A stretch of DNA of 64,000 bases from Macrostomum lignano (GCA_002269645.1 NIVC01000020.1:1426001-1490000); one strand, 5' to 3'. Counted from the first letter of the stretch, positions 1-64,000 are shown. Numbers and translations are program-made. Notes: generated by a model not told the origin, from the sequence alone.

Positions 1-307
1 TATGATCAGAAGTTCCTATGCAACAAAGTACGCGACCAGCAAACCAGATCGCTGCTGTGATATAAAGCCAATCATTACCAGCGGCTAGCAGCATTTTCCT
101 CTGAATAATATTCTGGCTGATCGAACTTACTGCGCATACAGAGCGTACGGCTCGTGCACTACAGAAACTATAACTAGTGAACCTAATATAAATTATCAAG
201 AGTTGTGAACTAATTTGAGCTAAAGACAAGAGCCAAAAACAGTAAACAGAATGGATGAAAACTTTAGTTTTAGCGGAAAGTGAGTCCATTCTGCCGATGC
301 TCGTACT

Positions 308-1355
308 TCAACGCTGCGAATGCCAGCGTTGGAAGCAATCTAACAAACAAAGTCCCGGGCATCCTGGACATCGGCTGCAGAAATAAACTGTGGGCCGGGA
401 ACTGGCAGAACTGTAGCATATTCTGCACCTTTTCGTAGGTCTGGGCTGGGCAGGACGACCTGGGATTTTCTCCGGAAAATGCTGCTCAGGGACTGCAACT
501 GTTTGCAGCATGGAAGCCGGTCGCTTCCTGCCATTTCCGGTTCGCTCTACCAAATCACGGATGCTGGCTTCGAGATATCTGATAAAAGTATTCTGGCCAC
601 CACACTTGCAGTACAGAACCCAAGCGTTGCGCACCATTTAAAGGCACGTATGCAAACCCAGCTTGTGGAACCATTTTGCTGTCTTTCTGCCGGCATCATA
701 GGGCTGCAGGGGTGCCGTCCAGCGTGTCCGCTCCACCGCTGTGCATCGTCTGTGCTCCAGTAGTCATGTAGCTCGGACTTTTTGTTCAGGCCCATGTACA
801 GGTGCATGCCGACTAGCTTTTTCATCTCGCTTGCGGTGCAGTCCCGCCAGCTAGATACGAGTACAATGGACGGAAGGACATCCGTCTCAGGATCCAGCTC
901 CATCAGCATGGTGGCCACCTTGGCGTTTGTCCATTCAGCGAGGCGTTGGAAAAGCTCTTCAGAAAGAAACATTTGTAAAAATAAAGACTTATCCTTCTCA
1001 ACATCCTCAGGAATTAAAAAGTTCGGATTTAGGCCAGCAGTTCCGGTAAATTCAAAACATTCTGTCCCTTCATCGGACCCAGGCTCGACAAGTCGCCATA
1101 AATTCTCAACTACAGCAGCATCGCCATCTGCAAACTCCTGTTCTTCTTCGCCGTCAGGCCCTTCTATGGTTGGAGGCCATCCAGTGCTTCTTCGCCAACC
1201 TCCTCGCCAGGCTCCTCGTCTATTGTTAAGTAGGAGTCGAGGCTTGCTTCACTATCAGAGGTCATGTAGTCGATCTCAGAGGCAGAAGCCAAGTACTTTA
1301 GGATATCAGTGAGTAAATACTGTGTCAAATTTAGCGAGAAAAGGCTAACAAACAA
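308..1355 (-). mobile_element. piggyBac-family transposase remnant, frameshifted and internally deleted (non-autonomous)
   Basis: ORF fragments give an acidic N-terminus (1164-1355), the piggyBac N-terminal block WTN...MKKLVGMHLYMGLNKKSELHDYWSTD (547-972) and the C-terminal Cys-rich domain HFPEKIP...RPTKRCRIC...YFCSRCPGCPGLCLLDCFQRWH (308-637). Alternative frames at ~640-750 read SGGADTLDG/LQPYDAGRKTAKWFHKL. TIRs and the TTAA target site were not identified. Confidence 0.85.
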
Positions 1356-3003
1356 GATGGTAAGAGTGTTACTGTAAGAAAGCTATTTTACTACAAAGGG
1401 GACTTGCTGTTTGAGCACAGATTTCTATGGTAAGCAGCGCATACCAAGCAGGCAGCAAGTGAAACTGTTTTATTGGCTAAAGCAGTAGTGCTGTTCATTT
1501 CCTTCCCGTCTAGCGCGTCAGTTTGAGCCAAGCTGGATCAGTATGCCTAGCCGGCAGGAATGGAAGTGACATGCTATGCCAGAAAATATCTATGGTAAGC
1601 ACTGCTTACCAAGCAGTCGGGAACAGACAAATTATGGATTCTGGTTAGCCAAGAAGAGGCTCTAGACATGAAAGAAGAAATCAGTTAAAAAGGTGCTAAA
1701 TGGGTGTTCGCCTCGCGGCGGCTTGCTGGCGCACTAATCGGGCGTCATCACAAGTCTGACCAGTCGTCATACAATTAACTGCTGCAAAAGCCAATTAAGT
1801 CGAAGATTTCTTACAATTTTCAACAAACTGTGTGCATATCGCATCTTCTTGAAGGGCCAGCTCTAGCCGCTGCTAGTAGATTCTCAACAATTTTGAGTCT
1901 CACTAATTAGCTTTCAACCCCTTTCAATGCAATTGTTTTTCTTACCATGAAAACCACGGCAGAAAAAGAAGAAGCAGGAAAAATTTGGCAATTTTTTTAC
2001 CGTGGCATTGACGTGCAGGTAAGGTTTTGAGGTTCAAGACCTGATTGAAGATTCATCACTGTGAGAGGAATTTAAAATTACGAGTAGATCACGAATGGGG
2101 CAGCACAATTAAAGTGCCACTATTTCACCTTGGCTACATACGAGATTGGAAAACTGAAGTAAATAATAAAAACTGCCTGCTCAGCAGCGCGTTTGCTGGA
2201 ATAAAATAGGCGGCCTCCTCTCACCGGTGGAGCGGTGGGCGCCACCCAACCAAAACGAGACAGAGCGTACATACGCGGCTGGGGCGCACAGAAAGAGCGT
2301 ACTTGGGCACTAAAGCCGGTTTACTCAAGTGCAAGCCTAGCGCGAACCGCAGCCGAATACATCGGGCGGTTAACTGTGCTGGCTGTAGCTTTTCAGACAT
2401 CAGCATCTCGGGCTGATCTGCCACCCGGCGTAAAACAGACAAGGGGAAATAAGACCCAATGTACAGTAAATGGAATAAACAGACAAAAGCGTAGAAAAGC
2501 GCGCCTATATATTCGACACTTTCAAGTTTTGAAATCTACCGTCGTGAACATCCAGCAGCCTCCACTTGGCTTATTACCGATTCCAGAACTAGAATCGGTT
2601 CGAAGCTTTTCATAATTCCGTTTTCAGAATCGGTTCCAGAACCGTGTTCTGGTTCTGGAATCGGAATTATTCTGGTTCTAGAACCGATCTTCGTGAAAAG
2701 CCTACACTCGTAAACGAGTGAATTTTTATTTCTTCGAAAGTTTAAGTTCTTCAAAAATTTGGCTGGGAATCGGAAGATTTTATATTAGAACTGACGTTCC
2801 TGTCGGCTTACACTACAATAACACATGATTTCTAATACATAGTTTATATTATAGCTAAGATCATTTACATTAAATGATTGTAACTATTTTTGCAGATATA
2901 TTTAAATAGTATTATTGTCAGGGTTTCGCTTTTGTCAGGTTGCTTATCAAAAATTAAATCTAATAAGACCTAATTGAAAATGAAATGCCTCTAGCATCTT
3001 GTA

Positions 3004-3201
3004 AACTTTGTCCAACTCGGAATATTCCAACCGTTATTCCGACTGATTATTAAATACATTGCAAGTCTAAATATCATTCCGACTCTTATTTTGACTGATT
3101 ATTAAATACATTGCAATGATTGGATGATAATTAGACTATTTCTAGAATAACCGCATATCAAGCTGGAATAATGGTCAGAATATTCTGAGTCGGACAAAGT
3201 G
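3004..3201. mobile_element. Tc1/mariner-like MITE (~200 bp)
   Basis: Terminal inverted repeats ACTTTGTCCAACTCGGAATATTC and GAATATTCTGAGTCGGACAAAGT (21/23 match). Flanked by TA on both sides (3002-3003, 3202-3203). Contains an internal direct repeat ACTGATTATTAAATACATTGCAA twice. Confidence 0.6.
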
Positions 3202-4154
3202 TAAAAGGTCATTCGAAACCATAAGCCTACATAAATATTATACTAAAAAATCAAGATATTCTATTTTAATTTTAGGCCAATGCTAAAGCCTTAGGCAAAG
3301 GCAAAGCCAAAAAATAAGATAATTTAGGAATATATAGCCTTAGGCCTAGGCTTAGGCCTAATAAATTGCCTAGGCCTACTAGCTAATAGCACTACTCACT
3401 TTACTAGGCTTAGTAGGCCCAGTGCTTTGTTTGATAAAAATGCACTCTTAGAGACAGTTGTCTCCTAAGGTTAAACTAAAAATTTAATTGATCTCTACTG
3501 CAAAATGTGTACACATAGGCCTAATATACAGATAAAAATATATACATGGCTAGAAATTTGATAGGGACTAAGGAGCCTACAATACAATGTCAATATACTA
3601 TAAAAATAAACATAAAAATAAAAGCTAATATTAAATTAAAACTAATATTAAATAAAAGTAGAAAAAACTTGACTTTTTACTAATATTTTAATTAATATAA
3701 TATAACAATTTTATTTGACTAATTTCTAAGTTCAATATGGTCATTTTGTAGCTTTTTAAAGCCTATTTTATTTATTGATAAAAAATCTAATATAGTTTGA
3801 AAGGTTAGGCTAAGATAAAAAATATTGGGTTTTTATCTTATAGGTCTAATGATAAAGTAATTAAAAAATCATTTTTGTTTAATTTTAAAAATATAGGAGC
3901 CTTTAATTTTTGTAAGTATTACTTTTAGGCCTAGTTCTATTATATTTATTTGTCTCTCTAATGAAAAAGATAATATAGTTTTTTATCCTAATTAAGGCAA
4001 AAAAAAGCTAGATATATTTATAAAAACTTTTTCCTTTTATTTTTAGTTTATATTACTTCTATATTATATAACTTCTATTTCTAGTTATATTACTTCTATA
4101 TTGCTTTTTAGCCTATAAGGGAAAGAACAAGCAAATGCATAACAATCCTAGTAT

Positions 4155-4550
4155 CTTCTATAAAAGCAACAGATTAAAGAAGTAAATCAATGAATTCAAA
4201 TACCTAGATATATCATCTTCAAACCCAGTAACAACTCTAAAAGATACATTGCCCATCAGATCAAATAAGGATAATAATTCTACAATGTTTTAATTACTAC
4301 ATAAAGTCAAAGATACCACAGTCCACATTAGACATAATGCTCAGTAGACTATTTAATTCTCAGGTCATATAAGTTATAACGTATGGTTATAAAATCTAGG
4401 GACCTTTAGCAACCTATATTGATCTCAAAACCATTGACAAAATTCTATAATTTCTATAAATACCTTCTTTACCTATCTAAAATCACTTGCAACTCTTTTA
4501 TACTTACAAAACTCAATTTAACACTTATCTCACTTACCATCTTGAATTTT
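4155..4550 (+). mobile_element. Decayed non-LTR retrotransposon (LINE, CR1/L2-like) RT C-terminal fragment
   Basis: Broken translations NEFKYLD (~4189-4209), SRLFNSQVI*VITYGYKI*GP and FYKYLLYLSKITCNSFILTKLNLT. These resemble the LINE post-RT motifs EFKYLG, LF.S.V.P+L.YG.E+WG and F.K.+L.L...T.N..+..ELG. Multiple stops are present. Confidence 0.55.
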
Positions 4551-6377
4551 TTCGTATATATTTCTTATATATATTTCTTATATATATATTTCTTATATAT
4601 TTTCAAATAAAAATATTTTATTTTTATACAACCCCTGGAAAGCAAGGCCCAAACAACCCTTAGAAAGTGAACATCCTTAAAAAAACTACCTAGGGATATA
4701 CTTTAATAAGTGTAACTTATAAGTAAACTTTTTAGAATTTTTACCATAATTGATTTTCAAGTTTTAGGGTTTGCTTCTATGCAGTATATACCTTTGCTAG
4801 CTAAAAGCTTTTTTATTTCTTTATCAAATTCTAAAAAATGATTTTTAATTGATAAAGTAGGCCTAGCATTTATATTAATTTGCCATTTTTATATATTAGT
4901 TACATAATATAATATTGCAAGCTATGATGATTTCAATAAACATTAAATCTACAAATGTTATCAAAGTATTTATTCTAACAAATTTATCACTGCTTTATAA
5001 GCTAGTGTCCTTTTTAAGATGTGTATATATACTCTTTATTACTAATAGTAGTAATATATAAATATATTAAGGTTTAAGTTAAGTCCAGGCAAATAATTAA
5101 CTACTCTTATATAATCTATGATTTGATTAGCACTAGGCTCTAAGCCATTTAAGTTGTCTACTAAGTATTTGTTATTTATTAGTTTATTTATTTCATGGAT
5201 CTGCCCTAATGCAACTAAGTTTTTTCTGATAGCTGATAGAATGTTCTAATTGAGATGCTTTCAATGTTTGAGCTTAGTAGTATATACTGTTTTAGTAACA
5301 TTGTAATTTAATTTAATATTGTATTTTAAAATTTCCTAAATTGCTTATACTCAAATGCAACCAATTTTCAGGTTGATCACATGTGATTTAAGTCAATTTT
5401 AGTTTTAGGATTAAATTAATCTTGTCAGCATTTATAGTTTTTATTTTCTATTTTTTAATTTATAAATACTTTTCCATTGCTAAACTTTGTGATATAATAA
5501 TTAATAATTAATAATATAATTTATTATATAAATAGTAGCACAAATCTGATTAAAATCAATAAAAGATACCACAAAGCACTTGTGCTGACTTCGACTGATA
5601 TGATTCATAGGATATATTTCCATAAAAAACTTTATCCCCTCAAGTGTTTAAGGGAATACAGAATTGGAGTTTTCATTGCTTCAGATGTATTAATAGAGAT
5701 CAGCTCAGTAATTTCTCAGATAATTTCTCAGATAAACTATCAGGATTGCAAAATATCTACTTTCGCTCCCTGACAAAAAATTCACTGCCATTTGCTTAGG
5801 TTTGAGTGCCTTGCTTTGGCTGTGCTTCTTCACTCACTAGGAGCAGCAGCTGGTCATCATTATTTTTTAAGCAAAGCCAACTACACGCGTTTCATGGGCT
5901 CATCTTAGCTCACGGTGGGCCACAAGCCCTGGCAGGTATGAGGAAGCGATCGCAACCTGTTCTCAGGCTATCATTAATGTCTTGAGCACAGAGGAACGAA
6001 TGCACTCTGGCATGACTTGCAAGAGTGAGGCCGGTTTGCAACTCCTCCCGCTACGCCTGATCGATGCTTTCTCCGTGTCCGACGAGGCTTGCTTTTCGTC
6101 TTTGCTGCTTTCGCATCTAGGGAATCAGCGATCCCTAGGGAACTTCTGCAACTGCTGGCACTGCCAATACGTCGCCTTGACTCGCTCTGGCACTCCTTTC
6201 GTATCCCCCACCTCAGAGTTCCCCTGTCCTCCAATTGGCGGCCCGCTTCGCTCTGCTTTTCCTGCACCACTTTTCCTCACCCCCCTCCGCTTAAATACGC
6301 CAGCCGAGTTCAGCTGAAGTGCTGAGACTTCCCTGCCGCTTCTTGCTAGTTTGCCTGTCCGCCATCCCGCCGCCTTC

Positions 6378-6914
6378 ATGACTTCTCCGCCCCCGTCTGA
6401 GGCGCCCAACACTGACGCCGCTGCAGCAGCCGCAGGATCGCGCGACTCTAGCGCCGAGCGCGCCCGCCACGTCACCTTCTCGCCCGGCGTCCACTCGCCG
6501 CTGCCGCACCAGCACCAGCACCACCACAGGCGCCAGCAGCAGCAGCACCCGATCACGGGCCATCTGCACCCGGTCAGCCTGTTGGAACGGCCCGATTGCT
6601 CCTTCGTCATTCCCTGTCCGGTGGCGAGCGCCTGCCCGGTCCAGCGTCGCCGACTTAGCGACGATAATGAAGAAGAGGATGAAAAGGAAGCGAATGGGGC
6701 AGCTGGCGCCTCCGAGGCGGACGCTGAGCTGGCTTCGGGCGTGGATGATGCCGTGGGAGATTGCGATAGTGAAGAGGATTGCCACCAGTCCAGGATCGCT
6801 TCGCCGCCCCCTCCGACAGCGGCACCGAAGCCGTCGCTCGAGGACTGCCTCGCCATCTGCGCGCAGCTGGTGCCGCATTGGGACCGTCTGTCGGGCCTTC
6901 TATCTCTGCTTCAG
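6378..6914 (+). CDS. First coding exon of an unknown protein: low-complexity His/Gln/acidic region, RVxF-like motif, possible start of a death domain; downstream exons not found
   Basis: ATG at 6378 within ORF 6351-7031, with GC-rich codon use up to a CAG|GTTAGA donor at 6914/6915. It contains RHVTF and ends in EDCLAICAQLVPHWDRLSGLLSLLQ, which resembles death-domain helices 1-2 (L..IA..LG..W..LA..LGL). Confidence 0.5.
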
Positions 6915-7441
6915 GTTAGAAGTGGTGTTGCGTGTCTCGATATTTCTGCAGCAGAAGCTGGCTTCAATAATCCATTCAGTTATGGCTTGTGTAAGGCTCG
7001 GGCAGCCAATTCCATTCAAGCCTGGGACTAAAAAGCGAATCTATCGCACAAGCGGCCTTTCTAAAAAATATTTGTCAATGCAAATTCATCTTGAGTCTCG
7101 ATATCGATCTACCTGTGCCATCTAATATCCAGGATTCCAATTCCGCCCAACGTGCCAGTTCGATCTGTTTTCTTGTTAGCCTTCACTTGTGCACGCGTAA
7201 AGATCCGCCTTCTTGCTTGCTTTTGTTGGCACATTCAGGTTTGAGGGTGTTGTATCAAACAGTCTATTCAAAGGATCGTGATCGATAGTTCAGTGGCTGA
7301 ATGAAGGGTTATACCTTATTGGACATCTATTAAGTCGATTTTCAATGTGGGATTTTCCAGAGGTTATATTTCATACAGGAACATAAATTCATGCTGCGCT
7401 GTCTAGCCTGTGCTTCGGTTCGATTGAAAGATAAAATATAC

Positions 7442-7497
7442 GATGTATGAAGCAAGCCATAGTGCATATATACATCCAGTAGAAGCAATACAATATT
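7442..7497. repeat. Left arm of a 56-bp perfect inverted repeat (partner at 14604-14659)
   Basis: GATGTATGAAGCAAGCCATAGTGCATATATACATCCAGTAGAAGCAATACAATATT is the reverse complement of 14604-14659. Confidence 0.9.
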
Positions 7498-7523
7498 TTT
7501 TATATAATAAAATTATATTAAAT

Positions 7524-8464
7524 ACAAGCTGTTGAAACCCGCGGATTTTGAACCCGGGGAATTCCAATCCCCGGAACTACTTTTGCATGTATTCTGAAAT
7601 CTAAGGCCATACACAAACAAAAACTTGTTAATAGTTAGTAGGATAGAGGTACACATAAAATGAAGCACATTCGTGTAAAATTAGGGTTTGAGACATTGTT
7701 GGCTGGGGTACTGCGCAGAATGTCAGGCAATGTCTGTCTGACTAAAACATATATTGCTAAACTCTGGTCTCTCCCTGACTCTCCCTACGTCCCTTGGATC
7801 CTTTAAAATTTCTATCGTCTCTTTGTTTCCTCTCATCTCTCTCGTCCCTCGTCTCTCCTCTCTCCTCTCTCCTCTCCCCCTCTTCTCTCGTATATTTCCT
7901 CATCTCTCTTCTCTTTCATCCCTGTTATCTCATCTCTTGTCTCTTCTTTTCTCTCTCCTCTCCTCTCTCCTCTCCTCTCTCTTCTCTCCTCTCTTCTCTC
8001 GTATCTTCCCTCATCTCTCTTCTCTTTCATCCCTCTTATCTCATCTCTTGTCTCTTCTTTTCTCTCTCCTCTCCTCTCTCCTCTCCTCTCTCCTCTCCTC
8101 TCTCCTCTCTCCCCCTCTCCTCTCTCCTCTCACCCCCTCTTCTCTCTTATCTTCCTTCTCCTTTCTATTCTTTTCTCTCTTCTCTTAACTCTCTCCTCTA
8201 CTCTCTCATCTCTCCCCTCTTCTCTCGTATCTTCCCTCACCTCTCTTCTCTTTCATCTCTCTTATCTCATCTCTTGTCTCTTCGTTTCTCTCTCATCTCC
8301 TTTCTCCTCTCTCCCCCTCTCCTCTCTCCTCTACTCTCTCATCTCTCCCCTCTCCCCTCTTCTCTCGTCTCTTCCCTCACCTCTTTTCTCTCTCGTCTTT
8401 GCTCTCTCATCATTCCTTTCTCTTCTTTTATCTTTTATCTCTTATCTCTTCTCATTTCTCTCTG

Positions 8465-8534
<70 letters not shown>

Positions 8535-10573
8535 GTCTTTCTCTCTTATCTCTTCTCCTCTCTCTACTCTCTCCCTCTCCATTCTCCTCTTTCCTCTCCT
8601 CTCTCCTCACTCACTTCTCTACCTTTGTCTCTCCTCTCTCCTCACTCACTTCTCTACCTTTGTCTCTCCTCTCTCCTCACTCACTTCTCTACCTTTGTCT
8701 CTCCTCTCTCCTCACTCACTTCTCTACCTTTGTCTCTCCTCTCTCCTCACTCACTTCTCTACCTTTGTCTCTCCTCTCTCCTCTCGTCTCTGTAACCTCT
8801 CCTCTGTTCTCTCTACTCTCCCATCTTTTATCTGTTCACTCTCGTCTCTGCTCTCTCATCCCCCTCTTTAATCTGGCATCTCTGTCTTATATGTTCTCTC
8901 ACCTCTCTCCTCTGTACTCTTTTCTTTCCCCTCTTTTGACTCCCCACTTTCCTTTCTACTTTCTTCTTTTCTCTTCTCTTCCCTTTTCTATACTCTGTCT
9001 CCCTCTCTTCTCTCACTCCACTCTCCTCTCTCCTTTATCTCTCATCTCTCATTTCTCATCTCTCCTTCCACCTCTCTCATCTCTACAACCTTAGAGATGT
9101 AGAGATGTATCTTTATCTCTTCTCTCTTCCCTTTACTCTCTCATCTCTTTTTTCACCTGTTTCCTCTCTGCTGTCTCCTCTCTCCTCTCATCTGCAGCTC
9201 TCTGCTCTCTCATCTCTACTCTCTGCTCTCGCTTTTCCTCTCTCCCCTCTTCTCCCCCTCTCTCTCATCGTCCTCACCCCCTCATCTCTCCTATTATCTT
9301 TTATCTTTTCTTTTTATCCCCTCTGTCGCCTCTCCTCTCTTCGAATCGTCTATTCCTTCTTCTTTCCACTTTCATCTGCCCCTCAGCTATGAGCTGGATT
9401 CTTTATCTGGCCTTTGAGATAAAAATCTGCTGATCCCTGCTTCGAAAGCCAGTTTGTGGGACGTAGTACTATCGTGGTTGTTATCATTTCTCATGCTTTA
9501 ATCACGTCATCTTTCTGGCCAATTAGCAGCCCTGAGAGAAATTTGTATATCTCCAGCTCCACCACCACAGTCTGCAGCAGTCTAACAACCATGGAAATAC
9601 GCATTTCTTAGGAGGCCAGTTAAATTTTAAAGTACCTTATGCGAATCTTAATGTTAAAATTTTCATGGTGTAACCAATTTAGTAGGACTGCATTGTAATC
9701 AGTTATTCATTAATTTTTAGATATTTTTATAAACCATCCCACATCGCCTTGATTTGCCATCCTTGTTTAACTGCATGCTGCGACTTGTTTATACAGAGGA
9801 CAGTAGTTTGAATCTCCCGCTAAACTCTCTCCTCTCAACGCCTCTCCACTCGCGGGGGTACAGAGAAGGCTATTAAAAAGTTATTCCAAAACACTGTACA
9901 CTCGCTATGTACATTGAGCCCCATCGCCTGACCCTTCGTCTGGGGGAATGAGTTGGATGAGCGGCAAACAACAGAAAAAGCAGACAAACTTCACATGCTT
10001 ACAGTTTCTTTTTCGGTTGAGTTACAGAGTTGAAACTTTACATTTAGATAGAGAATGAGTCAATGAAGAATTGTGTCAAGTTTGAAGTCAATCGCTTTAC
10101 GTGGAGCAAACTTATGGCAGCCGAAAGTTAGTTATTTTAAAACCCATTTACACCCTTTGCCCAGATCGGGAAAGAGGCAGGCGGGCGGAGGTTGGGGTGG
10201 CTGTCTCGCTGAAAAAAACAGCCAAACTTTAAAAGTGCACAGCGCCGTTCAGGATTAACTTTGAGACTCGAAATTTTACACGATTGTGTCAAAATAGTTG
10301 AAAATTGATTGTGTCAAATTTGAAGAGGATCGGTAGAAGTGGAGCGGCGCTAAGGAGGCTTTAGTAAAAAAATCGCGCATTTTGAGCAGTTTTTTGCACT
10401 TTTAGGTAGGAAGACTCAAATTTAGGAAATTTAAAGGTAGCCTAAGACATTCTCCGTAGTGAGTTTAGGGTGGGTGTAAAGTTTGGTGTAATTTGGTTGA
10501 GCGGTTTGGGAGTCCATAGCGAAGTAATTTGTCCACAGACAGACAGACAGAGTTTTGATTTTTATAGGTAGAG
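7524..10573 (+). mobile_element. Non-autonomous Helitron-group (Lep1/HINE-like) element, copy 1, with internal CT-rich tract
   Basis: Starts ACAAGCTGTTGAAACCCGCGG with a short hairpin (CCGGGGA..TCCCCGG). Ends ...AAGTTTGGTGTAATTTGGTTGAGCGGTTT...(ACAG)n AGTTTTGATTTTTATAGGTAGAG. No TIRs. The architecture resembles insect Lep1-type elements; the superfamily assignment is inference. Confidence 0.55.
7760..9390. repeat. Degenerate CT-rich (polypyrimidine) low-complexity tract
   Basis: Near-continuous C/T sequence including a pure (CT)n run at ~8466-8528. Confidence 0.95.
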
Positions 10574-10799
10574 ACAAGCTGTTGAAACCCGCGGATTTTG
10601 AACCCGGGGAATTCCAATCCCCGGAACTACTTTTGCATGTATTCTGAAATCTAAGGCCATAAACAAACAAAAACTTGTTAATAGTTCGTAGGATAGAGGT
10701 AGACATAAAATGGAGCACATTCGTGTAAAATTAGGGTTTGAGACTCCGAAGAATGTCAGGCAATGTCTGTCTGACTCTAAAACATGTATTGGCAAACTC

Positions 10800-11501
10800 T
10801 GGCCTCTCCCAGACTCTCCCTACGTGTACGTCCCTTAGATCCTTTAAATTTCTATCGTCTCTTCTGTTTCCTCTCTTCTCTCTCATCCCTCGTCTCTCCT
10901 CTCTCCTCTCTCTTCTCTCGGATCTTCCCTCATCTCTCTTCTCTTTCATCTCTCTTATCTCATCTCTTGTCTCTTTTCTCTCCTCTTTCCTCTCTCTCTC
11001 CTCTCTACTTTTCGTCTTCTCTCTCCTCTCCTCTCTCCTCTCTACTCTTTCGTTTTCTCTCTCCTCTCTTCTCTCCTATCTTCTTTCGTATCTTCCCTCA
11101 TCTCTCTTCTCTTTCATATCTGTTATCTCATCTCTTGTCTCTTCTTTTCTCTCTCCTCTCCTCTCTCCTCTCTACTTTTTCGTTTTCTTTCTCCTCTCCT
11201 CTCTCCCCCTCTTTTCTCGTCTCTTCCTTCTCCTCTCTACTCTTTCCTCTCTCTCTCCTCTCTCCCCTCTTTTCTCGTCTCTTCTCTCACCTCTTTCCTC
11301 TCTCTTTCCTCTCATCTCTTTTCTTGTTTTATATCTTCTCTCTCCCCTCGTCGCTCGTCTCTTCCCTCACCTCTTTTCTCTCTCGTCTGCGTTTTCATCT
11401 CTCCTTTCTCTTCTTTTATCTTTTCTCTCTTATCTCTTCTCGTTTCTCTCTGCTCTGCTCTGCTCTGCTCTGCTCTGCTCTGCTCTGCTCTGCTCTGCTC
11501 T

Positions 11502-11590
<89 letters not shown>

Positions 11591-12350
11591 TCTCCTCTCC
11601 CATCTCTCTTCTCCTCTCTACTCTCTCCCCTCTTCATTCTCATATTTCCTCTTCTCTCTCCCTGTCTCTCCTCTCTCCTCTAGTCTCTGTAATCGCTTCT
11701 CTCTTTTCTCTCCTCTGTTCTCTCTACTCTCCCATCTCTCGTCTGTTCACCCTAATCTCTGCTCTCTCATCTGTCAACTTTACTCTCTTATACGTTCTCT
11801 CACTAATCTCCTCTGTACTCTTCTCTTTCACCTCTTCTGACTCCTCTCTTTCCTTACTCTTTTCTCTTCCCTCTTCTATACTCTCTCTCCTCTATTATCT
11901 TCTCTCGTCTCTCTGCACTCTCCTCTCACCTTTTTCATCTCTCATCTTTACTCTCTCATCTCTCCTTTCTCCCCTCTTCTTACACTCCTCTCTTATCTCT
12001 ATCTCTTCTCTTCTCACTCCTCTCTCCCCCTCTTATCTCCTCTCTTCTTTATCCTTTCTACTCTCTCCTCTCCTCTTGACCCTCTGTCATCTTCTTTCTG
12101 CTCTCTCATCTCTACTCTCTTCTCACTCTTCTCTACTCTCCTCTCATCGATCCTCTGTCTCATCTCTCCCCTCTTCTCACCTTTACTCTTTCCTCTCCCT
12201 CCTTTCTCCCCTCCTCTCGCTTCTTCCTCCCTTCTTCTCTGCTCTCTTCTCACCACTTGTCTCTGCTCTTATCTTCCATGTTTTCTCTTATCCCCGTCTC
12301 GCCTCTCCTCTCTTCTAATAGTCTATTTCTTCTCCTTTCCACTCTCATCT
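10800..12350. repeat. Degenerate CT-rich tract with (CTCTG)n and (CT)n runs
   Basis: Paralogous to 7760-9390, with (CTCTG)n at ~11447-11503 and (CT)n at ~11503-11586. Confidence 0.95.
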
Positions 12351-12794
12351 GGCCCGCACATAAGCTGGATTCTTTTATCTGGCTTTTGAAGTTTATCTGA
12401 AGTTTATCTTTATCTGGCAAGAAAAGTCTGCCGATCCCTGCTTCAAAAGCCAGTTTGTGGGACGTAGTACTCTCATCGTTATTCTCATGCTTTGATCACG
12501 TCATCTTTCTTGCCAATTTGCAGCCCTGAAAGGAATTTGTGTATCTTCAGCTCCACTGCAGTCTGCATCAGTCTAACAACCAAGGAAATACGCATTTCTT
12601 AGGCCATTTAAATTTCAAAGTACTTTTAAGAGAAACTTAAAATTTCCATGGTGTGCCTAATTTAGTAGGGTTGTATTTCATTGCATTGCATCGCCTTTTC
12701 ATAAATATTTCGCTTTTACAAACCATTCTGGATTGCCTCGATTTGCCAATTGCCATCCACTGTTAAACTTCTGCAGAGTTTGCCAATACAGAGG

Positions 12795-13726
12795 TAGGGA
12801 TTCCAATCCCGGGATCCCGGGATCCCGGGATTGGGGCCAAAAATCCGGGATTTGAATCCCGGGATTTTTTTGGGAATCGAATCCCGGGATTTTTAATCCC
12901 GGGATTGCAAAAGACCGGGATCGGGATCCCGGGATTTCAAGGCCTTAATCCCGGGATTGGTCCGGGATTAGAACGAACTTTCAATGCCTAAATTAGATAA
13001 TTTAAAGTCTAAACGTTTATTTGAATAATAAAACATTTATTTGTTTTTGCTGTTTCTCAATGAAACGTTAAACATTTGCAAAGCTCCTGTCCTAATTGAG
13101 CTAAAAATTGTTAATGTGAACTGTAAATTATAGATAATTTTAACTTTTTTTCGTTTTCTACCACGAGACGAGACTGAGGGCCTTTTCATATTGCTTGCTC
13201 TGGTTCCAGAACAAGAACCAATTTGTGAAGTATAAACTTTTTGTCTCCATAACTAGAGGGAGATACGTGCTATAAAGTTTTTATTATTGAATGACAGTCG
13301 CCAAGAAGAAAGTGAAAAATTGTGCTAAGTGAGGCTGTTAAGGCAGTCAAATATTAACAGAGTTTAATAGTTATACTGCTGTTTTTCTTCGAATTCCGAA
13401 CCGATTCTGGTTCTGGAATTGGTAATATGAAAAGGCCCTGAGACTCTGAGAGTCGCGAGACCATGACTACTGCACGCGGCACGCCGCACAGTCCGTCTAG
13501 CAATTTAGGGATTCCAATCCCGGGATCCCGGGATCCCGGGATTGGGGCCAAAAATCCGGGATTTGAATCCCGGGATTTTTTTGGGAATCGAATCCCGGGA
13601 TTTTTAATCCCGGGATTGCAAAAGCACCGGGATTCCGGGATTTTGAATCCCGGGATTTCAACAGCATCGGGATTTCGGGACTATTCAATCCCGGGATTGT
13701 AAAATGTCGGGATTTTGGAATCCCTA
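12795..13726. mobile_element. hAT-type non-autonomous element with 8-bp target site duplication
   Basis: TIR TAGGGATTCCAA / TTGGAATCCCTA. TSD TACAGAGG at 12787-12794 and 13727-13734. The paralogous site in copy 1 (9792-9799) has a single TACAGAGG (empty site). Subterminal ATCCCGGG repeats are present. Confidence 0.85.
13178..13438. mobile_element. PIF/Harbinger (Tourist-like) MITE nested in the hAT element
   Basis: Perfect 15-bp TIR GGGCCTTTTCATATT / AATATGAAAAGGCCC, with 3-bp TSD TGA at 13175-13177 and 13439-13441. Confidence 0.75.
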
Positions 13727-14505
13727 TACAGAGGGGAGGGCAGTGGTTAGAATTTCTCACTAAACTGTTATGGCTAAACGTAGCCTCTCCACTCTCGGGG
13801 TGCGAGATTGCGAGAAGGCTATAAATAAAGTTATTCCAAAACACTGTACATTTGCTATGTACATTCAGTCCTATCGCCTGACCCTTCGTCTGGCTCTGGG
13901 GGAATGAGTGAGTGAGTGGCACAAACAACAGAAAAAGCAGACAAACTTCACATGCTTACAGTTTCTTTTTCGGTTGAGTTACAGAGTTGAAACTTTACAT
14001 TTAGATAGAGAATGAGTCAATGAAAAATTGTGTCAAGTTGGGAGTCAATCGCTTTACGTGAAGCAAACTTATGGCAACTGAAAGTTAGTCAATTTTGAAA
14101 CCCTTTTACACATCTGGGCCCAGATCGGGATCGGGAAAGAGAGGCAGGCGGGCGGAGGTTGGGGTGGTTGCTACGCTGAAAAAAACAGCCTAACTTTAAA
14201 AGTGCACAGCGGCTTTCAGGATTAACTTTGAGATTTAAAATTTTACACGATTGTGTCAAAATAGTTGAAAATTGCCTGTGTCAAATTTGAAGAGAATCGG
14301 TAGAAGTGGAGCGGCGCTATGGAGGATTTAGTGAAAAAATCGCGCATTTTGAGCAGTTTTTTGTACTTTTAGGTAGGAAGACTTGAGTCTAGGAAATTAG
14401 AAGGTAGCCTAAGACATTCTCCGTATTAGGTTTAGGGTGGGTGTAAAGTTTGGTGTAATTTGGTTGAGCGGCTTGGGAGTCCATAGCGATCAAAATTGTC
14501 CACAC

Positions 14506-14538
<33 letters not shown>

Positions 14539-14603
14539 GTTTTGATTTTTATAGGTAGAGATTAAATATTAAAATTATATTATTGATATATATTATATTA
14601 TAT

Positions 14604-14659
14604 AATATTGTATTGCTTCTACTGGATGTATATATGCACTATGGCTTGCTTCATACATC
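14604..14659. repeat. Right arm of the 56-bp inverted repeat (partner at 7442-7497)
   Basis: Exact reverse complement of 7442-7497. Confidence 0.9.
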
Positions 14660-14749
14660 TGTTTTCTCCGTAACCCGCTTGCTCGGCTTCAAGCAGTATT
14701 GCATTATCCAGATTCTTCAAGATCGTTATTCTAACATTCTCTCATAGAC

Positions 14750-15030
14750 GGGGGGTTTCATAAGACCGAAATTTCACAACGCCGAAACACCATACTTCAC
14801 AAAACCGAAACTTCATAAGGCCGAAATTTCACAACGCCGAAAACTCAAAATACAGGGCCCTTCACAAGACTGAAACTTCATAAGGCCGAAATTTCACAAC
14901 GCCGAAAACTCAAAATGCAGGGCCCTTCACAGCGTTTTCGGCGTTGTGAAATTTCGGTCTTATGAAGTTTCGGTCTTGTGAAGGGTAGTGCTTTTTGGCT
15001 TTGTGAAATTTCGGTCTTATGAAAGCGACC
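14750..15030. mobile_element. Mutator-like (MULE) foldback MITE
   Basis: ~30-bp TIR sharing TTTCATAAGACCGAAATTTCACAA, with internally repeated arms. 9-bp TSD CTCATAGAC at 14741-14749 and 15031-15039. Confidence 0.7.
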
Positions 15031-17994
15031 CTCATAGACTTGGGGCAACTATTATGTCCGCGAAACTTCTGATTTTTTGTCTGCCTTTTTATCAACTCAT
15101 GACGCACGTTCCCGGGCGCTGCAAGCTGCAGAAGTAATCCCCGGAGTGGGAAGGCATGGCTCTGCTAAGAAGGCAGTTTCAGCTCCCTTCGCTCCCGAGT
15201 CCATTTACTCCGATAGCGTATCGAGCAGGCCGACAGGAGAAAGAAAAGAAATAGTGAGAGCTCGGATCCCCTGGGCGTGCTGTTCGAATCAAATCCTACT
15301 GGATTGCTAATGCCACGCAGCTTGCTGGCTCCTTTGCCTCATCATCGCGTGCACTCCGGAACAAACTCAGATCCTTGTGTTCTTTCGAGACTCCTCCAAT
15401 GCTTTGGCTATTGAGAATAGTCTTGCGCTCTCACTGGATTATGCGTTGCTTAGCGCCTTTATAGCACTATCTCTAGGAATATACAGTCTGCTCAGTCTTT
15501 TTCCTGATTAGGAGCCAGTACGTTCTTCTGACCGACCCACTGACCATGCCTAACTTTTGGCTTGGCTAGTTTATTAGCCACTATTTAAGCTGCAGCAGTG
15601 TTTAAATCGCGTGATCACGTGCCATCGAGAGAGCTAGCGGGGCTGAGTAGCTGCTATTGAGCACAGGTTTTTGGAGCCATAATCTGCAGTGATTGCTTTG
15701 CTGTGTTCGTGTTTTCCTAGCTTTGCCTTCATCGCTACTTATTTTTAAATCTTCCACACCGGAGATGAAGGGTTGATTCGCTCACGTGATCAATGTTACC
15801 TTTTCCCATCCTCGCTCCGCAAAAGTTTCCTATCTTTCATCCATCTCCCGCTAGTGAGATTGGCTGTGTGTTTTTAATTCGGACTTCCCATTTCCGCACC
15901 GGATGGGCCGCCCGGGCCCTCCCACTTCATTCTCTTGCTGCTCAGTCGACCAGTCAGCTGTGTCCGGTGCAGCTGCTGCAGGATGGGGATCCAAGGCCCT
16001 ACCGGTTGGCCCCTGATTGAAAAAGCGTTCAGCCTGCCTGACCTCGCAGCTCTTCCTGCAGCATGGCTCTAGTCTCTTTACCCCCTCCCTTGCCACCAAG
16101 CGTGTTACTGGCTCGGTCTGTCGCTTGTTATTCTCTCGTCTTCTTTTGACGTTGAATTTTTTAAGTCAGGCCGGGGTTCCCGTCCTCCGATGCGTATCAG
16201 CAGGGGTTAAAGCCTATATATTCCCTGTCACTCACAGTCTCTGGCATGGCCTGCTAGGGTTAAAACCTTTTCTCGAAAGAGCAGTTCTGTAGAGTATCGC
16301 TTAATTATCGATGAGAAAATCCTTCACTAATCTTTTTCCTTTCTTAATCCGACGACTGGCCTGTGCGAGTCCGCTGTGCCGCCTAATTGCAAGTCGTAGC
16401 AGCGCATTGCGCTTTGCATTCAATGCAAATGGACTGTTGAGTGGGGAAGGAGGCGGAGCGGGCCATGCAAATTGAATCTTGTGTGGCAGACTTTTAGGGC
16501 CAGTAATTGATTATTAGGCTTGCTAAATTGGCCGGTCATGTAGCTGCAGTGCTGCATCTCTCCCTTCTATGCATCTATGGCAAGGCATGCTGACCTAAGT
16601 ATACGCGCGTATGGATGTGGGAGAATGAAGTGCAACTGTGTGCGGCTCTACTTGGGAAAGGGGCTTAACGGTTGTTCGTCCCTTTCGATGAGAAGGCAAG
16701 ACGAGGCTTTCCTGCACCGAATCTCTGGTTGTTTTTGGACAGCACAGCTGCTCTGAAAATTTATTTCAGTCCTACGACTTGCCTGCACTGTCTGCTTCGC
16801 TTTTTTGCTTCTAGAATCTTGATTAATCTTGATTCCTTCTTTCCCAGCTTTACCTATCAGATATAAGCCTCTGGTAGTGTCACCTGCCTTTGCTTAAAAT
16901 AGTCTGCATGCTAGTCTACCTATCTCTGATAACATCTGCCCGGTAATTATACGGCAGCACTTTCCTGTCGCCTGTTCATGCCGGCTAATGATGCAGCACG
17001 GGCATGCGCTGCGGCTCTTGCAGCTTCTGGCGTCTAAATATGCATGAAATAGGCTTAATTTCGGAGGCTCGAGGCCTTTCAATGTCCAGCCATTTTTCAT
17101 CGCCTGTCAGTCCCGCGCCCTCATGCTTGCACAGTCTGAGAAGCTCAGAAACTGCCCAAGCAGATTTTAAGGTATACAGGTATTCTACACATCGTCCAAG
17201 TCTGATTTTTGATATTGGCATAACAGCTCACAAAAAGGCGTTGATGTAGTTGGAGAGTCTGGGCAAGATTCGAAACTTAGAATTGCTTGAGTCTTGTCGT
17301 TTTTGGCAAAAAATCCTGCAATTCTTGGCAGCCAGAGTAATTTTTAGCGCAGTTGGCTGAGCAAATTTTATTGTAGAGCCACCTCCGTCACTGACCGCAA
17401 ATTCATTGAAGCTCACAGATAGGCCTGGTTATAAATGCTCTTAGCATCCTCTTTAGATTTTCCAGCTAATCTCCGGTCTTAGTCTGAGTCCTAGGTTCTT
17501 GAAGCAATCTAGCGGATTTGCCTAGTTTACTTGGAAGATATAGACTACTCCCATCTAATTGTGTAGCTTGTTCATTACTGTTGAATTATTACTGTTGTCT
17601 GTCATTATTTAGCTATTGTTAAAAAAATTGTTCTTTATGTGTTGTTCATTGGCAGTTAATTTTTGTTGCCCACCGCCGTCATTTGTGTTTTTTGCCGTCA
17701 CCAAAAGTGCACGCTGAGCTTTTAGTATAGCGGAAACTGCGAATTGATTAAGTGCCTTATAAATTATATAATCTAATTAGCATAAGCTGCGCAGTGAGGC
17801 TGCGGATTTGCCTAATTGGCTAAATAAATTACCTGTCAAGGTATCGGTTAGCGTGGCCCAGGATCCTCTTTAGATTTTAGCTGTGTTTATCGATGCGCGC
17901 ACTGCGGGATCGGTTAGGGCATTCAGAACTGATGAAGCGGGGTCCCAAACTCTCACTACTCTGCTCCCCCTATTGCAGCAGCAGCAGCAGCGGC

Positions 17995-20900
17995 ATGCCC
18001 CGAGGTGAAACCCGAAAGCGCTCCCTGCCGCCCATCGCCGAGCACGAGGCGGCGGGGCCCGGCGCTGCTAAAGTCGGCAAAATGGCCGACCAGCCTGTCG
18101 TAAGTGCGGCAAGCCTTAGGGAGAGAGTGGGGATGAGGAGGGAGCAGCTCGGTTCCGCTTAAGCGCTGGTCCGGCGGCGGCACTTTTTCTGCTTTTTTTA
18201 TCTCCTGCACGCGCAGCCTGCAGCGCAACTGCCGGAGCAGCTGCTGAATCTAATTTCCTCCCACCAGTTCCCCGGCCTCCCCAACCTGCTGCTCAGACTC
18301 GGCGCCCCGGCTAGGGGGGGGATTATCGGGCGCGCGTGACTCGGCAGGCTTGAATTATTTTTTCCTCTGCCTTTTTGCCAAGCGTTAAGTTTTGTTTGCA
18401 TCTGCTGTTTTAATCCAGTATTGCTGGGAGAGTTTGTATCAAGTGAAGCAGCAAGTTGGCGGGACAGGAGCCCTTTTGTCCTTTGCCGCCTAAGTGTCTG
18501 CTTGGCCGGGGGGAGGGAGGGGGCTGCACGAACTTGTCTAAGGGACATCTCGTATCAAAGATCGGTTCTGCTTCTCACTTAAAATTTATATTCTGTTCTG
18601 CATTTACTCTATAACTGTAACTGGAATCTTTTGTGCTTTCAATCAATTACTCTAATTTAAAAAGTAAGCTGGCCTTCGTCAAGGCCTAGCCATCTCCATC
18701 TGTTTGGTCTTTTATCTAAGACTAAGAAATTTTCTGATCTAACACTGTTTCGATCCGATTCCCTGTTTCTAGATCTGATCCCGTCTTCTAGATCTGATCC
18801 CGTCTTCTAGATCTGATCCCGTCTTCTAGATCTGATCCCCTCTTCTAGATATAACCTCTTTTAGATTTGATCCCTTCTTCTAGATCCGATCCCGTCTTAT
18901 GGATCTGATCCCGTCTTCTAGATCTGATCCCCTCTTCTAGATCTGATCCCGTCTTCTAGATCTGATCCCGTCTTCTAGATCTGATCCCGTCTTCTAGATC
19001 TGATCCCCTCTTCTAGATCTGATCCCGTCTTCTAGATCTGATCCCGTCTTCTAGATCTGATCCCCTCTTCTAGATCTGATCCCGTCTTCTAGATCTGATC
19101 CCCTCTTCTAGATCTGATCCCCTTTTCTAGATCTGATCCCCTCTTCTAGATCTGATCCCGTCTTATGGATCTGATCCCGTCTTCTAGATCTGATCCCCTC
19201 TTCTAGATCTGATCCCGTCTTCTAGATCTGATCCCGTCTTCTAGATCTGATCCCCTCTTCTAGATCTGATCCCCTCTTCTAGATCTGATCCCCTCTTCTA
19301 GATCTGATCCCCTCTTCTAGATCTGATCCCGTCTTCTAGATCTGATCCCGTCTTCTAGATCTGATCCCGTCTTCTAGATCTGATCCCGTCTTCTAGATCT
19401 GATCCCGTCTTCTAGATCTGATCCCCTCTTCTAGATCTGATCCCGTCTTCTAGATCTGATCCCGTCTTCTAGATCTGATCCCCTCTTCTAGATCTGATCC
19501 CCTCTTCTAGATCTGATCCCCTCTTCTAGATCTGATCCCCTCTTCTAGATCTGATCCCGTCTTCTAGATCTGATCCCGTCTTCTAGATCTGATCCCGTCT
19601 TCTAGATCTGATCCCCTCTTCTAGATATAACCTCTTCTAGATCTGATCCCGTCTTCTAGATCTGATCCCCTCTTCTAGATCTGATCCCGTCTTCTAGATC
19701 TGATCCCGTCTTCTAGATCTGATCCCCTCTTCTAGATCTGATCCCCTCTTCTAGATCTGATCCCCTCTTCTAGATCTGATCCCGTCTTCTAGATCTGATC
19801 CCCTCTTCTAGATCTGATCCCCTCTTCTAGATCTGATCCCCTCTTCTAGATCTGATCCCCTCTTCTAGATCTGATCCCCTCTTCTAGATCTGATCCCCTC
19901 TTCTAGATCTGATCCCCTCTTCTAGATCTGATCCCGTCTTCTAGATCTGATCCCCTTTTCTAGATCTGATCCCCTCTTCTAGATCTGATCCCGTCTTCTA
20001 GATCTGATCCCCTCTTCTAGATCTGATCCCGTCTTATAGATCTGGCTCTACCGGTATATCTTCTAGACCTTATCCTCTTATCCTCTTAACACCTGATTCC
20101 CTCTTCTAGATCCGACCGTATCGCCTGGAGCAGATACAGGTTCTCACCATATCTGGCCTTCAGATCTGACCAAAATTTAGCGTAATTTATGGCAATATCT
20201 GTTTCGAATTATTATCGAGGCAAATTTTTCGGGAGAGAGAAAATCTTATCTACCATTCAAAAGGCTTTCATTATGCCTTTTGGCGCTAAATCAGCCAATG
20301 TCAGCGCCTTAGCTTCTGTGCGAGACTGATAAAAGAGTTGCAGTTTAAATCAGTGCAGAATTGCCGATTCATTAAACTCATTTTAGAGCAGTTCTGGATA
20401 GCGGCTATATGGACTTTACCGTAATTACTAGAGGCCTGACCTAACTTGTGATTTTGTTTTGCTAATTGCGAACTTCATTGACATAGACCACATGGCTATA
20501 TAGTCTGACTCATTTCACAATTGTTTTCTCTGTCCGGTCTTTGTTCTCTGACCGATCCCGCTCTTTGTTCTCTGACCGATCCCGCTCTTTGTTCTCTAAC
20601 CGATCCCGCTCTTTGTTCTCCGACCGATCCCGCTCTCTGTTTTATGACCGATCCCGCTCTTTGTTCTCCGACCAATCCCGCTCTTTGTTCTCTGACCGAT
20701 CCCGATCTCTGTTTTATGACCGATCCCGCTCTTTGTCCTTTTTCAAGCTAGTGAATTCAAAATCTATAACAGAACTTTGAAAATTCCGCGTTGCAGGGCG
20801 GGGAGCCGCAGCAGTCGCTGCAGCCGGGCTCCGCTGCCCCGAGCTTCACCTGTAAGGCTCTCCTGCCTGACCAGAGCTTTGGAGACGTCCGGCTGAGCGA

Positions 20901-22183
20901 CTACTCGGGAAAGTACGTTGTGCTCTTTTTCTACCCGGCCGACTTCACCTTCGTGTGTCCGACCGAGATCGTGGCCTTCTCGGACCGGGCCGAGGAGTTC
21001 CGGAGGATCAACTGCGAGCTGCTGGCCTGCAGCACCGACTCGCACTTTGTGCACCTGGCCTGGACCAACACGCCGCGCCAGGACGGCGGCCTCGGCCGCG
21101 TCAGCATGCCGCTGCTGGCCGACCGCTCCCAGGCCGTCAGCCGCGCTTACGGCGTCCTCAAAGCCGACGAGGGCGTCGCCTACCGCGGCCTCTTCATCAT
21201 CAGCGACCGCGGCCTGATCCGCCAGGTGACCATCAACGACCTGCCTGTTGGTCGCTCGGTTGACGAGACGCTCCGCCTGGTGCAGGCCTTCCAGCACGCC
21301 GACAAGCACGGCGAGGTCTGCCCTGCCGGCTGGCGGCCCGGCGACCGAGCGATGAAGCCGGACCCCAGCCTCAGCAAGGAGTACTTTCAGGTGCGGCGGG
21401 TGCTATGGGGAATCTCGCTGATGGAGGGCGACTAACGAAATCTTGGCTGTTTTATCTGTAGGAAATACTGAAAATACTGTTCCACAGTTGAGTCTGAGCA
21501 CTTGAGTCTGAGTACTTTAGTCTGAGCACTTGAGTCTGAGTCCTTGAGTCTGAGTACTTGAGTCTGAGTACTCGGTTCTGAACACTTGAGTGTAAGCACT
21601 TGCTTGAGTCTGATTACTTGAGTCTGAGTACATTCTTCAGTTGATTTCTTGCTAATCGTCAGCTTAAAGATCGGTCCTAAGCTTTCCTTAGAGAGCAGCT
21701 CACGAGTACATGTTAAGAGAAATAGCAAATTGTTCTCATTTAGCTGGCCAACGTCACGACAGAATTTTTGCGCTCACCTCAACAGAATTCATCAGAGTTA
21801 TGAAAGCGCCGGATTATTCATGTGCGTCCACAGGGAGCTTGCCTAAATCTCCTCACCCTGTAATCCCTCTCGCCTGCCCTGAGTTCGAATCCTCGACACC
21901 CTACATCAACTCAAAGCCGCCGCATTGAAATTGTCGCCTTGGCATTCAGCCAGATGGCGGCGGCGGGCCGCAGCCGCCCGACAGCCCGCCCGCTGCCGTT
22001 GCCGCACCAGAAGGCGCCGCCGCCGCTCCTCCCGAAGGCGACAAGGCGGCTTCGTCATCCCAGCTGGAACCGGAAGTGAAGCCTGCCGGGTCTCGGATTT
22101 TCCCCTGGCTGGACGAGAAGGCCTACAAGGCGCACGCCTTCGCCCCCTCGCCCGGCTGCTCCTGCTGGAAGAGGCGGCACTGA
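17995..22183 (+). CDS. PRDX1: Typical 2-Cys peroxiredoxin (AhpC/Prx1 subfamily), exons 17995-18099, 20797-21390, 21950-22183 (~310 aa), with N- and C-terminal extensions
   Basis: Exon 2 has [13 protein letters not shown] (peroxidatic Cys), [12 protein letters not shown] (resolving Cys) and SKEYF. Junctions GTC|GTAAGT...TTGCAG|GGC and CAG|GTGCGG...ATTCAG|CCA are both phase 0 and give one open frame. An upstream in-frame ATG exists at 17893. The core domain is certain; exons 1 and 3 are inferred. The symbol denotes the Prx1/2-like family. Confidence 0.9.
18768..20043. repeat. Minisatellite, 19-bp unit TAGATCTGATCCC(G/C)TCTTC, in peroxiredoxin intron 1
   Basis: About 65 near-identical tandem copies seen directly. 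Confidence 0.97.
20538..20740. repeat. Minisatellite, 24-bp unit TGACCGATCCCGCTCTTTGTTCTC
   Basis: About 8 copies just upstream of the exon 2 acceptor. Confidence 0.95.
21490..21630. repeat. Degenerate TGAGTCTGAG(T/C)ACT repeat in peroxiredoxin intron 2
   Basis: About 9 imperfect copies. Confidence 0.85.
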
Positions 22184-22327
22184 GCTGCTCCGCTCATGGT
22201 TGGGGTCTCCGTGCTCAGTTGTCCGTTATTGCTGTTGCTCTTTCTGTTGGCTAATATAAATTTGTGATTGTTCTCTTGGGTCTCGTTGGGGTTTTTAATG
22301 TTGCTCAAAGTGCATTGAAGCCGATTG

Positions 22328-23252
22328 GACACCTGGTTAAACATGAGCATGAGACACCTGGTTAGACATGAGCATGAGACACCTGGTTAGACATGACCAT
22401 GAGACACCTGGTTAGACATGACCTTGAGACACCTAGTTAGACATGACCATGAGACACCTGGTTAGACATGACCATGAGACACCTGGTTAGACATGACCAT
22501 GAGACACCTGGTTAGACATGACCATGAGAAACCTGGTTAGACATGACCTTGAGACACCCAGTTAGACATGACCTTGAGACACCTGGTTAGACATGACCTT
22601 GAGACACCTGGTTAGGCATGACCATGAGACACCTGGTTAGACATGACCATGAGAGACCTGGTTAGACATGACCTTGAGACACCCAGTTAGACATGACCTT
22701 GAGACACCTGGTTAGACATGACCTTGAGACACCTGGTTAGGCATGACCATGAGACACCTGGTTAGACATGACCTTGAGACACCTGGCTAGACATGACCTT
22801 GAGACACCCAGTTAGACATGACCTTGAGACACCTGGTTAGACATGACCTTGAGACACCTGGCTAGACATGACCTTGAGACACCCAGTTAGACATGACCTT
22901 GAGACACCTGGTTAGGCATGACCATGAGACACCTGGTTAGACATGACCATGAGACACCTGGTTAGACATGACCATGTGACACCTAGTTAGACATGACCTT
23001 GAGACACCTGGTTAGACATGACCATGAGACACCTGGTTAGACATGACCATGAGACACCTGGTTAGACATGACCATGAGACACCCAGTTAGACATCACCTT
23101 GAGACACCTGGTTAGACATGACCATGAGACACCCAGTTAGACATCACCTTGAGACACCTAGTTAGACATGACCATGAGACACCTGGTTAGACATGACCAT
23201 GAGACACCTGGTTAGACATGACCTTGAGACACCTGGCTAGACATGGCCATGA
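22328..23252. repeat. Minisatellite, 25-bp unit GAGACACCTGGTTAGACATGACC(A/T)T
   Basis: About 37 tandem copies. Confidence 0.97.
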
Positions 23253-23719
23253 GGACACCAGCTTAGTTATAAAAAACAGTTAGTGTGCTGAATTGGTGTT
23301 TTTACATTTATTTACATTGCACCTCTTACATTAAAAGTTGTGGTTGGCAATTGTATTAGAGCCCATGCCCGCAGCTCAGTAGTCGCAATGCCTCTCCCTC
23401 CGCCCCTCTGACTGTTTCAGTCCATCTGAGCGAGCCAAGCTGACAGCCGCGGCCCGCTGGGATTCCCCAGGCCAGCCTGCGAGCTACCCAGACTTTCACG
23501 TCGGTATCCCAACATTTGCGCTTCGCAACATTTTTTAAGTCAACTCTTTTTTAATGTCTATTACTTTATCATCTGTTCGAATGCGAGCACTTTAATCCTT
23601 GTCGTCCTCACCTGAGTGGCTAGTTGTGCAATAATAGCTTGTCGAGCCCCCATTGCAACACTGTCTCAAAAATCGGCCTCCTGCTTATTCATTAAGTTCG
23701 TAGCTTAGTTAGACACTTA

Positions 23720-24030
23720 CGCAGTTGCTATGCAGTTGCTATGCAGTTTCTATGCGGTTGCTACGCTCTTGCTATGTAGTTGCTACGCAGTTGCTACGCA
23801 GTTGCTACCCAGTTGCTACGCAGTTGCTATGCAGTTGCTACGCTCTTGCTATGTAGTTGCTACGGAGTTGCTATGCAGTTGCTACGCAGGTGGTACGTAG
23901 TTTCTATGCGGTTGCTACGCGGGTTGCTCTGCCGTCGCAATATAGTTTCTACATAGTTACTATGCAGTTGTCACATAAAGGTCACGCAGTTGCTATGCAG
24001 TTGCTAAGCGGACAGTAAGCAGTTGCTACA
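23720..24030. repeat. Degenerate 11-bp repeat GCAGTTGCTA(T/C)
   Basis: Imperfect tandem copies seen directly. Confidence 0.85.
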
Positions 24031-24665
24031 CGCCGAACCTAAGATGTGCAATGGCCCCACCAGCCCCAGCCCCAATTTTTCCACTTGTTTTCGTTGTCTC
24101 AAGCAGGCACACTTTTACTTTAGCCTAGGCATTTGTTATTTTATTTTCTACGGTAAGGCTTCGCCACTGCCAAGCAGTTTGCAACAGTCCCATGATTGGC
24201 AGCTTTTCAATGTTTATCGCCCAGCTGCAGTTCGCAATTGCCTGTGCTTCATCATCATCATTTGTTCTGTTCAAATCGCTATTATTAATTGTTGTCAGTT
24301 TTTCCCCATCAGTTTGTCACCCCCTGAGGCGCCTCGGATCAACCAGCGAGTTTTTCATCTCCCAACTTTTCATTCCCTCCCAGATACTTCAGTGAATTGA
24401 TTGCGCAATTCAGCGCCTCAACTATTTGAATATTTTGTCTCATTGTTGTCTCCCAGCCAGCTTCCGACCGCTTCAGTTTTTTCAGTTTCTATTCTTTATA
24501 GCTACAATGGTATTTCAGCAAATACAGACGAATCAGCCACGAATCGACAATCCCGAAGTATTTTACGTTTCAGAGATTGACGGCTTGTACTTTTCATTTT
24601 CTATTTTGTAGGATTAGCTATGAGATTAACTCATTGTTCGGGTACTTGTTTTGCTATGTGGGGAT

Positions 24666-26270
24666 TCAGTGAGCTCCCATCCCCTCCCTGATCCTTCAGT
24701 GAGCTCCCTCCCTGATCCTTCAGTGAGCTTCCTCCCTGATCCTTCAGTGAGCTGCCTCCCTGATCCTTCAGTGAGCTCCCTCCCTGATCCTTCAGTGAGC
24801 TCCCTCCCTGATCCTTCAGTGAGCTCCCTCCCTGATCTTTCAGTGAGCTCCCTCCCTGATCCTTCAGTGAGCTCCCTCCTTCAGTGAGCTTCCTCCCTGA
24901 TCATTCAGTGAGCTCCCTCCCTGATCCTTCAGTGAGCTCCCTCCCTGATCCTTCAGTGAGCTCCCTCCCTGATCCTTCAGTGATCTCCCTCCTTCAGTGA
25001 GCTCCCTCCCTGATCCTTCAGTGAGCTCCCTCCCTGATCCTTCAGTGAGCTCCCTCCCTGATCCTTCAGTGAGCTCCCTCCCTGATCCTTCAGTGAGCTC
25101 CCTCCCTGATCCTTCAGTGAGCTCCCTCCCTGATCCTTCAGTGAGCTCCCTCCCTGATCCTTCAGTGAGCTCTCTCCCTGATCCTTCAGTGATCTGCCTC
25201 CCTGATCCTTCAGTGATCTCCCTCCTTCAGTGAGCTCCCTCCCTGATCCTTCAGTGAGCTGCCTCCCTGATCCTTCAGTGAGCTCCCTCCCTGATCCTTC
25301 AGTGAGCTCCCTCCCTGATCCTTCAGTGAGCTCCCTCCCTGATCCTTCAGTGAGCACCCTCCCTGATCCTTCAGTGAGCTCCCTCCCTGATCTTTCAGTG
25401 AGCTCCCTCCCTGATCCTTCAGTGAGCTCCCTCCTTCAGTGAGCTTCCTCCCTGATCCTTCAGTGAGCTCCCTCCCTGATCCTTCAGTGAGCTCCCTCCC
25501 TGATCCTTCAGTGAGCTCCCTCCCTGATCCTTCAGTGAGCACCCTCCTTCAGTGAGCTCCCTCCCTGATCCTTCAGTGAGCTCCCTCCCTGATCCTTCAG
25601 TGAGCTCCCTCCCTGATCCTTCAGTGAGCTCCCTCCCTGATCCTTCAGTGAGCTCCCTCCCTGATCCTTCAGTGAGCTCCCTCCCTGATCCTTCAGTGAG
25701 CTCCCTCCTTCAGTGAGCTCCCTCCCTGATCCTTCAGTGAGCTGCCTCCCTGATCCTTCAGTGATCTCCCTCCTTCAGTGAGCTCCCTCCCTGATCCTTC
25801 AGTGATCTCCCTCCTTCAGTGAGCTCCCTCCCTGATCCTTCAGTGAGCTGCCTCCCTGATCCTTCAGTGAGCTTCCTCCCTGATCCTTCAGTGAGCTCCC
25901 TCCCTGATCCTTCAGTGAGCTCCCTCCCTGATCTTTCAGTGAGCTCCCTCCCTGATCCTTCAGTGAGCTGTCTCCCTGATCCTTCAGTGAGCTCCCTCCC
26001 TGATCCTTCAGTGAGCTCCCTCCCTGATCCTTCAGTGAGCTCCCTCCCTGATCCTTCAGTGAGCTCCCTCCCTGATCCTTCAGTGAGCACCCTCCCTGAT
26101 CCTTCAGTGAGCTCCCTCCCTGATCCTTCATGAGCTCCCTCCCTGATCCTTCAGTGAGCTCCCTCCCTGATCCTTCAGTGAGCACCCTCCCTGATCCTTC
26201 AGTGAGCTCCCTCCCTAAACAGTGAGCTGAGTCCCTGATCCTTCAGTGAGCTCGCTTCCTGATCCTTCCG
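24666..26270. repeat. Minisatellite, 24-bp unit CAGTGAGCTCCCTCCCTGATCCTT
   Basis: More than 60 copies, with occasional shortened units. Confidence 0.97.
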
Positions 26271-26799
26271 TGAGTTCCCACCCCTCCCTGAATTCCCGAT
26301 GGCAATGATGAGGCAGTGATGCAGCTGGAATAGTTTTAGTCAGCGGCTTCAACTGATTTGGCGAGGCTTTCAACCATTGCAAACTTCTCGGCTAAGACTC
26401 GAGTACCTGAGCTGCTATCAGATTAAACTGCAACTGACTATTTCGAGGCTGGCGATGATTTATGCCAGCTTGAGCAGCACTGAGTGGCTTCTTTTTAAGC
26501 AGCTCCGATAAGGTTTGCTGCATCTCTCGATAAAAAAAGCTATACTCGTAAATCAATTTTTGTTCAGAGTTCAGACGCTGCATAGGAACAGAACTTTTAT
26601 TGTACTGGTGAGGTCACGCTCCCAAGCTAGGTTTAAGGTCTTCATCTGGGGCATCTGGGTTCTGCTGATTCAGCAGATGAAGCTGAAATACGAGTAGCTT
26701 GCCCCGTGTATCACAAATAAATTAATAAATTGCCATCATGCTACTTATCTGCATTGGAGCGTAGTAGTAGAGATAATCAATTTGCTTTTCTCTAGAACC

Positions 26800-27740
26800 T
26801 TCACTGGGTTCTCATTCCCTCTCTGATCCCTTACTGGGTTTTTATTCCCTCCCTGATCCTCACTGGGTTCTCATTCCCTCCCTTGATCCTCACTGGGTTC
26901 TCATTCCCTCCTTTGATCCTCATTGGATTCTCATTCCCTCCCTTGATCCTCACTGGGTTCTCATTCCCTCCCTTGATCCTCATTGGATTCTCATTCCCTC
27001 CCTTGATCCTCACTGGGTTCTCATTCCCTCCTTTGATGCTCACTGGATTCTCATTCCCTCCCTCATCCCTCACTGGATTCTCATTCCATCCCTCATCCCT
27101 CACTGGGTTCTCATTCCCTCCCTTGATCCTCACTGGATTCTCATTCCCTCCCTTGATCCTCAATGGATTCTCATTCCCTCCCTTGATCCTCACTGGATGC
27201 TCATTCCCTCCCTCATCCCTCACTGGGTTCTCATTCCCTCCCTTGATCCTCACTGGATTCTCATTCCCTCCCTTGATCCTCACTGAATTCTCATTCCCTC
27301 CCTTGATCCTCACTGGATTCTCATTCCCTCCCTTGATCCTCACTGGATTCTCATTCCCTCCCTTGATCCTCACTGGATTCTCATTCCCTCCCTTGATCCT
27401 CACTGGATTCTCATTCCCTCCCTTGATCCTCACTGGATTCTCATCCCCTCCCTGATCCCTCACTGGATTCTCATTCCCTCCCTTGATCCTCACTGGATTC
27501 TCATTCCCTCCCTTGATCCTCACTGGATTCTCATTCCCTCCCTTGATCCTCACTGGATTCTCATCCCCTCCCTGATCCCTCACTGGATTCTCATTCCCTC
27601 CCTTGATCCTCACTGGGTTCTCATTCCCTCCCTTGATCCTCACTGGATTCTCATCCCCTCCCTGATCCCTCACTGGGCTCTCATTCCCTCCTTTGATCCT
27701 CACTGGGCTCTCATTCCCTCACTGATTCCTCACTGGGCTC
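26800..27740. repeat. Minisatellite, 30-bp unit CACTGGATTCTCATTCCCTCCCTTGATCCT
   Basis: About 31 copies. Confidence 0.97.
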
Positions 27741-27799
27741 TCATTCCTTCATTCATCCTTCGGTGTTCAGCCACCCTTATATCCTTTAGTATTCCCTTC

Positions 27800-27943
27800 A
27801 CCTGACCATTGCCCTCACCTGACCATTGCCCTCATCTGACCATTGCCCTCACCTGACCATTGCCCTCACCTGACCATTGCCCTCATCTGACCATTGCCCT
27901 CACCTGACCATTGCCCTCACCTGAGCATTGCCCTCACCTGACT
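27800..27943. repeat. Minisatellite, 17-bp unit CCTGACCATTGCCCTCA
   Basis: About 8 copies immediately upstream of the PDP start codon. Confidence 0.93.
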
Positions 27944-27995
27944 GATTTCAGCGCCCCCGCACATTCTCCACTATCGCGTCCGCTGCCGCCTCGCC

Positions 27996-30900
27996 ATGAC
28001 GATTCGGCGAGCGGCCGCTCGTCCCGCGTGGCTTCGCCGCTGGCTGCACGCGGCTGCTGGGCTGCGCCATGCGGAGGTCATCAGCGGCAACCAGCAGTTC
28101 CCCCTCATCAGCCCGCAGCAGGTGCGCCAGCTGCTGCGCCAGGGAGCCGAGCGGCACACGGCTGACGTGGCCGGCTGGCAGGTCTCCGTGCACTGCAACC
28201 AGGTGCCCTGCAACCGGCCCGTGGAGGACAGGTGACGGCTGGTCTTGGTTTCACTTGAAATTTCTTTCAATATGTGCGTCACCTGACTCAACTACCACTC
28301 GTGGGTCACCTGACTCAACTGGCACTCGTGGGTCACCTGACTCAACTGCCACTCGTGGGTCACCTGACTCAAATGCCACTCGTGGGTCACCTGACTCAAC
28401 TGCCACTCGTGGGTCACCTGACTCAACTGCCACTCGTGGGTCACCTGACTCAACTGCCACTCGTGGGTCACCTGACTCAACTGCCACTCGTGGGTCACCT
28501 GACTCAACTGCCACTCGTGGGTCACCTGACTCAACTGCCACTAGCGGGTCACCTGACTCAACTGCCACTCGTGGGTCACCTGACTCAACTGCCACTCGTG
28601 AGTCACCTGACTCAACTGCCACTCGTGGGTCACCTGACTCAACTGCCACTCGTGGGTCACCTGACTCAACTGCCACTCGTGGGTCACCTGACTCAACTGC
28701 CACTCGTGGGTCACCTGACTCAACTGCCACTCGTGGGTCACCTGACTCAACTGCCACTCGTGGGTCACCTGACTCAACTGCCACTCGTGGGTCACCTGAC
28801 TCAACTGCCACTCGTGGGTCACCTGACTCAACTGCCACTCGTGGGTCACCTGACTCGAATGCCACTAGCGGGTCACCTGACTCAACTGCCACTCGTGGGT
28901 CACCTGACTCAAATGCCACTAGCGGGTCACCTGACTCGAATGCCACTCGTGGGTCACCTGACTCAAATGCCACTAGCGGGTCACCTGACTCAACTGCCCC
29001 AATCTCCAGACTGGCCGTCAGCCGCCTGCTGATTGGGCCTCCCGTGCAGTCGCAGGACGGTCCGCTGCTTGTCGGCGTCTTCGACGGGCACGCAGGACCC
29101 GCGTGCGCGAACTCCGTGCACCTGCGCCTGCCCGACTACCTGGCCGTGGCCATGGCCGACCCGCTGCGCCTGCACGACATCAAGTTGGCCGGACAGGCCC
29201 TCAGTCTCAACATTGCCAGGCTGCCCCACGGCCCGGAACTCGAGGAGGAGCTCGGCCGGCTGCACGACCAGCAGGTGCTGCGCCTGTTGTCATAGCAACT
29301 TACTAGCAACGCTCTGTCGCTGTTCTTCATTTTTAACTACACCAGCCTGCTGGATTCTTCGCTCCCTACCGCAAATCCTGTGCTGGATTCTCCACTCCCT
29401 ACCGCAAATCCTGTGCTGGATTCTCCGCTCCCTACCGCAAATCCTGTGCTGGATTCTCCGCTCCCTACCGCAAATCCTGTGCTGGATTCTTCGCTCCCTA
29501 CCGCAAATCCTGTGCTGGATTCTCCGCTCCCTACCGCAAATCCTGTGCTGGATTCTCCGCTCCCTACCGCAAATCCTGTGCTGGATTCTCCGCTCCCTAC
29601 CGCAAATCCTGTGCTGGATTCTCCGCTCCCTACCGCAAATCCTGTGCTGGATTCTCCACTCCCTACCGCAAATCCTGTGCTGGATTCTCCGCTCCCTACC
29701 GCCCCATCCTGTGCTGGATTCTCCGCTCCCTACCGGCTCCTCGAATTCCACTCTCCCCTCTGCTTTCGCCCCTCCCCTCTTTAACCAGCCAGCCACCCGT
29801 ACCGCAGCTGTCCGCCTTCACCTCGGAGACGCTGTCCATGAGCGAGCCGGAGCCGCTCGGCCACCGCCTGCGGGAGGCCATGCAGCGCCTCGACACGGAC
29901 ATCGGCGAGGCTGCGCAGCCCCGGCCAGGCGCCGCTGGCCTCAACCGCGCGCTGCTCCGCGTGGCGCTGTCCGGCTGCGTGGGCACCGTGGCGCTGCTGG
30001 AGCCGCCCGACCGCCTCCACGTGCTGCACGTCGGCGACTGCGCCGCCGTCCTCGGCCGCTGCCACGACCAGCTGTGGTACGCGCACAAGCTCACCGAAGA
30101 GCACCGGGCCGACAATCCCGCCGAGCTCGAGCGCCTCATGCGCTCCCATCCGGTCAGCGAGCGCGACTTCCTTGTCCGCTACGACCGCCTGCTCGGCGAG
30201 CTCATGCCGCTGCGCGCGTTCGGCGACATTCGCTACAAGTGGAGCGCCGACCTGCTGCGCACCGCCGGCCGCCTGCTGCAGCTGCCCGCCACCTACAACC
30301 CCGTGCCGCAGTACTACTACACCCCGCCTTACCTCACCGCCGAGCCCGACTTCGCCACGCAGCAGGTGACCTACGCTCATGTGACCCCCTCCTCTAATGT
30401 GACCCCCTCCTCTAATGTGACCCCCTCCTCTAATGTGACCCCCTCCTCTAATGTGACCCCCTCCTCTAATGTGACCCCCTCCTCTAATGTGACCCCCTCC
30501 TCTAATGTGACCCCCTCCTCTAATGTGACCCCCTCCTCTAATGTGACCCCCTCCTCTAATGTGACCCCCTCCTCTAATGTGACCCCCTCCTCTAATGTGA
30601 CCCCCTCCGCTCATGTGACCCCCTCCTCTAATGTGACCCCCTCCTCTAATGTGAATTCCCCTCTAATGTGGTCCCCTCCGCTCATGTGACCCCCTCTAAT
30701 GTGACCCCCTGCTCTAATGTGAACCCCTCTAATGTGAGCCTCTCCGCTCATGTGACCCCCTCTAATGTGACCCCCTGCTCTAATGTGAATCCCTCCGCTC
30801 ATGTGACCCCCTCTAATGTGACCCCCTGCTCTAATGTGAATCCCTCCGCTCGTGTGACCCCCTCCTCTAAAACCCCTCCGCTCGTGACCCCTCCTCTAAT

Positions 30901-31326
30901 GTGAACCCCTCCGCTCATGTGACCCCCTCCACTTATGTCCTCCACTCATGTGACCCATGTGTCTGCTGCTCCCCATCCTGGCAGATCACAGGCGACGACC
31001 GGTTCCTCATCCTGGCCTCCGACGGCCTGTGGGACCACCTGCCGCCCGAGGACGCTGTCGCCATTGTCGGAGCCGCCATCGACAGCGGCGCCTTCGGCAT
31101 CGGCGGAGGCGGCGGCAGCAGCGGCAGCGACGCGGAAGAAGTCACGGAGAGCGGGCGCAGCGGCGCCAACCTTGCCACGCTGCTGGTGCGGGCGGCGCTG
31201 GGCGGGCAGAAGCGGGGAGACTCGGAGCCCTCGGAGGCGATGATCACCCAGCTGCTGTCGGCGCCAGCCAACGTGGCCAGGTACTACAGGGACGACATCA
31301 CCGTGGCAGTGCTGCTGCTGCACTGA
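27996..31326 (+). CDS. PDP1: Pyruvate dehydrogenase phosphatase catalytic subunit (PPM/PP2C), mitochondrial; exons 27996-28231, 29010-29274, 29808-30365, 30985-31326 (~466 aa)
   Basis: Arg-rich N-terminal presequence, CNRPVEDR, VFDGHAG, HVGDC, LMPLRAFGDIRYKW, YYTPPYLTAEP, FLILASDGLWD and YRDDITV. GT-AG junctions in phases 2/0/0 join to 1401 nt without stops. Confidence 0.92.
28278..28997. repeat. Minisatellite, 27-bp unit GGGTCACCTGACTCAACTGCCACTCGT (PDP intron 1)
   Basis: About 26 copies filling the intron. Confidence 0.97.
29345..29735. repeat. Minisatellite, 33-bp unit CCTGTGCTGGATTCTCCGCTCCCTACCGCAAAT (PDP intron 2)
   Basis: About 12 copies. Confidence 0.97.
30381..30960. repeat. Minisatellite, 18-bp unit GTGACCCCCTCCTCTAAT (PDP intron 3)
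   Basis: Homogeneous 5' half and degenerate 3' half. Confidence 0.95.
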
Positions 31327-31424
31327 CGCAAGTTGTTTTCGTGCCATTAACCTGCGTATTGACAGTAACTGTTGTAAAGTGAGCATTCAGATCCAAAGCT
31401 TTGTTTTCAATTCAATTGATTGCT

Positions 31425-32205
31425 CCGCTGGTCTCTACTGACAGTAGTTTCGGGTGAAAACAACAGCCTATTTACAGTCTCTGCTGGTCTCTACTGACAG
31501 TAGTTTCGGGTGAAAACAACAGCCTATTTACAGTATCCGCTGGTCTCTACTGACAGTAGTTTCGGGTGAGAACAACAGCCTATTTACAGTCTCTGCTGGT
31601 CTCTACTGACAGTAGTTTCGGGTGAAAACAACAGCCTATTTAGTCTCTGCTGGTCTCTACTGACAGTAGTTTCGGGTGAAAACAACAGCCTATTTACAGT
31701 CTCTGCTGGTCTCTACTGACAGTAGTTTCGGGTGAAAACAACAGCCTATTTACAGTCTCTGCTGGTCTCTACTGACAGTAGTTTCGGGTGAAAACAACAG
31801 CCTATTTACAGTCTCTGCTGGTCTCTACTGACAGTAGTTTCGGGTGAAAACAACAGCCTATTTAGTCTCTGCTGGTCTCTACTGACAGTAGTTTCGGGTG
31901 AGAACAACAGCCTATTTACAGTCTCTGCTGGTCTCTACTGACAGTAGTTTCGGGTGAAAACAACAGCCTATTTACAGTCTCTGCTGGTCTCTACTGACAG
32001 TAGTTTCGGGTGAGAACAACAGCCTATTTACAGTCTCTGCTGGTCTCTACTGACAGTAGTTTCGGGTGAAAACAACAGCCTATTTAGTCTCTGCTGGTCT
32101 CTACTGCCAGTAGTTTCGGGTGAGAACAACAGCCTATTTACAGTCTCTGCTGGTCTCTACTGACAGTAGTTTCGGGTGAGAACAACAGCCTATTTACAGT
32201 CTCTC
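31425..32205. repeat. Minisatellite, 56-bp unit CTCTGCTGGTCTCTACTGACAGTAGTTTCGGGTGAAAACAACAGCCTATTTACAGT
   Basis: About 14 copies, some shortened by 3 bp. Confidence 0.97.
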
Positions 32206-33784
32206 CAAGATTTCAAATTCACACCAAAAAGGCGGGTTGGCGCCGGCTCTTCGAAACGAATAAATAATCTGCTCGCTCTCCGTTGCCACCCCGGCGCTCT
32301 GGCAAGGATTTGCTAAGAAGGATTTCCCCCTTTGTGCTTCTCTGCTTTCCTGTAATTTATTTTCACGTGCTCGCTAATCTCCTTAGCTATTCGAGGCTGG
32401 AATTCTGCATCCGGCTGCCTTGAATTTTGTCTGCTTTTTAGTTGCTTTTAGAGCAGCGGAGGCACTCGGCTGATTGCCGCCCCCCGCAGAGGCCCCTGGG
32501 CCCGCACTCTGTCTGATAACTTTGCTTTATTAGCAACTTACCTAATTGCCCAACGCGGGGTCAGCTCTCTGTGTGCTCACGCTGACTCTCAGTTCTCTCA
32601 TACTGCTGGAAGTAGCCTGTCCGCTATGTTCCAGTGCCAGCCGCCTGCTAAAGTACAGATAGACATCTTCACAGCAGTCTGTAATGTGTTGCCTGCATTG
32701 CTCATGTGCGCTGCCTGTTTTATAACTGTAAGTCTGCTCTGTCCGCCTACCCGCCTGTTTGTCTCATTCATTTTTGTCTGCCGGCATGAAATTCGTAAAA
32801 TAAAAAAATGAAATATTAAAAATTCTTGTTTCTAGCTTGAAGATCCATATTTTAAATGAATAAATGCTAATTTGAGCAATAGAGTTGTCTTGACTGATTA
32901 TTTTACTAAGAGAGAGTTCATAGCCCGAGGCAAGGGTCAATTAGAGAAATCTCTCTACCCATTAGTCTGCGAGGGCTTCCCATCAGCGTCAGTTCTATTT
33001 TTTTCTGTACAGCCGGGGTCGCACCGGTTTCGGCAGGTATTGCTGCTATTCAACAGGTGCTGTGCGGCGGCACTGTGCTTTATGCTCACTCAGTTCCAAG
33101 TTGTGACGTCCAATGCAAAAATAGACACTTCAGACACTCGGCTCGGTCGTGTGCGCGAGCGCTCTTAGATGGAGCTACGCTCGAGCTGCTCGAACTGGTG
33201 TCTAAAATTAGATACTCGTAATGACTCGCAGTAAGATGACTCTGCCCAGCTGGCTGGCAGGCTCCATCACCCGCGCTGAGTCTCACTCGGGTGCTGCTGA
33301 CGCTGCAGTCACCCTGCCGGCGAGGACAGGCGCAAACTCTGCGTTTCATCGAATGACTGGGAAGGAAATTCAGGCAGTTCAGCTGAAAACGCGTCATGAT
33401 TTTTCCTGCAGAAACATGTTAATAACGTCGCTCTGCGTCAGTTGATGCTCGCGGCAACAGCGTAGTTAAAAGGCCTGAGTTTCATACAGACAACCTTTGC
33501 CTTCTCTTTTTAGTTGCACTCTGACACCGTTTGGACGGCAGCTTATAGAGGTTCGTGGGTGCAAATTTCCATGTTGAACTTCCATTTGCAGCAAAACGTT
33601 TCGGGTTGTCAGAGATGACAGGATTTGACAAAATTTTTACATTGTATTTTAAATTCATAGTGGTAGAGAAGACGAAACGGATTAGGGGAATAGTACAAGT
33701 GAGATTGTGAGTCAAATCGCAGCCTCTGCAGCTGCATCGCAGGTGTTCAAGTTTATTTTTAACTCTCCAAAACAAATATTTGAG

Positions 33785-34748
33785 TCAGCGACGTCTCCAC
33801 GAGTCCTGCGCAGCTCCCGCCCACTGCTGCCGCCCGCCCATGGTGACGTTGAGCCTGTTGTCGTCCCCGACGATGTTGAGCAGGCCTCCGTTCTGGTTCA
33901 CCCCGCCGCCGTCCAGCAGGTCGGCTTCGCTGCCGCCGGCCTCCCTCCCCAGTCTGGACCGCGGGCCGCACGCCTCGACCGTCTCGACCGTCTGCTCGGT
34001 TGGCCATCGAGTTCCAGCGGCCATTGGGCTGGTGCTCGGGCCGGCAGAGCCGCAGCTCCGGCTGGGCCGCCGACTCCGCGGTGTTGACAGTCGACGGATT
34101 CGCCCCGACGCTGCTTCTGGCCGGTGGAATCGGCATCTGCCGGAACTCCCAGAACAGCGACTTCAGCTCCGCCAGGGCGAACCGCCGCGGCTTTGTCTCA
34201 ACGCAGCTGAGCAGCTCCGCCTCCCTCTCCAGCAGCTCCTGCCGGGACTTCACTTTCCTCCGCTCCAGGAACTTCACGAGCTGCCGGTCCGTGTTGGCCG
34301 CCTTCAGCGAGTTTCTCCAGCGCTTCTTCGCCGGCTTTTCTTCGAGGGCGTCCTCCCAGCCGCCGCTGCTGTAGGCGCTCTCGCCGCGGCTCCAAAGCTT
34401 GGCGTTGTCCAGCACCTTCAGGAGCTCGTTTTGGGAGAAGCGCTGCCTCCGAGACTCGGCTCGGTCGATGATGCTCTTGCGATGCTCGACCAGCTGCTGC
34501 ACATCCGTGACCAGCTGCACCTCGATGAAGTAGTCCCGCAGGCACCTGCGCGTTTTTTGTGTTTTAAAGAAGGTCACGAGATCCTGGCTGACCGGCCGGC
34601 TGCAGATTTCCGCATAGCTGCTCTCGCCAGGGGCCCGCGGGTGTTGCGGGTTTCTGAGGCGGACTGGAGAATCGCTCAGTGCGGACATGGTCGCCGAGAT
34701 GATTCGCTGCTTGGCTACGTGCAGTTCTGAATTTATATGTTGGCTCAT
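33785..34748 (-). CDS. Cluster paralogue P1: two copies of the unknown helical domain plus a RHIM-like C-terminus behind a +1 frameshift (~34000)
   Basis: ORF 33759-34748 carries ESAYSS and two related domains. The +1 frame (33785-34024) encodes NQNGGLLNIVGDDNRLNV, matching the C-termini of P2-P4. GC3-rich codon use switches frame at GCCAAC/CGAG. It may be a pseudogene or an assembly error. Confidence 0.65.
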
Positions 34749-34940
34749 TCCGCATTATAGAGCCTCCCCCTAAAATATCTGTGACTAATAATACCCTCTA
34801 AGTGGGCTTTTGTTGTCACAATGTACAGTGCAGACTCGTGCACAATGCCCGCCAAAATTTGTATATTAAAATAGAGCTGGCAGACAGACGCGCCTCCATA
34901 GTTTTGCCCAGAACCGCCGCTTCATCCAAGCAGCTCAGAG

Positions 34941-35804
34941 ATGAGCGACGTGCGTAGGGCGATTCAGTCTTGGCAGGGCGACGAGCGGGTGAAGAAGTTC
35001 ATCGCCAATTCCTGCCCGAAGGGCGGCAGCCTCGACCAGTTCCTCAGGGATGAGAATCTGCAAAGTCTCAAAAAGAAAATTGCCAAGCAGAAAAATGCGA
35101 AATTCGCTATTAAAGATTTTGACGCGGCTGTGAACCATCTCAGGGACAGCTGGGCTGGCAAGGCGTCCGGCAGCCGAGCGGAGTCGGGCTACTACAGCGC
35201 CACCGACTCCCACTGCCGCAGCTCAGCCTCTGAAGCCAGCGCCACCCATACCGGCAGCAACGTCTCCTCTCTGGCCAACCGGCCGCTGCCGCCAGTGCCT
35301 TCAGAGAGGCGGGACTCCGACCGCAGCCACCAGACTCAGTCAGGCAGCCAGTCTGATGAGGACTCGCAGGCTGCCGGAGCTGCAGCAGCCCCAGCTGCGA
35401 CCGCGGAGCCGAGCGTCCAGCCGCCGCGGCCGCAGCCGAGACGCTCTGCAGTCAGGGTGAGTCACGATGATGCCGCGAGCAGCTCCTGCGGTGCCGCTGA
35501 GGCTGCCGAGCAGCTGGAGGCGAACTCTGAGCAGGACTCGGCTGGCAGAATCTGGGCGGGGGCCGCTGCAGTCAGAGCTCCGCAGGCCCGGCCGCGGCTC
35601 AGCCTGGCCCATCGTTCCAGCGAGACTCGCGGCGGCGATGACGCGTCCAGCCTCTCGGGACCCGCCGCCACCGCTGCGGCCCCGCCATCGAGCGGTCGGA
35701 CGCCGGTCTGCCAGAACGGCTTCTTCAACATCCACGGCGGCAAAAACGAGATCAATGTCGACCTGGAGGCTGTCAAAATGTTTAAGCGCTTCAAATCGAA
35801 ATGA
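34941..35804 (+). CDS. Cluster paralogue P2 (287 aa, intronless), unknown function
   Basis: ATG start and GC-rich codons. N-domain WQGDERVKKFI...HLR is clearly homologous to P3. Contains ESGYYS and C-terminal QNGFFNIHGGKNEINV. AATAAA follows at ~35866. Confidence 0.8.
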   Translation: MSDVRRAIQSWQGDERVKKFIANSCPKGGSLDQFLRDENLQSLKKKIAKQKNAKFAIKDFDAAVNHLRDSWAGKASGSRAESGYYSATDSHCRSSASEASATHTGSNVSSLANRPLPPVPSERRDSDRSHQTQSGSQSDEDSQAAGAAAAPAATAEPSVQPPRPQPRRSAVRVSHDDAASSSCGAAEAAEQLEANSEQDSAGRIWAGAAAVRAPQARPRLSLAHRSSETRGGDDASSLSGPAATAAAPPSSGRTPVCQNGFFNIHGGKNEINVDLEAVKMFKRFKSK

Positions 35805-36438
35805 CGACCTGTTGATTCATATTTTGCACTGCTCAATTGCTCATTTTTTCTCTGTAAAATGAAATAAAAACAATAAATCTTTTCGCGCGATATTTTTTCA
35901 AAAATATATTCGAATAACCTCATTGAAATAGTTGATCATCGTTTTTTTATTTCTGAGTTCCGAATTGGATTGTAAAGTTTCTGTTGTCCTTGCATTTCGT
36001 TAACCTTGCCGCGCCGGCGCTGGCCTTGATGCAGTAAGAGTTTGCAAAATAGTCAAGGCTATTTTTAGAAACCATTGTTGTGAACTTCAAACAGAAGAGC
36101 TAATAGTGTCTAATAGAGGCACAACCCTTTTGCTTATTAAACACTACTAAGCAAAAGGGTTGTTGCTTAAGGGTTGGTCAGCCTATGCTGACCAACCCCA
36201 AATGTCCATCCAGGCACCTGACGTCAGAGCCTCTTAGGTAGGCACTAATGTCAAGGTACTTGAGGTTTTTTATTTATTCCTGATCATTTTTTATTCCGTG
36301 TTATTGGAACTGCGCCCTCTGGCTCTGTGCTTATTATATGTAATAATATCTCACAGCCAGTCTCTAACTCGTTCCATTTTTTAGCTACTGATACACTTGT
36401 CAATGCAGTGCAGACTTGCCAGTGCTTAGTGCTCAGTC

Positions 36439-37128
36439 ATGCCCAGCCAGGTCGTCCAGGAGATCCGCTGCTGGCAGGGCGACCCAGCCGTCAAAAAGTT
36501 CATCGAGTCCGCCTGCTCGAAGTCGACCAGCCTGCAGGCGTTCTTCAGCGAGCGCAAGCATCAGCGACTATTGAAGAAGTTCCACGATCAGAAGCCGCAG
36601 AAGTTCGAGCGCAACCAGCTGCTGGATGCCCTGCAGCACCTCCGGAACTGCCTGAGTCAGCGGCAACAGCGCGAGAACGCCGCCGGAAGCGCCGCCGGAA
36701 GCGTCGCCGGAAGCGCCGCCGGAAGCGCCACTGGAAGCGCCACCGGAAGCGTCGAAACCGGCTACTGCAGCGTGAGCACCAGCTCAAGTCTTCCCTTGGA
36801 CGCGGCTGCCGACCCATCGCTCGGCGGGCCCCCGGCCTCCGTTCTCAGCCCGGTGGATCCGCAGCCGGCCGAGCCTGTCTACGACGAGCTGTACCCGCGC
36901 CGGCGGCTCCCTGCGGCGCCAGCAGATGTTGAAGCGCCGAAGCCGCGGTCTCGCGCCTCCCTGGCGACGCCTGGCGCCAATCTGGTGGGCTGCGCCTCGC
37001 CAACTCCGCCGGTGCCGGCGCCGCGAGCCTCAAGTGACGCGCGCTGGCGGCAGAGTGGCGTCATCAATATTTCTATAAAATGCCCTGTCCAGCTGCAGAC
37101 TGAGTGTTATCAAGGACGACTGAACTAA
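36439..37128 (+). CDS. Cluster paralogue P3 (229 aa, intronless), unknown function
   Basis: N-domain WQGDPAVKKFI...LQHLR, an (AAGS)n 12-bp coding repeat, ETGYCS and C-terminal QSGVINISI. Confidence 0.8.
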   Translation: MPSQVVQEIRCWQGDPAVKKFIESACSKSTSLQAFFSERKHQRLLKKFHDQKPQKFERNQLLDALQHLRNCLSQRQQRENAAGSAAGSVAGSAAGSATGSATGSVETGYCSVSTSSSLPLDAAADPSLGGPPASVLSPVDPQPAEPVYDELYPRRRLPAAPADVEAPKPRSRASLATPGANLVGCASPTPPVPAPRASSDARWRQSGVINISIKCPVQLQTECYQGRLN

Positions 37129-37583
37129 GGAGGAAGGGACACTTAAAGGAAAATATGTAGTTGACTTTCTAATCGTCAGGGCATGTGCGCTCTCTGTGTC
37201 TTGGGGAGTGTCTCTCGTGTGCGGATTGCAGGACAACCCCCGGTCAATTTTCGTGCGCGAGCCCCAAGTGAATGCGACTGTTGCTCTTGGCTTTCATATC
37301 CCTGATTTTTTAGCGAAATTAGAGTCCAATTCTGCATCATTTTGACAGCTTGTCACCTCACGGTTCGTGTAAATCAATTGTTCAAGTATAGCGGATTTTG
37401 AATTGCTATGCAGTTTCATGCGATCTTGCCTGTAGTTTTTGCAGTTCATTTTTTTCAATTTAAGCGTACTGTTGATAAGGCACTTAGTAAGCCCCCACTA
37501 GTCAGTTTCTAATTATAGACCTGTTGTGCATTTAGTAATTTGCACGAGCGCTCTCTTTTCCAGCTGTGCCAACAGCCATTGCA

Positions 37584-38489
37584 ATGAGCTCCAATGCGCT
37601 GCTTCTGATTGACATCGTCCGCGACTCGGGCGGCAACCGGGAGGCCGGGAATTTCGTCATCAAGAACTTGCCGAAGAACCTCACGGCGAAAGACTTCCTG
37701 GACAAGAACTACAGCAGGCGGCTGTCTCGTCAGTTCGAGGGCATCAAGAAACAGCCGTGCTCGCAGCGGGAGTTCCAGCAGCTCCTCGGCAAAATGAGGC
37801 GGCTCAGCCAGGCCTCAGTGAGCGGCGGCGAGCGAGACTCCGCCTACGACAGCTCGACAATTTCATCCCGCGCCTCCGGTGCCAACCAGCTGGTGGCGGC
37901 AAAGGCGGCGAAGGCGGCGGAGGCGGCGAAGGCGGCGGAGGCGGCCAAGGCGGAGGCGGCCAAGGCGGAGGCGGCCAAGGCGGAGGCGGCCAAGGCGGAG
38001 GCGGCCAAGGCGGAGGCGGCCATGGCGGAGGCGGCCAAGGCGGAGGCGGCCAAGGCGGAGGCGGCCAAGGCGGAGGCGGCCAAGGCGGAGGCGGCCAAGG
38101 CGGAGGCGGCCAAGGCGGAGGCGGCCATGGCGGAGGCGGCCAAGGCGGAGGCGGCCAAGGCGGAGGCGGCCAAGGCGGAGGCGGCCAAAGGCAACTGGGA
38201 AGCCACGCGTGTGGTGCAGCCGGCGCAGCGGCTCGGAGCTCCGCCGCCGATTCTGACGCCGGGCTCGGAGAGGCCCGGAGACGAGCCGCAGCGGTTGGCT
38301 CAGCCGCGGCTGCCCACGGTGCCACCGCAGGTGGCAGATCGGCAGCAGCCGCCGCCTCCGCCGCCGCCATCAGCACCGGCACCGCAGCCGCAGCCGCAGC
38401 CGCAAGCGATCTTCAGGCCAGGCAGAGTCAGGCAGAGCGGTGCCATCAACATCGTGGGCCACAGGACCAGCATCGCGGTGCGTGACTAA
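37584..38489 (+). CDS. Cluster paralogue P4 (~301 aa, intronless) with an (AEAAK)n repeat
   Basis: ATG at 37584 (the track start at 37566 is GTG). Diverged N-domain ending EFQQLLGKMRR, DSAYDS, about 18 AEAAK/M units, and C-terminal QSGAINIVGHRTSIAV. AATAAA follows at ~38594. Confidence 0.75.
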   Translation: MSSNALLLIDIVRDSGGNREAGNFVIKNLPKNLTAKDFLDKNYSRRLSRQFEGIKKQPCSQREFQQLLGKMRRLSQASVSGGERDSAYDSSTISSRASGANQLVAAKAAKAAEAAKAAEAAKAEAAKAEAAKAEAAKAEAAKAEAAMAEAAKAEAAKAEAAKAEAAKAEAAKAEAAKAEAAMAEAAKAEAAKAEAAKAEAAKGNWEATRVVQPAQRLGAPPPILTPGSERPGDEPQRLAQPRLPTVPPQVADRQQPPPPPPPSAPAPQPQPQPQAIFRPGRVRQSGAINIVGHRTSIAVRD

Positions 38490-38924
38490 GCGGAGATTTA
38501 AAGCCGGTGAACTGCGCTGTACATTAACTTTTCTGAATGCCAAACTGACATTTGCCCATTGATTGACCTTGCGTACATATTCAGCCTGAGAAAAATAAAT
38601 TTATGATTCAGACAAAATGTAAACTTCGTTTCTGTTGCAAATAGTACGGTCACGCATTTCTGTTACTTGAAGAAGAGCATCAAAGCAGATGGGACTGCTA
38701 CAGTGCAGTGGCAGCGCTAACGAGCTGCTCCGCTCAAGCTCGAAAATGCGAATTACTTGAGCCCCGGATTTTCAAAAAAGTATCGCTCCGCACAAAGCTC
38801 CCCCGGCCTCCGCATGCCTTTGTTCCTGCCAAGCACCTGGAAACGTTGAGTTCAGACCGAATTTGCAGCCTGCCTGCCTCCTCACCTGCTGCTCTTCACT
38901 GATAAACACCTTGTTAGCTCAGAC

Positions 38925-40415
38925 TGCCTTCTGCCCTCTGCTCTGCCCTCTGCTCTGCCTTCTACTCTGCCCTCTGCTCTGCCCTCTGCTCTGCCTTCTG
39001 CTCTGCCTTCTGCTCTGCCTTCTGATCTGCCCTCTGCTCTGCCCTCTGCTCTGCCCTCTGCTCTGCCTTCTGCTCTGCCCTCTGCTCTGCCCTCTGCTCT
39101 GCCTTCTGCTCTGCCTTCTGCTCTGCCTTCTGATCTGCCCTCTGCTCTGCCTTCTGCTCTGCCTTCTGCTCTGCCTTCTGCTCTGCCTTCTACTCTGCCC
39201 TCTGCTCTGCCCTCTGCTCTGCCTTCTGCTCTGCCTTCTGCTCTGCCTTCTGATCTGCCCTCTGCTCTGCCCTCTGCTCTGCCCTCTGCTCTGCCCTCTG
39301 CTCTGCCCTCTGCTCTGCCCTCTGCTCTGCCCTCTGCTCTGCCTTCTGCTCTGCCCTCTGCTCTGCCCTCTGCTCTGCCTTCTGCTCTGCCTTCTGCTCT
39401 GCCTTCTGATCTGCCCTCTGCTCTGCCTTCTGCTCTGCATTCTGCTCTGCCTTCTACTCTGCCCTCTGCTCTGCCCTCTGCTCTGCCTTCTGCTCTGCCT
39501 TCTGCTCTGCCTTCTGATCTGCCCTCTGCTCTGCCCTCTGCTCTGCCCTCTGCTCTGCCTTCTGCTCTGCCCTCTGCTCTGCCCTCTGCTCTGCCTTCTG
39601 CTCTGCCTTCTGCTCTGCCTTCTGATCTGCCCTCTGCTCTGCCTTCTGCTCTGCCTTCTGCTCTGCCTTCTGCTCTGCCTTCTGCTCTGCCTTCTGATCT
39701 GCCTTCTGCTCTGCATTCTGCTCTGCCTTCTGCTCTGCCTTCTGCTCTGCCTTCTGATCTGCTTCTGCTCTGCCTTCTGCTCTGCCCTCTGCTCTGCCTT
39801 CTGCTCTGCCTTCTGCTCTGCCCTCTGCTCTGCCTTCTGCTCTGCCTTCTGCTCTGCCCTCTGCTCTGCCTTCTGATCTGCCTTCTGCTCTGCATTCTGC
39901 TCTGCCTTCTGCTCTGCCTTCTGATCTGCTTCTGCTCTGCCTTCTGCTCTGCCTTCTGCTCTGCCTTCTGCTCTGCCTTCTGCTCTGCCTTCTGATCTGC
40001 CCTCTGCTCTGCCTTCTGCTCTGCCTTCTGCTCTGCCTTCTGCTCTGCCTTCTGCTCTGCATTCTGCTCTGCCTTCTGATCTGCCTTCTGCTCTGCATTC
40101 TGCTCTGCCTTCTGCTCTGACTTCTGATCTGCTTCTGCTCTGCCTTCTGCTCTGCCTTCTGATCTGCTTCTGATCTGCCTTCTGCTCTGCCTTCTGCTCT
40201 GCCCTCTGCTCTGCCTTCTGCTCTGCCCTCTGCTCTGCCTTCTGCTCTGCCTTCTGCTCTGCCCTCTGCTCTGCCTTCTGATCTGCCTTCTGCTCTGCAT
40301 TCTGCTCTGCCTTCTGATCTGCTTCTGCTCTGCCTTCTGCTCTGCCTTCTGCTCTGCCTTCTGCTCTGCCTTCTGCTCTGCCTTCTGATCTGCCCTCTGC
40401 TCTGCCTTCTGCTCT
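38925..40415. repeat. Minisatellite, 12-bp unit CTGCTCTGCC(T/C)T
   Basis: About 120 copies. Confidence 0.97.
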
Positions 40416-41159
40416 CTCCTCCTCCCTTACCTTCTTGAGACTTCTTGACCCCCCCCCACAGCCTCAGATCTCAGATCTCAGGTCTCAGCAGCCCCAGCTC
40501 CGCCATCTCAGCAGCTGCCCCATCCCGCAAAATGTGAAAGGCCTCGGCAGACCAAAGCAAGCAGTGGTGGGAAAATTCTCCCAACATGGGAGGCTGACCG
40601 GACGCTGCCGAGAAGCTGTCTCCACTGTTTTATCGCGAGTTGGTGCGGCGGCAGGCCGATCAGAATAAATTGCTTATCCAAGCACCGAAGCAGCTGCCGC
40701 CTGTTTATTCAGAATTTATCAGCCCGGCCGCTGCCGCTTTGCCGATCAAAGCGGAGCTCGGTTCGATTTTGCACTTTTAGCTGCGAAACAAAAATATTGG
40801 AGAAGGCGGATGAACTGAGCAATACGGAGAAGAGGTTTGAGCAGCAATGAGCCGCGCTGCACGAACCGAGTTATGAAAAACTGGCACTTCTCACCGCCAT
40901 TCTCTCCCAGCGGCCTCTGCGCCGCTTTCTTCGCCTTAACAGAGTGGGGAGGAGCGCGGGCCGAGGAGCGTCCCCATTCAGTCCGGGAAATATTAGATTT
41001 TGCAACCCCCCCCCCAACTGCAGCTCCCGCCGGGCTGGGTGTTGGGCACTCGTGTCATTTGCTTAATAATGGGGGGTCCACCTGCACTGCAGTGCGGCTC
41101 CCTGCGTGCGGGACTGCCTGGGTGCGAGCAGGGAGTGGGAGCGGCCAAGTGACAGTGTG

Positions 41160-42158
41160 TTATGAGCCTGTTACAGTGTGTTAGTAAGCCTGTTACAGTG
41201 TGTTTGCGAGCCTGTTACAGTGTGTTAGCGAGCCTGTTACAGTGTGTTAGTGAGCCTGTTACAGTGTGTTAGGGAGCCTGTTATACTGTGTTAGTAAGCC
41301 TGTTACAGTGTGTTAGTAAGCCTGTTACAGTGTGTTAGCGAGCCTGTTACAGTGTATTAGTGGTGCTCAAATTTACGGGAGGCTGTTACAGCAAGTGTTT
41401 AAGAGGCTGTTACAGCAGGTGTTCAAGAGGCTGTTACAGCAGGTGTTCAGGAGGCTGTTACAGTGTGTTAGTGAGTCTGTTACAGTGTATTAGGGATGCG
41501 AAAATTTTCGAGAGGCTGTTATAGCAGGTTTTCGGGAGGCTGTTACAGAAGGTGTCCGGGAGGCTGTTACAGAAGGTGTCCGGGAGGCTGTTACAGCAGG
41601 CGTTCGGGAGGCTGTTACAGAAGGTGTTCGGGAGGCTGTTACAGCAGGTGTTCGGGAGGCTGTTACAGCAGGTGTTCGGGAGGCTGTTACAGCAGGTGTT
41701 CGGGAGGCTGTTACAGCAAGTGTTCGGGAGGCTGTTACAGCAGGTGTTCGGGAGGCTGTTACAGCAGGTGTTCGGGAGGCTGTTACAGCAAGTGTTCGGG
41801 AGGCTGTTACAGCAGGTGTTCGGGAGGCTGTTACAGCAAGTGTTCGGGAGGCTGTTACAGCAAGTGTTCGGGAGGCTGTTACAGCAGGTGTTCGGGAGGC
41901 TGTTACAGCAAGTGTTCGGGAGGCTGTTATAACAGGTGTTCGGGAGGCTGTTACAGCAGGTGTTCGGGAGGCTGTTACAGCAAGTGTTCGGGAGGCTGTT
42001 ACAGCAGGTGTTCGGGAGGCTGTTACAGCAAGTGTTCGAGAGGCTGTTACAGCAGGTGTTCGGGAGGCTGTTACAGCAAGTGTTCGGGAGGCTGTTACAG
42101 CAAGTGTTCTGGAGGCTGTTACAGCAAGTGTTCTGGAGGCTGTTACAGCAAGTGTTCA
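41160..42158. repeat. Compound minisatellite: 22-bp GAGCCTGTTACAGTGTGTTAGC then 24-bp GGAGGCTGTTACAGCA(G/A)GTGTTCG
   Basis: Two adjoining arrays sharing the core CTGTTACAG. Confidence 0.95.
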
Positions 42159-42775
42159 GAAAGCCTCGGGTGCTGGATGGACACATCAATTCAATACCAG
42201 CTGTCTTCGGGCTGTGCTCTCGCATATATTTTGCACATTGTCCGTCTGTCTCTGCTCGGGCATCCGCGATTTCCCAGCATCACGTGATGGAGCCCTCAAA
42301 TTCAGGACGCCCGGCTGCATCAGATGAGGCTGGGCCAGATGGAGAAAGGTGGGGAGGGCTGAGCAGTTTGAGCTGCACGCTCATTTCACACCTGAATTTT
42401 CCCACGGATTAACCCACAGTTCGACACCTTGCCAGGGGATCTGGGGATGAGGCGGCAGGTAACGAGGGCAGCGGAACGATCCAGCATCTCCGAATCCCAG
42501 ACTCGATAATTCCATCATGCTTTATTGATGCCGAAGACTGCAGGACCTCCTCCCCAGTGATGGGGCGCGGAGGCTGGCATTCTTCTCTCTCTGTCAAAGG
42601 CTGCCAACAGTCAGTGCCGAGTAATCCCTGCTATTCGCATCCCCGGTAGAGCTGTCCTTGCTCCCGTGCTCACGTTCGGCCACCCTCGAACTGCCATTTT
42701 TATAACGGGCCTGTATACCCTGACCCCGTGTGTCTCAATCACTGACCCTCTCTCCCTCTATACCCCTGGGGTAGC

Positions 42776-43315
42776 TGCTGAGATGGGGAGATGCTAAGAT
42801 GGAGAGATGCTAAGATGGAGAGATGCTAAGATGGAGAGATGCTAAGATGGAGAGATGCTAAGATGGAGAGATGCTAAGATGGGAGATGCTAAGATGGGAC
42901 AGCTGCTGAGATGGGGAGATGCTGAGATGGGAAGATGCTAAGATGGGGAGATGCTTAGATGGGGAGATGCTATGGGGAGATGCTGAAATGGGGAGATGCT
43001 GAGATGGGGGAGATGCTGAGATGGGGAGATGCTAAGATGGGGAGATGCTAAGATGGGGAGATGCTAAGATGGGGAGATGCTAAGATGGGGAGATGCTAAG
43101 ATAGGGGAGCTGCTGAGATGGGGGAGCTGCTGAGATGGGGAGATGCTAAGATGAAAAGCTCTGAGATGGGGGAGATGCTGAGATGGGAACTCTGAGATGG
43201 GGAGATGCTGAGATGGGGGAGATGCTGAGATGGGGGAGATGCTGAGATGGGGGAGATGCTGAGATGGGGGAGATGCTGAGATGGGAGAGCTGCTGAGATG
43301 GGAGAGCTGCTGAGT
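42776..43315. repeat. Degenerate ~15-16-bp repeat GAGATGCT(A/G)AGATGGG
   Basis: Tandem copies with variable G-run length. Confidence 0.93.
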
Positions 43316-44142
43316 ATCAGTTTCTGTACACTGCTGCTTGTCTGCATCAGATGGAGGGGCAGGGGAGAGATGACGAGTCCCGCCTGTTGCCAGGCGGGCG
43401 CACAGGTAGGCGGGTCCAGTTTCCGACTAATTTCCTCGCCTCTCCGGGCGGGGCCTTGAGAGAGGCGGAGCCGCATTGGGGACCTGGCGGCAGTGCGATG
43501 TCGGGCTTGAATAGCTCAGGGCATCCGGCGTGTCCGCGCCGAGATGGGGCGGAGAGGTTGCAAGGCCGCTGGCTGCTGCATGGCACAGAGGCTTCAATTA
43601 GGCAGTTGTCTAACCCCAACTCCCGCTCTCCGGGCTTCATCGCTTTCATTGCCACTCAGAGGCCCCAGAATTGCAGGCGCAACATGCGGCGAGCATCTCA
43701 GGGCCACTCAGCCACCGCAGCCTGCCTGGCATCAAGCAAGTCTTGTTCCGCTTTCATCAGAGCCCGGCTGCTGCGGCTGTCAGTCAGGATTGTAAATTAT
43801 CGGACAGGTTCACCAGAGAGCAATTAGACTGATTGTAATTAATGTCGGGCCCCGTGGGCATCAGCGAGTCCGACAATTATGATGCAGGGCGGAGGCTGGA
43901 CAATGGCCGGTGATGGATCACCGGGGCTCAGAGAGCTCGGCGCACTGCACTGAGCAGACTTCGCAGGCCCAGCCCAGAGCTGGGAATGCACTTCATATTA
44001 GTGACTTCTCACCCAAGCCTCGGCCCCGTTAGTCAAGGCCGCGACAGGCCCTCAGGCAGTGCATTGATATGCTGGATAATTCCACATAGTGATGAGTACG
44101 TGTCATTATTGTTTGAGACAGGGTCTATTATTGAGACAGTGA

Positions 44143-44892
44143 AGAGCAGTGATGAGCAGTGATGAGCAGTGATGAGCAGAGATGAGCAGTGATGAGCAGT
44201 GATTAGCAGTGATTAGCAGTGATTAGCAGTGATGAGCAGTGATGAGCAGTGATGAGCAGTGATTAGCAGTGATGAGCAGTGATGAGCAGTGATGAGCAGT
44301 GATTAGCAGTGATGAGCAGTGATGAGCAGTGATGAGCAGTGATGAGCAGTGATGAGCAGAGATGAGCAGTGATGAGCAGTGATGAGCAGTGATGAGCAGT
44401 GATGAGCAGTGATGAGCAGTGATGAGCAGTGATGAGCAATGATGAGCAGTGATGAGCAGTGATGAGCAGTGATGAGCAGTGATGAGCAGTGATGAGCAGT
44501 GATTAGCAGTGATGAGCAGTGATGAGCAGTGATGAGCAGAGATAAGCAGTGATGAGCAGAGATGAGCAGTGATGAGCAGTGATGAGCAGTGATGAGCAGT
44601 GATGAGCAGTGATGAGCAGTGATGAGCAGTGATGAGCAATGATGAGCAGTGATGAGCAGTGATGAGCAGTGATGAGCAGTGATGAGCAGTGATGAGCAGT
44701 GATGAGCAGTGATGAGCAGTGATGAGCAGTGATGAGCAGTGATGAGCAGTGATGAGCAGTGATGAGCAGTGATGAGCAGTGATGAGCAGTGATGAGCAGT
44801 GATGAGCAGTGATGAGCAGTGATGAGCAGTGATGAGCAATGATGAGCAGTGATGAGCAGTGATGAGCAGTGATGAGCAGTGATGAGCAGTGA
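44143..44892. repeat. Minisatellite, 10-bp unit GATGAGCAGT
   Basis: About 75 copies. Confidence 0.97.
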
Positions 44893-45696
44893 AAGCAGAG
44901 TATGAAATTCGGCCTGGGGCTGGGAAGCCGTCCTGCGGCTCCTCGCAGCTGGAAGTCTTCAGCCGTGCGACCCATTTTCTGTTTCTAAGAAACAAAGGAT
45001 TACAGTGAGCCGGTCCCTGCGGCGGCAAGAGAAGCCATGGCGCTGGCGGGCGCCGCCCTGCAGACCCCCCGCCCAGCTCAACAGAGGCGGCACTAATGAA
45101 GCGGTAATTTGGGATCGCGAGCGGCAGAGCAGCAAGCACCGAAGTCTGCACTGGGAAGCGGCAAGAGGCTACTAAAGCACAGATCATTTACGATCCGAAA
45201 CTCCTATTCAGCAATGGAATAAGGCTATTCCTGGCATCATAAAAGAGCAGATCGTGGCCTGCTCACGAGTAGGAGAAGGCGAAGCTCAGGCTGGACTCTC
45301 AATTATTGCGGTCTGTCCACCACGGCCAGCCTCCTCCGAGATTTCCCCACTTGCCCCCCCAGTCTTCTCCGACGTCTCCGCCCCCCCCCCGAGAGCAGCC
45401 ACTGCTGCACTTTCAGCGCAGTTGCGACTTCTGGGCGATTTGCCAGACACCCCCGGTGCGGGGCGGCAGTGAGCACCGGCTTAGCGAGTCTCCGACCCCC
45501 CTCCTCCACCGATCCCCAGGGCCTGTCAGCTGCCAGTCAGTTGCAAAGCCCCGGAGTGCCTCCCCGCTGAGCTCTCCATGCCAGCAGATTGCCCGAGTGT
45601 AAACGGCCCGCTTAGCTCAGTAATCCTGAGCTTGGAACTGCAACCTCTGCAACTGCGGCGGATCAGCGCTGTCCTCAAATCTGGTCTACGCGGTCT

Positions 45697-45997
<301 letters not shown>

Positions 45998-47825
45998 AGT
46001 GATGAGCACAGTGGCAGGCAATAAGCAGTGAGCTTGCACTGACCAGTGATCCCATGGAATCTGCAGCACTGCTGCGGACTCGGGCGTGCCTCCCTTCTTC
46101 CCAGTCGCTCCCGGGCAGGTGGCTGCTGCCTCCCCCTCCCCTGCCCCAGAAGGCCGAGCAGAGTAGCGAGTTTCTGCGCCCCTCCCGCCCTGCTGCAGTC
46201 GCTGGGCAAAAAGGGTTCCGGGGAGTCTCCGTGCACTGCAGGACGCGGGCCGCATTTTTCCCCGCAGGAGAGCGCAGCCGTGTTTAGAATGCGCTGCCTG
46301 TTTATGTCAAGCAGTTGTGGGTCTGCTGCTGCGACTCCGTGACTACTGCGGCTGCGTCAGGGAAGCAGATGGCTGTAGCGCTGAAACCCCCGTTCGGTCT
46401 CCGCAGGATTTATCACCTGTGCTGCTCCCCTGCTCCCGGTGTCCCCTGAATTCCCCAAGCCCAGGTTGATGAATCGCCGCGCTGCCTACCTGGCGGAGAA
46501 GGCGAGCTGCTGTTAACATAAAAAGGAAATCCACTGCAGGCGGGGTGCTGAGGAGGCGGCGGAGCGAATTTGCCCAGTTATTAACTGCCGACCCCCGCTC
46601 GGAGATGCGGGCGGCCGGTCCGGTGTCGCAGGAGGCTGCGCCGCTGCTAATGCCTGCCCGCCTGGCCTGTCCTGAGCAGCGGCCAGTCGGGGTGGAGGAG
46701 GCCACGCAGCCACGCCCGAAAGTGATTGCTTCATCACCCGGCACCCGGGGGGGAATCATAACCTTGTTAGCCGCCAGCTGCAGGGGCGGCACCGGCCCTG
46801 AGAAATCAGGAAGGCAGCGCGGCATCGACCTGGCGGTCGGGAGTCGCTCGCCGGCTTTTAGAATGGTCGATTTCGACAAATTGAAGGCGTCAGAGAAAGG
46901 CGGTGCGGAGATGGCGGGAGGCATCTGCAGCCGAAAGCTACATTTTTGGAGATTAACGCCGCCCCCGCTGTTGCGGGGGGGGGCTCGCCAGATTGAAACT
47001 ACAGCCGCCCCGGGGGGGGGGGGCAGCCGATTCTTAGCGGGAGTGGCAGCGGCTGACTCGGCAAAACAATTCCGCTGTATTGACTTGGCCGGCCGCTGGG
47101 ACAGACTGAGGGGCAGGGGGGGGGGCTGAGTGGCTGCAGCCTCCGCCAGTTCACGCAAAGCCGCCGCACAGACCGACCTGGCCATGTTCTATTTTTGCGC
47201 TCGCAGATGTTCCACGGCATGGGGGTGGCCTGCAGAGTCTGAACTGCGGCTTGTCATTTTTATGCTATTCAAACTTCGTCACCGGATTGCGGGGCCCGAG
47301 CCCAGCGTCCCAATTCTTCATCAGTCCTGACAGGCTGGGGAGGCTGGGAGGGGCTGCTGGGAGAGGCTAGAGTGGCTGCAGTAAGCGGCATCGAATTCTT
47401 TTTTTCGAGTCTGGACATCGAATTCTCTAGAAAGGTGACTGCCCGCGGTCCGGCTAAGTAGAGGGGTGACTGCAGCCCCCCCCCCCGGCGGCAGCTGGGG
47501 ACAATGGGAGCGGCAGAGGCCGGATAATGGCGATAAAGCCAGTCTGGCCCAGGCAAAACTCTCGGGTGGGCCGGAGACCAGAGCGGCAATCAGCGCGGAT
47601 CAATTGGAGGTGGAGGGCGCCTTCTGCTACTAGAAGAAGAAATTGCTTTCCTGGCTGGCTGGCGGTGAGATGGGAAATCTCGGCCGCTATCGGGAAAAAA
47701 TCTTTTTTTCTTTTATTGCGGGGTGGCTGCTTCTGCTTGCTTTATCTTCTAGTTGCAGCCCCGGCCCGCTTAATCCCCGCCGCCCCCCGCTGAACTTTCC
47801 CAGTGCCAGTATCCACGTTAGCTGC

Positions 47826-48783
47826 TGAGGGAGAGGGAGCAGGGAGAGATGAGCTGGGGACTGAGGGAGGGAGCGGGGAGAGATGAGCTGGGGACTGAGG
47901 GAGGGAGCAGGGAGAGATGAGCTGGGGACTGAGGGAGGGAGCAGGGAGAGATGAGCTGGGGACTGAGGGAGGGAGCAGGGAGAGATGAGCTGGGGACTGA
48001 GGGAGGGAGCAGGGAGAGATGAGCTGGGGACTGAGGGAGGGAGCGGGGAGAGATGAGCTGGGGACTGAGGGAGGGAGCGGGGAGAGATGAGCTGGGGACT
48101 GAGGGAGGGAGCGGGGAGAGATGAGCTGGGGACTGAGGGAGGGAGCAGGGAGAGATGAGCTGGGGACTGAGGGAGGGAGCGGGGAGAGATGAGCTGGGGA
48201 CTGAGGGAGGGAGCAGGGAGAGATGAGCTGGGGACTGAGGGAGGGAGCGGGGAGAGATGAGCTGGGGACTGAGGGAGGGAGCAGGGAGAGATGAGCTGGG
48301 GACTGAGGGAGGGAGCGGGGAGAGATGAGCTGGGGACTGAGGGAGGGAGCAGGGAGAGATGAGCTGGGGACTGAGGGAGGGAGCGGGGAGAGATGAGCTG
48401 GGGACTGAGGGAGGGAGCGGGGAGAGATGAGCTGGGGACTGAGGGAGGGAGCGGGGAGAGATGAGCTGGGGACTGAGGGAGGGAGCGGGGAGAGATGAAC
48501 TGGGGACTGAGGGAGGGAGCGGGGAGAGATGAGCTGGGGACTGAGGGAGGGAGCGGGGATAGATGAGCTGGGGACTGAGGGAGGGAGCGGGGATAGATGA
48601 GCTGGGGACTGAGGGAGGGAGCGGGGAGAGATGAGCTGGGGACTGAGGGAGGGAGCGGGGATAGATAAGCTGGGGACTGAGGGCGGGAGCGGGGAGAGAT
48701 GAGCTGGAGACTGAGGGCGGGAGCGGGGAGAGATGAGCTGGAGACTGAGGGAGGGAGCGGGGAGAGATGAACTGGGGACTGAG
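47826..48783. repeat. G-rich minisatellite, 34-bp unit GAGGGAGGGAGC(G/A)GGGAGAGATGAGCTGGGGACT
   Basis: About 28 copies. Confidence 0.97.
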
Positions 48784-49100
48784 GAACTGAGGTGAAGTCG
48801 GTCTGATTTGAGTACCGGTGCGCGGCTGCACTCAAGCGGGCTCGTGTTTATTAATATGGCGCTGGGCACGCAGGCAGGCCGGCCGGGAGACAACACGGCG
48901 GCTGGACAGCAAGCGGACGCGGTACGAAAGCATTGATAAGCTGCGGCTAATGAGGAGCGATGGAGACAAGCGGGGGACAAGGACAGACAGACAACACTAG
49001 GGGGGGGGGGTCCAAAGCGGGCTGTCCACATCAAAAATTTGTTTTCGCATTGCGCCTTGTCATTCAATGTCGTCACTCTCTCGGCGGCGCCGCGCCGAGG

Positions 49101-50447
49101 TCAAACGCGAGTTCCGTTGTCGGAGTCGTCAGCGGCGTCACTGCCGGTTTTAGCGGCCGCCTGGGCGGCAGCTCCGTTGTCGCTGAGCGGCTTCAGCTCC
49201 ACTGCCTCGGGCTCGGCCTGCGGCTTCGGCTTCGCCCCGTCGGCGGCCATCAGGGAGACGCCGGCCGAGCGTTCGGTATCGGTGGCGGCGGCGGCGGCGG
49301 CAGCAGCGATGGTGACTCCGGGCCCGGTGCCGGCGTTGCTGCCCCTTCGATCGTCCTTCTGGCAGAGCTCCTTGCGAAACTGCTGGTCCTTGAAGAAGTA
49401 GATGAAGACGTTGACGCTGGAGTCGGCCAGGGACAGGATGTACGTGAGCTGCGCCGCGCGCATCTTCAGGCTCTGGTCGGGGATGCGGACGAACTTCTCC
49501 AGCAGGTAGAGGGCGGCCCGCGGCAGCTCCAGCAGGGCGAAGGCGAGAGCGAAGATGAACACCATGCGGGTGACGCGCTTGTTGCGCTCGGAGCTGCTGG
49601 CCATGGCGTTGCCGCGGTGCAGGGAGACGATGAGCACGATGGAGCTGAACAGGATCACCAGCAGCGGGATGATCTGGCTGAGCAGCGTCCAGAGCATGTT
49701 CACGGTGTTCCAGAACGGCGGCGTGCCAAGCGGCACATGCAGCAGCAGGAGGCCGCCGCCGGTCCAGCCGGTCGAGTCGCACACGTGAAACTCCGGCCGC
49801 ATGAAGTTCTGTGCGTCCTTGATGAAGGCGCGGACTCCGCCGAGGACGAGCACCACGGCCACCTTGGCGACGAACATGCCGGAGACGCGGCCGAGGCTGA
49901 AGACGCGGCTGGCGTTGACGCTGGTCCGCCGTGTGGCCACGTATGAGCGCAGCAGGGCGGTGAGGCCGACCCAGCAGTTGCGGGAGAACTGCGACAGCAC
50001 GGCCAGGTAGTTGGAGAAGCTCAGGAACAGGTAGAAGGCTGTGGCCTGAGCCCGGCCGTCGGTGGGCAGGTAGGTGGAGTAGTAGAAGTCCAGTGTGGTC
50101 GAGTTTTCGCTCAGCAGCGGGTCGAAGCCTACCCAGCGGATTCGCATGCGGTGGCTGAGCATCGCGATGCTGTACGACAGGGTGCTGCCCAGGCAGAAGG
50201 CGATCTCGCAGATCGTGAGAAAGATGAAGAACAGCAGGAAGTTGTTGCGGCCCCTGGAGTGGCTGAACACCCGCAGAAACACCACTAGGGATAGGATATT
50301 GAGCACCAGGCCGGCCAGGGCGGTGCCGATGGTGAGCAGGATCAGCTTGTCCATGGACTCCTGAGAAGCCCAGTAGGCCGTCTCATTGAGCGGCTCCCCT
50401 CTGGAGCGGTTGCCGCCAAGAACGGTGAAGCACTCGCCGGTCAGCAT
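49101..50447 (-). CDS. Orphan class A (rhodopsin-like) GPCR, peptide-receptor/Srw-like, single exon (~448 aa)
   Basis: ATG at 50447. N-terminal NRS/NET glycosylation sequons, seven hydrophobic segments, TM1 GLVLNILSL, TM5 IIPLLVI, TM6 LLELPRA, TM7 DSSVNVFIYFF, and a low-complexity C-tail. Confidence 0.88.
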   Translation of the reverse strand: MLTGECFTVLGGNRSRGEPLNETAYWASQESMDKLILLTIGTALAGLVLNILSLVVFLRVFSHSRGRNNFLLFFIFLTICEIAFCLGSTLSYSIAMLSHRMRIRWVGFDPLLSENSTTLDFYYSTYLPTDGRAQATAFYLFLSFSNYLAVLSQFSRNCWVGLTALLRSYVATRRTSVNASRVFSLGRVSGMFVAKVAVVLVLGGVRAFIKDAQNFMRPEFHVCDSTGWTGGGLLLLHVPLGTPPFWNTVNMLWTLLSQIIPLLVILFSSIVLIVSLHRGNAMASSSERNKRVTRMVFIFALAFALLELPRAALYLLEKFVRIPDQSLKMRAAQLTYILSLADSSVNVFIYFFKDQQFRKELCQKDDRRGSNAGTGPGVTIAAAAAAAATDTERSAGVSLMAADGAKPKPQAEPEAVELKPLSDNGAAAQAAAKTGSDAADDSDNGTRV

Positions 50448-52031
50448 GGCTGCAGTGCGAACTCGGGTGGTGCGGCCGGCCACTGCCACTGGCGAAGTCC
50501 TTTTTCACTGGCACGAGCGCGCAGCTCTACTGGCCTGCGCGGCCCGGCCAATAAGACCGGGGCTGCCCCCCACCCACGGGGCGGCTCTCTGACGCCGCGG
50601 TAGGCCCCGGGGAAGAGCTGAGCTGCCGGGAGCGCGATTGAAAGGAGCTCAGAGTGTGTGTGCTGTGGCAACAACTCAATTAATATGTCATTCCAAGCTT
50701 TCAGCTCGCGCACTGTTCCCACTTCATCAGTCCATATTGCGGCCCCGGCGTCCCAGCCTCGCATTTAGTCGGTGGCTGATGAGGCGACTGAGCTGGTCAG
50801 ATCCTGTTTGCCCTGAGCTGTGCGCGATTTCTCTAGACTGCCAGCAGCCCCTCCCCCCCCCCCCGGTGCGCGACAGACCGGCCGGGCAGGTGCCGGCCGA
50901 GCATAAATCACCCCTGCTCAGAGCTCACCACATCGTGTTTCCCGGCACAGCAGGCTGAGTGGGCGAGTGAGAGTGCTGCAAATTGGCTTCTCAGCTGCCG
51001 GCCTCACGCGCCCGCACTTTCAATCCGTTTCCACCTGCCCCTCCGCCGCGGGCCGGGACTCGCGCCAAGCACAGTTTCTGTCGCCGCCTTCGTGACAGGC
51101 GGGAAGTTGAATCGAATTCAGTGAGCCGAAGCAGGGGGGGGGGTGGAAGCCAGAGGCAACTGCTTCATCACGGGCTTCCCAGCCTGCTAGCCGCTACTTG
51201 GCAAGATCGATTGCGGCTGCGAGGGCTGGGGGAGGGGATAATTTTTCCAAGAAGCGCCGCTCTGAGTTTTACAAGTGAAGCCCGAGCAGTTCTTGAGCGT
51301 CACGGCAGCCGGTGTTGGAGCCCGCGCTAATTTTAGTTGAAGAGCCGGACCTCTCGCGGTTGATCCGGGATGGCGACAGCTCCGTTCCGAGTGCTCGGCT
51401 GAGCAGGTCTCAAAATCTGCTTTCAAGTCCTCCCAGCATGAAACAGTGCGGAGATCAGCCCGGGCGGGGAGCAGAGTGGGGTAGCAACTACAAAGAGAAT
51501 GCCCCTCATCCCCAAGCGGATGTTCGTGTCTTGGGGCCGCAGGTACTGCGTCCTGAGGTACCCTCTAGCGGGATCGGTGGCGGCCAGCTGCCCTGCCCGG
51601 CCTCGCAATAAATTTTACTCGCTTTAAAATTTCTGTCCAGGGGGAGGGGGATCTGCGGATCCGCGGCCAGATTGGAAGCGCCGCCTGATTTCTGCTTTGC
51701 CGGCTTTCGGGGGATTATCGACCGAGAATCAAGACATTTGTCCCGCGCGCTTTTTATCTCGCTCTCGATTTCCGCAGTTAGCGCGGCGGATGCGACAGAG
51801 AGTGTCGGCAGGAGCAGAGAAAAATTGTCGAATTCCCCAATCGGGATTTGAAAATTCCCCCCAAACTAGCCCAGAGAGTTTTGTGCAGGAAAGCGCAGAC
51901 GCATTTGACCTCAAGGCTTTCCATCTAACATGGCGAAACTAATCGTAGACAAAACTTCAGAAGATATGAGCGGCAACTGCTTCAGTATCTTCTGCAATCT
52001 CGGCTGCAGGGCTCTTTTCAGTGCCTTAGCT

Positions 52032-53012
52032 GGTACCTCCTACCAGTTCATCCCACAGAGCCTCCAACAGTGACTCCTAAGGTACCTCCTACCAGTTCAT
52101 CCCACAGAGTCTCCAACAGTGTCTCCTGAGGTACCTCCTACCAGTTCATCCCACAGAGCCTCCAACAGTGTCTCCTGAGGTACCTCCTACCAGTTCATCC
52201 CACAGAGCCTCCAACAGTGTCTCCTGAGGTACCTCCTACCAGTTCATCCCACAGAGCCTCCAACAGTGTCTCCTGAGGTACCTCCTACCAGTTCATCCCA
52301 CAGAGCCTCCAACAGTGTCTCCTGAGGTACCTCCTACCAGTTCATCCACAGAGCCTCCAACAGTGTCTCCTGAGGTACCTCCTACCAGTTCATCCACAGA
52401 GCCTCCAACAGTGTCTCCTGAGGAACCTCCTACCAGTTCATCCACAGAGCCTCCAACAGTGTCTCCTGAGGTACCTCCTACCAGTTCATCCCACAGAGCC
52501 TCCAACATGCCTCCTGAGGAACCTCCTACCAGTTCATCCCACAGAGCCTCCAACAGTGTCTCCTGAGGTACCTCCTACCAGTTCATCCACAGAGCCTCCA
52601 ACAGTGTCTCCTGAGGTACATCCTACCAGTTCATCCCACAGAGCCTCCAACATGCCTCCTGAGGAACCTCCTACCAGTTCATCCCACAGAGCCTCCAACA
52701 GTGTCTCCTGAGGTACCTCCTACCAGTTCATCCCACAGAGCCTCCAACAGTGTCTCCTGAGGTACCTCCTACCAGTTCATCCCACAGAGCCTCCAACAGT
52801 GTCTCCTGAGGTACCTCCTACCAGTTCATCCCACAGAGCCTCCAACAGTGTCTCCTGAGGTACCTCCTACCAGTTCATCCCACAGAGCCTCCAACAGTGT
52901 CTCCTGAGGTACCTCCTACCAGTTCATCCCACAGAGCCTCCAACAGTGTCTCCTGAGGTACCTCCTACCAGTTCATCCCACAGAGCCTCCAACATGCCTC
53001 CTGAGGAATCTC
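52032..53012. repeat. Minisatellite, 48/49-bp unit TGAGGTACCTCCTACCAGTTCATCCCACAGAGCCTCCAACAGTGTCTCC
   Basis: About 20 copies, with 46-49 bp variants. Confidence 0.97.
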
Positions 53013-54627
53013 CTTAAGCCTGGGCCGCAGCCTCGCTGCATTCCTACCCCACAGGATTTGCCGGTGCCCTGTTAGATCAGCTGCGCAAAGCTCGTGAAAC
53101 GCATCCAGTCAAAAGACTTCCCGCATCGAACCTCATTATTCCGGCTCCCCGAGTGTCAAAACTGTTTAAGCTGAACAAAAGGCAAATTTTGTCTGTCAGC
53201 TGGCAGCAGCGTCAACACCCTTGGCGCCGTCCTGTAAGACTCGCTGCGCGCTGTGCCCAGCTGAGGCCGAGCCTTGCGAAAAGGCGCCGCATTTTTCTTT
53301 GAAAAAAAGTGCAAGATAAACTTTGTCGAGCGATGCCGCTGACTTAACTCCGGAAATGTGTTTATGAGTTCGTGAGTTCATGAGTTCATGAGTGAGTTAT
53401 GAGTGAGTTTATGGAAAGCTTCCAAGGCTCTTCCTTAGGAAAAAAGTGGAGCTTTCGACTTAGATTATCGACTGTTCTTCCTGGCAATGCCTTTGTGAGA
53501 ATGTTTGTCAACCGGGTGGAAGCCGGTGAAGTTTCTGCCATGTACTCAAGGGCAGAACAGATCAGCGGTGAACACGTCCGGCTCTCGCGTCGATTAATTG
53601 ATTAATTTTTCGATTAATTTTCGGCTTGTTGCGACTTTCTTAGTCTTTTTTTTCAGTTCACCTTCACTTGTCGGTTTAACTCTGTTTGCTCTCTCTGTCT
53701 TGTAATTCTTATCTCTCTCCCTCGCCGCCTTCTGATTGGCTCTCCATTTACGCCTCTCTCTTTAGTCGCGCACTCAACCCCTCCTTTTATTATTCTGGAC
53801 TCCACCACCCCCACCTCCCTGTCTTATAAATATACTGGTTCGCCCAACTCACTTTTACTTGTCTCTTATCTCTCTCACTATTACTAAATATTTTCTTAAT
53901 TATTTAGTATTTTATTTACACGATTTGTGCATGAAAATTGGCTTGATCGGGGGTTGCTGTGCGATTCACATCCACGGCGTAGGAGTGTACATGCCAGGTG
54001 ATGCTCAGGAGTGGGTGGAACTGCCTCACCGCTGGATGTGGGATGACGTCCCCGAAGGCGTCGCGCTAGGGTGGCTGCAGGCCTCTTGAAGTTATAGAAA
54101 TATCAAGCCGAATATCTTGAAACAAGGATTTTTTAATATTTCTGCATGTTATAAATAATATTTAAAAAGCACCCACCTCTAGAGTAGCGGGAGAAGCATC
54201 CTCACAGACAAGACTCGTGTGTTACAGCCGGTTCGCAAGGAAGATCTTCTCACTTTTTAGACTAATTCCTAGCTCGCGCCGTCACCGCCCCTCCCCAGCC
54301 AAGGGACCTGGGCTCGAGGCCCCAAATCAAGGGCCGAGATGTCTTTCAAACTGCTGCACGGACAAACAACTGGATTTGGCCTGGGGCGAGGACCCGAAAT
54401 CCACTCGGATCACCTGGAGACTCAATCCATTCTGTGTTAACCCTCGAGTCTGTCTGGGCAGGGAGCCAGAAGGTCTCGCCCAAAACAATACTGGGAACAA
54501 AATAATTTAGAAATGGCGTTGCGCTTCACAGCATTTTGAATTTCTTTCATGTCAAAAAGCATCGTGAATATCAAAACAGCATTTTGTGGGGTCTGTGAGG
54601 TCAATGATTTCTCCGATGGCAGCGGAG

Positions 54628-57600
54628 CTACTGCCGAGTCATCTCGCAGACCACAAGGGTCTCCAACTGCTCGCAGGCCTCCATGTCGTCTGTGAACCTC
54701 GCGTAGTCCTTCCGTCGCTCCTCCGGCGGCACGTCCGAGCCCAGGTTCACGACGCTCCGCCGGTAGACCTGCTCGAGGGGGAAGCCGGACCACTTCACCC
54801 GCTCGGCCAGGGCTTCGATGATGCTGTCCGGGACAGTGTCCGAGATGCTGTCGTCTTGAAGGTTGTAGTTCGGGCTGATGGCCGGCGGCTGCCGGTTTTT
54901 CAACACGCTGTCCACCGCCTCCATCAGGCGGTGCATGCAGCCCCCTGCCTGAGGTGTCAACGTGTCCTCGTAGCTGTTGCGGTCTTCTTCGAGGTGATAA
55001 CCGGCACAGTGCTTCACCAGGTGCGCGTTGCTTTGAAGAAAGCGCAGGTCGTCTGCGCAGCCGTTGACTTTCATGTCCTGCAGGCGGTCGCGGGCCAGCT
55101 GGCTGTCCAACAGCTGACTGCAGCTCGCCCGCTTCTTGCGCTCCCGCGCCAGCATGGACGTCAGGAGGGTGTCCAGCTCAATGGGGTACTCCTTCGGCAG
55201 CCGCGGCAGCGGGGAGTCGCCGCACACCTGCTCCTTCAGCTTGTTTGGATCGAACGGCAGTCGCATGGTGCTCATCTCAAACAGGGTGCAGCCGAGGCTC
55301 CAGACGTCGCACTTGCTGTCGTATCCTACCAAAAGGTAAGTCAGTGAGTGCATTAAAGTCAGTAGTGCTGACTCTTCTAATAATGGCTACTCCAAATTAT
55401 TATTGCTTTCCTGTTAACAGTCCGATACGATAAATATGAGGCTAGAGTTTGCAGTTTCGGGGTGCTGTGATGGCGTAAATTCTTAAGATTTGTCTCAATT
55501 GATGCTCAAGATCTGTCTCGATTGATGCTCAAGATCTGTCTCGATTGATGCTCAAGATCTGTCTCGATTGACGCTCAAGATCTGTCTCGATTGATGCTCA
55601 AGATCTGTCTCGATTGATGCTCAAGATCTGTCTCGATTGATGCTCAAGATCTGTCTCGATTGATGCTCAAGATCTGTCTCGATTGATGCTCAAGATCTGT
55701 CTCGATTGATGCTCAAGATCTGTCTCGATTGATGCTCAAGATCTGTCTCGATTGATGCTCAAGATCTGTCTCGATTGATGCTCAAGATCTGTCTTGATTG
55801 ATGCTCAAGATCTGTCTCGATTGATGCTCAAGATCTGTCTTGATTGATGCTCAAGATCTGTCTCGATTGATGCTCAAGATCTGTCTCGATTGATGCTCAA
55901 GATCTGTCTTGATTGATGCTCAAGATCTGTCTCGATTGATGCTCAAGATCTGTCTCGATCGATGCTCAAGATCTGTCTCGATCGATGCTCAAGATCTGTC
56001 TCGAGTGATGCTTAAGTGTGTCGATTGATACTCAAAATATTTTTGAGCGTGTATTTCTTGAACCGAATAGCTTTAAAAAGAACATCTGAGAAAATATTTC
56101 TAAATAACGGCTTTAAAGGTGGTTGCTGGGGAAGCTCTGATTCAGTATGCGAGGAGACCACATCCTCCTATCTCTACATTTTTACCTACCTTCGACGGGA
56201 ACATCGACAGTAGCGGTCAGGGTGCCGTTGAGGTTGCTCATGATCTCCGGGCACATGTACATCAAAGTGCCGGCCACTGTCGAGGCGTAGTCGGCCTCAC
56301 CGAGCAGCCGACGGGCGAAGCCGAAGTCTCCAATCTTAGCGGTGGCGTGCCGCTTCAAGAAGATATTCTTCGGCTTGATGTCGCGGTGGATGATTTTGTT
56401 GCTGTGCAGGTAATCCAGTCCAAGCAGCAACTGCAGGAACCAGCGAATAACGGTGTCCACGGGGAATTTCTTGTGCTTCCGGTCCAGGCCGTTGATCCAG
56501 GCGTCCAAGTCGCCGAACTCGCAGAACTCCATGACGATGCAGAAGTTCTTTTCCACTGAAAATTGATCATGGCAAATTTGGAGAAATTCTACGGCTGCTG
56601 GAAGTAATATCTGTAGCACATAAACAGTAACAAGAGTTCCGACCGCCAACAAAGCCAGCACATTGATGCTCCCCATGGTCATTACCCTTTAAGTACTGCA
56701 TGATGCGAACAACTTGCGGGTGGTCCGCCATGAGCATGATCTTCGCCTCGTGAATCCCGTCTCTCTGAATTTCAATCGTGCGACGGTTGGGCTGCGGCCG
56801 CATGACCTTCACCACGGCTTTGGCGTCCTGGCAGCGGAGGTTTTGTGCCACGAACGCGCAACCGAAAGTGCCTTTGCCGATTATTTCAATGACTTTGTAC
56901 TGCCCGTTGAGCACGTCGTTCGACAGTCCCGTATCGCGCTTCACTTCCTCCCTGCAGAAAGCGGAGATTCCTCCTCGATGCTAAAGGTCGTAACTTTTTC
57001 GAAATTTAAAACCTTTAATCAAAAGTCACTGATAAAGAAATCACCTGTGCTCCCTCTCGTCCAGCAGGGCCCTGTAGATCCGGTCACACTTGGACCGCTC
57101 CCCCGGTTCGGCCGAGGAGCGCTGGTCATAGGCGATGTCCTCGGCCGTTTTGCCGCTAGCCGTGCGGTGGGTGAGGCTCGCACCGAAGTCCAGCAGCTGG
57201 TCCACCGTCTTTGGCCGCTTGTTAGACACGGCCAGGGTGAGTGCTGTGTGGCCCCCGCGTTGGGAGGCGACTTCTAGCTCGGCCCCGTGCTGCAGCAGCA
57301 GCAGCGCCAGGGAAGTCGCCCCGCGCTTGGCCGCTTTCATCAGCGCCGTGAAGCCGGCCCGGTTGCGGAGGTTCAGGTCGCAGTTGCCCTGCAGCAGGAG
57401 GTGCTTGGATACAGCCTCGTGACCGTTCTTCACCGACATGATCAGCGCCGTGTCGCCGTTTCGTCCTGATGGCTCGTTGATTCGACAGTCGCTGCGACAG
57501 ATAAGCTCAGCCACCGCCGCCAGGTGCCCGCCCATCGCTGCCAGGTGCAGCAGATTCAGCTGGCCGCTCCCATCACACAGGTTGGAGTCTCCGCCAGCGT

Positions 57601-57676
57601 CGAGATACTCGCAGAGAGTCTTCGCATCGCCCGATCGGGCCGCCTGCAAAGCATCGTCCAGCGTCGGTCGGGACAT
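54628..57676 (-). CDS. Ankyrin-repeat / NEK-like Ser/Thr kinase fusion; exons 57676-57045, 56951-56686, 56555-56190, 55325-54628 (~653 aa)
   Basis: Exon 1 encodes about 5 ankyrin repeats (LLHLAA, TALIMSV, TALMKAA, TALTLAV). The kinase has GKGTFG, AVVK, HE, IVMEFC, HRDIKPKNIFL, KIGDFG, GTLMYMCPE, DVWSLG and ARERKKR. All three introns are GT-AG with matching phases (2,1,1), total 1962 nt. The kinase ORF alone has no ATG (the track start is GTG). Confidence 0.82.
55490..56010. repeat. Minisatellite, 23-bp unit GATGCTCAAGATCTGTCTCGATT in kinase intron 3
   Basis: About 22 copies. Confidence 0.97.
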
Positions 57677-58316
57677 TCCAAATGTTTGGGCTCTATTGCG
57701 AAGCCAAGAGAAAAATGCAGGAGCTTTGGGTTCAATGCCTTGATTCTGTCTCTCTTGCTCTTGAGTGGCCTGTTATATGAAGCACTACGAACTCTGTGAC
57801 ACTATAAACTGCTTTCTTCTCTCTGCCTTTTTCTATTGTTTATCGTACTGGGCAAACACTGCACGCATCTTTGAGTTCGTCACAGAATGTACTCAGAGCT
57901 TGAGGAGAGACGGGCCCTCAGGTCTCAGGTCTCAGCGAGTAGTTGAGTTTGGATCGCTCTGAGGCTTCTGTCTTTTTTTGCTGCTCAGATCCGCAAGATT
58001 CGGAAAGTAACTTCATTCTAAAATGGTGGCTCACCTCCTGGTTGAAATATGCAGATAGCTTGAGGATGGTTGGCACCCCAAAAGGCGCTTAGTTTAAACA
58101 GACTTTCAAAACTGTAGGGTGAAAATTTTCTTCTGCCGCGGGAACTCGTGAAAGTTGATGGTTGAAGATTTTATCAGACGCACTGTGTGTTCATGCAAGC
58201 TTGATAGAAGCGCCTGTTTGTACTGACAGGACGAGACACGTATTTATGGCACACCAGCCAGAGCCAGCTCCATCTGCGCATCGCATGCTATCTAGCATTT
58301 TACAGGCGGACAGAGC

Positions 58317-59690
58317 ATGGGCGCCGCACCAGCAGCTGGTGTGGCCATCGCTTCGGTGATGAAGCTCGGGCACAAGATCGTGGAGCTGCAGTTTGCCACC
58401 CAGAGACCGAACACATTCAACTGGACAAATGGCAGCTGCCAGAAGCTCAGCACCAGCTCGCAGGCAATGGAGCATTCAACATTTTTCACCTGGATCTGGG
58501 GGGCCAGATACCTGCTGCCCGTGCTAGGCGGCGCCCTGACCGTCTCCGGCATCGGCTATGTCCGGGTGCTGAAGTTGGGCGGCTGCGTCATGCTGCTGTC
58601 CGCCACTTTGATGTCTGTTGCAGTTCAAGTCGGCTGGATGTGCACTCGGCCGCAGCTCTGCCTGTTCCTGTGGCTCCTGCTGCCGCTCACCTTCGCTCTG
58701 GTCCATCCAAACGTCATGCACGCGATTTTCCGCTGGCATCGGCCCGGGTCGCGCAACTGTACGATTGTGTCGGCCGTCTATTGCGGCTCGGCTGTGCTGG
58801 GCGAGTGCATCGGCATGCTGCTGCCGGATTTCGCTGGCGCTGGTGTCACCTTCACCGGCACTGTCATCTCTGTGCTGTTCCTGTGGCTGTCCCTCAGCCT
58901 GCGCGAGGAGCTGGAGTACTCCGTGCCACCAGTGTCGCGCCTGTTCCGCTACTGCTTCCTGTTTGCAGCGCTTATCGTTTTTGTAATTTCCGTGTCGGAC
59001 TGCCGGTCCGCAGTCTACCAAGCCGAGATCCGGTACTGGCTGCTGTCTGTCGGCAGCTCGCCTAGTGCGAGCCGCTGGCTGAAAATTGCGTCGCCCGAGG
59101 TTGTCAAACTAATTAGCCTGGCGGCCACCTGTGCCGGGACGGCCATCCTAGCCTGGCGTCTGCCAGTCAGGCGGCTTCCGAGGCGGCAGCGAGTTCAGGC
59201 CGGAATCCTGCTGGAGAGTGGCGTGTCCGTCGGCCTGATTCTGGTCAGCTTTCTGCAGCTGCACAGCGAGACCGCCGTCTGTGTGGTCTACACGGCCGCC
59301 TCCTGTCTGGACGGAGTCGCCACCGGAGTGACGATGGTGGCCGCCTACGAGCTGATGGACGCCATGTCAGACAGGAGCGCCAAGCCGCTGGTCATTGGCA
59401 TCGTGTTCACCGTGCTGGGGCTGGCAAACATCCTCGGTCACCTGATGCTAGCGCTGTTGCGCTCCGTTCCCGTCGCAAATCCCGTGCTGCTGCCGCTGGA
59501 GGGCAGCCAGCCGCTGTTCTACGTGTACCACGTGATCATCCTGCTGCTGCTGCTGCTGTGCCTGGCCTACCACCGCTGCTTCGCCTTCCGGCTGGCCTCC
59601 ACAGCCGTTATCGAGGAAGATGAAGAGGATGTTCGGGAAGCAGCCGAGAGGCCTCTGATCGAAGGCGGCCAGCAGGCGGCCGGCAGATGA
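58317..59690 (+). CDS. MFS-fold multi-pass transporter, SLC15/POT-like, paralogue 1 (457 aa, intronless)
   Basis: About 11-12 hydrophobic segments. YLLPVLGGALTVSGIGYVRVL resembles the POT TM2-3 pattern YL.P..GG.LAD..LGR. Acidic tail ending ERPLI. Confidence 0.72.
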   Translation: MGAAPAAGVAIASVMKLGHKIVELQFATQRPNTFNWTNGSCQKLSTSSQAMEHSTFFTWIWGARYLLPVLGGALTVSGIGYVRVLKLGGCVMLLSATLMSVAVQVGWMCTRPQLCLFLWLLLPLTFALVHPNVMHAIFRWHRPGSRNCTIVSAVYCGSAVLGECIGMLLPDFAGAGVTFTGTVISVLFLWLSLSLREELEYSVPPVSRLFRYCFLFAALIVFVISVSDCRSAVYQAEIRYWLLSVGSSPSASRWLKIASPEVVKLISLAATCAGTAILAWRLPVRRLPRRQRVQAGILLESGVSVGLILVSFLQLHSETAVCVVYTAASCLDGVATGVTMVAAYELMDAMSDRSAKPLVIGIVFTVLGLANILGHLMLALLRSVPVANPVLLPLEGSQPLFYVYHVIILLLLLLCLAYHRCFAFRLASTAVIEEDEEDVREAAERPLIEGGQQAAGR

Positions 59691-59932
59691 TATCGGGATT
59701 TGCAATAAAAGCAAAAAATCCGAACTTTTTAATGAATTTTTCAACTCGTCTGACCTGTGCAATCAAACATTTATCTCACTTTAATAAGTATTTCATAGTG
59801 TTTTAAATACATTCTCTCTCGTAAATTTCGATTCTCTTTTTCACTGGTTGAGTGAGAACTTGACTTACTTGACTTAGCTGAAGGAGGCGTTCGGCGGATG
59901 CAACGAGGAGGCGGAGGAGACCCCCCATTTCG

Positions 59933-60289
59933 CTAGCCCCTGGCGACCAATGACTTCCATTGAGCGAGAACATTCTCTAAGTGTTTTGATAATGTAGGTG
60001 ATTTTAGCATAAAGAAGCAGCATGGACTTGCGAATACAGACCCCACAGGTGGCCTGAGCATGGCCCCGTACAGCCTGCTGTTGTAGGCAGCCATAGGCCT
60101 GACCGACAGCTTTGATCTGTCGCGGTAGTCACGACACAGCGATTGACACTCCTGCGGATGTCTGCACAGTGCGCTGAGGTCTTGGCCGTTCCTCAGCCCA
60201 TCTGATGCCACCTCCGTGCGTTTGAACCGTTCATGATGTCGAGCCCTCTTGACTGAGCTGTTGCTGCTGCTGTTTCCACCATTTCTCAA
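59933..60289 (-). CDS. Possible small coding exon of an unknown gene between transporter paralogues 1 and 2
   Basis: 118-codon non-repetitive ORF that is GC-richer than its flanks. No recognisable domain and a non-ATG start. Confidence 0.2.
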   Translation of the reverse strand: MRNGGNSSSNSSVKRARHHERFKRTEVASDGLRNGQDLSALCRHPQECQSLCRDYRDRSKLSVRPMAAYNSRLYGAMLRPPVGSVFASPCCFFMLKSPTLSKHLENVLAQWKSLVARG

Positions 60290-60568
60290 AGCGCAGCAGG
60301 ATAGGAAATGCTCATCTCACAGCATCTTACAGCAAATATTTTTATAAAAATCTATTAAATTCCAGTAATTCACGTTTACTGCACTTTTAAAATTGCAATA
60401 TAGAAGTCAGTAATATTTCATTTTTTTCAGTTTGGTGTCGAAAATTAGGGCGGAAAAGTACCTGAATAACAAAAGAACGGTGCATCAATTGACATAAGGC
60501 TTTGAGCATTAATACTGGCATCTTTTGAGAAACACGAAGCATTATCCTGCTCGATGCCGAAAGCGAAG

Positions 60569-61993
60569 TCAGATCACGCCTTCTAACAAGTGTCTCTCCT
60601 CCGGATTCAGCCCAGGCTCTCTTGAATCATCATCATCTAACTGCTCGGATTCCGTGTCACAGGGCTCGGCGTCCGCGATCTGCACAGAAATCGGCAGCGT
60701 GACCAGCTTGTGATAGAAAAAGCAGGCAGTCAGCGACAGCACCGCAATCAGGTGGTAGATGAAGAACGGCGGTCTCGATCCAGTGTGGTATTCATTGATT
60801 CCATTTACCATGCAAACCAGACCATGACTCACATAGTTGGCGAGTCCCCAGACTGTGAACATGACCCCGAGGATCAGGCACTGCGAGCTGTCTGGCAGAA
60901 GCGAGCACCCGAGGTCGTAGGCCGCGACCATGACCAGCAGCTCGGCAGCTCCGTCCAGAACGGACATTAGGGAGTACACGGCTACAGTTGCAGTTGGAGA
61001 GCTCAGTCCAACTAGGGTCACAATGATGAGGCAAACATCAACTGAGCACTTCAGTAGGATTCCAGTCAGAATTCGAGACTTTACGTCCAGCTTCCGTCGG
61101 CTCTTGACCGCAGCAATTATCATCGGCAGAGCCAGGACGTCAATACTGACGCATTTTATCCCGTTAGGTGCCAGCCATGTGTGCGCGACAGCATCCGCGG
61201 TCTCATTCATAAAGTACTTCATTTCTGATAGATAAACTTGCGATCGAGAGTCGCTCAGGAAGGTCATGAACAAAATTAGTGCAGAGAAAATTTGGAAGTA
61301 CTTCAACATCCTGCTTTTCGTGGGCAATTCGAACGGGTACTCTCGAAGCTCCGGCAGAAACGCAGTCAGCGTTAGGAAGGCGAGGCTCACGGCCACGAAC
61401 ACGAGGGTGAAGCTGTGTCCGAGCACGCTGACGCACCCAAACTGCAGGAACGGCGAAGACACCAGCTCCCCGAAAGCTGCAACGGCACAATAGATTGTTG
61501 CGGTCACTGTGCACAGCCTGCTCCTTCTGTGCCAGCAGAACATGGCCATGAGAACGGACGGTTGAACGAGTCCAAAGAACACGGGTAGGAGCAGCCAGGT
61601 AATGATAACCACCGGCGAGTCCTGGCACATCAGGCCGAGAAACACCGACACGGACATCAGCACTGTCGACAGCAGCATCACTGCGCCACCAAGCTGGAGG
61701 ACCCGCTTGCATCCGAACCAAGCACTGGACATGAAGCCTCCAACAATTGGCAGAATGTAGCGGGAAACGTAAATCCACTCCGTGATTCTGTCTGTTAGCC
61801 TGTCAGATGGACTGTCGGCCTGGCTACCATTAAAGTAGCAAGTTTCGCCTGCTGACATCATGCCATTGTTAGTAAAGTTACTGCTGCGGTGGAAGTGGGC
61901 TGGATTGAACGCTCTGAACTCCCGTTCGACGAGCTTGTTTAGTATCTTCATCTGGGCGGCCATGACAATGCTTAGCCCTGCTGTGGAGGTCAT
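60569..61993 (-). CDS. MFS-fold transporter, SLC15/POT-like, paralogue 2 (474 aa, intronless)
   Basis: Aligns with paralogues 1 and 3 throughout (YILPIVGG, LILGVMFTV, FFIYHLI). Tail EERHLL. Confidence 0.75.
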   Translation of the reverse strand: MTSTAGLSIVMAAQMKILNKLVEREFRAFNPAHFHRSSNFTNNGMMSAGETCYFNGSQADSPSDRLTDRITEWIYVSRYILPIVGGFMSSAWFGCKRVLQLGGAVMLLSTVLMSVSVFLGLMCQDSPVVIITWLLLPVFFGLVQPSVLMAMFCWHRRSRLCTVTATIYCAVAAFGELVSSPFLQFGCVSVLGHSFTLVFVAVSLAFLTLTAFLPELREYPFELPTKSRMLKYFQIFSALILFMTFLSDSRSQVYLSEMKYFMNETADAVAHTWLAPNGIKCVSIDVLALPMIIAAVKSRRKLDVKSRILTGILLKCSVDVCLIIVTLVGLSSPTATVAVYSLMSVLDGAAELLVMVAAYDLGCSLLPDSSQCLILGVMFTVWGLANYVSHGLVCMVNGINEYHTGSRPPFFIYHLIAVLSLTACFFYHKLVTLPISVQIADAEPCDTESEQLDDDDSREPGLNPEERHLLEGVI

Positions 61994-62711
61994 TGCCGAT
62001 GATCAGCTTGAACTGAATCTGCAAGGAAGCAAGCGCAAAGAGAGCTTTAATTTACAGACCCTACTCTCGGTTGTATTTATGGGCACTCCACTGTATACCA
62101 GCCATTCCTTCCTGCGCTTCTCAAACTGGATTGAGCACGTCCAAGCAGCCTTCCAGCCTCTTGTCGAGTTCTATTGTGCCAAGCTGTGCAAAAACTGAGA
62201 TGAAACTGTATAGAAGCCCTAAAAACTTGCCCCCCCGCAACGCGTTTTTAGCGCAGTAGCATCCTTATTTTATACGAGTGTACTTCGTATATGTCTTCAT
62301 CGCCTCATCAGAAAGAGCTTGATGTATAATCAGTTTCCTCGCTCTTTGACAATGCAAGCGGGGTTGCTAAGAAGAGTTTTTTAGCAACTTCAGTGTCCCA
62401 GAGCGGCAAACTCGTCAAGTATTTACTCCTGCTGTTTACTCATTGCACAGTGTGTGGGATGGTTGCTCAACGAAATTAACCAAATTTCACTGTCAATCCT
62501 TCAATAAAAAAGCCGTCACAGCTAAAAAATTGCCAAAAAAAAGAAGTTGAAACTCTAGAAACAACTTCTCTTAGCAAACTTGAATGGGAAGTCCTATAAG
62601 GGACAAAAAAGCTTGTATGAAAGTGCAACATCAGGCATACTCGCAATTTAGCTTTTAAAATATTGCAGGTAGACGCAAGAATGGCTTCACAAACAAGGTA
62701 GCACGCAGGCC

Positions 62712-63998
62712 TTAGGGGCGATCAAGCAAAGGGCGCGTTTCTACATCAGAGTCCGCGTCATCCACGATCTGGTCGTGTTCGGCCGCGTCAATCTCATCTT
62801 CCTCGCTGAGGGCGGTCATGTGACTGGCAGTCGGCAGCGTGACGAACTTGTGATGGCAGAAGCAGCCGATCAGCATCACCAAGGCGATCAGGTGGTAAAC
62901 GAAAAACAGCGGCTTCGATCTTTTTCGCGATTTGTTGACGTCGACTAAAAGCCGAAAGAGTCCCCGACTGACAAAGTTCGAAACTCCTCTGACAGTGTAC
63001 ATGACGCCGAGGATCAGGCACTGCGAGCTGTCTGGCAACAGCAGACACCCGAGGTCGTAGGCCGCAACCATGACCAGCAGCTCAGCAGCTCCGTCCAGAA
63101 CGGACATTGTCGAGTAAATGGCAAGTACTACTGTGACCGAGGCCGAATCGAATGAGGTGACAATGATGAGGCACAGTTCGATTGCACACTTCAACAGAAT
63201 TCCAGGCAGCATGCGAGACGGAGCAGCCAGCCTCCGCCTGCTTATGACAGCTGCAAGCATCAAAGGCAGGGACAGAACCAGAAAACTCGTGCACTTAATA
63301 AACTCCGGGGACAGCCATCTCTGCTCCACGATACTAAGAGTTCCATTCAAAAGATAGTTCAATTCGGATTTGTAAACTGCAGGCCTTTCGTCACCCTCAA
63401 AGGCTAAAAATAGTATCAGCGCTGAAAAGATCTGGAAGTACTTGATCATCCGTCTAGTCGTTGGCAGTTGAAATGGCTCTTCCTCGCGGATTTCTGGCAT
63501 GAATGCCGTCAATGTAAGAAACGCGATGCTCACCACTATGAACACCAGAGTAAAATTGCGTCCAAGAGTGTGTTCTGATGCGAAATACCTGTACACAAAC
63601 GGCATGGATATCATCTCTCCAAGAATAGCAAATGCGTAGTACGTGGTAGTCATCACAGTGCACAGTTTATCTTTGCGGTGCCACCGAAATATAGCGAGCA
63701 GAATGTTGGGCTGGTTGAGTCCGTAGAACACTGGCAGGAGCAGCCACGTGATGATGATAACGGGCGAATCCTGGCACATCAAATCGAACTTCACAGAAAA
63801 AGCGAAAAGTACAGTCGACAGTAGCATTGCATTTCCTCCGAGCTGGAGGACTCTGACGCAGCCGAGCCAGGCGCTGGACACCAGCCCGCCCAGCACAGGC
63901 AGCAGGTATCTCCCGGTGTACAGCCATGACGTGGCCAAATGCATGGCTGTGGGCGCTCCAGCTAAACTGGCATCGAAGTAACACGTCTCTTTGGAGTT
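62712..63998 (-). CDS. MFS-fold transporter, SLC15/POT-like, paralogue 3; 5' end lies beyond the window
   Basis: The frame stays open upstream of the ATG at 63944 to the window edge (NSKETCYFDAS, matching ETCYFNGS in paralogue 2). Very similar to paralogue 2. Tail ETRPLL. Confidence 0.75.
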   Translation of the reverse strand, partial: NSKETCYFDASLAGAPTAMHLATSWLYTGRYLLPVLGGLVSSAWLGCVRVLQLGGNAMLLSTVLFAFSVKFDLMCQDSPVIIITWLLLPVFYGLNQPNILLAIFRWHRKDKLCTVMTTTYYAFAILGEMISMPFVYRYFASEHTLGRNFTLVFIVVSIAFLTLTAFMPEIREEEPFQLPTTRRMIKYFQIFSALILFLAFEGDERPAVYKSELNYLLNGTLSIVEQRWLSPEFIKCTSFLVLSLPLMLAAVISRRRLAAPSRMLPGILLKCAIELCLIIVTSFDSASVTVVLAIYSTMSVLDGAAELLVMVAAYDLGCLLLPDSSQCLILGVMYTVRGVSNFVSRGLFRLLVDVNKSRKRSKPLFFVYHLIALVMLIGCFCHHKFVTLPTASHMTALSEEDEIDAAEHDQIVDDADSDVETRPLLDRP

Positions 63999-64000
63999 TG

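Follow-up and report, generated by a model that had tools for sequence, protein, structure and literature searches.

The DNA analysed here is a 64,000-nt window of Macrostomum lignano (assembly Mlig_3_7, contig NIVC01000020.1), in which the genes described below lie at 33785-38489. An ORF scan revealed four uninterrupted single-exon ORFs in tandem (P1, P2, P3 and P4), bearing out the four compact intronless ORFs in 4.7 kb reported in an earlier note on this DNA. P1 (33785..34688, minus strand; gene model P0004 on contig NIVC01000020.1) encodes two five-helix domains and a tail whose frame is shifted in the window copy. Its tail-bearing frame terminates at 33785, and alignment with the homologue P0005 places the start probably at M21 (MSALSD...) at 34688. 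P2 (34941..35804, plus strand; 287 aa; gene model P0001, called on the same contig) is transcribed divergently from P1, with an ATG-to-ATG spacing of 252 bp. P3 (36439..37128, plus strand; 229 aa) has a homologue, annotated as BOX15_Mlig010168g2, in a duplicated locus (L001). P4 occupies 37584..38489 on the plus strand (301 aa, counted from the ATG at 37584), and a splice-acceptor-like TTTTCCAG is found 20 nt 5' of this ATG.

GC3 in the annotated frames was 0.69-0.90, with the exception of the short P3 tail (0.48 over 27 codons). Comparison of the window with the duplicated locus yielded a pN/pS of 0.32 for the pooled N-terminal domains of P2, P3 and P4. AATAAA signals are present downstream of P1, P2 and P4, and the gene models of the M. 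lignano assembly were built from RNA-seq (PMC5730564). Based on GC3, pN/pS, the AATAAA signals and these RNA-seq-derived models, the cluster is a true protein-coding gene family.

P2, P3 and P4 each carry one N-terminal domain (~70-75 aa, basic, five helices), while P1 carries two. The single domains are located on the plus strand at 34941..35165 (P2; pI 9.8), 36439..36663 (P3) and 37584..37817 (P4). Domains a and b of P1 lie on the minus strand at 34383..34601 (HMM envelope) and 34131..34340, respectively, each with five predicted helices and the latter with a conserved KKRWRNSLK stretch just before it. AF2 predicted five helices per domain with a pLDDT of 79-91 (78.8 for P2; 87-91 for the P0005 equivalents of the P1 domains). 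The M. lignano domains are strongly basic, with a pI of ~10 and a net charge of +6 to +9. The clear alignment of the P2 and P3 domains noticed earlier was reproduced by tblastn (E 1e-12, identity 40-43%). P4 aligned with the P2/P3 profile end-to-end over 83 columns (hhalign P 1.9e-6), and within P1 domain a proved related to domain b (hhalign P 8.5e-5). Similarity of the P1 domains to the P2/3/4 type was weak (hhalign P ~0.006 across 18-25 columns), and this link was not significant in leave-one-subfamily-out HMMs. Hence, the domain claimed to be shared by all four proteins is common to P2, P3 and P4, but its extension to P1 is weak. Among the paralogues domain identity is about 20-40%, and the linkers cannot be aligned.

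The linkers are Ala/Ser/Pro-rich and of low complexity, and their composition and repeats agree with the poorly conserved Pro/Ala/Ser linker described before. The P3 linker contains a 12-bp minisatellite encoding (GSAA)n (36678..36751, plus strand), and the P4 linker a 15-bp minisatellite encoding (AAKAE)n (37916..38188, plus strand), the copy number of which differs from L001. Linker change occurs by minisatellite expansion and contraction and is fast. The description of the family as rapidly evolving is correct for the linkers, but not for the N-terminal domains of P3 and P4 (pN/pS 0.07 and 0.19, respectively). Minisatellites also occur elsewhere in the window, and their instability is regarded as genome-wide.

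Adjoining every domain, in a segment predicted by AF2 to be disordered, all four proteins contain an E/D-S/T-x-Y-x-S motif. The pattern (D/E)(S/T)(G/A/S)Y.(S/D/E) occurred seven times in ~128,000 six-frame residues, and five of these occurrences are in frame in the four ORFs, in support of the (D/E)(S/T)(G/A)YxS motif proposed earlier. By regex, the motif was located in P2 (E-S-G-Y-Y-S, 35181..35198), P3 (E-T-G-Y-C-S, 36754..36771) and P4 (D-S-A-Y-D-S, 37836..37853), all on the plus strand, and between the P1 domains on the minus strand (E-S-A-Y-S-S, 34365..34382; also by P0005 alignment). An additional E-S-S-Y motif, missed by the earlier note, lies 5' of the first P1 domain (E-S-S-Y-A-E, 34608..34625, minus strand; regex); its P0005 counterpart is E-S-V-Y-A-S. 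In the L001 copy of P2 a 45-bp insertion duplicates the E-S-G-Y-Y-S motif. The beta-TrCP phosphodegron, D-S-G-Phi-x-S, is doubly phosphorylated and bound by beta-TrCP. Like this beta-TrCP/Slimb degron, the family motif consists of an acidic residue, Ser/Thr, a small residue, a hydrophobic residue and a second Ser at equal spacing, and it is disordered and flanks a domain. Unlike the degron it has a near-invariant Tyr, and none of the family motif copies is a strict D-S-G-x-x-S.

At their C-terminal ends P1, P2 and P4 carry a motif of ~16 residues, G-x-Phi-N-Phi-x-G-x-x-(N/T)-x-Phi-x-Phi, of which P3 matches the first half only. The pattern [QN][SN]G..?[ILVF]N[IV].[GI] had exactly four matches in the six-frame translation of the window, one close to the 3' end of every family gene: Q-N-G-G-L-L-N-I-V-G-D-D-N-R-L-N-V in P1 (33845..33895, minus strand), Q-N-G-F-F-N-I-H-G-G-K-N-E-I-N-V in P2 (35712..35759, plus strand), the degenerate Q-S-G-V-I-N-I-S-I-K-C-P-V-Q-L-Q in P3 (37051..37098, plus strand) and Q-S-G-A-I-N-I-V-G-H-R-T-S-I-A-V in P4 (38433..38480, plus strand), three residues before the C-terminus. 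The distance to the C-terminus differs between the proteins (2-20 residues). The claim of a conserved C-terminal motif is correct for P1, P2 and P4, but P3 has lost the second Gly and the Asn. In the window copy of P1 an 8-bp deletion relative to L001 (33988..34011, junction ~34000/34001, minus strand; DNA alignment with L001 as reference) shifts the tail into a frame other than that of the domains. In L001 the P1 ORF reads through into the tail. The GC3 of the tail frame (0.84 versus 0.51) shows that it is the evolved coding frame. On a rough aggregation scale, the tail is among the most hydrophobic, beta-prone post-domain windows in five out of five proteins, and ranks top in P1, P3 and P4. 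AF2 leaves the Ser/Tyr motifs and the tail disordered. Pooled tail pN/pS was 0.60, from few substitutions, and the linker and tail of P2 had a pN/pS of about 1.

Among 1.84 billion protein representatives the sole foreign homologue was P0005, from a sequencing run, which is 43% identical to P1. In P0005 the two domains and the two E-S-x-Y motifs are retained, and the tail (Q-S-G-L-V-N-V-C-G-Q-G-N-Q-V-A-L) is in frame, 2 residues from the C-terminus. The proposed layout of helical domain, disordered linker and short beta-prone C-terminal motif is thus confirmed and kept in P0005. The family proteins had no Pfam, NCBIfam or PADLOC match and no PDB sequence match, and Foldseek searches of PDB and BFVD gave no significant match, consistent with the earlier statement that no named family was recognised. 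As judged from these searches, the family is undescribed and, to date, known from M. lignano and a single sequencing sample only. Overall, the observation of the earlier note is partly confirmed, its interpretation is partly supported and its assignment to a flatworm is correct.

The best Foldseek match (E 0.4, probability 0.72; not significant) was a 492-residue chain of the E. coli transcription-translation complex, which spans both P0005 domains and from its length is presumably NusA. NusA carries tandem HhH-type repeats. Another match, Sla1 SHD2 (E 8), was also not significant. Similar to SAM and (HhH)2 domains, the N-terminal domain has ~70 residues and five helices, with a short third and a long last helix. 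Its Foldseek E value was 0.4 at best, an HhH glycine-hairpin signature was not identified, and the N-terminal domains had no Pfam SAM or HhH match. The death fold (DD/CARD/PYD/DED) is a six-helix bundle of ~85-90 residues. It is not supported for the N-terminal domain, which has five helices in ~70 residues and no death-fold match in Foldseek against PDB or in Pfam. Neither death-fold nor SAM identity, both suggested earlier for checking, had a match reaching significance.

The tail had been described as RHIM-like. The RHIM core tetrad is (V/I)-Q-(V/I/L/C)-G inside an 18-20 residue segment (PMC13506858). No [IV]Q[IVLC]G..N was found in the six-frame translation of the window; at the tetrad position the tails read N-I-V-G, N-I-H-G or N-I-S-I, and P0005 N-V-C-G. 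In hmmscan (E up to 10) the four tails and the full proteins had no Pfam RHIM match, although very weak ones may be lost to the HMMER filters, and the tail profile had no match in PDB. Alignment of the tails with the RIPK1 and RIPK3 RHIMs by hhalign recovered G-x-x-N only (4 columns, P 0.27), in a comparison of low power in which RIPK1 and RIPK3 themselves align with E 0.01-1.5. A canonical RHIM is therefore not supported, but the beta-prone C-terminal motif is present. The tail G-x-x-N-x-Phi-x-Phi matches GAYNYMEI of RIPK1 and GDNNYLTM of RIPK3 (both sequences verified). Like the tails, the RHIMs of RIPK1, RIPK3, ZBP1, TRIF and viral decoys are ~16-20 aa long, lie in a disordered region and have a Gly-bounded hydrophobic-amide-hydrophobic strand followed by x-x-N-x-Phi-x-Phi. 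ZBP1 (Z-alpha-Z-alpha-RHIM) resembles P1 in having two small N-terminal domains, a disordered region and the motif. However, RHIM proteins have a kinase, Z-alpha or TIR, whereas the family has an all-helical domain of no known family.

RHIM, PP and BASS3 motifs share a central G-Phi-Q-Phi-G (10.1101/2020.01.06.895854). This core is absent here; the corresponding core is G-x-Phi-N-Phi-x-G in P1, P2, P4 and P0005, and P3 is without the second Gly. In the 64-kb window the tail motif is limited to the four family genes, and no neighbouring NLR carries it. The window neighbours encode PP2C, peroxiredoxin, a GPCR, an ankyrin-kinase and membrane proteins. No NLR, RIP-like kinase, TIR or death-fold gene was recognised in the window; the ankyrin-kinase gene (54.6-57.7 kb) was assessed for the tail motif alone and has no copy of it. 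Judged by its sequence, the family is not a member of the RHIM family, since it has no G-Phi-Q-Phi-G core and no NLR or RIP kinase was recognised nearby.

Bell/BASS and HeLo/PP effectors combine a helical domain with a short C-terminal motif (10.1101/2020.01.06.895854; PMC13506858). The family has this effector-like layout, with a predicted all-helical N-terminal domain and the motif at the C-terminal end. Like the fungal PP/HELLP and bacterial BASS3/Bell systems, it shows an alpha-helical N-terminal domain, a pseudo-palindromic Gly/Asn-rich C-terminal motif and clustered genes. These systems differ in having an adjacent NLR with an N-terminal motif copy, absent here, and a ~100-aa membrane-targeting Bell/HeLo-like domain, compared to ~70 aa and basic here. 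The central signature of the family is stretched, Asn replaces Gln, and the host is an animal. The core of Drosophila-type cRHIMs is V-x-x-G (PMC13506858). The tails do not match it, the residue three before Gly being Asn in all copies. Similar to the cRHIM proteins PGRP-LC/LE, Imd and Pirk, the family comprises small adaptor- or regulator-like proteins with divergent invertebrate motifs off the canonical tetrad; Pirk, for instance, acts as a small inhibitor and carries its motif C-terminally. There is no sequence relationship between the family and the Drosophila proteins, and a link of the family to PGRP or NF-kB components would be speculative.

We tentatively propose, with a probability of about 0.3, a lineage-restricted family of homotypic-assembly adaptors with a stretched RHIM-like core. 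The tail would be a stretched analogue of the pseudo-palindromic RHIM/PP/BASS3 core G-Phi-Q-Phi-G-x-x-N, in which Asn stands for Gln and either side is longer by one residue, and would mediate homotypic assembly through an amyloid-like beta-sheet. Paralogues may co-assemble mutually and with some partner bearing the same motif, and the basic helical domains, which may bind an acidic ligand or effector, would be clustered as a result. Phosphorylation of the Ser/Tyr motifs, similar to a beta-TrCP-type degron, might control turnover or assembly. The frameshifted window copy of P1 and the degenerate-tail P3 could be decaying or, alternatively, non-assembling regulators. In favour of this reading are the evidence for real coding genes, the architecture retained in P0005, the five predicted helices per domain, the confinement of the tail pattern to the four genes within the window, its beta-prone character, the G-x-x-N-x-Phi-x-Phi match to RIPK1 and RIPK3 and the layout shared with Bell/BASS and HeLo/PP effectors. 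Against assembly, the RHIM similarity is without statistical support (no Pfam or PDB profile match, 4 columns in hhalign), the G-Phi-Q-Phi-G core and the tetrad are missing, no NLR, RIP-like kinase, TIR or death-fold gene was recognised in the window, the P3 tail is without key residues and the window copy of P1 is frameshifted. The degron reading is drawn from a 6-residue pattern.

About equally likely is a lineage-specific, largely disordered, non-amyloid linear-motif scaffold, in which the basic domain, possibly (HhH)2/SAM-like, would bind nucleic acid, lipid or acidic protein, and the tail would dock as a single strand on a partner or the own N-terminal domain, or direct localisation. The strong positive charge of the M. 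lignano domains, the probable NusA chain as non-significant top structural match over both P0005 domains, the statistically absent RHIM link and the lack of a recognised partner NLR or kinase nearby are in line with this. However, Foldseek and Pfam were below significance for every fold class, and the pseudo-palindromic Gly/Asn/hydrophobic make-up is typical of amyloid-signalling motifs, less of known docking motifs. The variable distance from motif to C-terminus also speaks against PDZ-like pockets that read the C-terminus.

An improbable alternative is a young orphan family under weak constraint and partly in decay, whose motifs would be leftovers of recent tandem duplication rather than signs of a specific mechanism. 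Absence beyond one genus-level lineage in the databases searched, the P2 linker and tail pN/pS, the P1 frameshift, the degenerate P3 tail with its low GC3 and linkers shaped by minisatellite instability point in this direction. Yet the 6- and ~16-residue motifs keep their relative positions between diverged domains and unalignable linkers, P0005 has every element at 43% identity, and the P3 and P4 domains are constrained. True RHIM members signalling via RIP-type kinases (necroptosis or IMD) are highly improbable, as the G-x-x-N-x-Phi-x-Phi likeness after a Phi-(N/Q)-Phi strand is the sole support and is opposed by the missing core tetrad and Pfam match, the non-significant hhalign result and the ankyrin-kinase gene without a tail motif.

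Returning to the assembly-adaptor proposal, a wider and more doubtful extension of it is that a flatworm lineage evolved, or kept in diverged form, its own amyloid-type signalling module of tandem adaptors with stretched RHIM-like G-x-Phi-N-Phi-x-G-x-x-N tails, whose co-polymerisation would cluster a novel basic five-helix domain flanked in each case by phosphodegron-like switches. If true, Platyhelminthes would gain their first system of this kind, one working without RIP kinases or NLRs.

The four neighbouring single-exon genes P1 to P4 encode proteins with one or two helical N-terminal domains, an acidic Ser/Tyr motif, a linker and a C-terminal tail motif of ~16 residues. Open reading frame (ORF) scanning placed P1 at 33759-34748 on the minus strand and P2 (34941-35804), P3 (36439-37128) and P4 (37566-38489) on the plus strand. 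The probable start of P1 is M21 at 34688, since the alignment with P0005, a P1 homologue from another sequencing sample, begins there; for P4, ATG 37584 is the most likely start. P1 and P2 are divergently oriented with 252 bp between their ATGs, and the called coding regions of both are single-exon (gene span equal to ORF length). AATAAA lies 2-105 nt past the stop codons of P1, P2 and P4, and splice-acceptor-like sequences are located upstream of the ATG of P3 (~60 nt) and P4 (~20 nt). In the annotated frames, GC3 was 0.69-0.90 in the domains and linkers as well as in the tails of P1, P2 and P4. An antisense ORF of 316 aa over P1 (33780-34730, plus strand) is not a gene; it arises from the elevated GC3 of the sense strand. 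Secretion of the P1 to P4 products is unlikely, as no hydrophobic, signal-peptide-like N-terminus was seen on reading the sequences.

That the organism is a flatworm, as proposed in the earlier note, was borne out: BOX15_Mlig010841g2 of Macrostomum lignano matched P2 with 76% identity, and gene models of P1 and P2 are found on NIVC01000020.1 of assembly GCA_002269645.1 (Mlig_3_7). Gene models of this assembly were derived from RNA-seq, trans-splicing and poly(A) data, and 180 Mb of it lie in duplicated blocks at ≥95% identity (PMC5730564). Window positions 26.0-39.2 kb recur as a collinear copy, 88-97% identical, on contig NIVC01003958.1 of the same assembly (L001), and a PP2C gene is located upstream of the cluster in both copies. 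Compared with the window, L001 (~10100-10200 and 13100-13300) shows a 45-bp insertion doubling the P2 motif E-S-G-Y-D-S and, in P4, an (AAKAE)n array that is shorter; the linkers of the two copies vary in minisatellite copy number as well. Many 1-bp deletions in L001 look like assembly errors, and thus neither copy is free of errors. Mlig010841 and Mlig010168 are not mentioned in the M. lignano publication texts and supplements open to search.

The N-terminal domains had been described as five copies of one domain, which held within two groups. The P2 and P3 domains are 40-43% identical (E 1e-12), and a P2/P3 profile including the motif after the domain aligned end-to-end with P4 (hhalign P 1.9e-6, 83 columns). 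Likewise, the two domains of P1, a and b, are mutually related (hhalign P 8.5e-5). The relation of the P1 type to the P2/3/4 type, however, was weak (hhalign P ~0.006, 18-25 columns) and fell on the last helix every time, where both types have the pattern (K/R)-F-(A/S)-x-x-(D/E)-(L/F) in common. Leave-one-subfamily-out HMMs gave no cross-detection: the best foreign match of the P1-type HMM was P3 (E 0.82), and the P2/3/4 HMM did not find P1. Sequence thus bears out a one-domain family only in part. In the AlphaFold2 predictions, the P2 domain (pLDDT 78.8) and the two P0005 domains (pLDDT 83-91) have five helices each, with the conserved box at the start of helix 5 in all three.

No match at or near threshold was obtained in Pfam, NCBIfam or PADLOC for the full proteins, the domains alone or the tails, and profiles of the domains and of the tail had no significant match among PDB sequences. 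Foldseek searches with both models (P2 domain and P0005) against the PDB, and with P0005 against BFVD, returned nothing at E <0.4 and matched no death-fold structure; a death fold for the N-domain was therefore rejected. The best Foldseek match, which is not significant, spans both tandem domains of P0005; the matched chain has 492 residues, belongs to a transcription-translation complex of E. coli and is presumably NusA, judged by its length. With this match and the helix pattern, a SAM/(HhH)2-like fold is at most a lead for the modelled domains.

The domain profile, run exhaustively with HMMER against 1.84 billion cluster representatives, gave four matches: the two M. lignano copies, P0005 and P0006, a repeat protein matched spuriously. 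Word-index homologue searches revealed nothing beyond the M. lignano copies and P0005. P0005 (230 aa; present in the Logan assemblies for SRR30276804 and SRR30276812) shares 43% identity with P1 and keeps every P1 element in the order E-S-V-Y-A-S, domain a, E-S-G-I-Y-D, KKRWRNSLK, domain b, short linker and tail, terminating in Q-S-G-L-V-N-V-C-G-Q-G-N-Q-V-A-L-T-I-T-stop. The two contigs encoding it (L002 and L003) have identical coding sequences and diverge from two bases upstream of the ATG, which suggests alternative 5' exons and hence RNA. Their 3' flank (L002 880-1000, L003 880-967) contains a fragment, read by eye, that resembles reverse transcriptase, FDLKNAFDTVDH. L002 terminates in Illumina adapter sequence.

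In the window copy of P1, the domains and the tail are in different frames, and DNA alignment with L001 revealed an 8-bp deletion and a 9-bp duplication near 34000. L001 has one ORF from domain b through the tail, GC3 of the tail frame is 0.84 versus 0.51 in the frame continuing from the domains, and the tail of P0005 is in frame; the tail was therefore part of ancestral P1. The window copy is either decaying or mis-assembled. A 35-nt GT..AG 'intron' restoring the frame was unsupported, and the segment is GC-rich.

The acidic motif [DE][ST][GAS]Y.[SDE] has seven matches in the ~128,000 six-frame residues of the window. Five lie in frame in P1 to P4: P2, P3 and P4 have one each, following the domain, and P1 has one on either side of its first domain. 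The linkers of P2 and P3 contain TRAF6-type P-x-E-x-x-(Ar/Ac) sites, which were dropped as candidates, being missing from P4, P1 and P0005. The final residues vary between the proteins, which makes a PDZ-type C-terminal signal unlikely. The tail pattern has four matches in the window, one near the end of each gene. Aligned with P0005, the tails read G-x-Phi-N-Phi-x-G-x-x-(N/T)-x-Phi-x-Phi (Phi, hydrophobic residue), preceded by Q-(S/N); in P3, Q-S-G-V-I-N-I is retained but the second Gly and the Asn are gone. Scored on a rough aggregation scale, the tail belongs to the most hydrophobic, beta-prone segments behind the folded domain in all five proteins and ranks top in P1, P3 and P4. The tail may be a homotypic amyloid-like assembly element and the motifs may be phospho-regulated, a putative function to which we assign a probability of roughly 0.3. 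About equally probable, and if anything slightly more so, is an ordinary linear-motif or scaffold role, in which the domain, which is basic in the M. lignano proteins (pI 9.7-10.5, net charge +6 to +9), would be a ligand-binding module.

Comparison of the window with L001 gave pN/pS values of 0.07, 0.19 and 0.62 for the N-domains of P3, P4 and P2 (0.32 pooled), 0.98 for the P2 linker and 0.60 for the pooled tails, all indicative figures from small counts. We consider it improbable that P1 to P4 are weakly constrained orphan genes. The data firmly show a real family, under selection and lineage-restricted, with a conserved modular architecture.

The tail had been called RHIM-like in the earlier note, and this likeness stands for G-x-x-N-x-Phi-x-Phi, common to the tails and to the RHIM sequences of RIPK1 and RIPK3, which were confirmed in the PDB (P1 V-G-D-D-N-R-L-N-V; RIPK3 V-G-D-N-N-Y-L-T-M). 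However, the tails have neither the (V/I)-Q-(V/I/L/C)-G tetrad, the defining RHIM feature (PMC13506858), nor the signature G-Phi-Q-Phi-G that RHIM, PP and BASS3 share (10.1101/2020.01.06.895854), and only four columns were aligned between tail and RHIM by hhalign. P1 to P4 are thus very unlikely to be true RHIM members; G-x-Phi-N-Phi-x-G reads as a stretched G-Phi-Q-Phi-G, a likeness rather than membership. Bell/BASS and HeLo/PP effectors have this layout too, in which a C-terminal motif follows a helical domain and the genes are clustered, but their defining partner, an NLR with an N-terminal motif, is absent from the window.

Minisatellite density is extreme throughout the window (43 TRF rows, periods 10-56 bp, arrays up to 1.6 kb); as a result, long spurious ORFs abound in several frames, and GC/AT skews are strong locally. 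A peroxiredoxin ORF (AhpC/TSA and 1-Cys Prx C-terminal domain) lies at 20791-21435 on the plus strand. In the PP2C phosphatase gene (28069-30689, plus strand), long ORFs run in frame across 27-bp and 33-bp minisatellites (28274-28998 and 29348-29735), and additional arrays follow downstream. A single-exon rhodopsin-type GPCR ORF of 462 aa (49101-50489, minus strand) has weak Srw and 7tm_1 matches. In the gene at 54628-57676 (minus strand), ankyrin repeats (57041-57676) form the N-terminal part and Ser/Thr kinase exons (56182-56682 and 54628-55353) come next, with a 23-bp minisatellite (55485-56035) between its two kinase ORFs; V-V-N-L-G in its C-terminal exon was judged a chance match. Three single-exon paralogues, 35-57% identical and multi-pass membrane-like by eye (58317-59690, plus; 60569-61993 and 62712-63944, minus), matched no Pfam family at E ≤0.001 and are a second uncharacterised tandem family of the window.

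M. lignano is amenable to transgenesis, and the assembly idea is therefore directly approachable through RNAi and GFP-tagged proteins. Should the tail be an assembly motif, amyloid/prion-like signalling would be extended to flatworms, a group in which little is known of how innate immunity is wired. The RHIM/PP/BASS3 logic would then tolerate a longer central strand and Asn in place of Gln, and wider patterns would be available for proteome searches for such motifs. If it is not, the cluster would still be a clear-cut case of a family confined to one lineage, in which a new small helical domain is combined with two conserved linear motifs.
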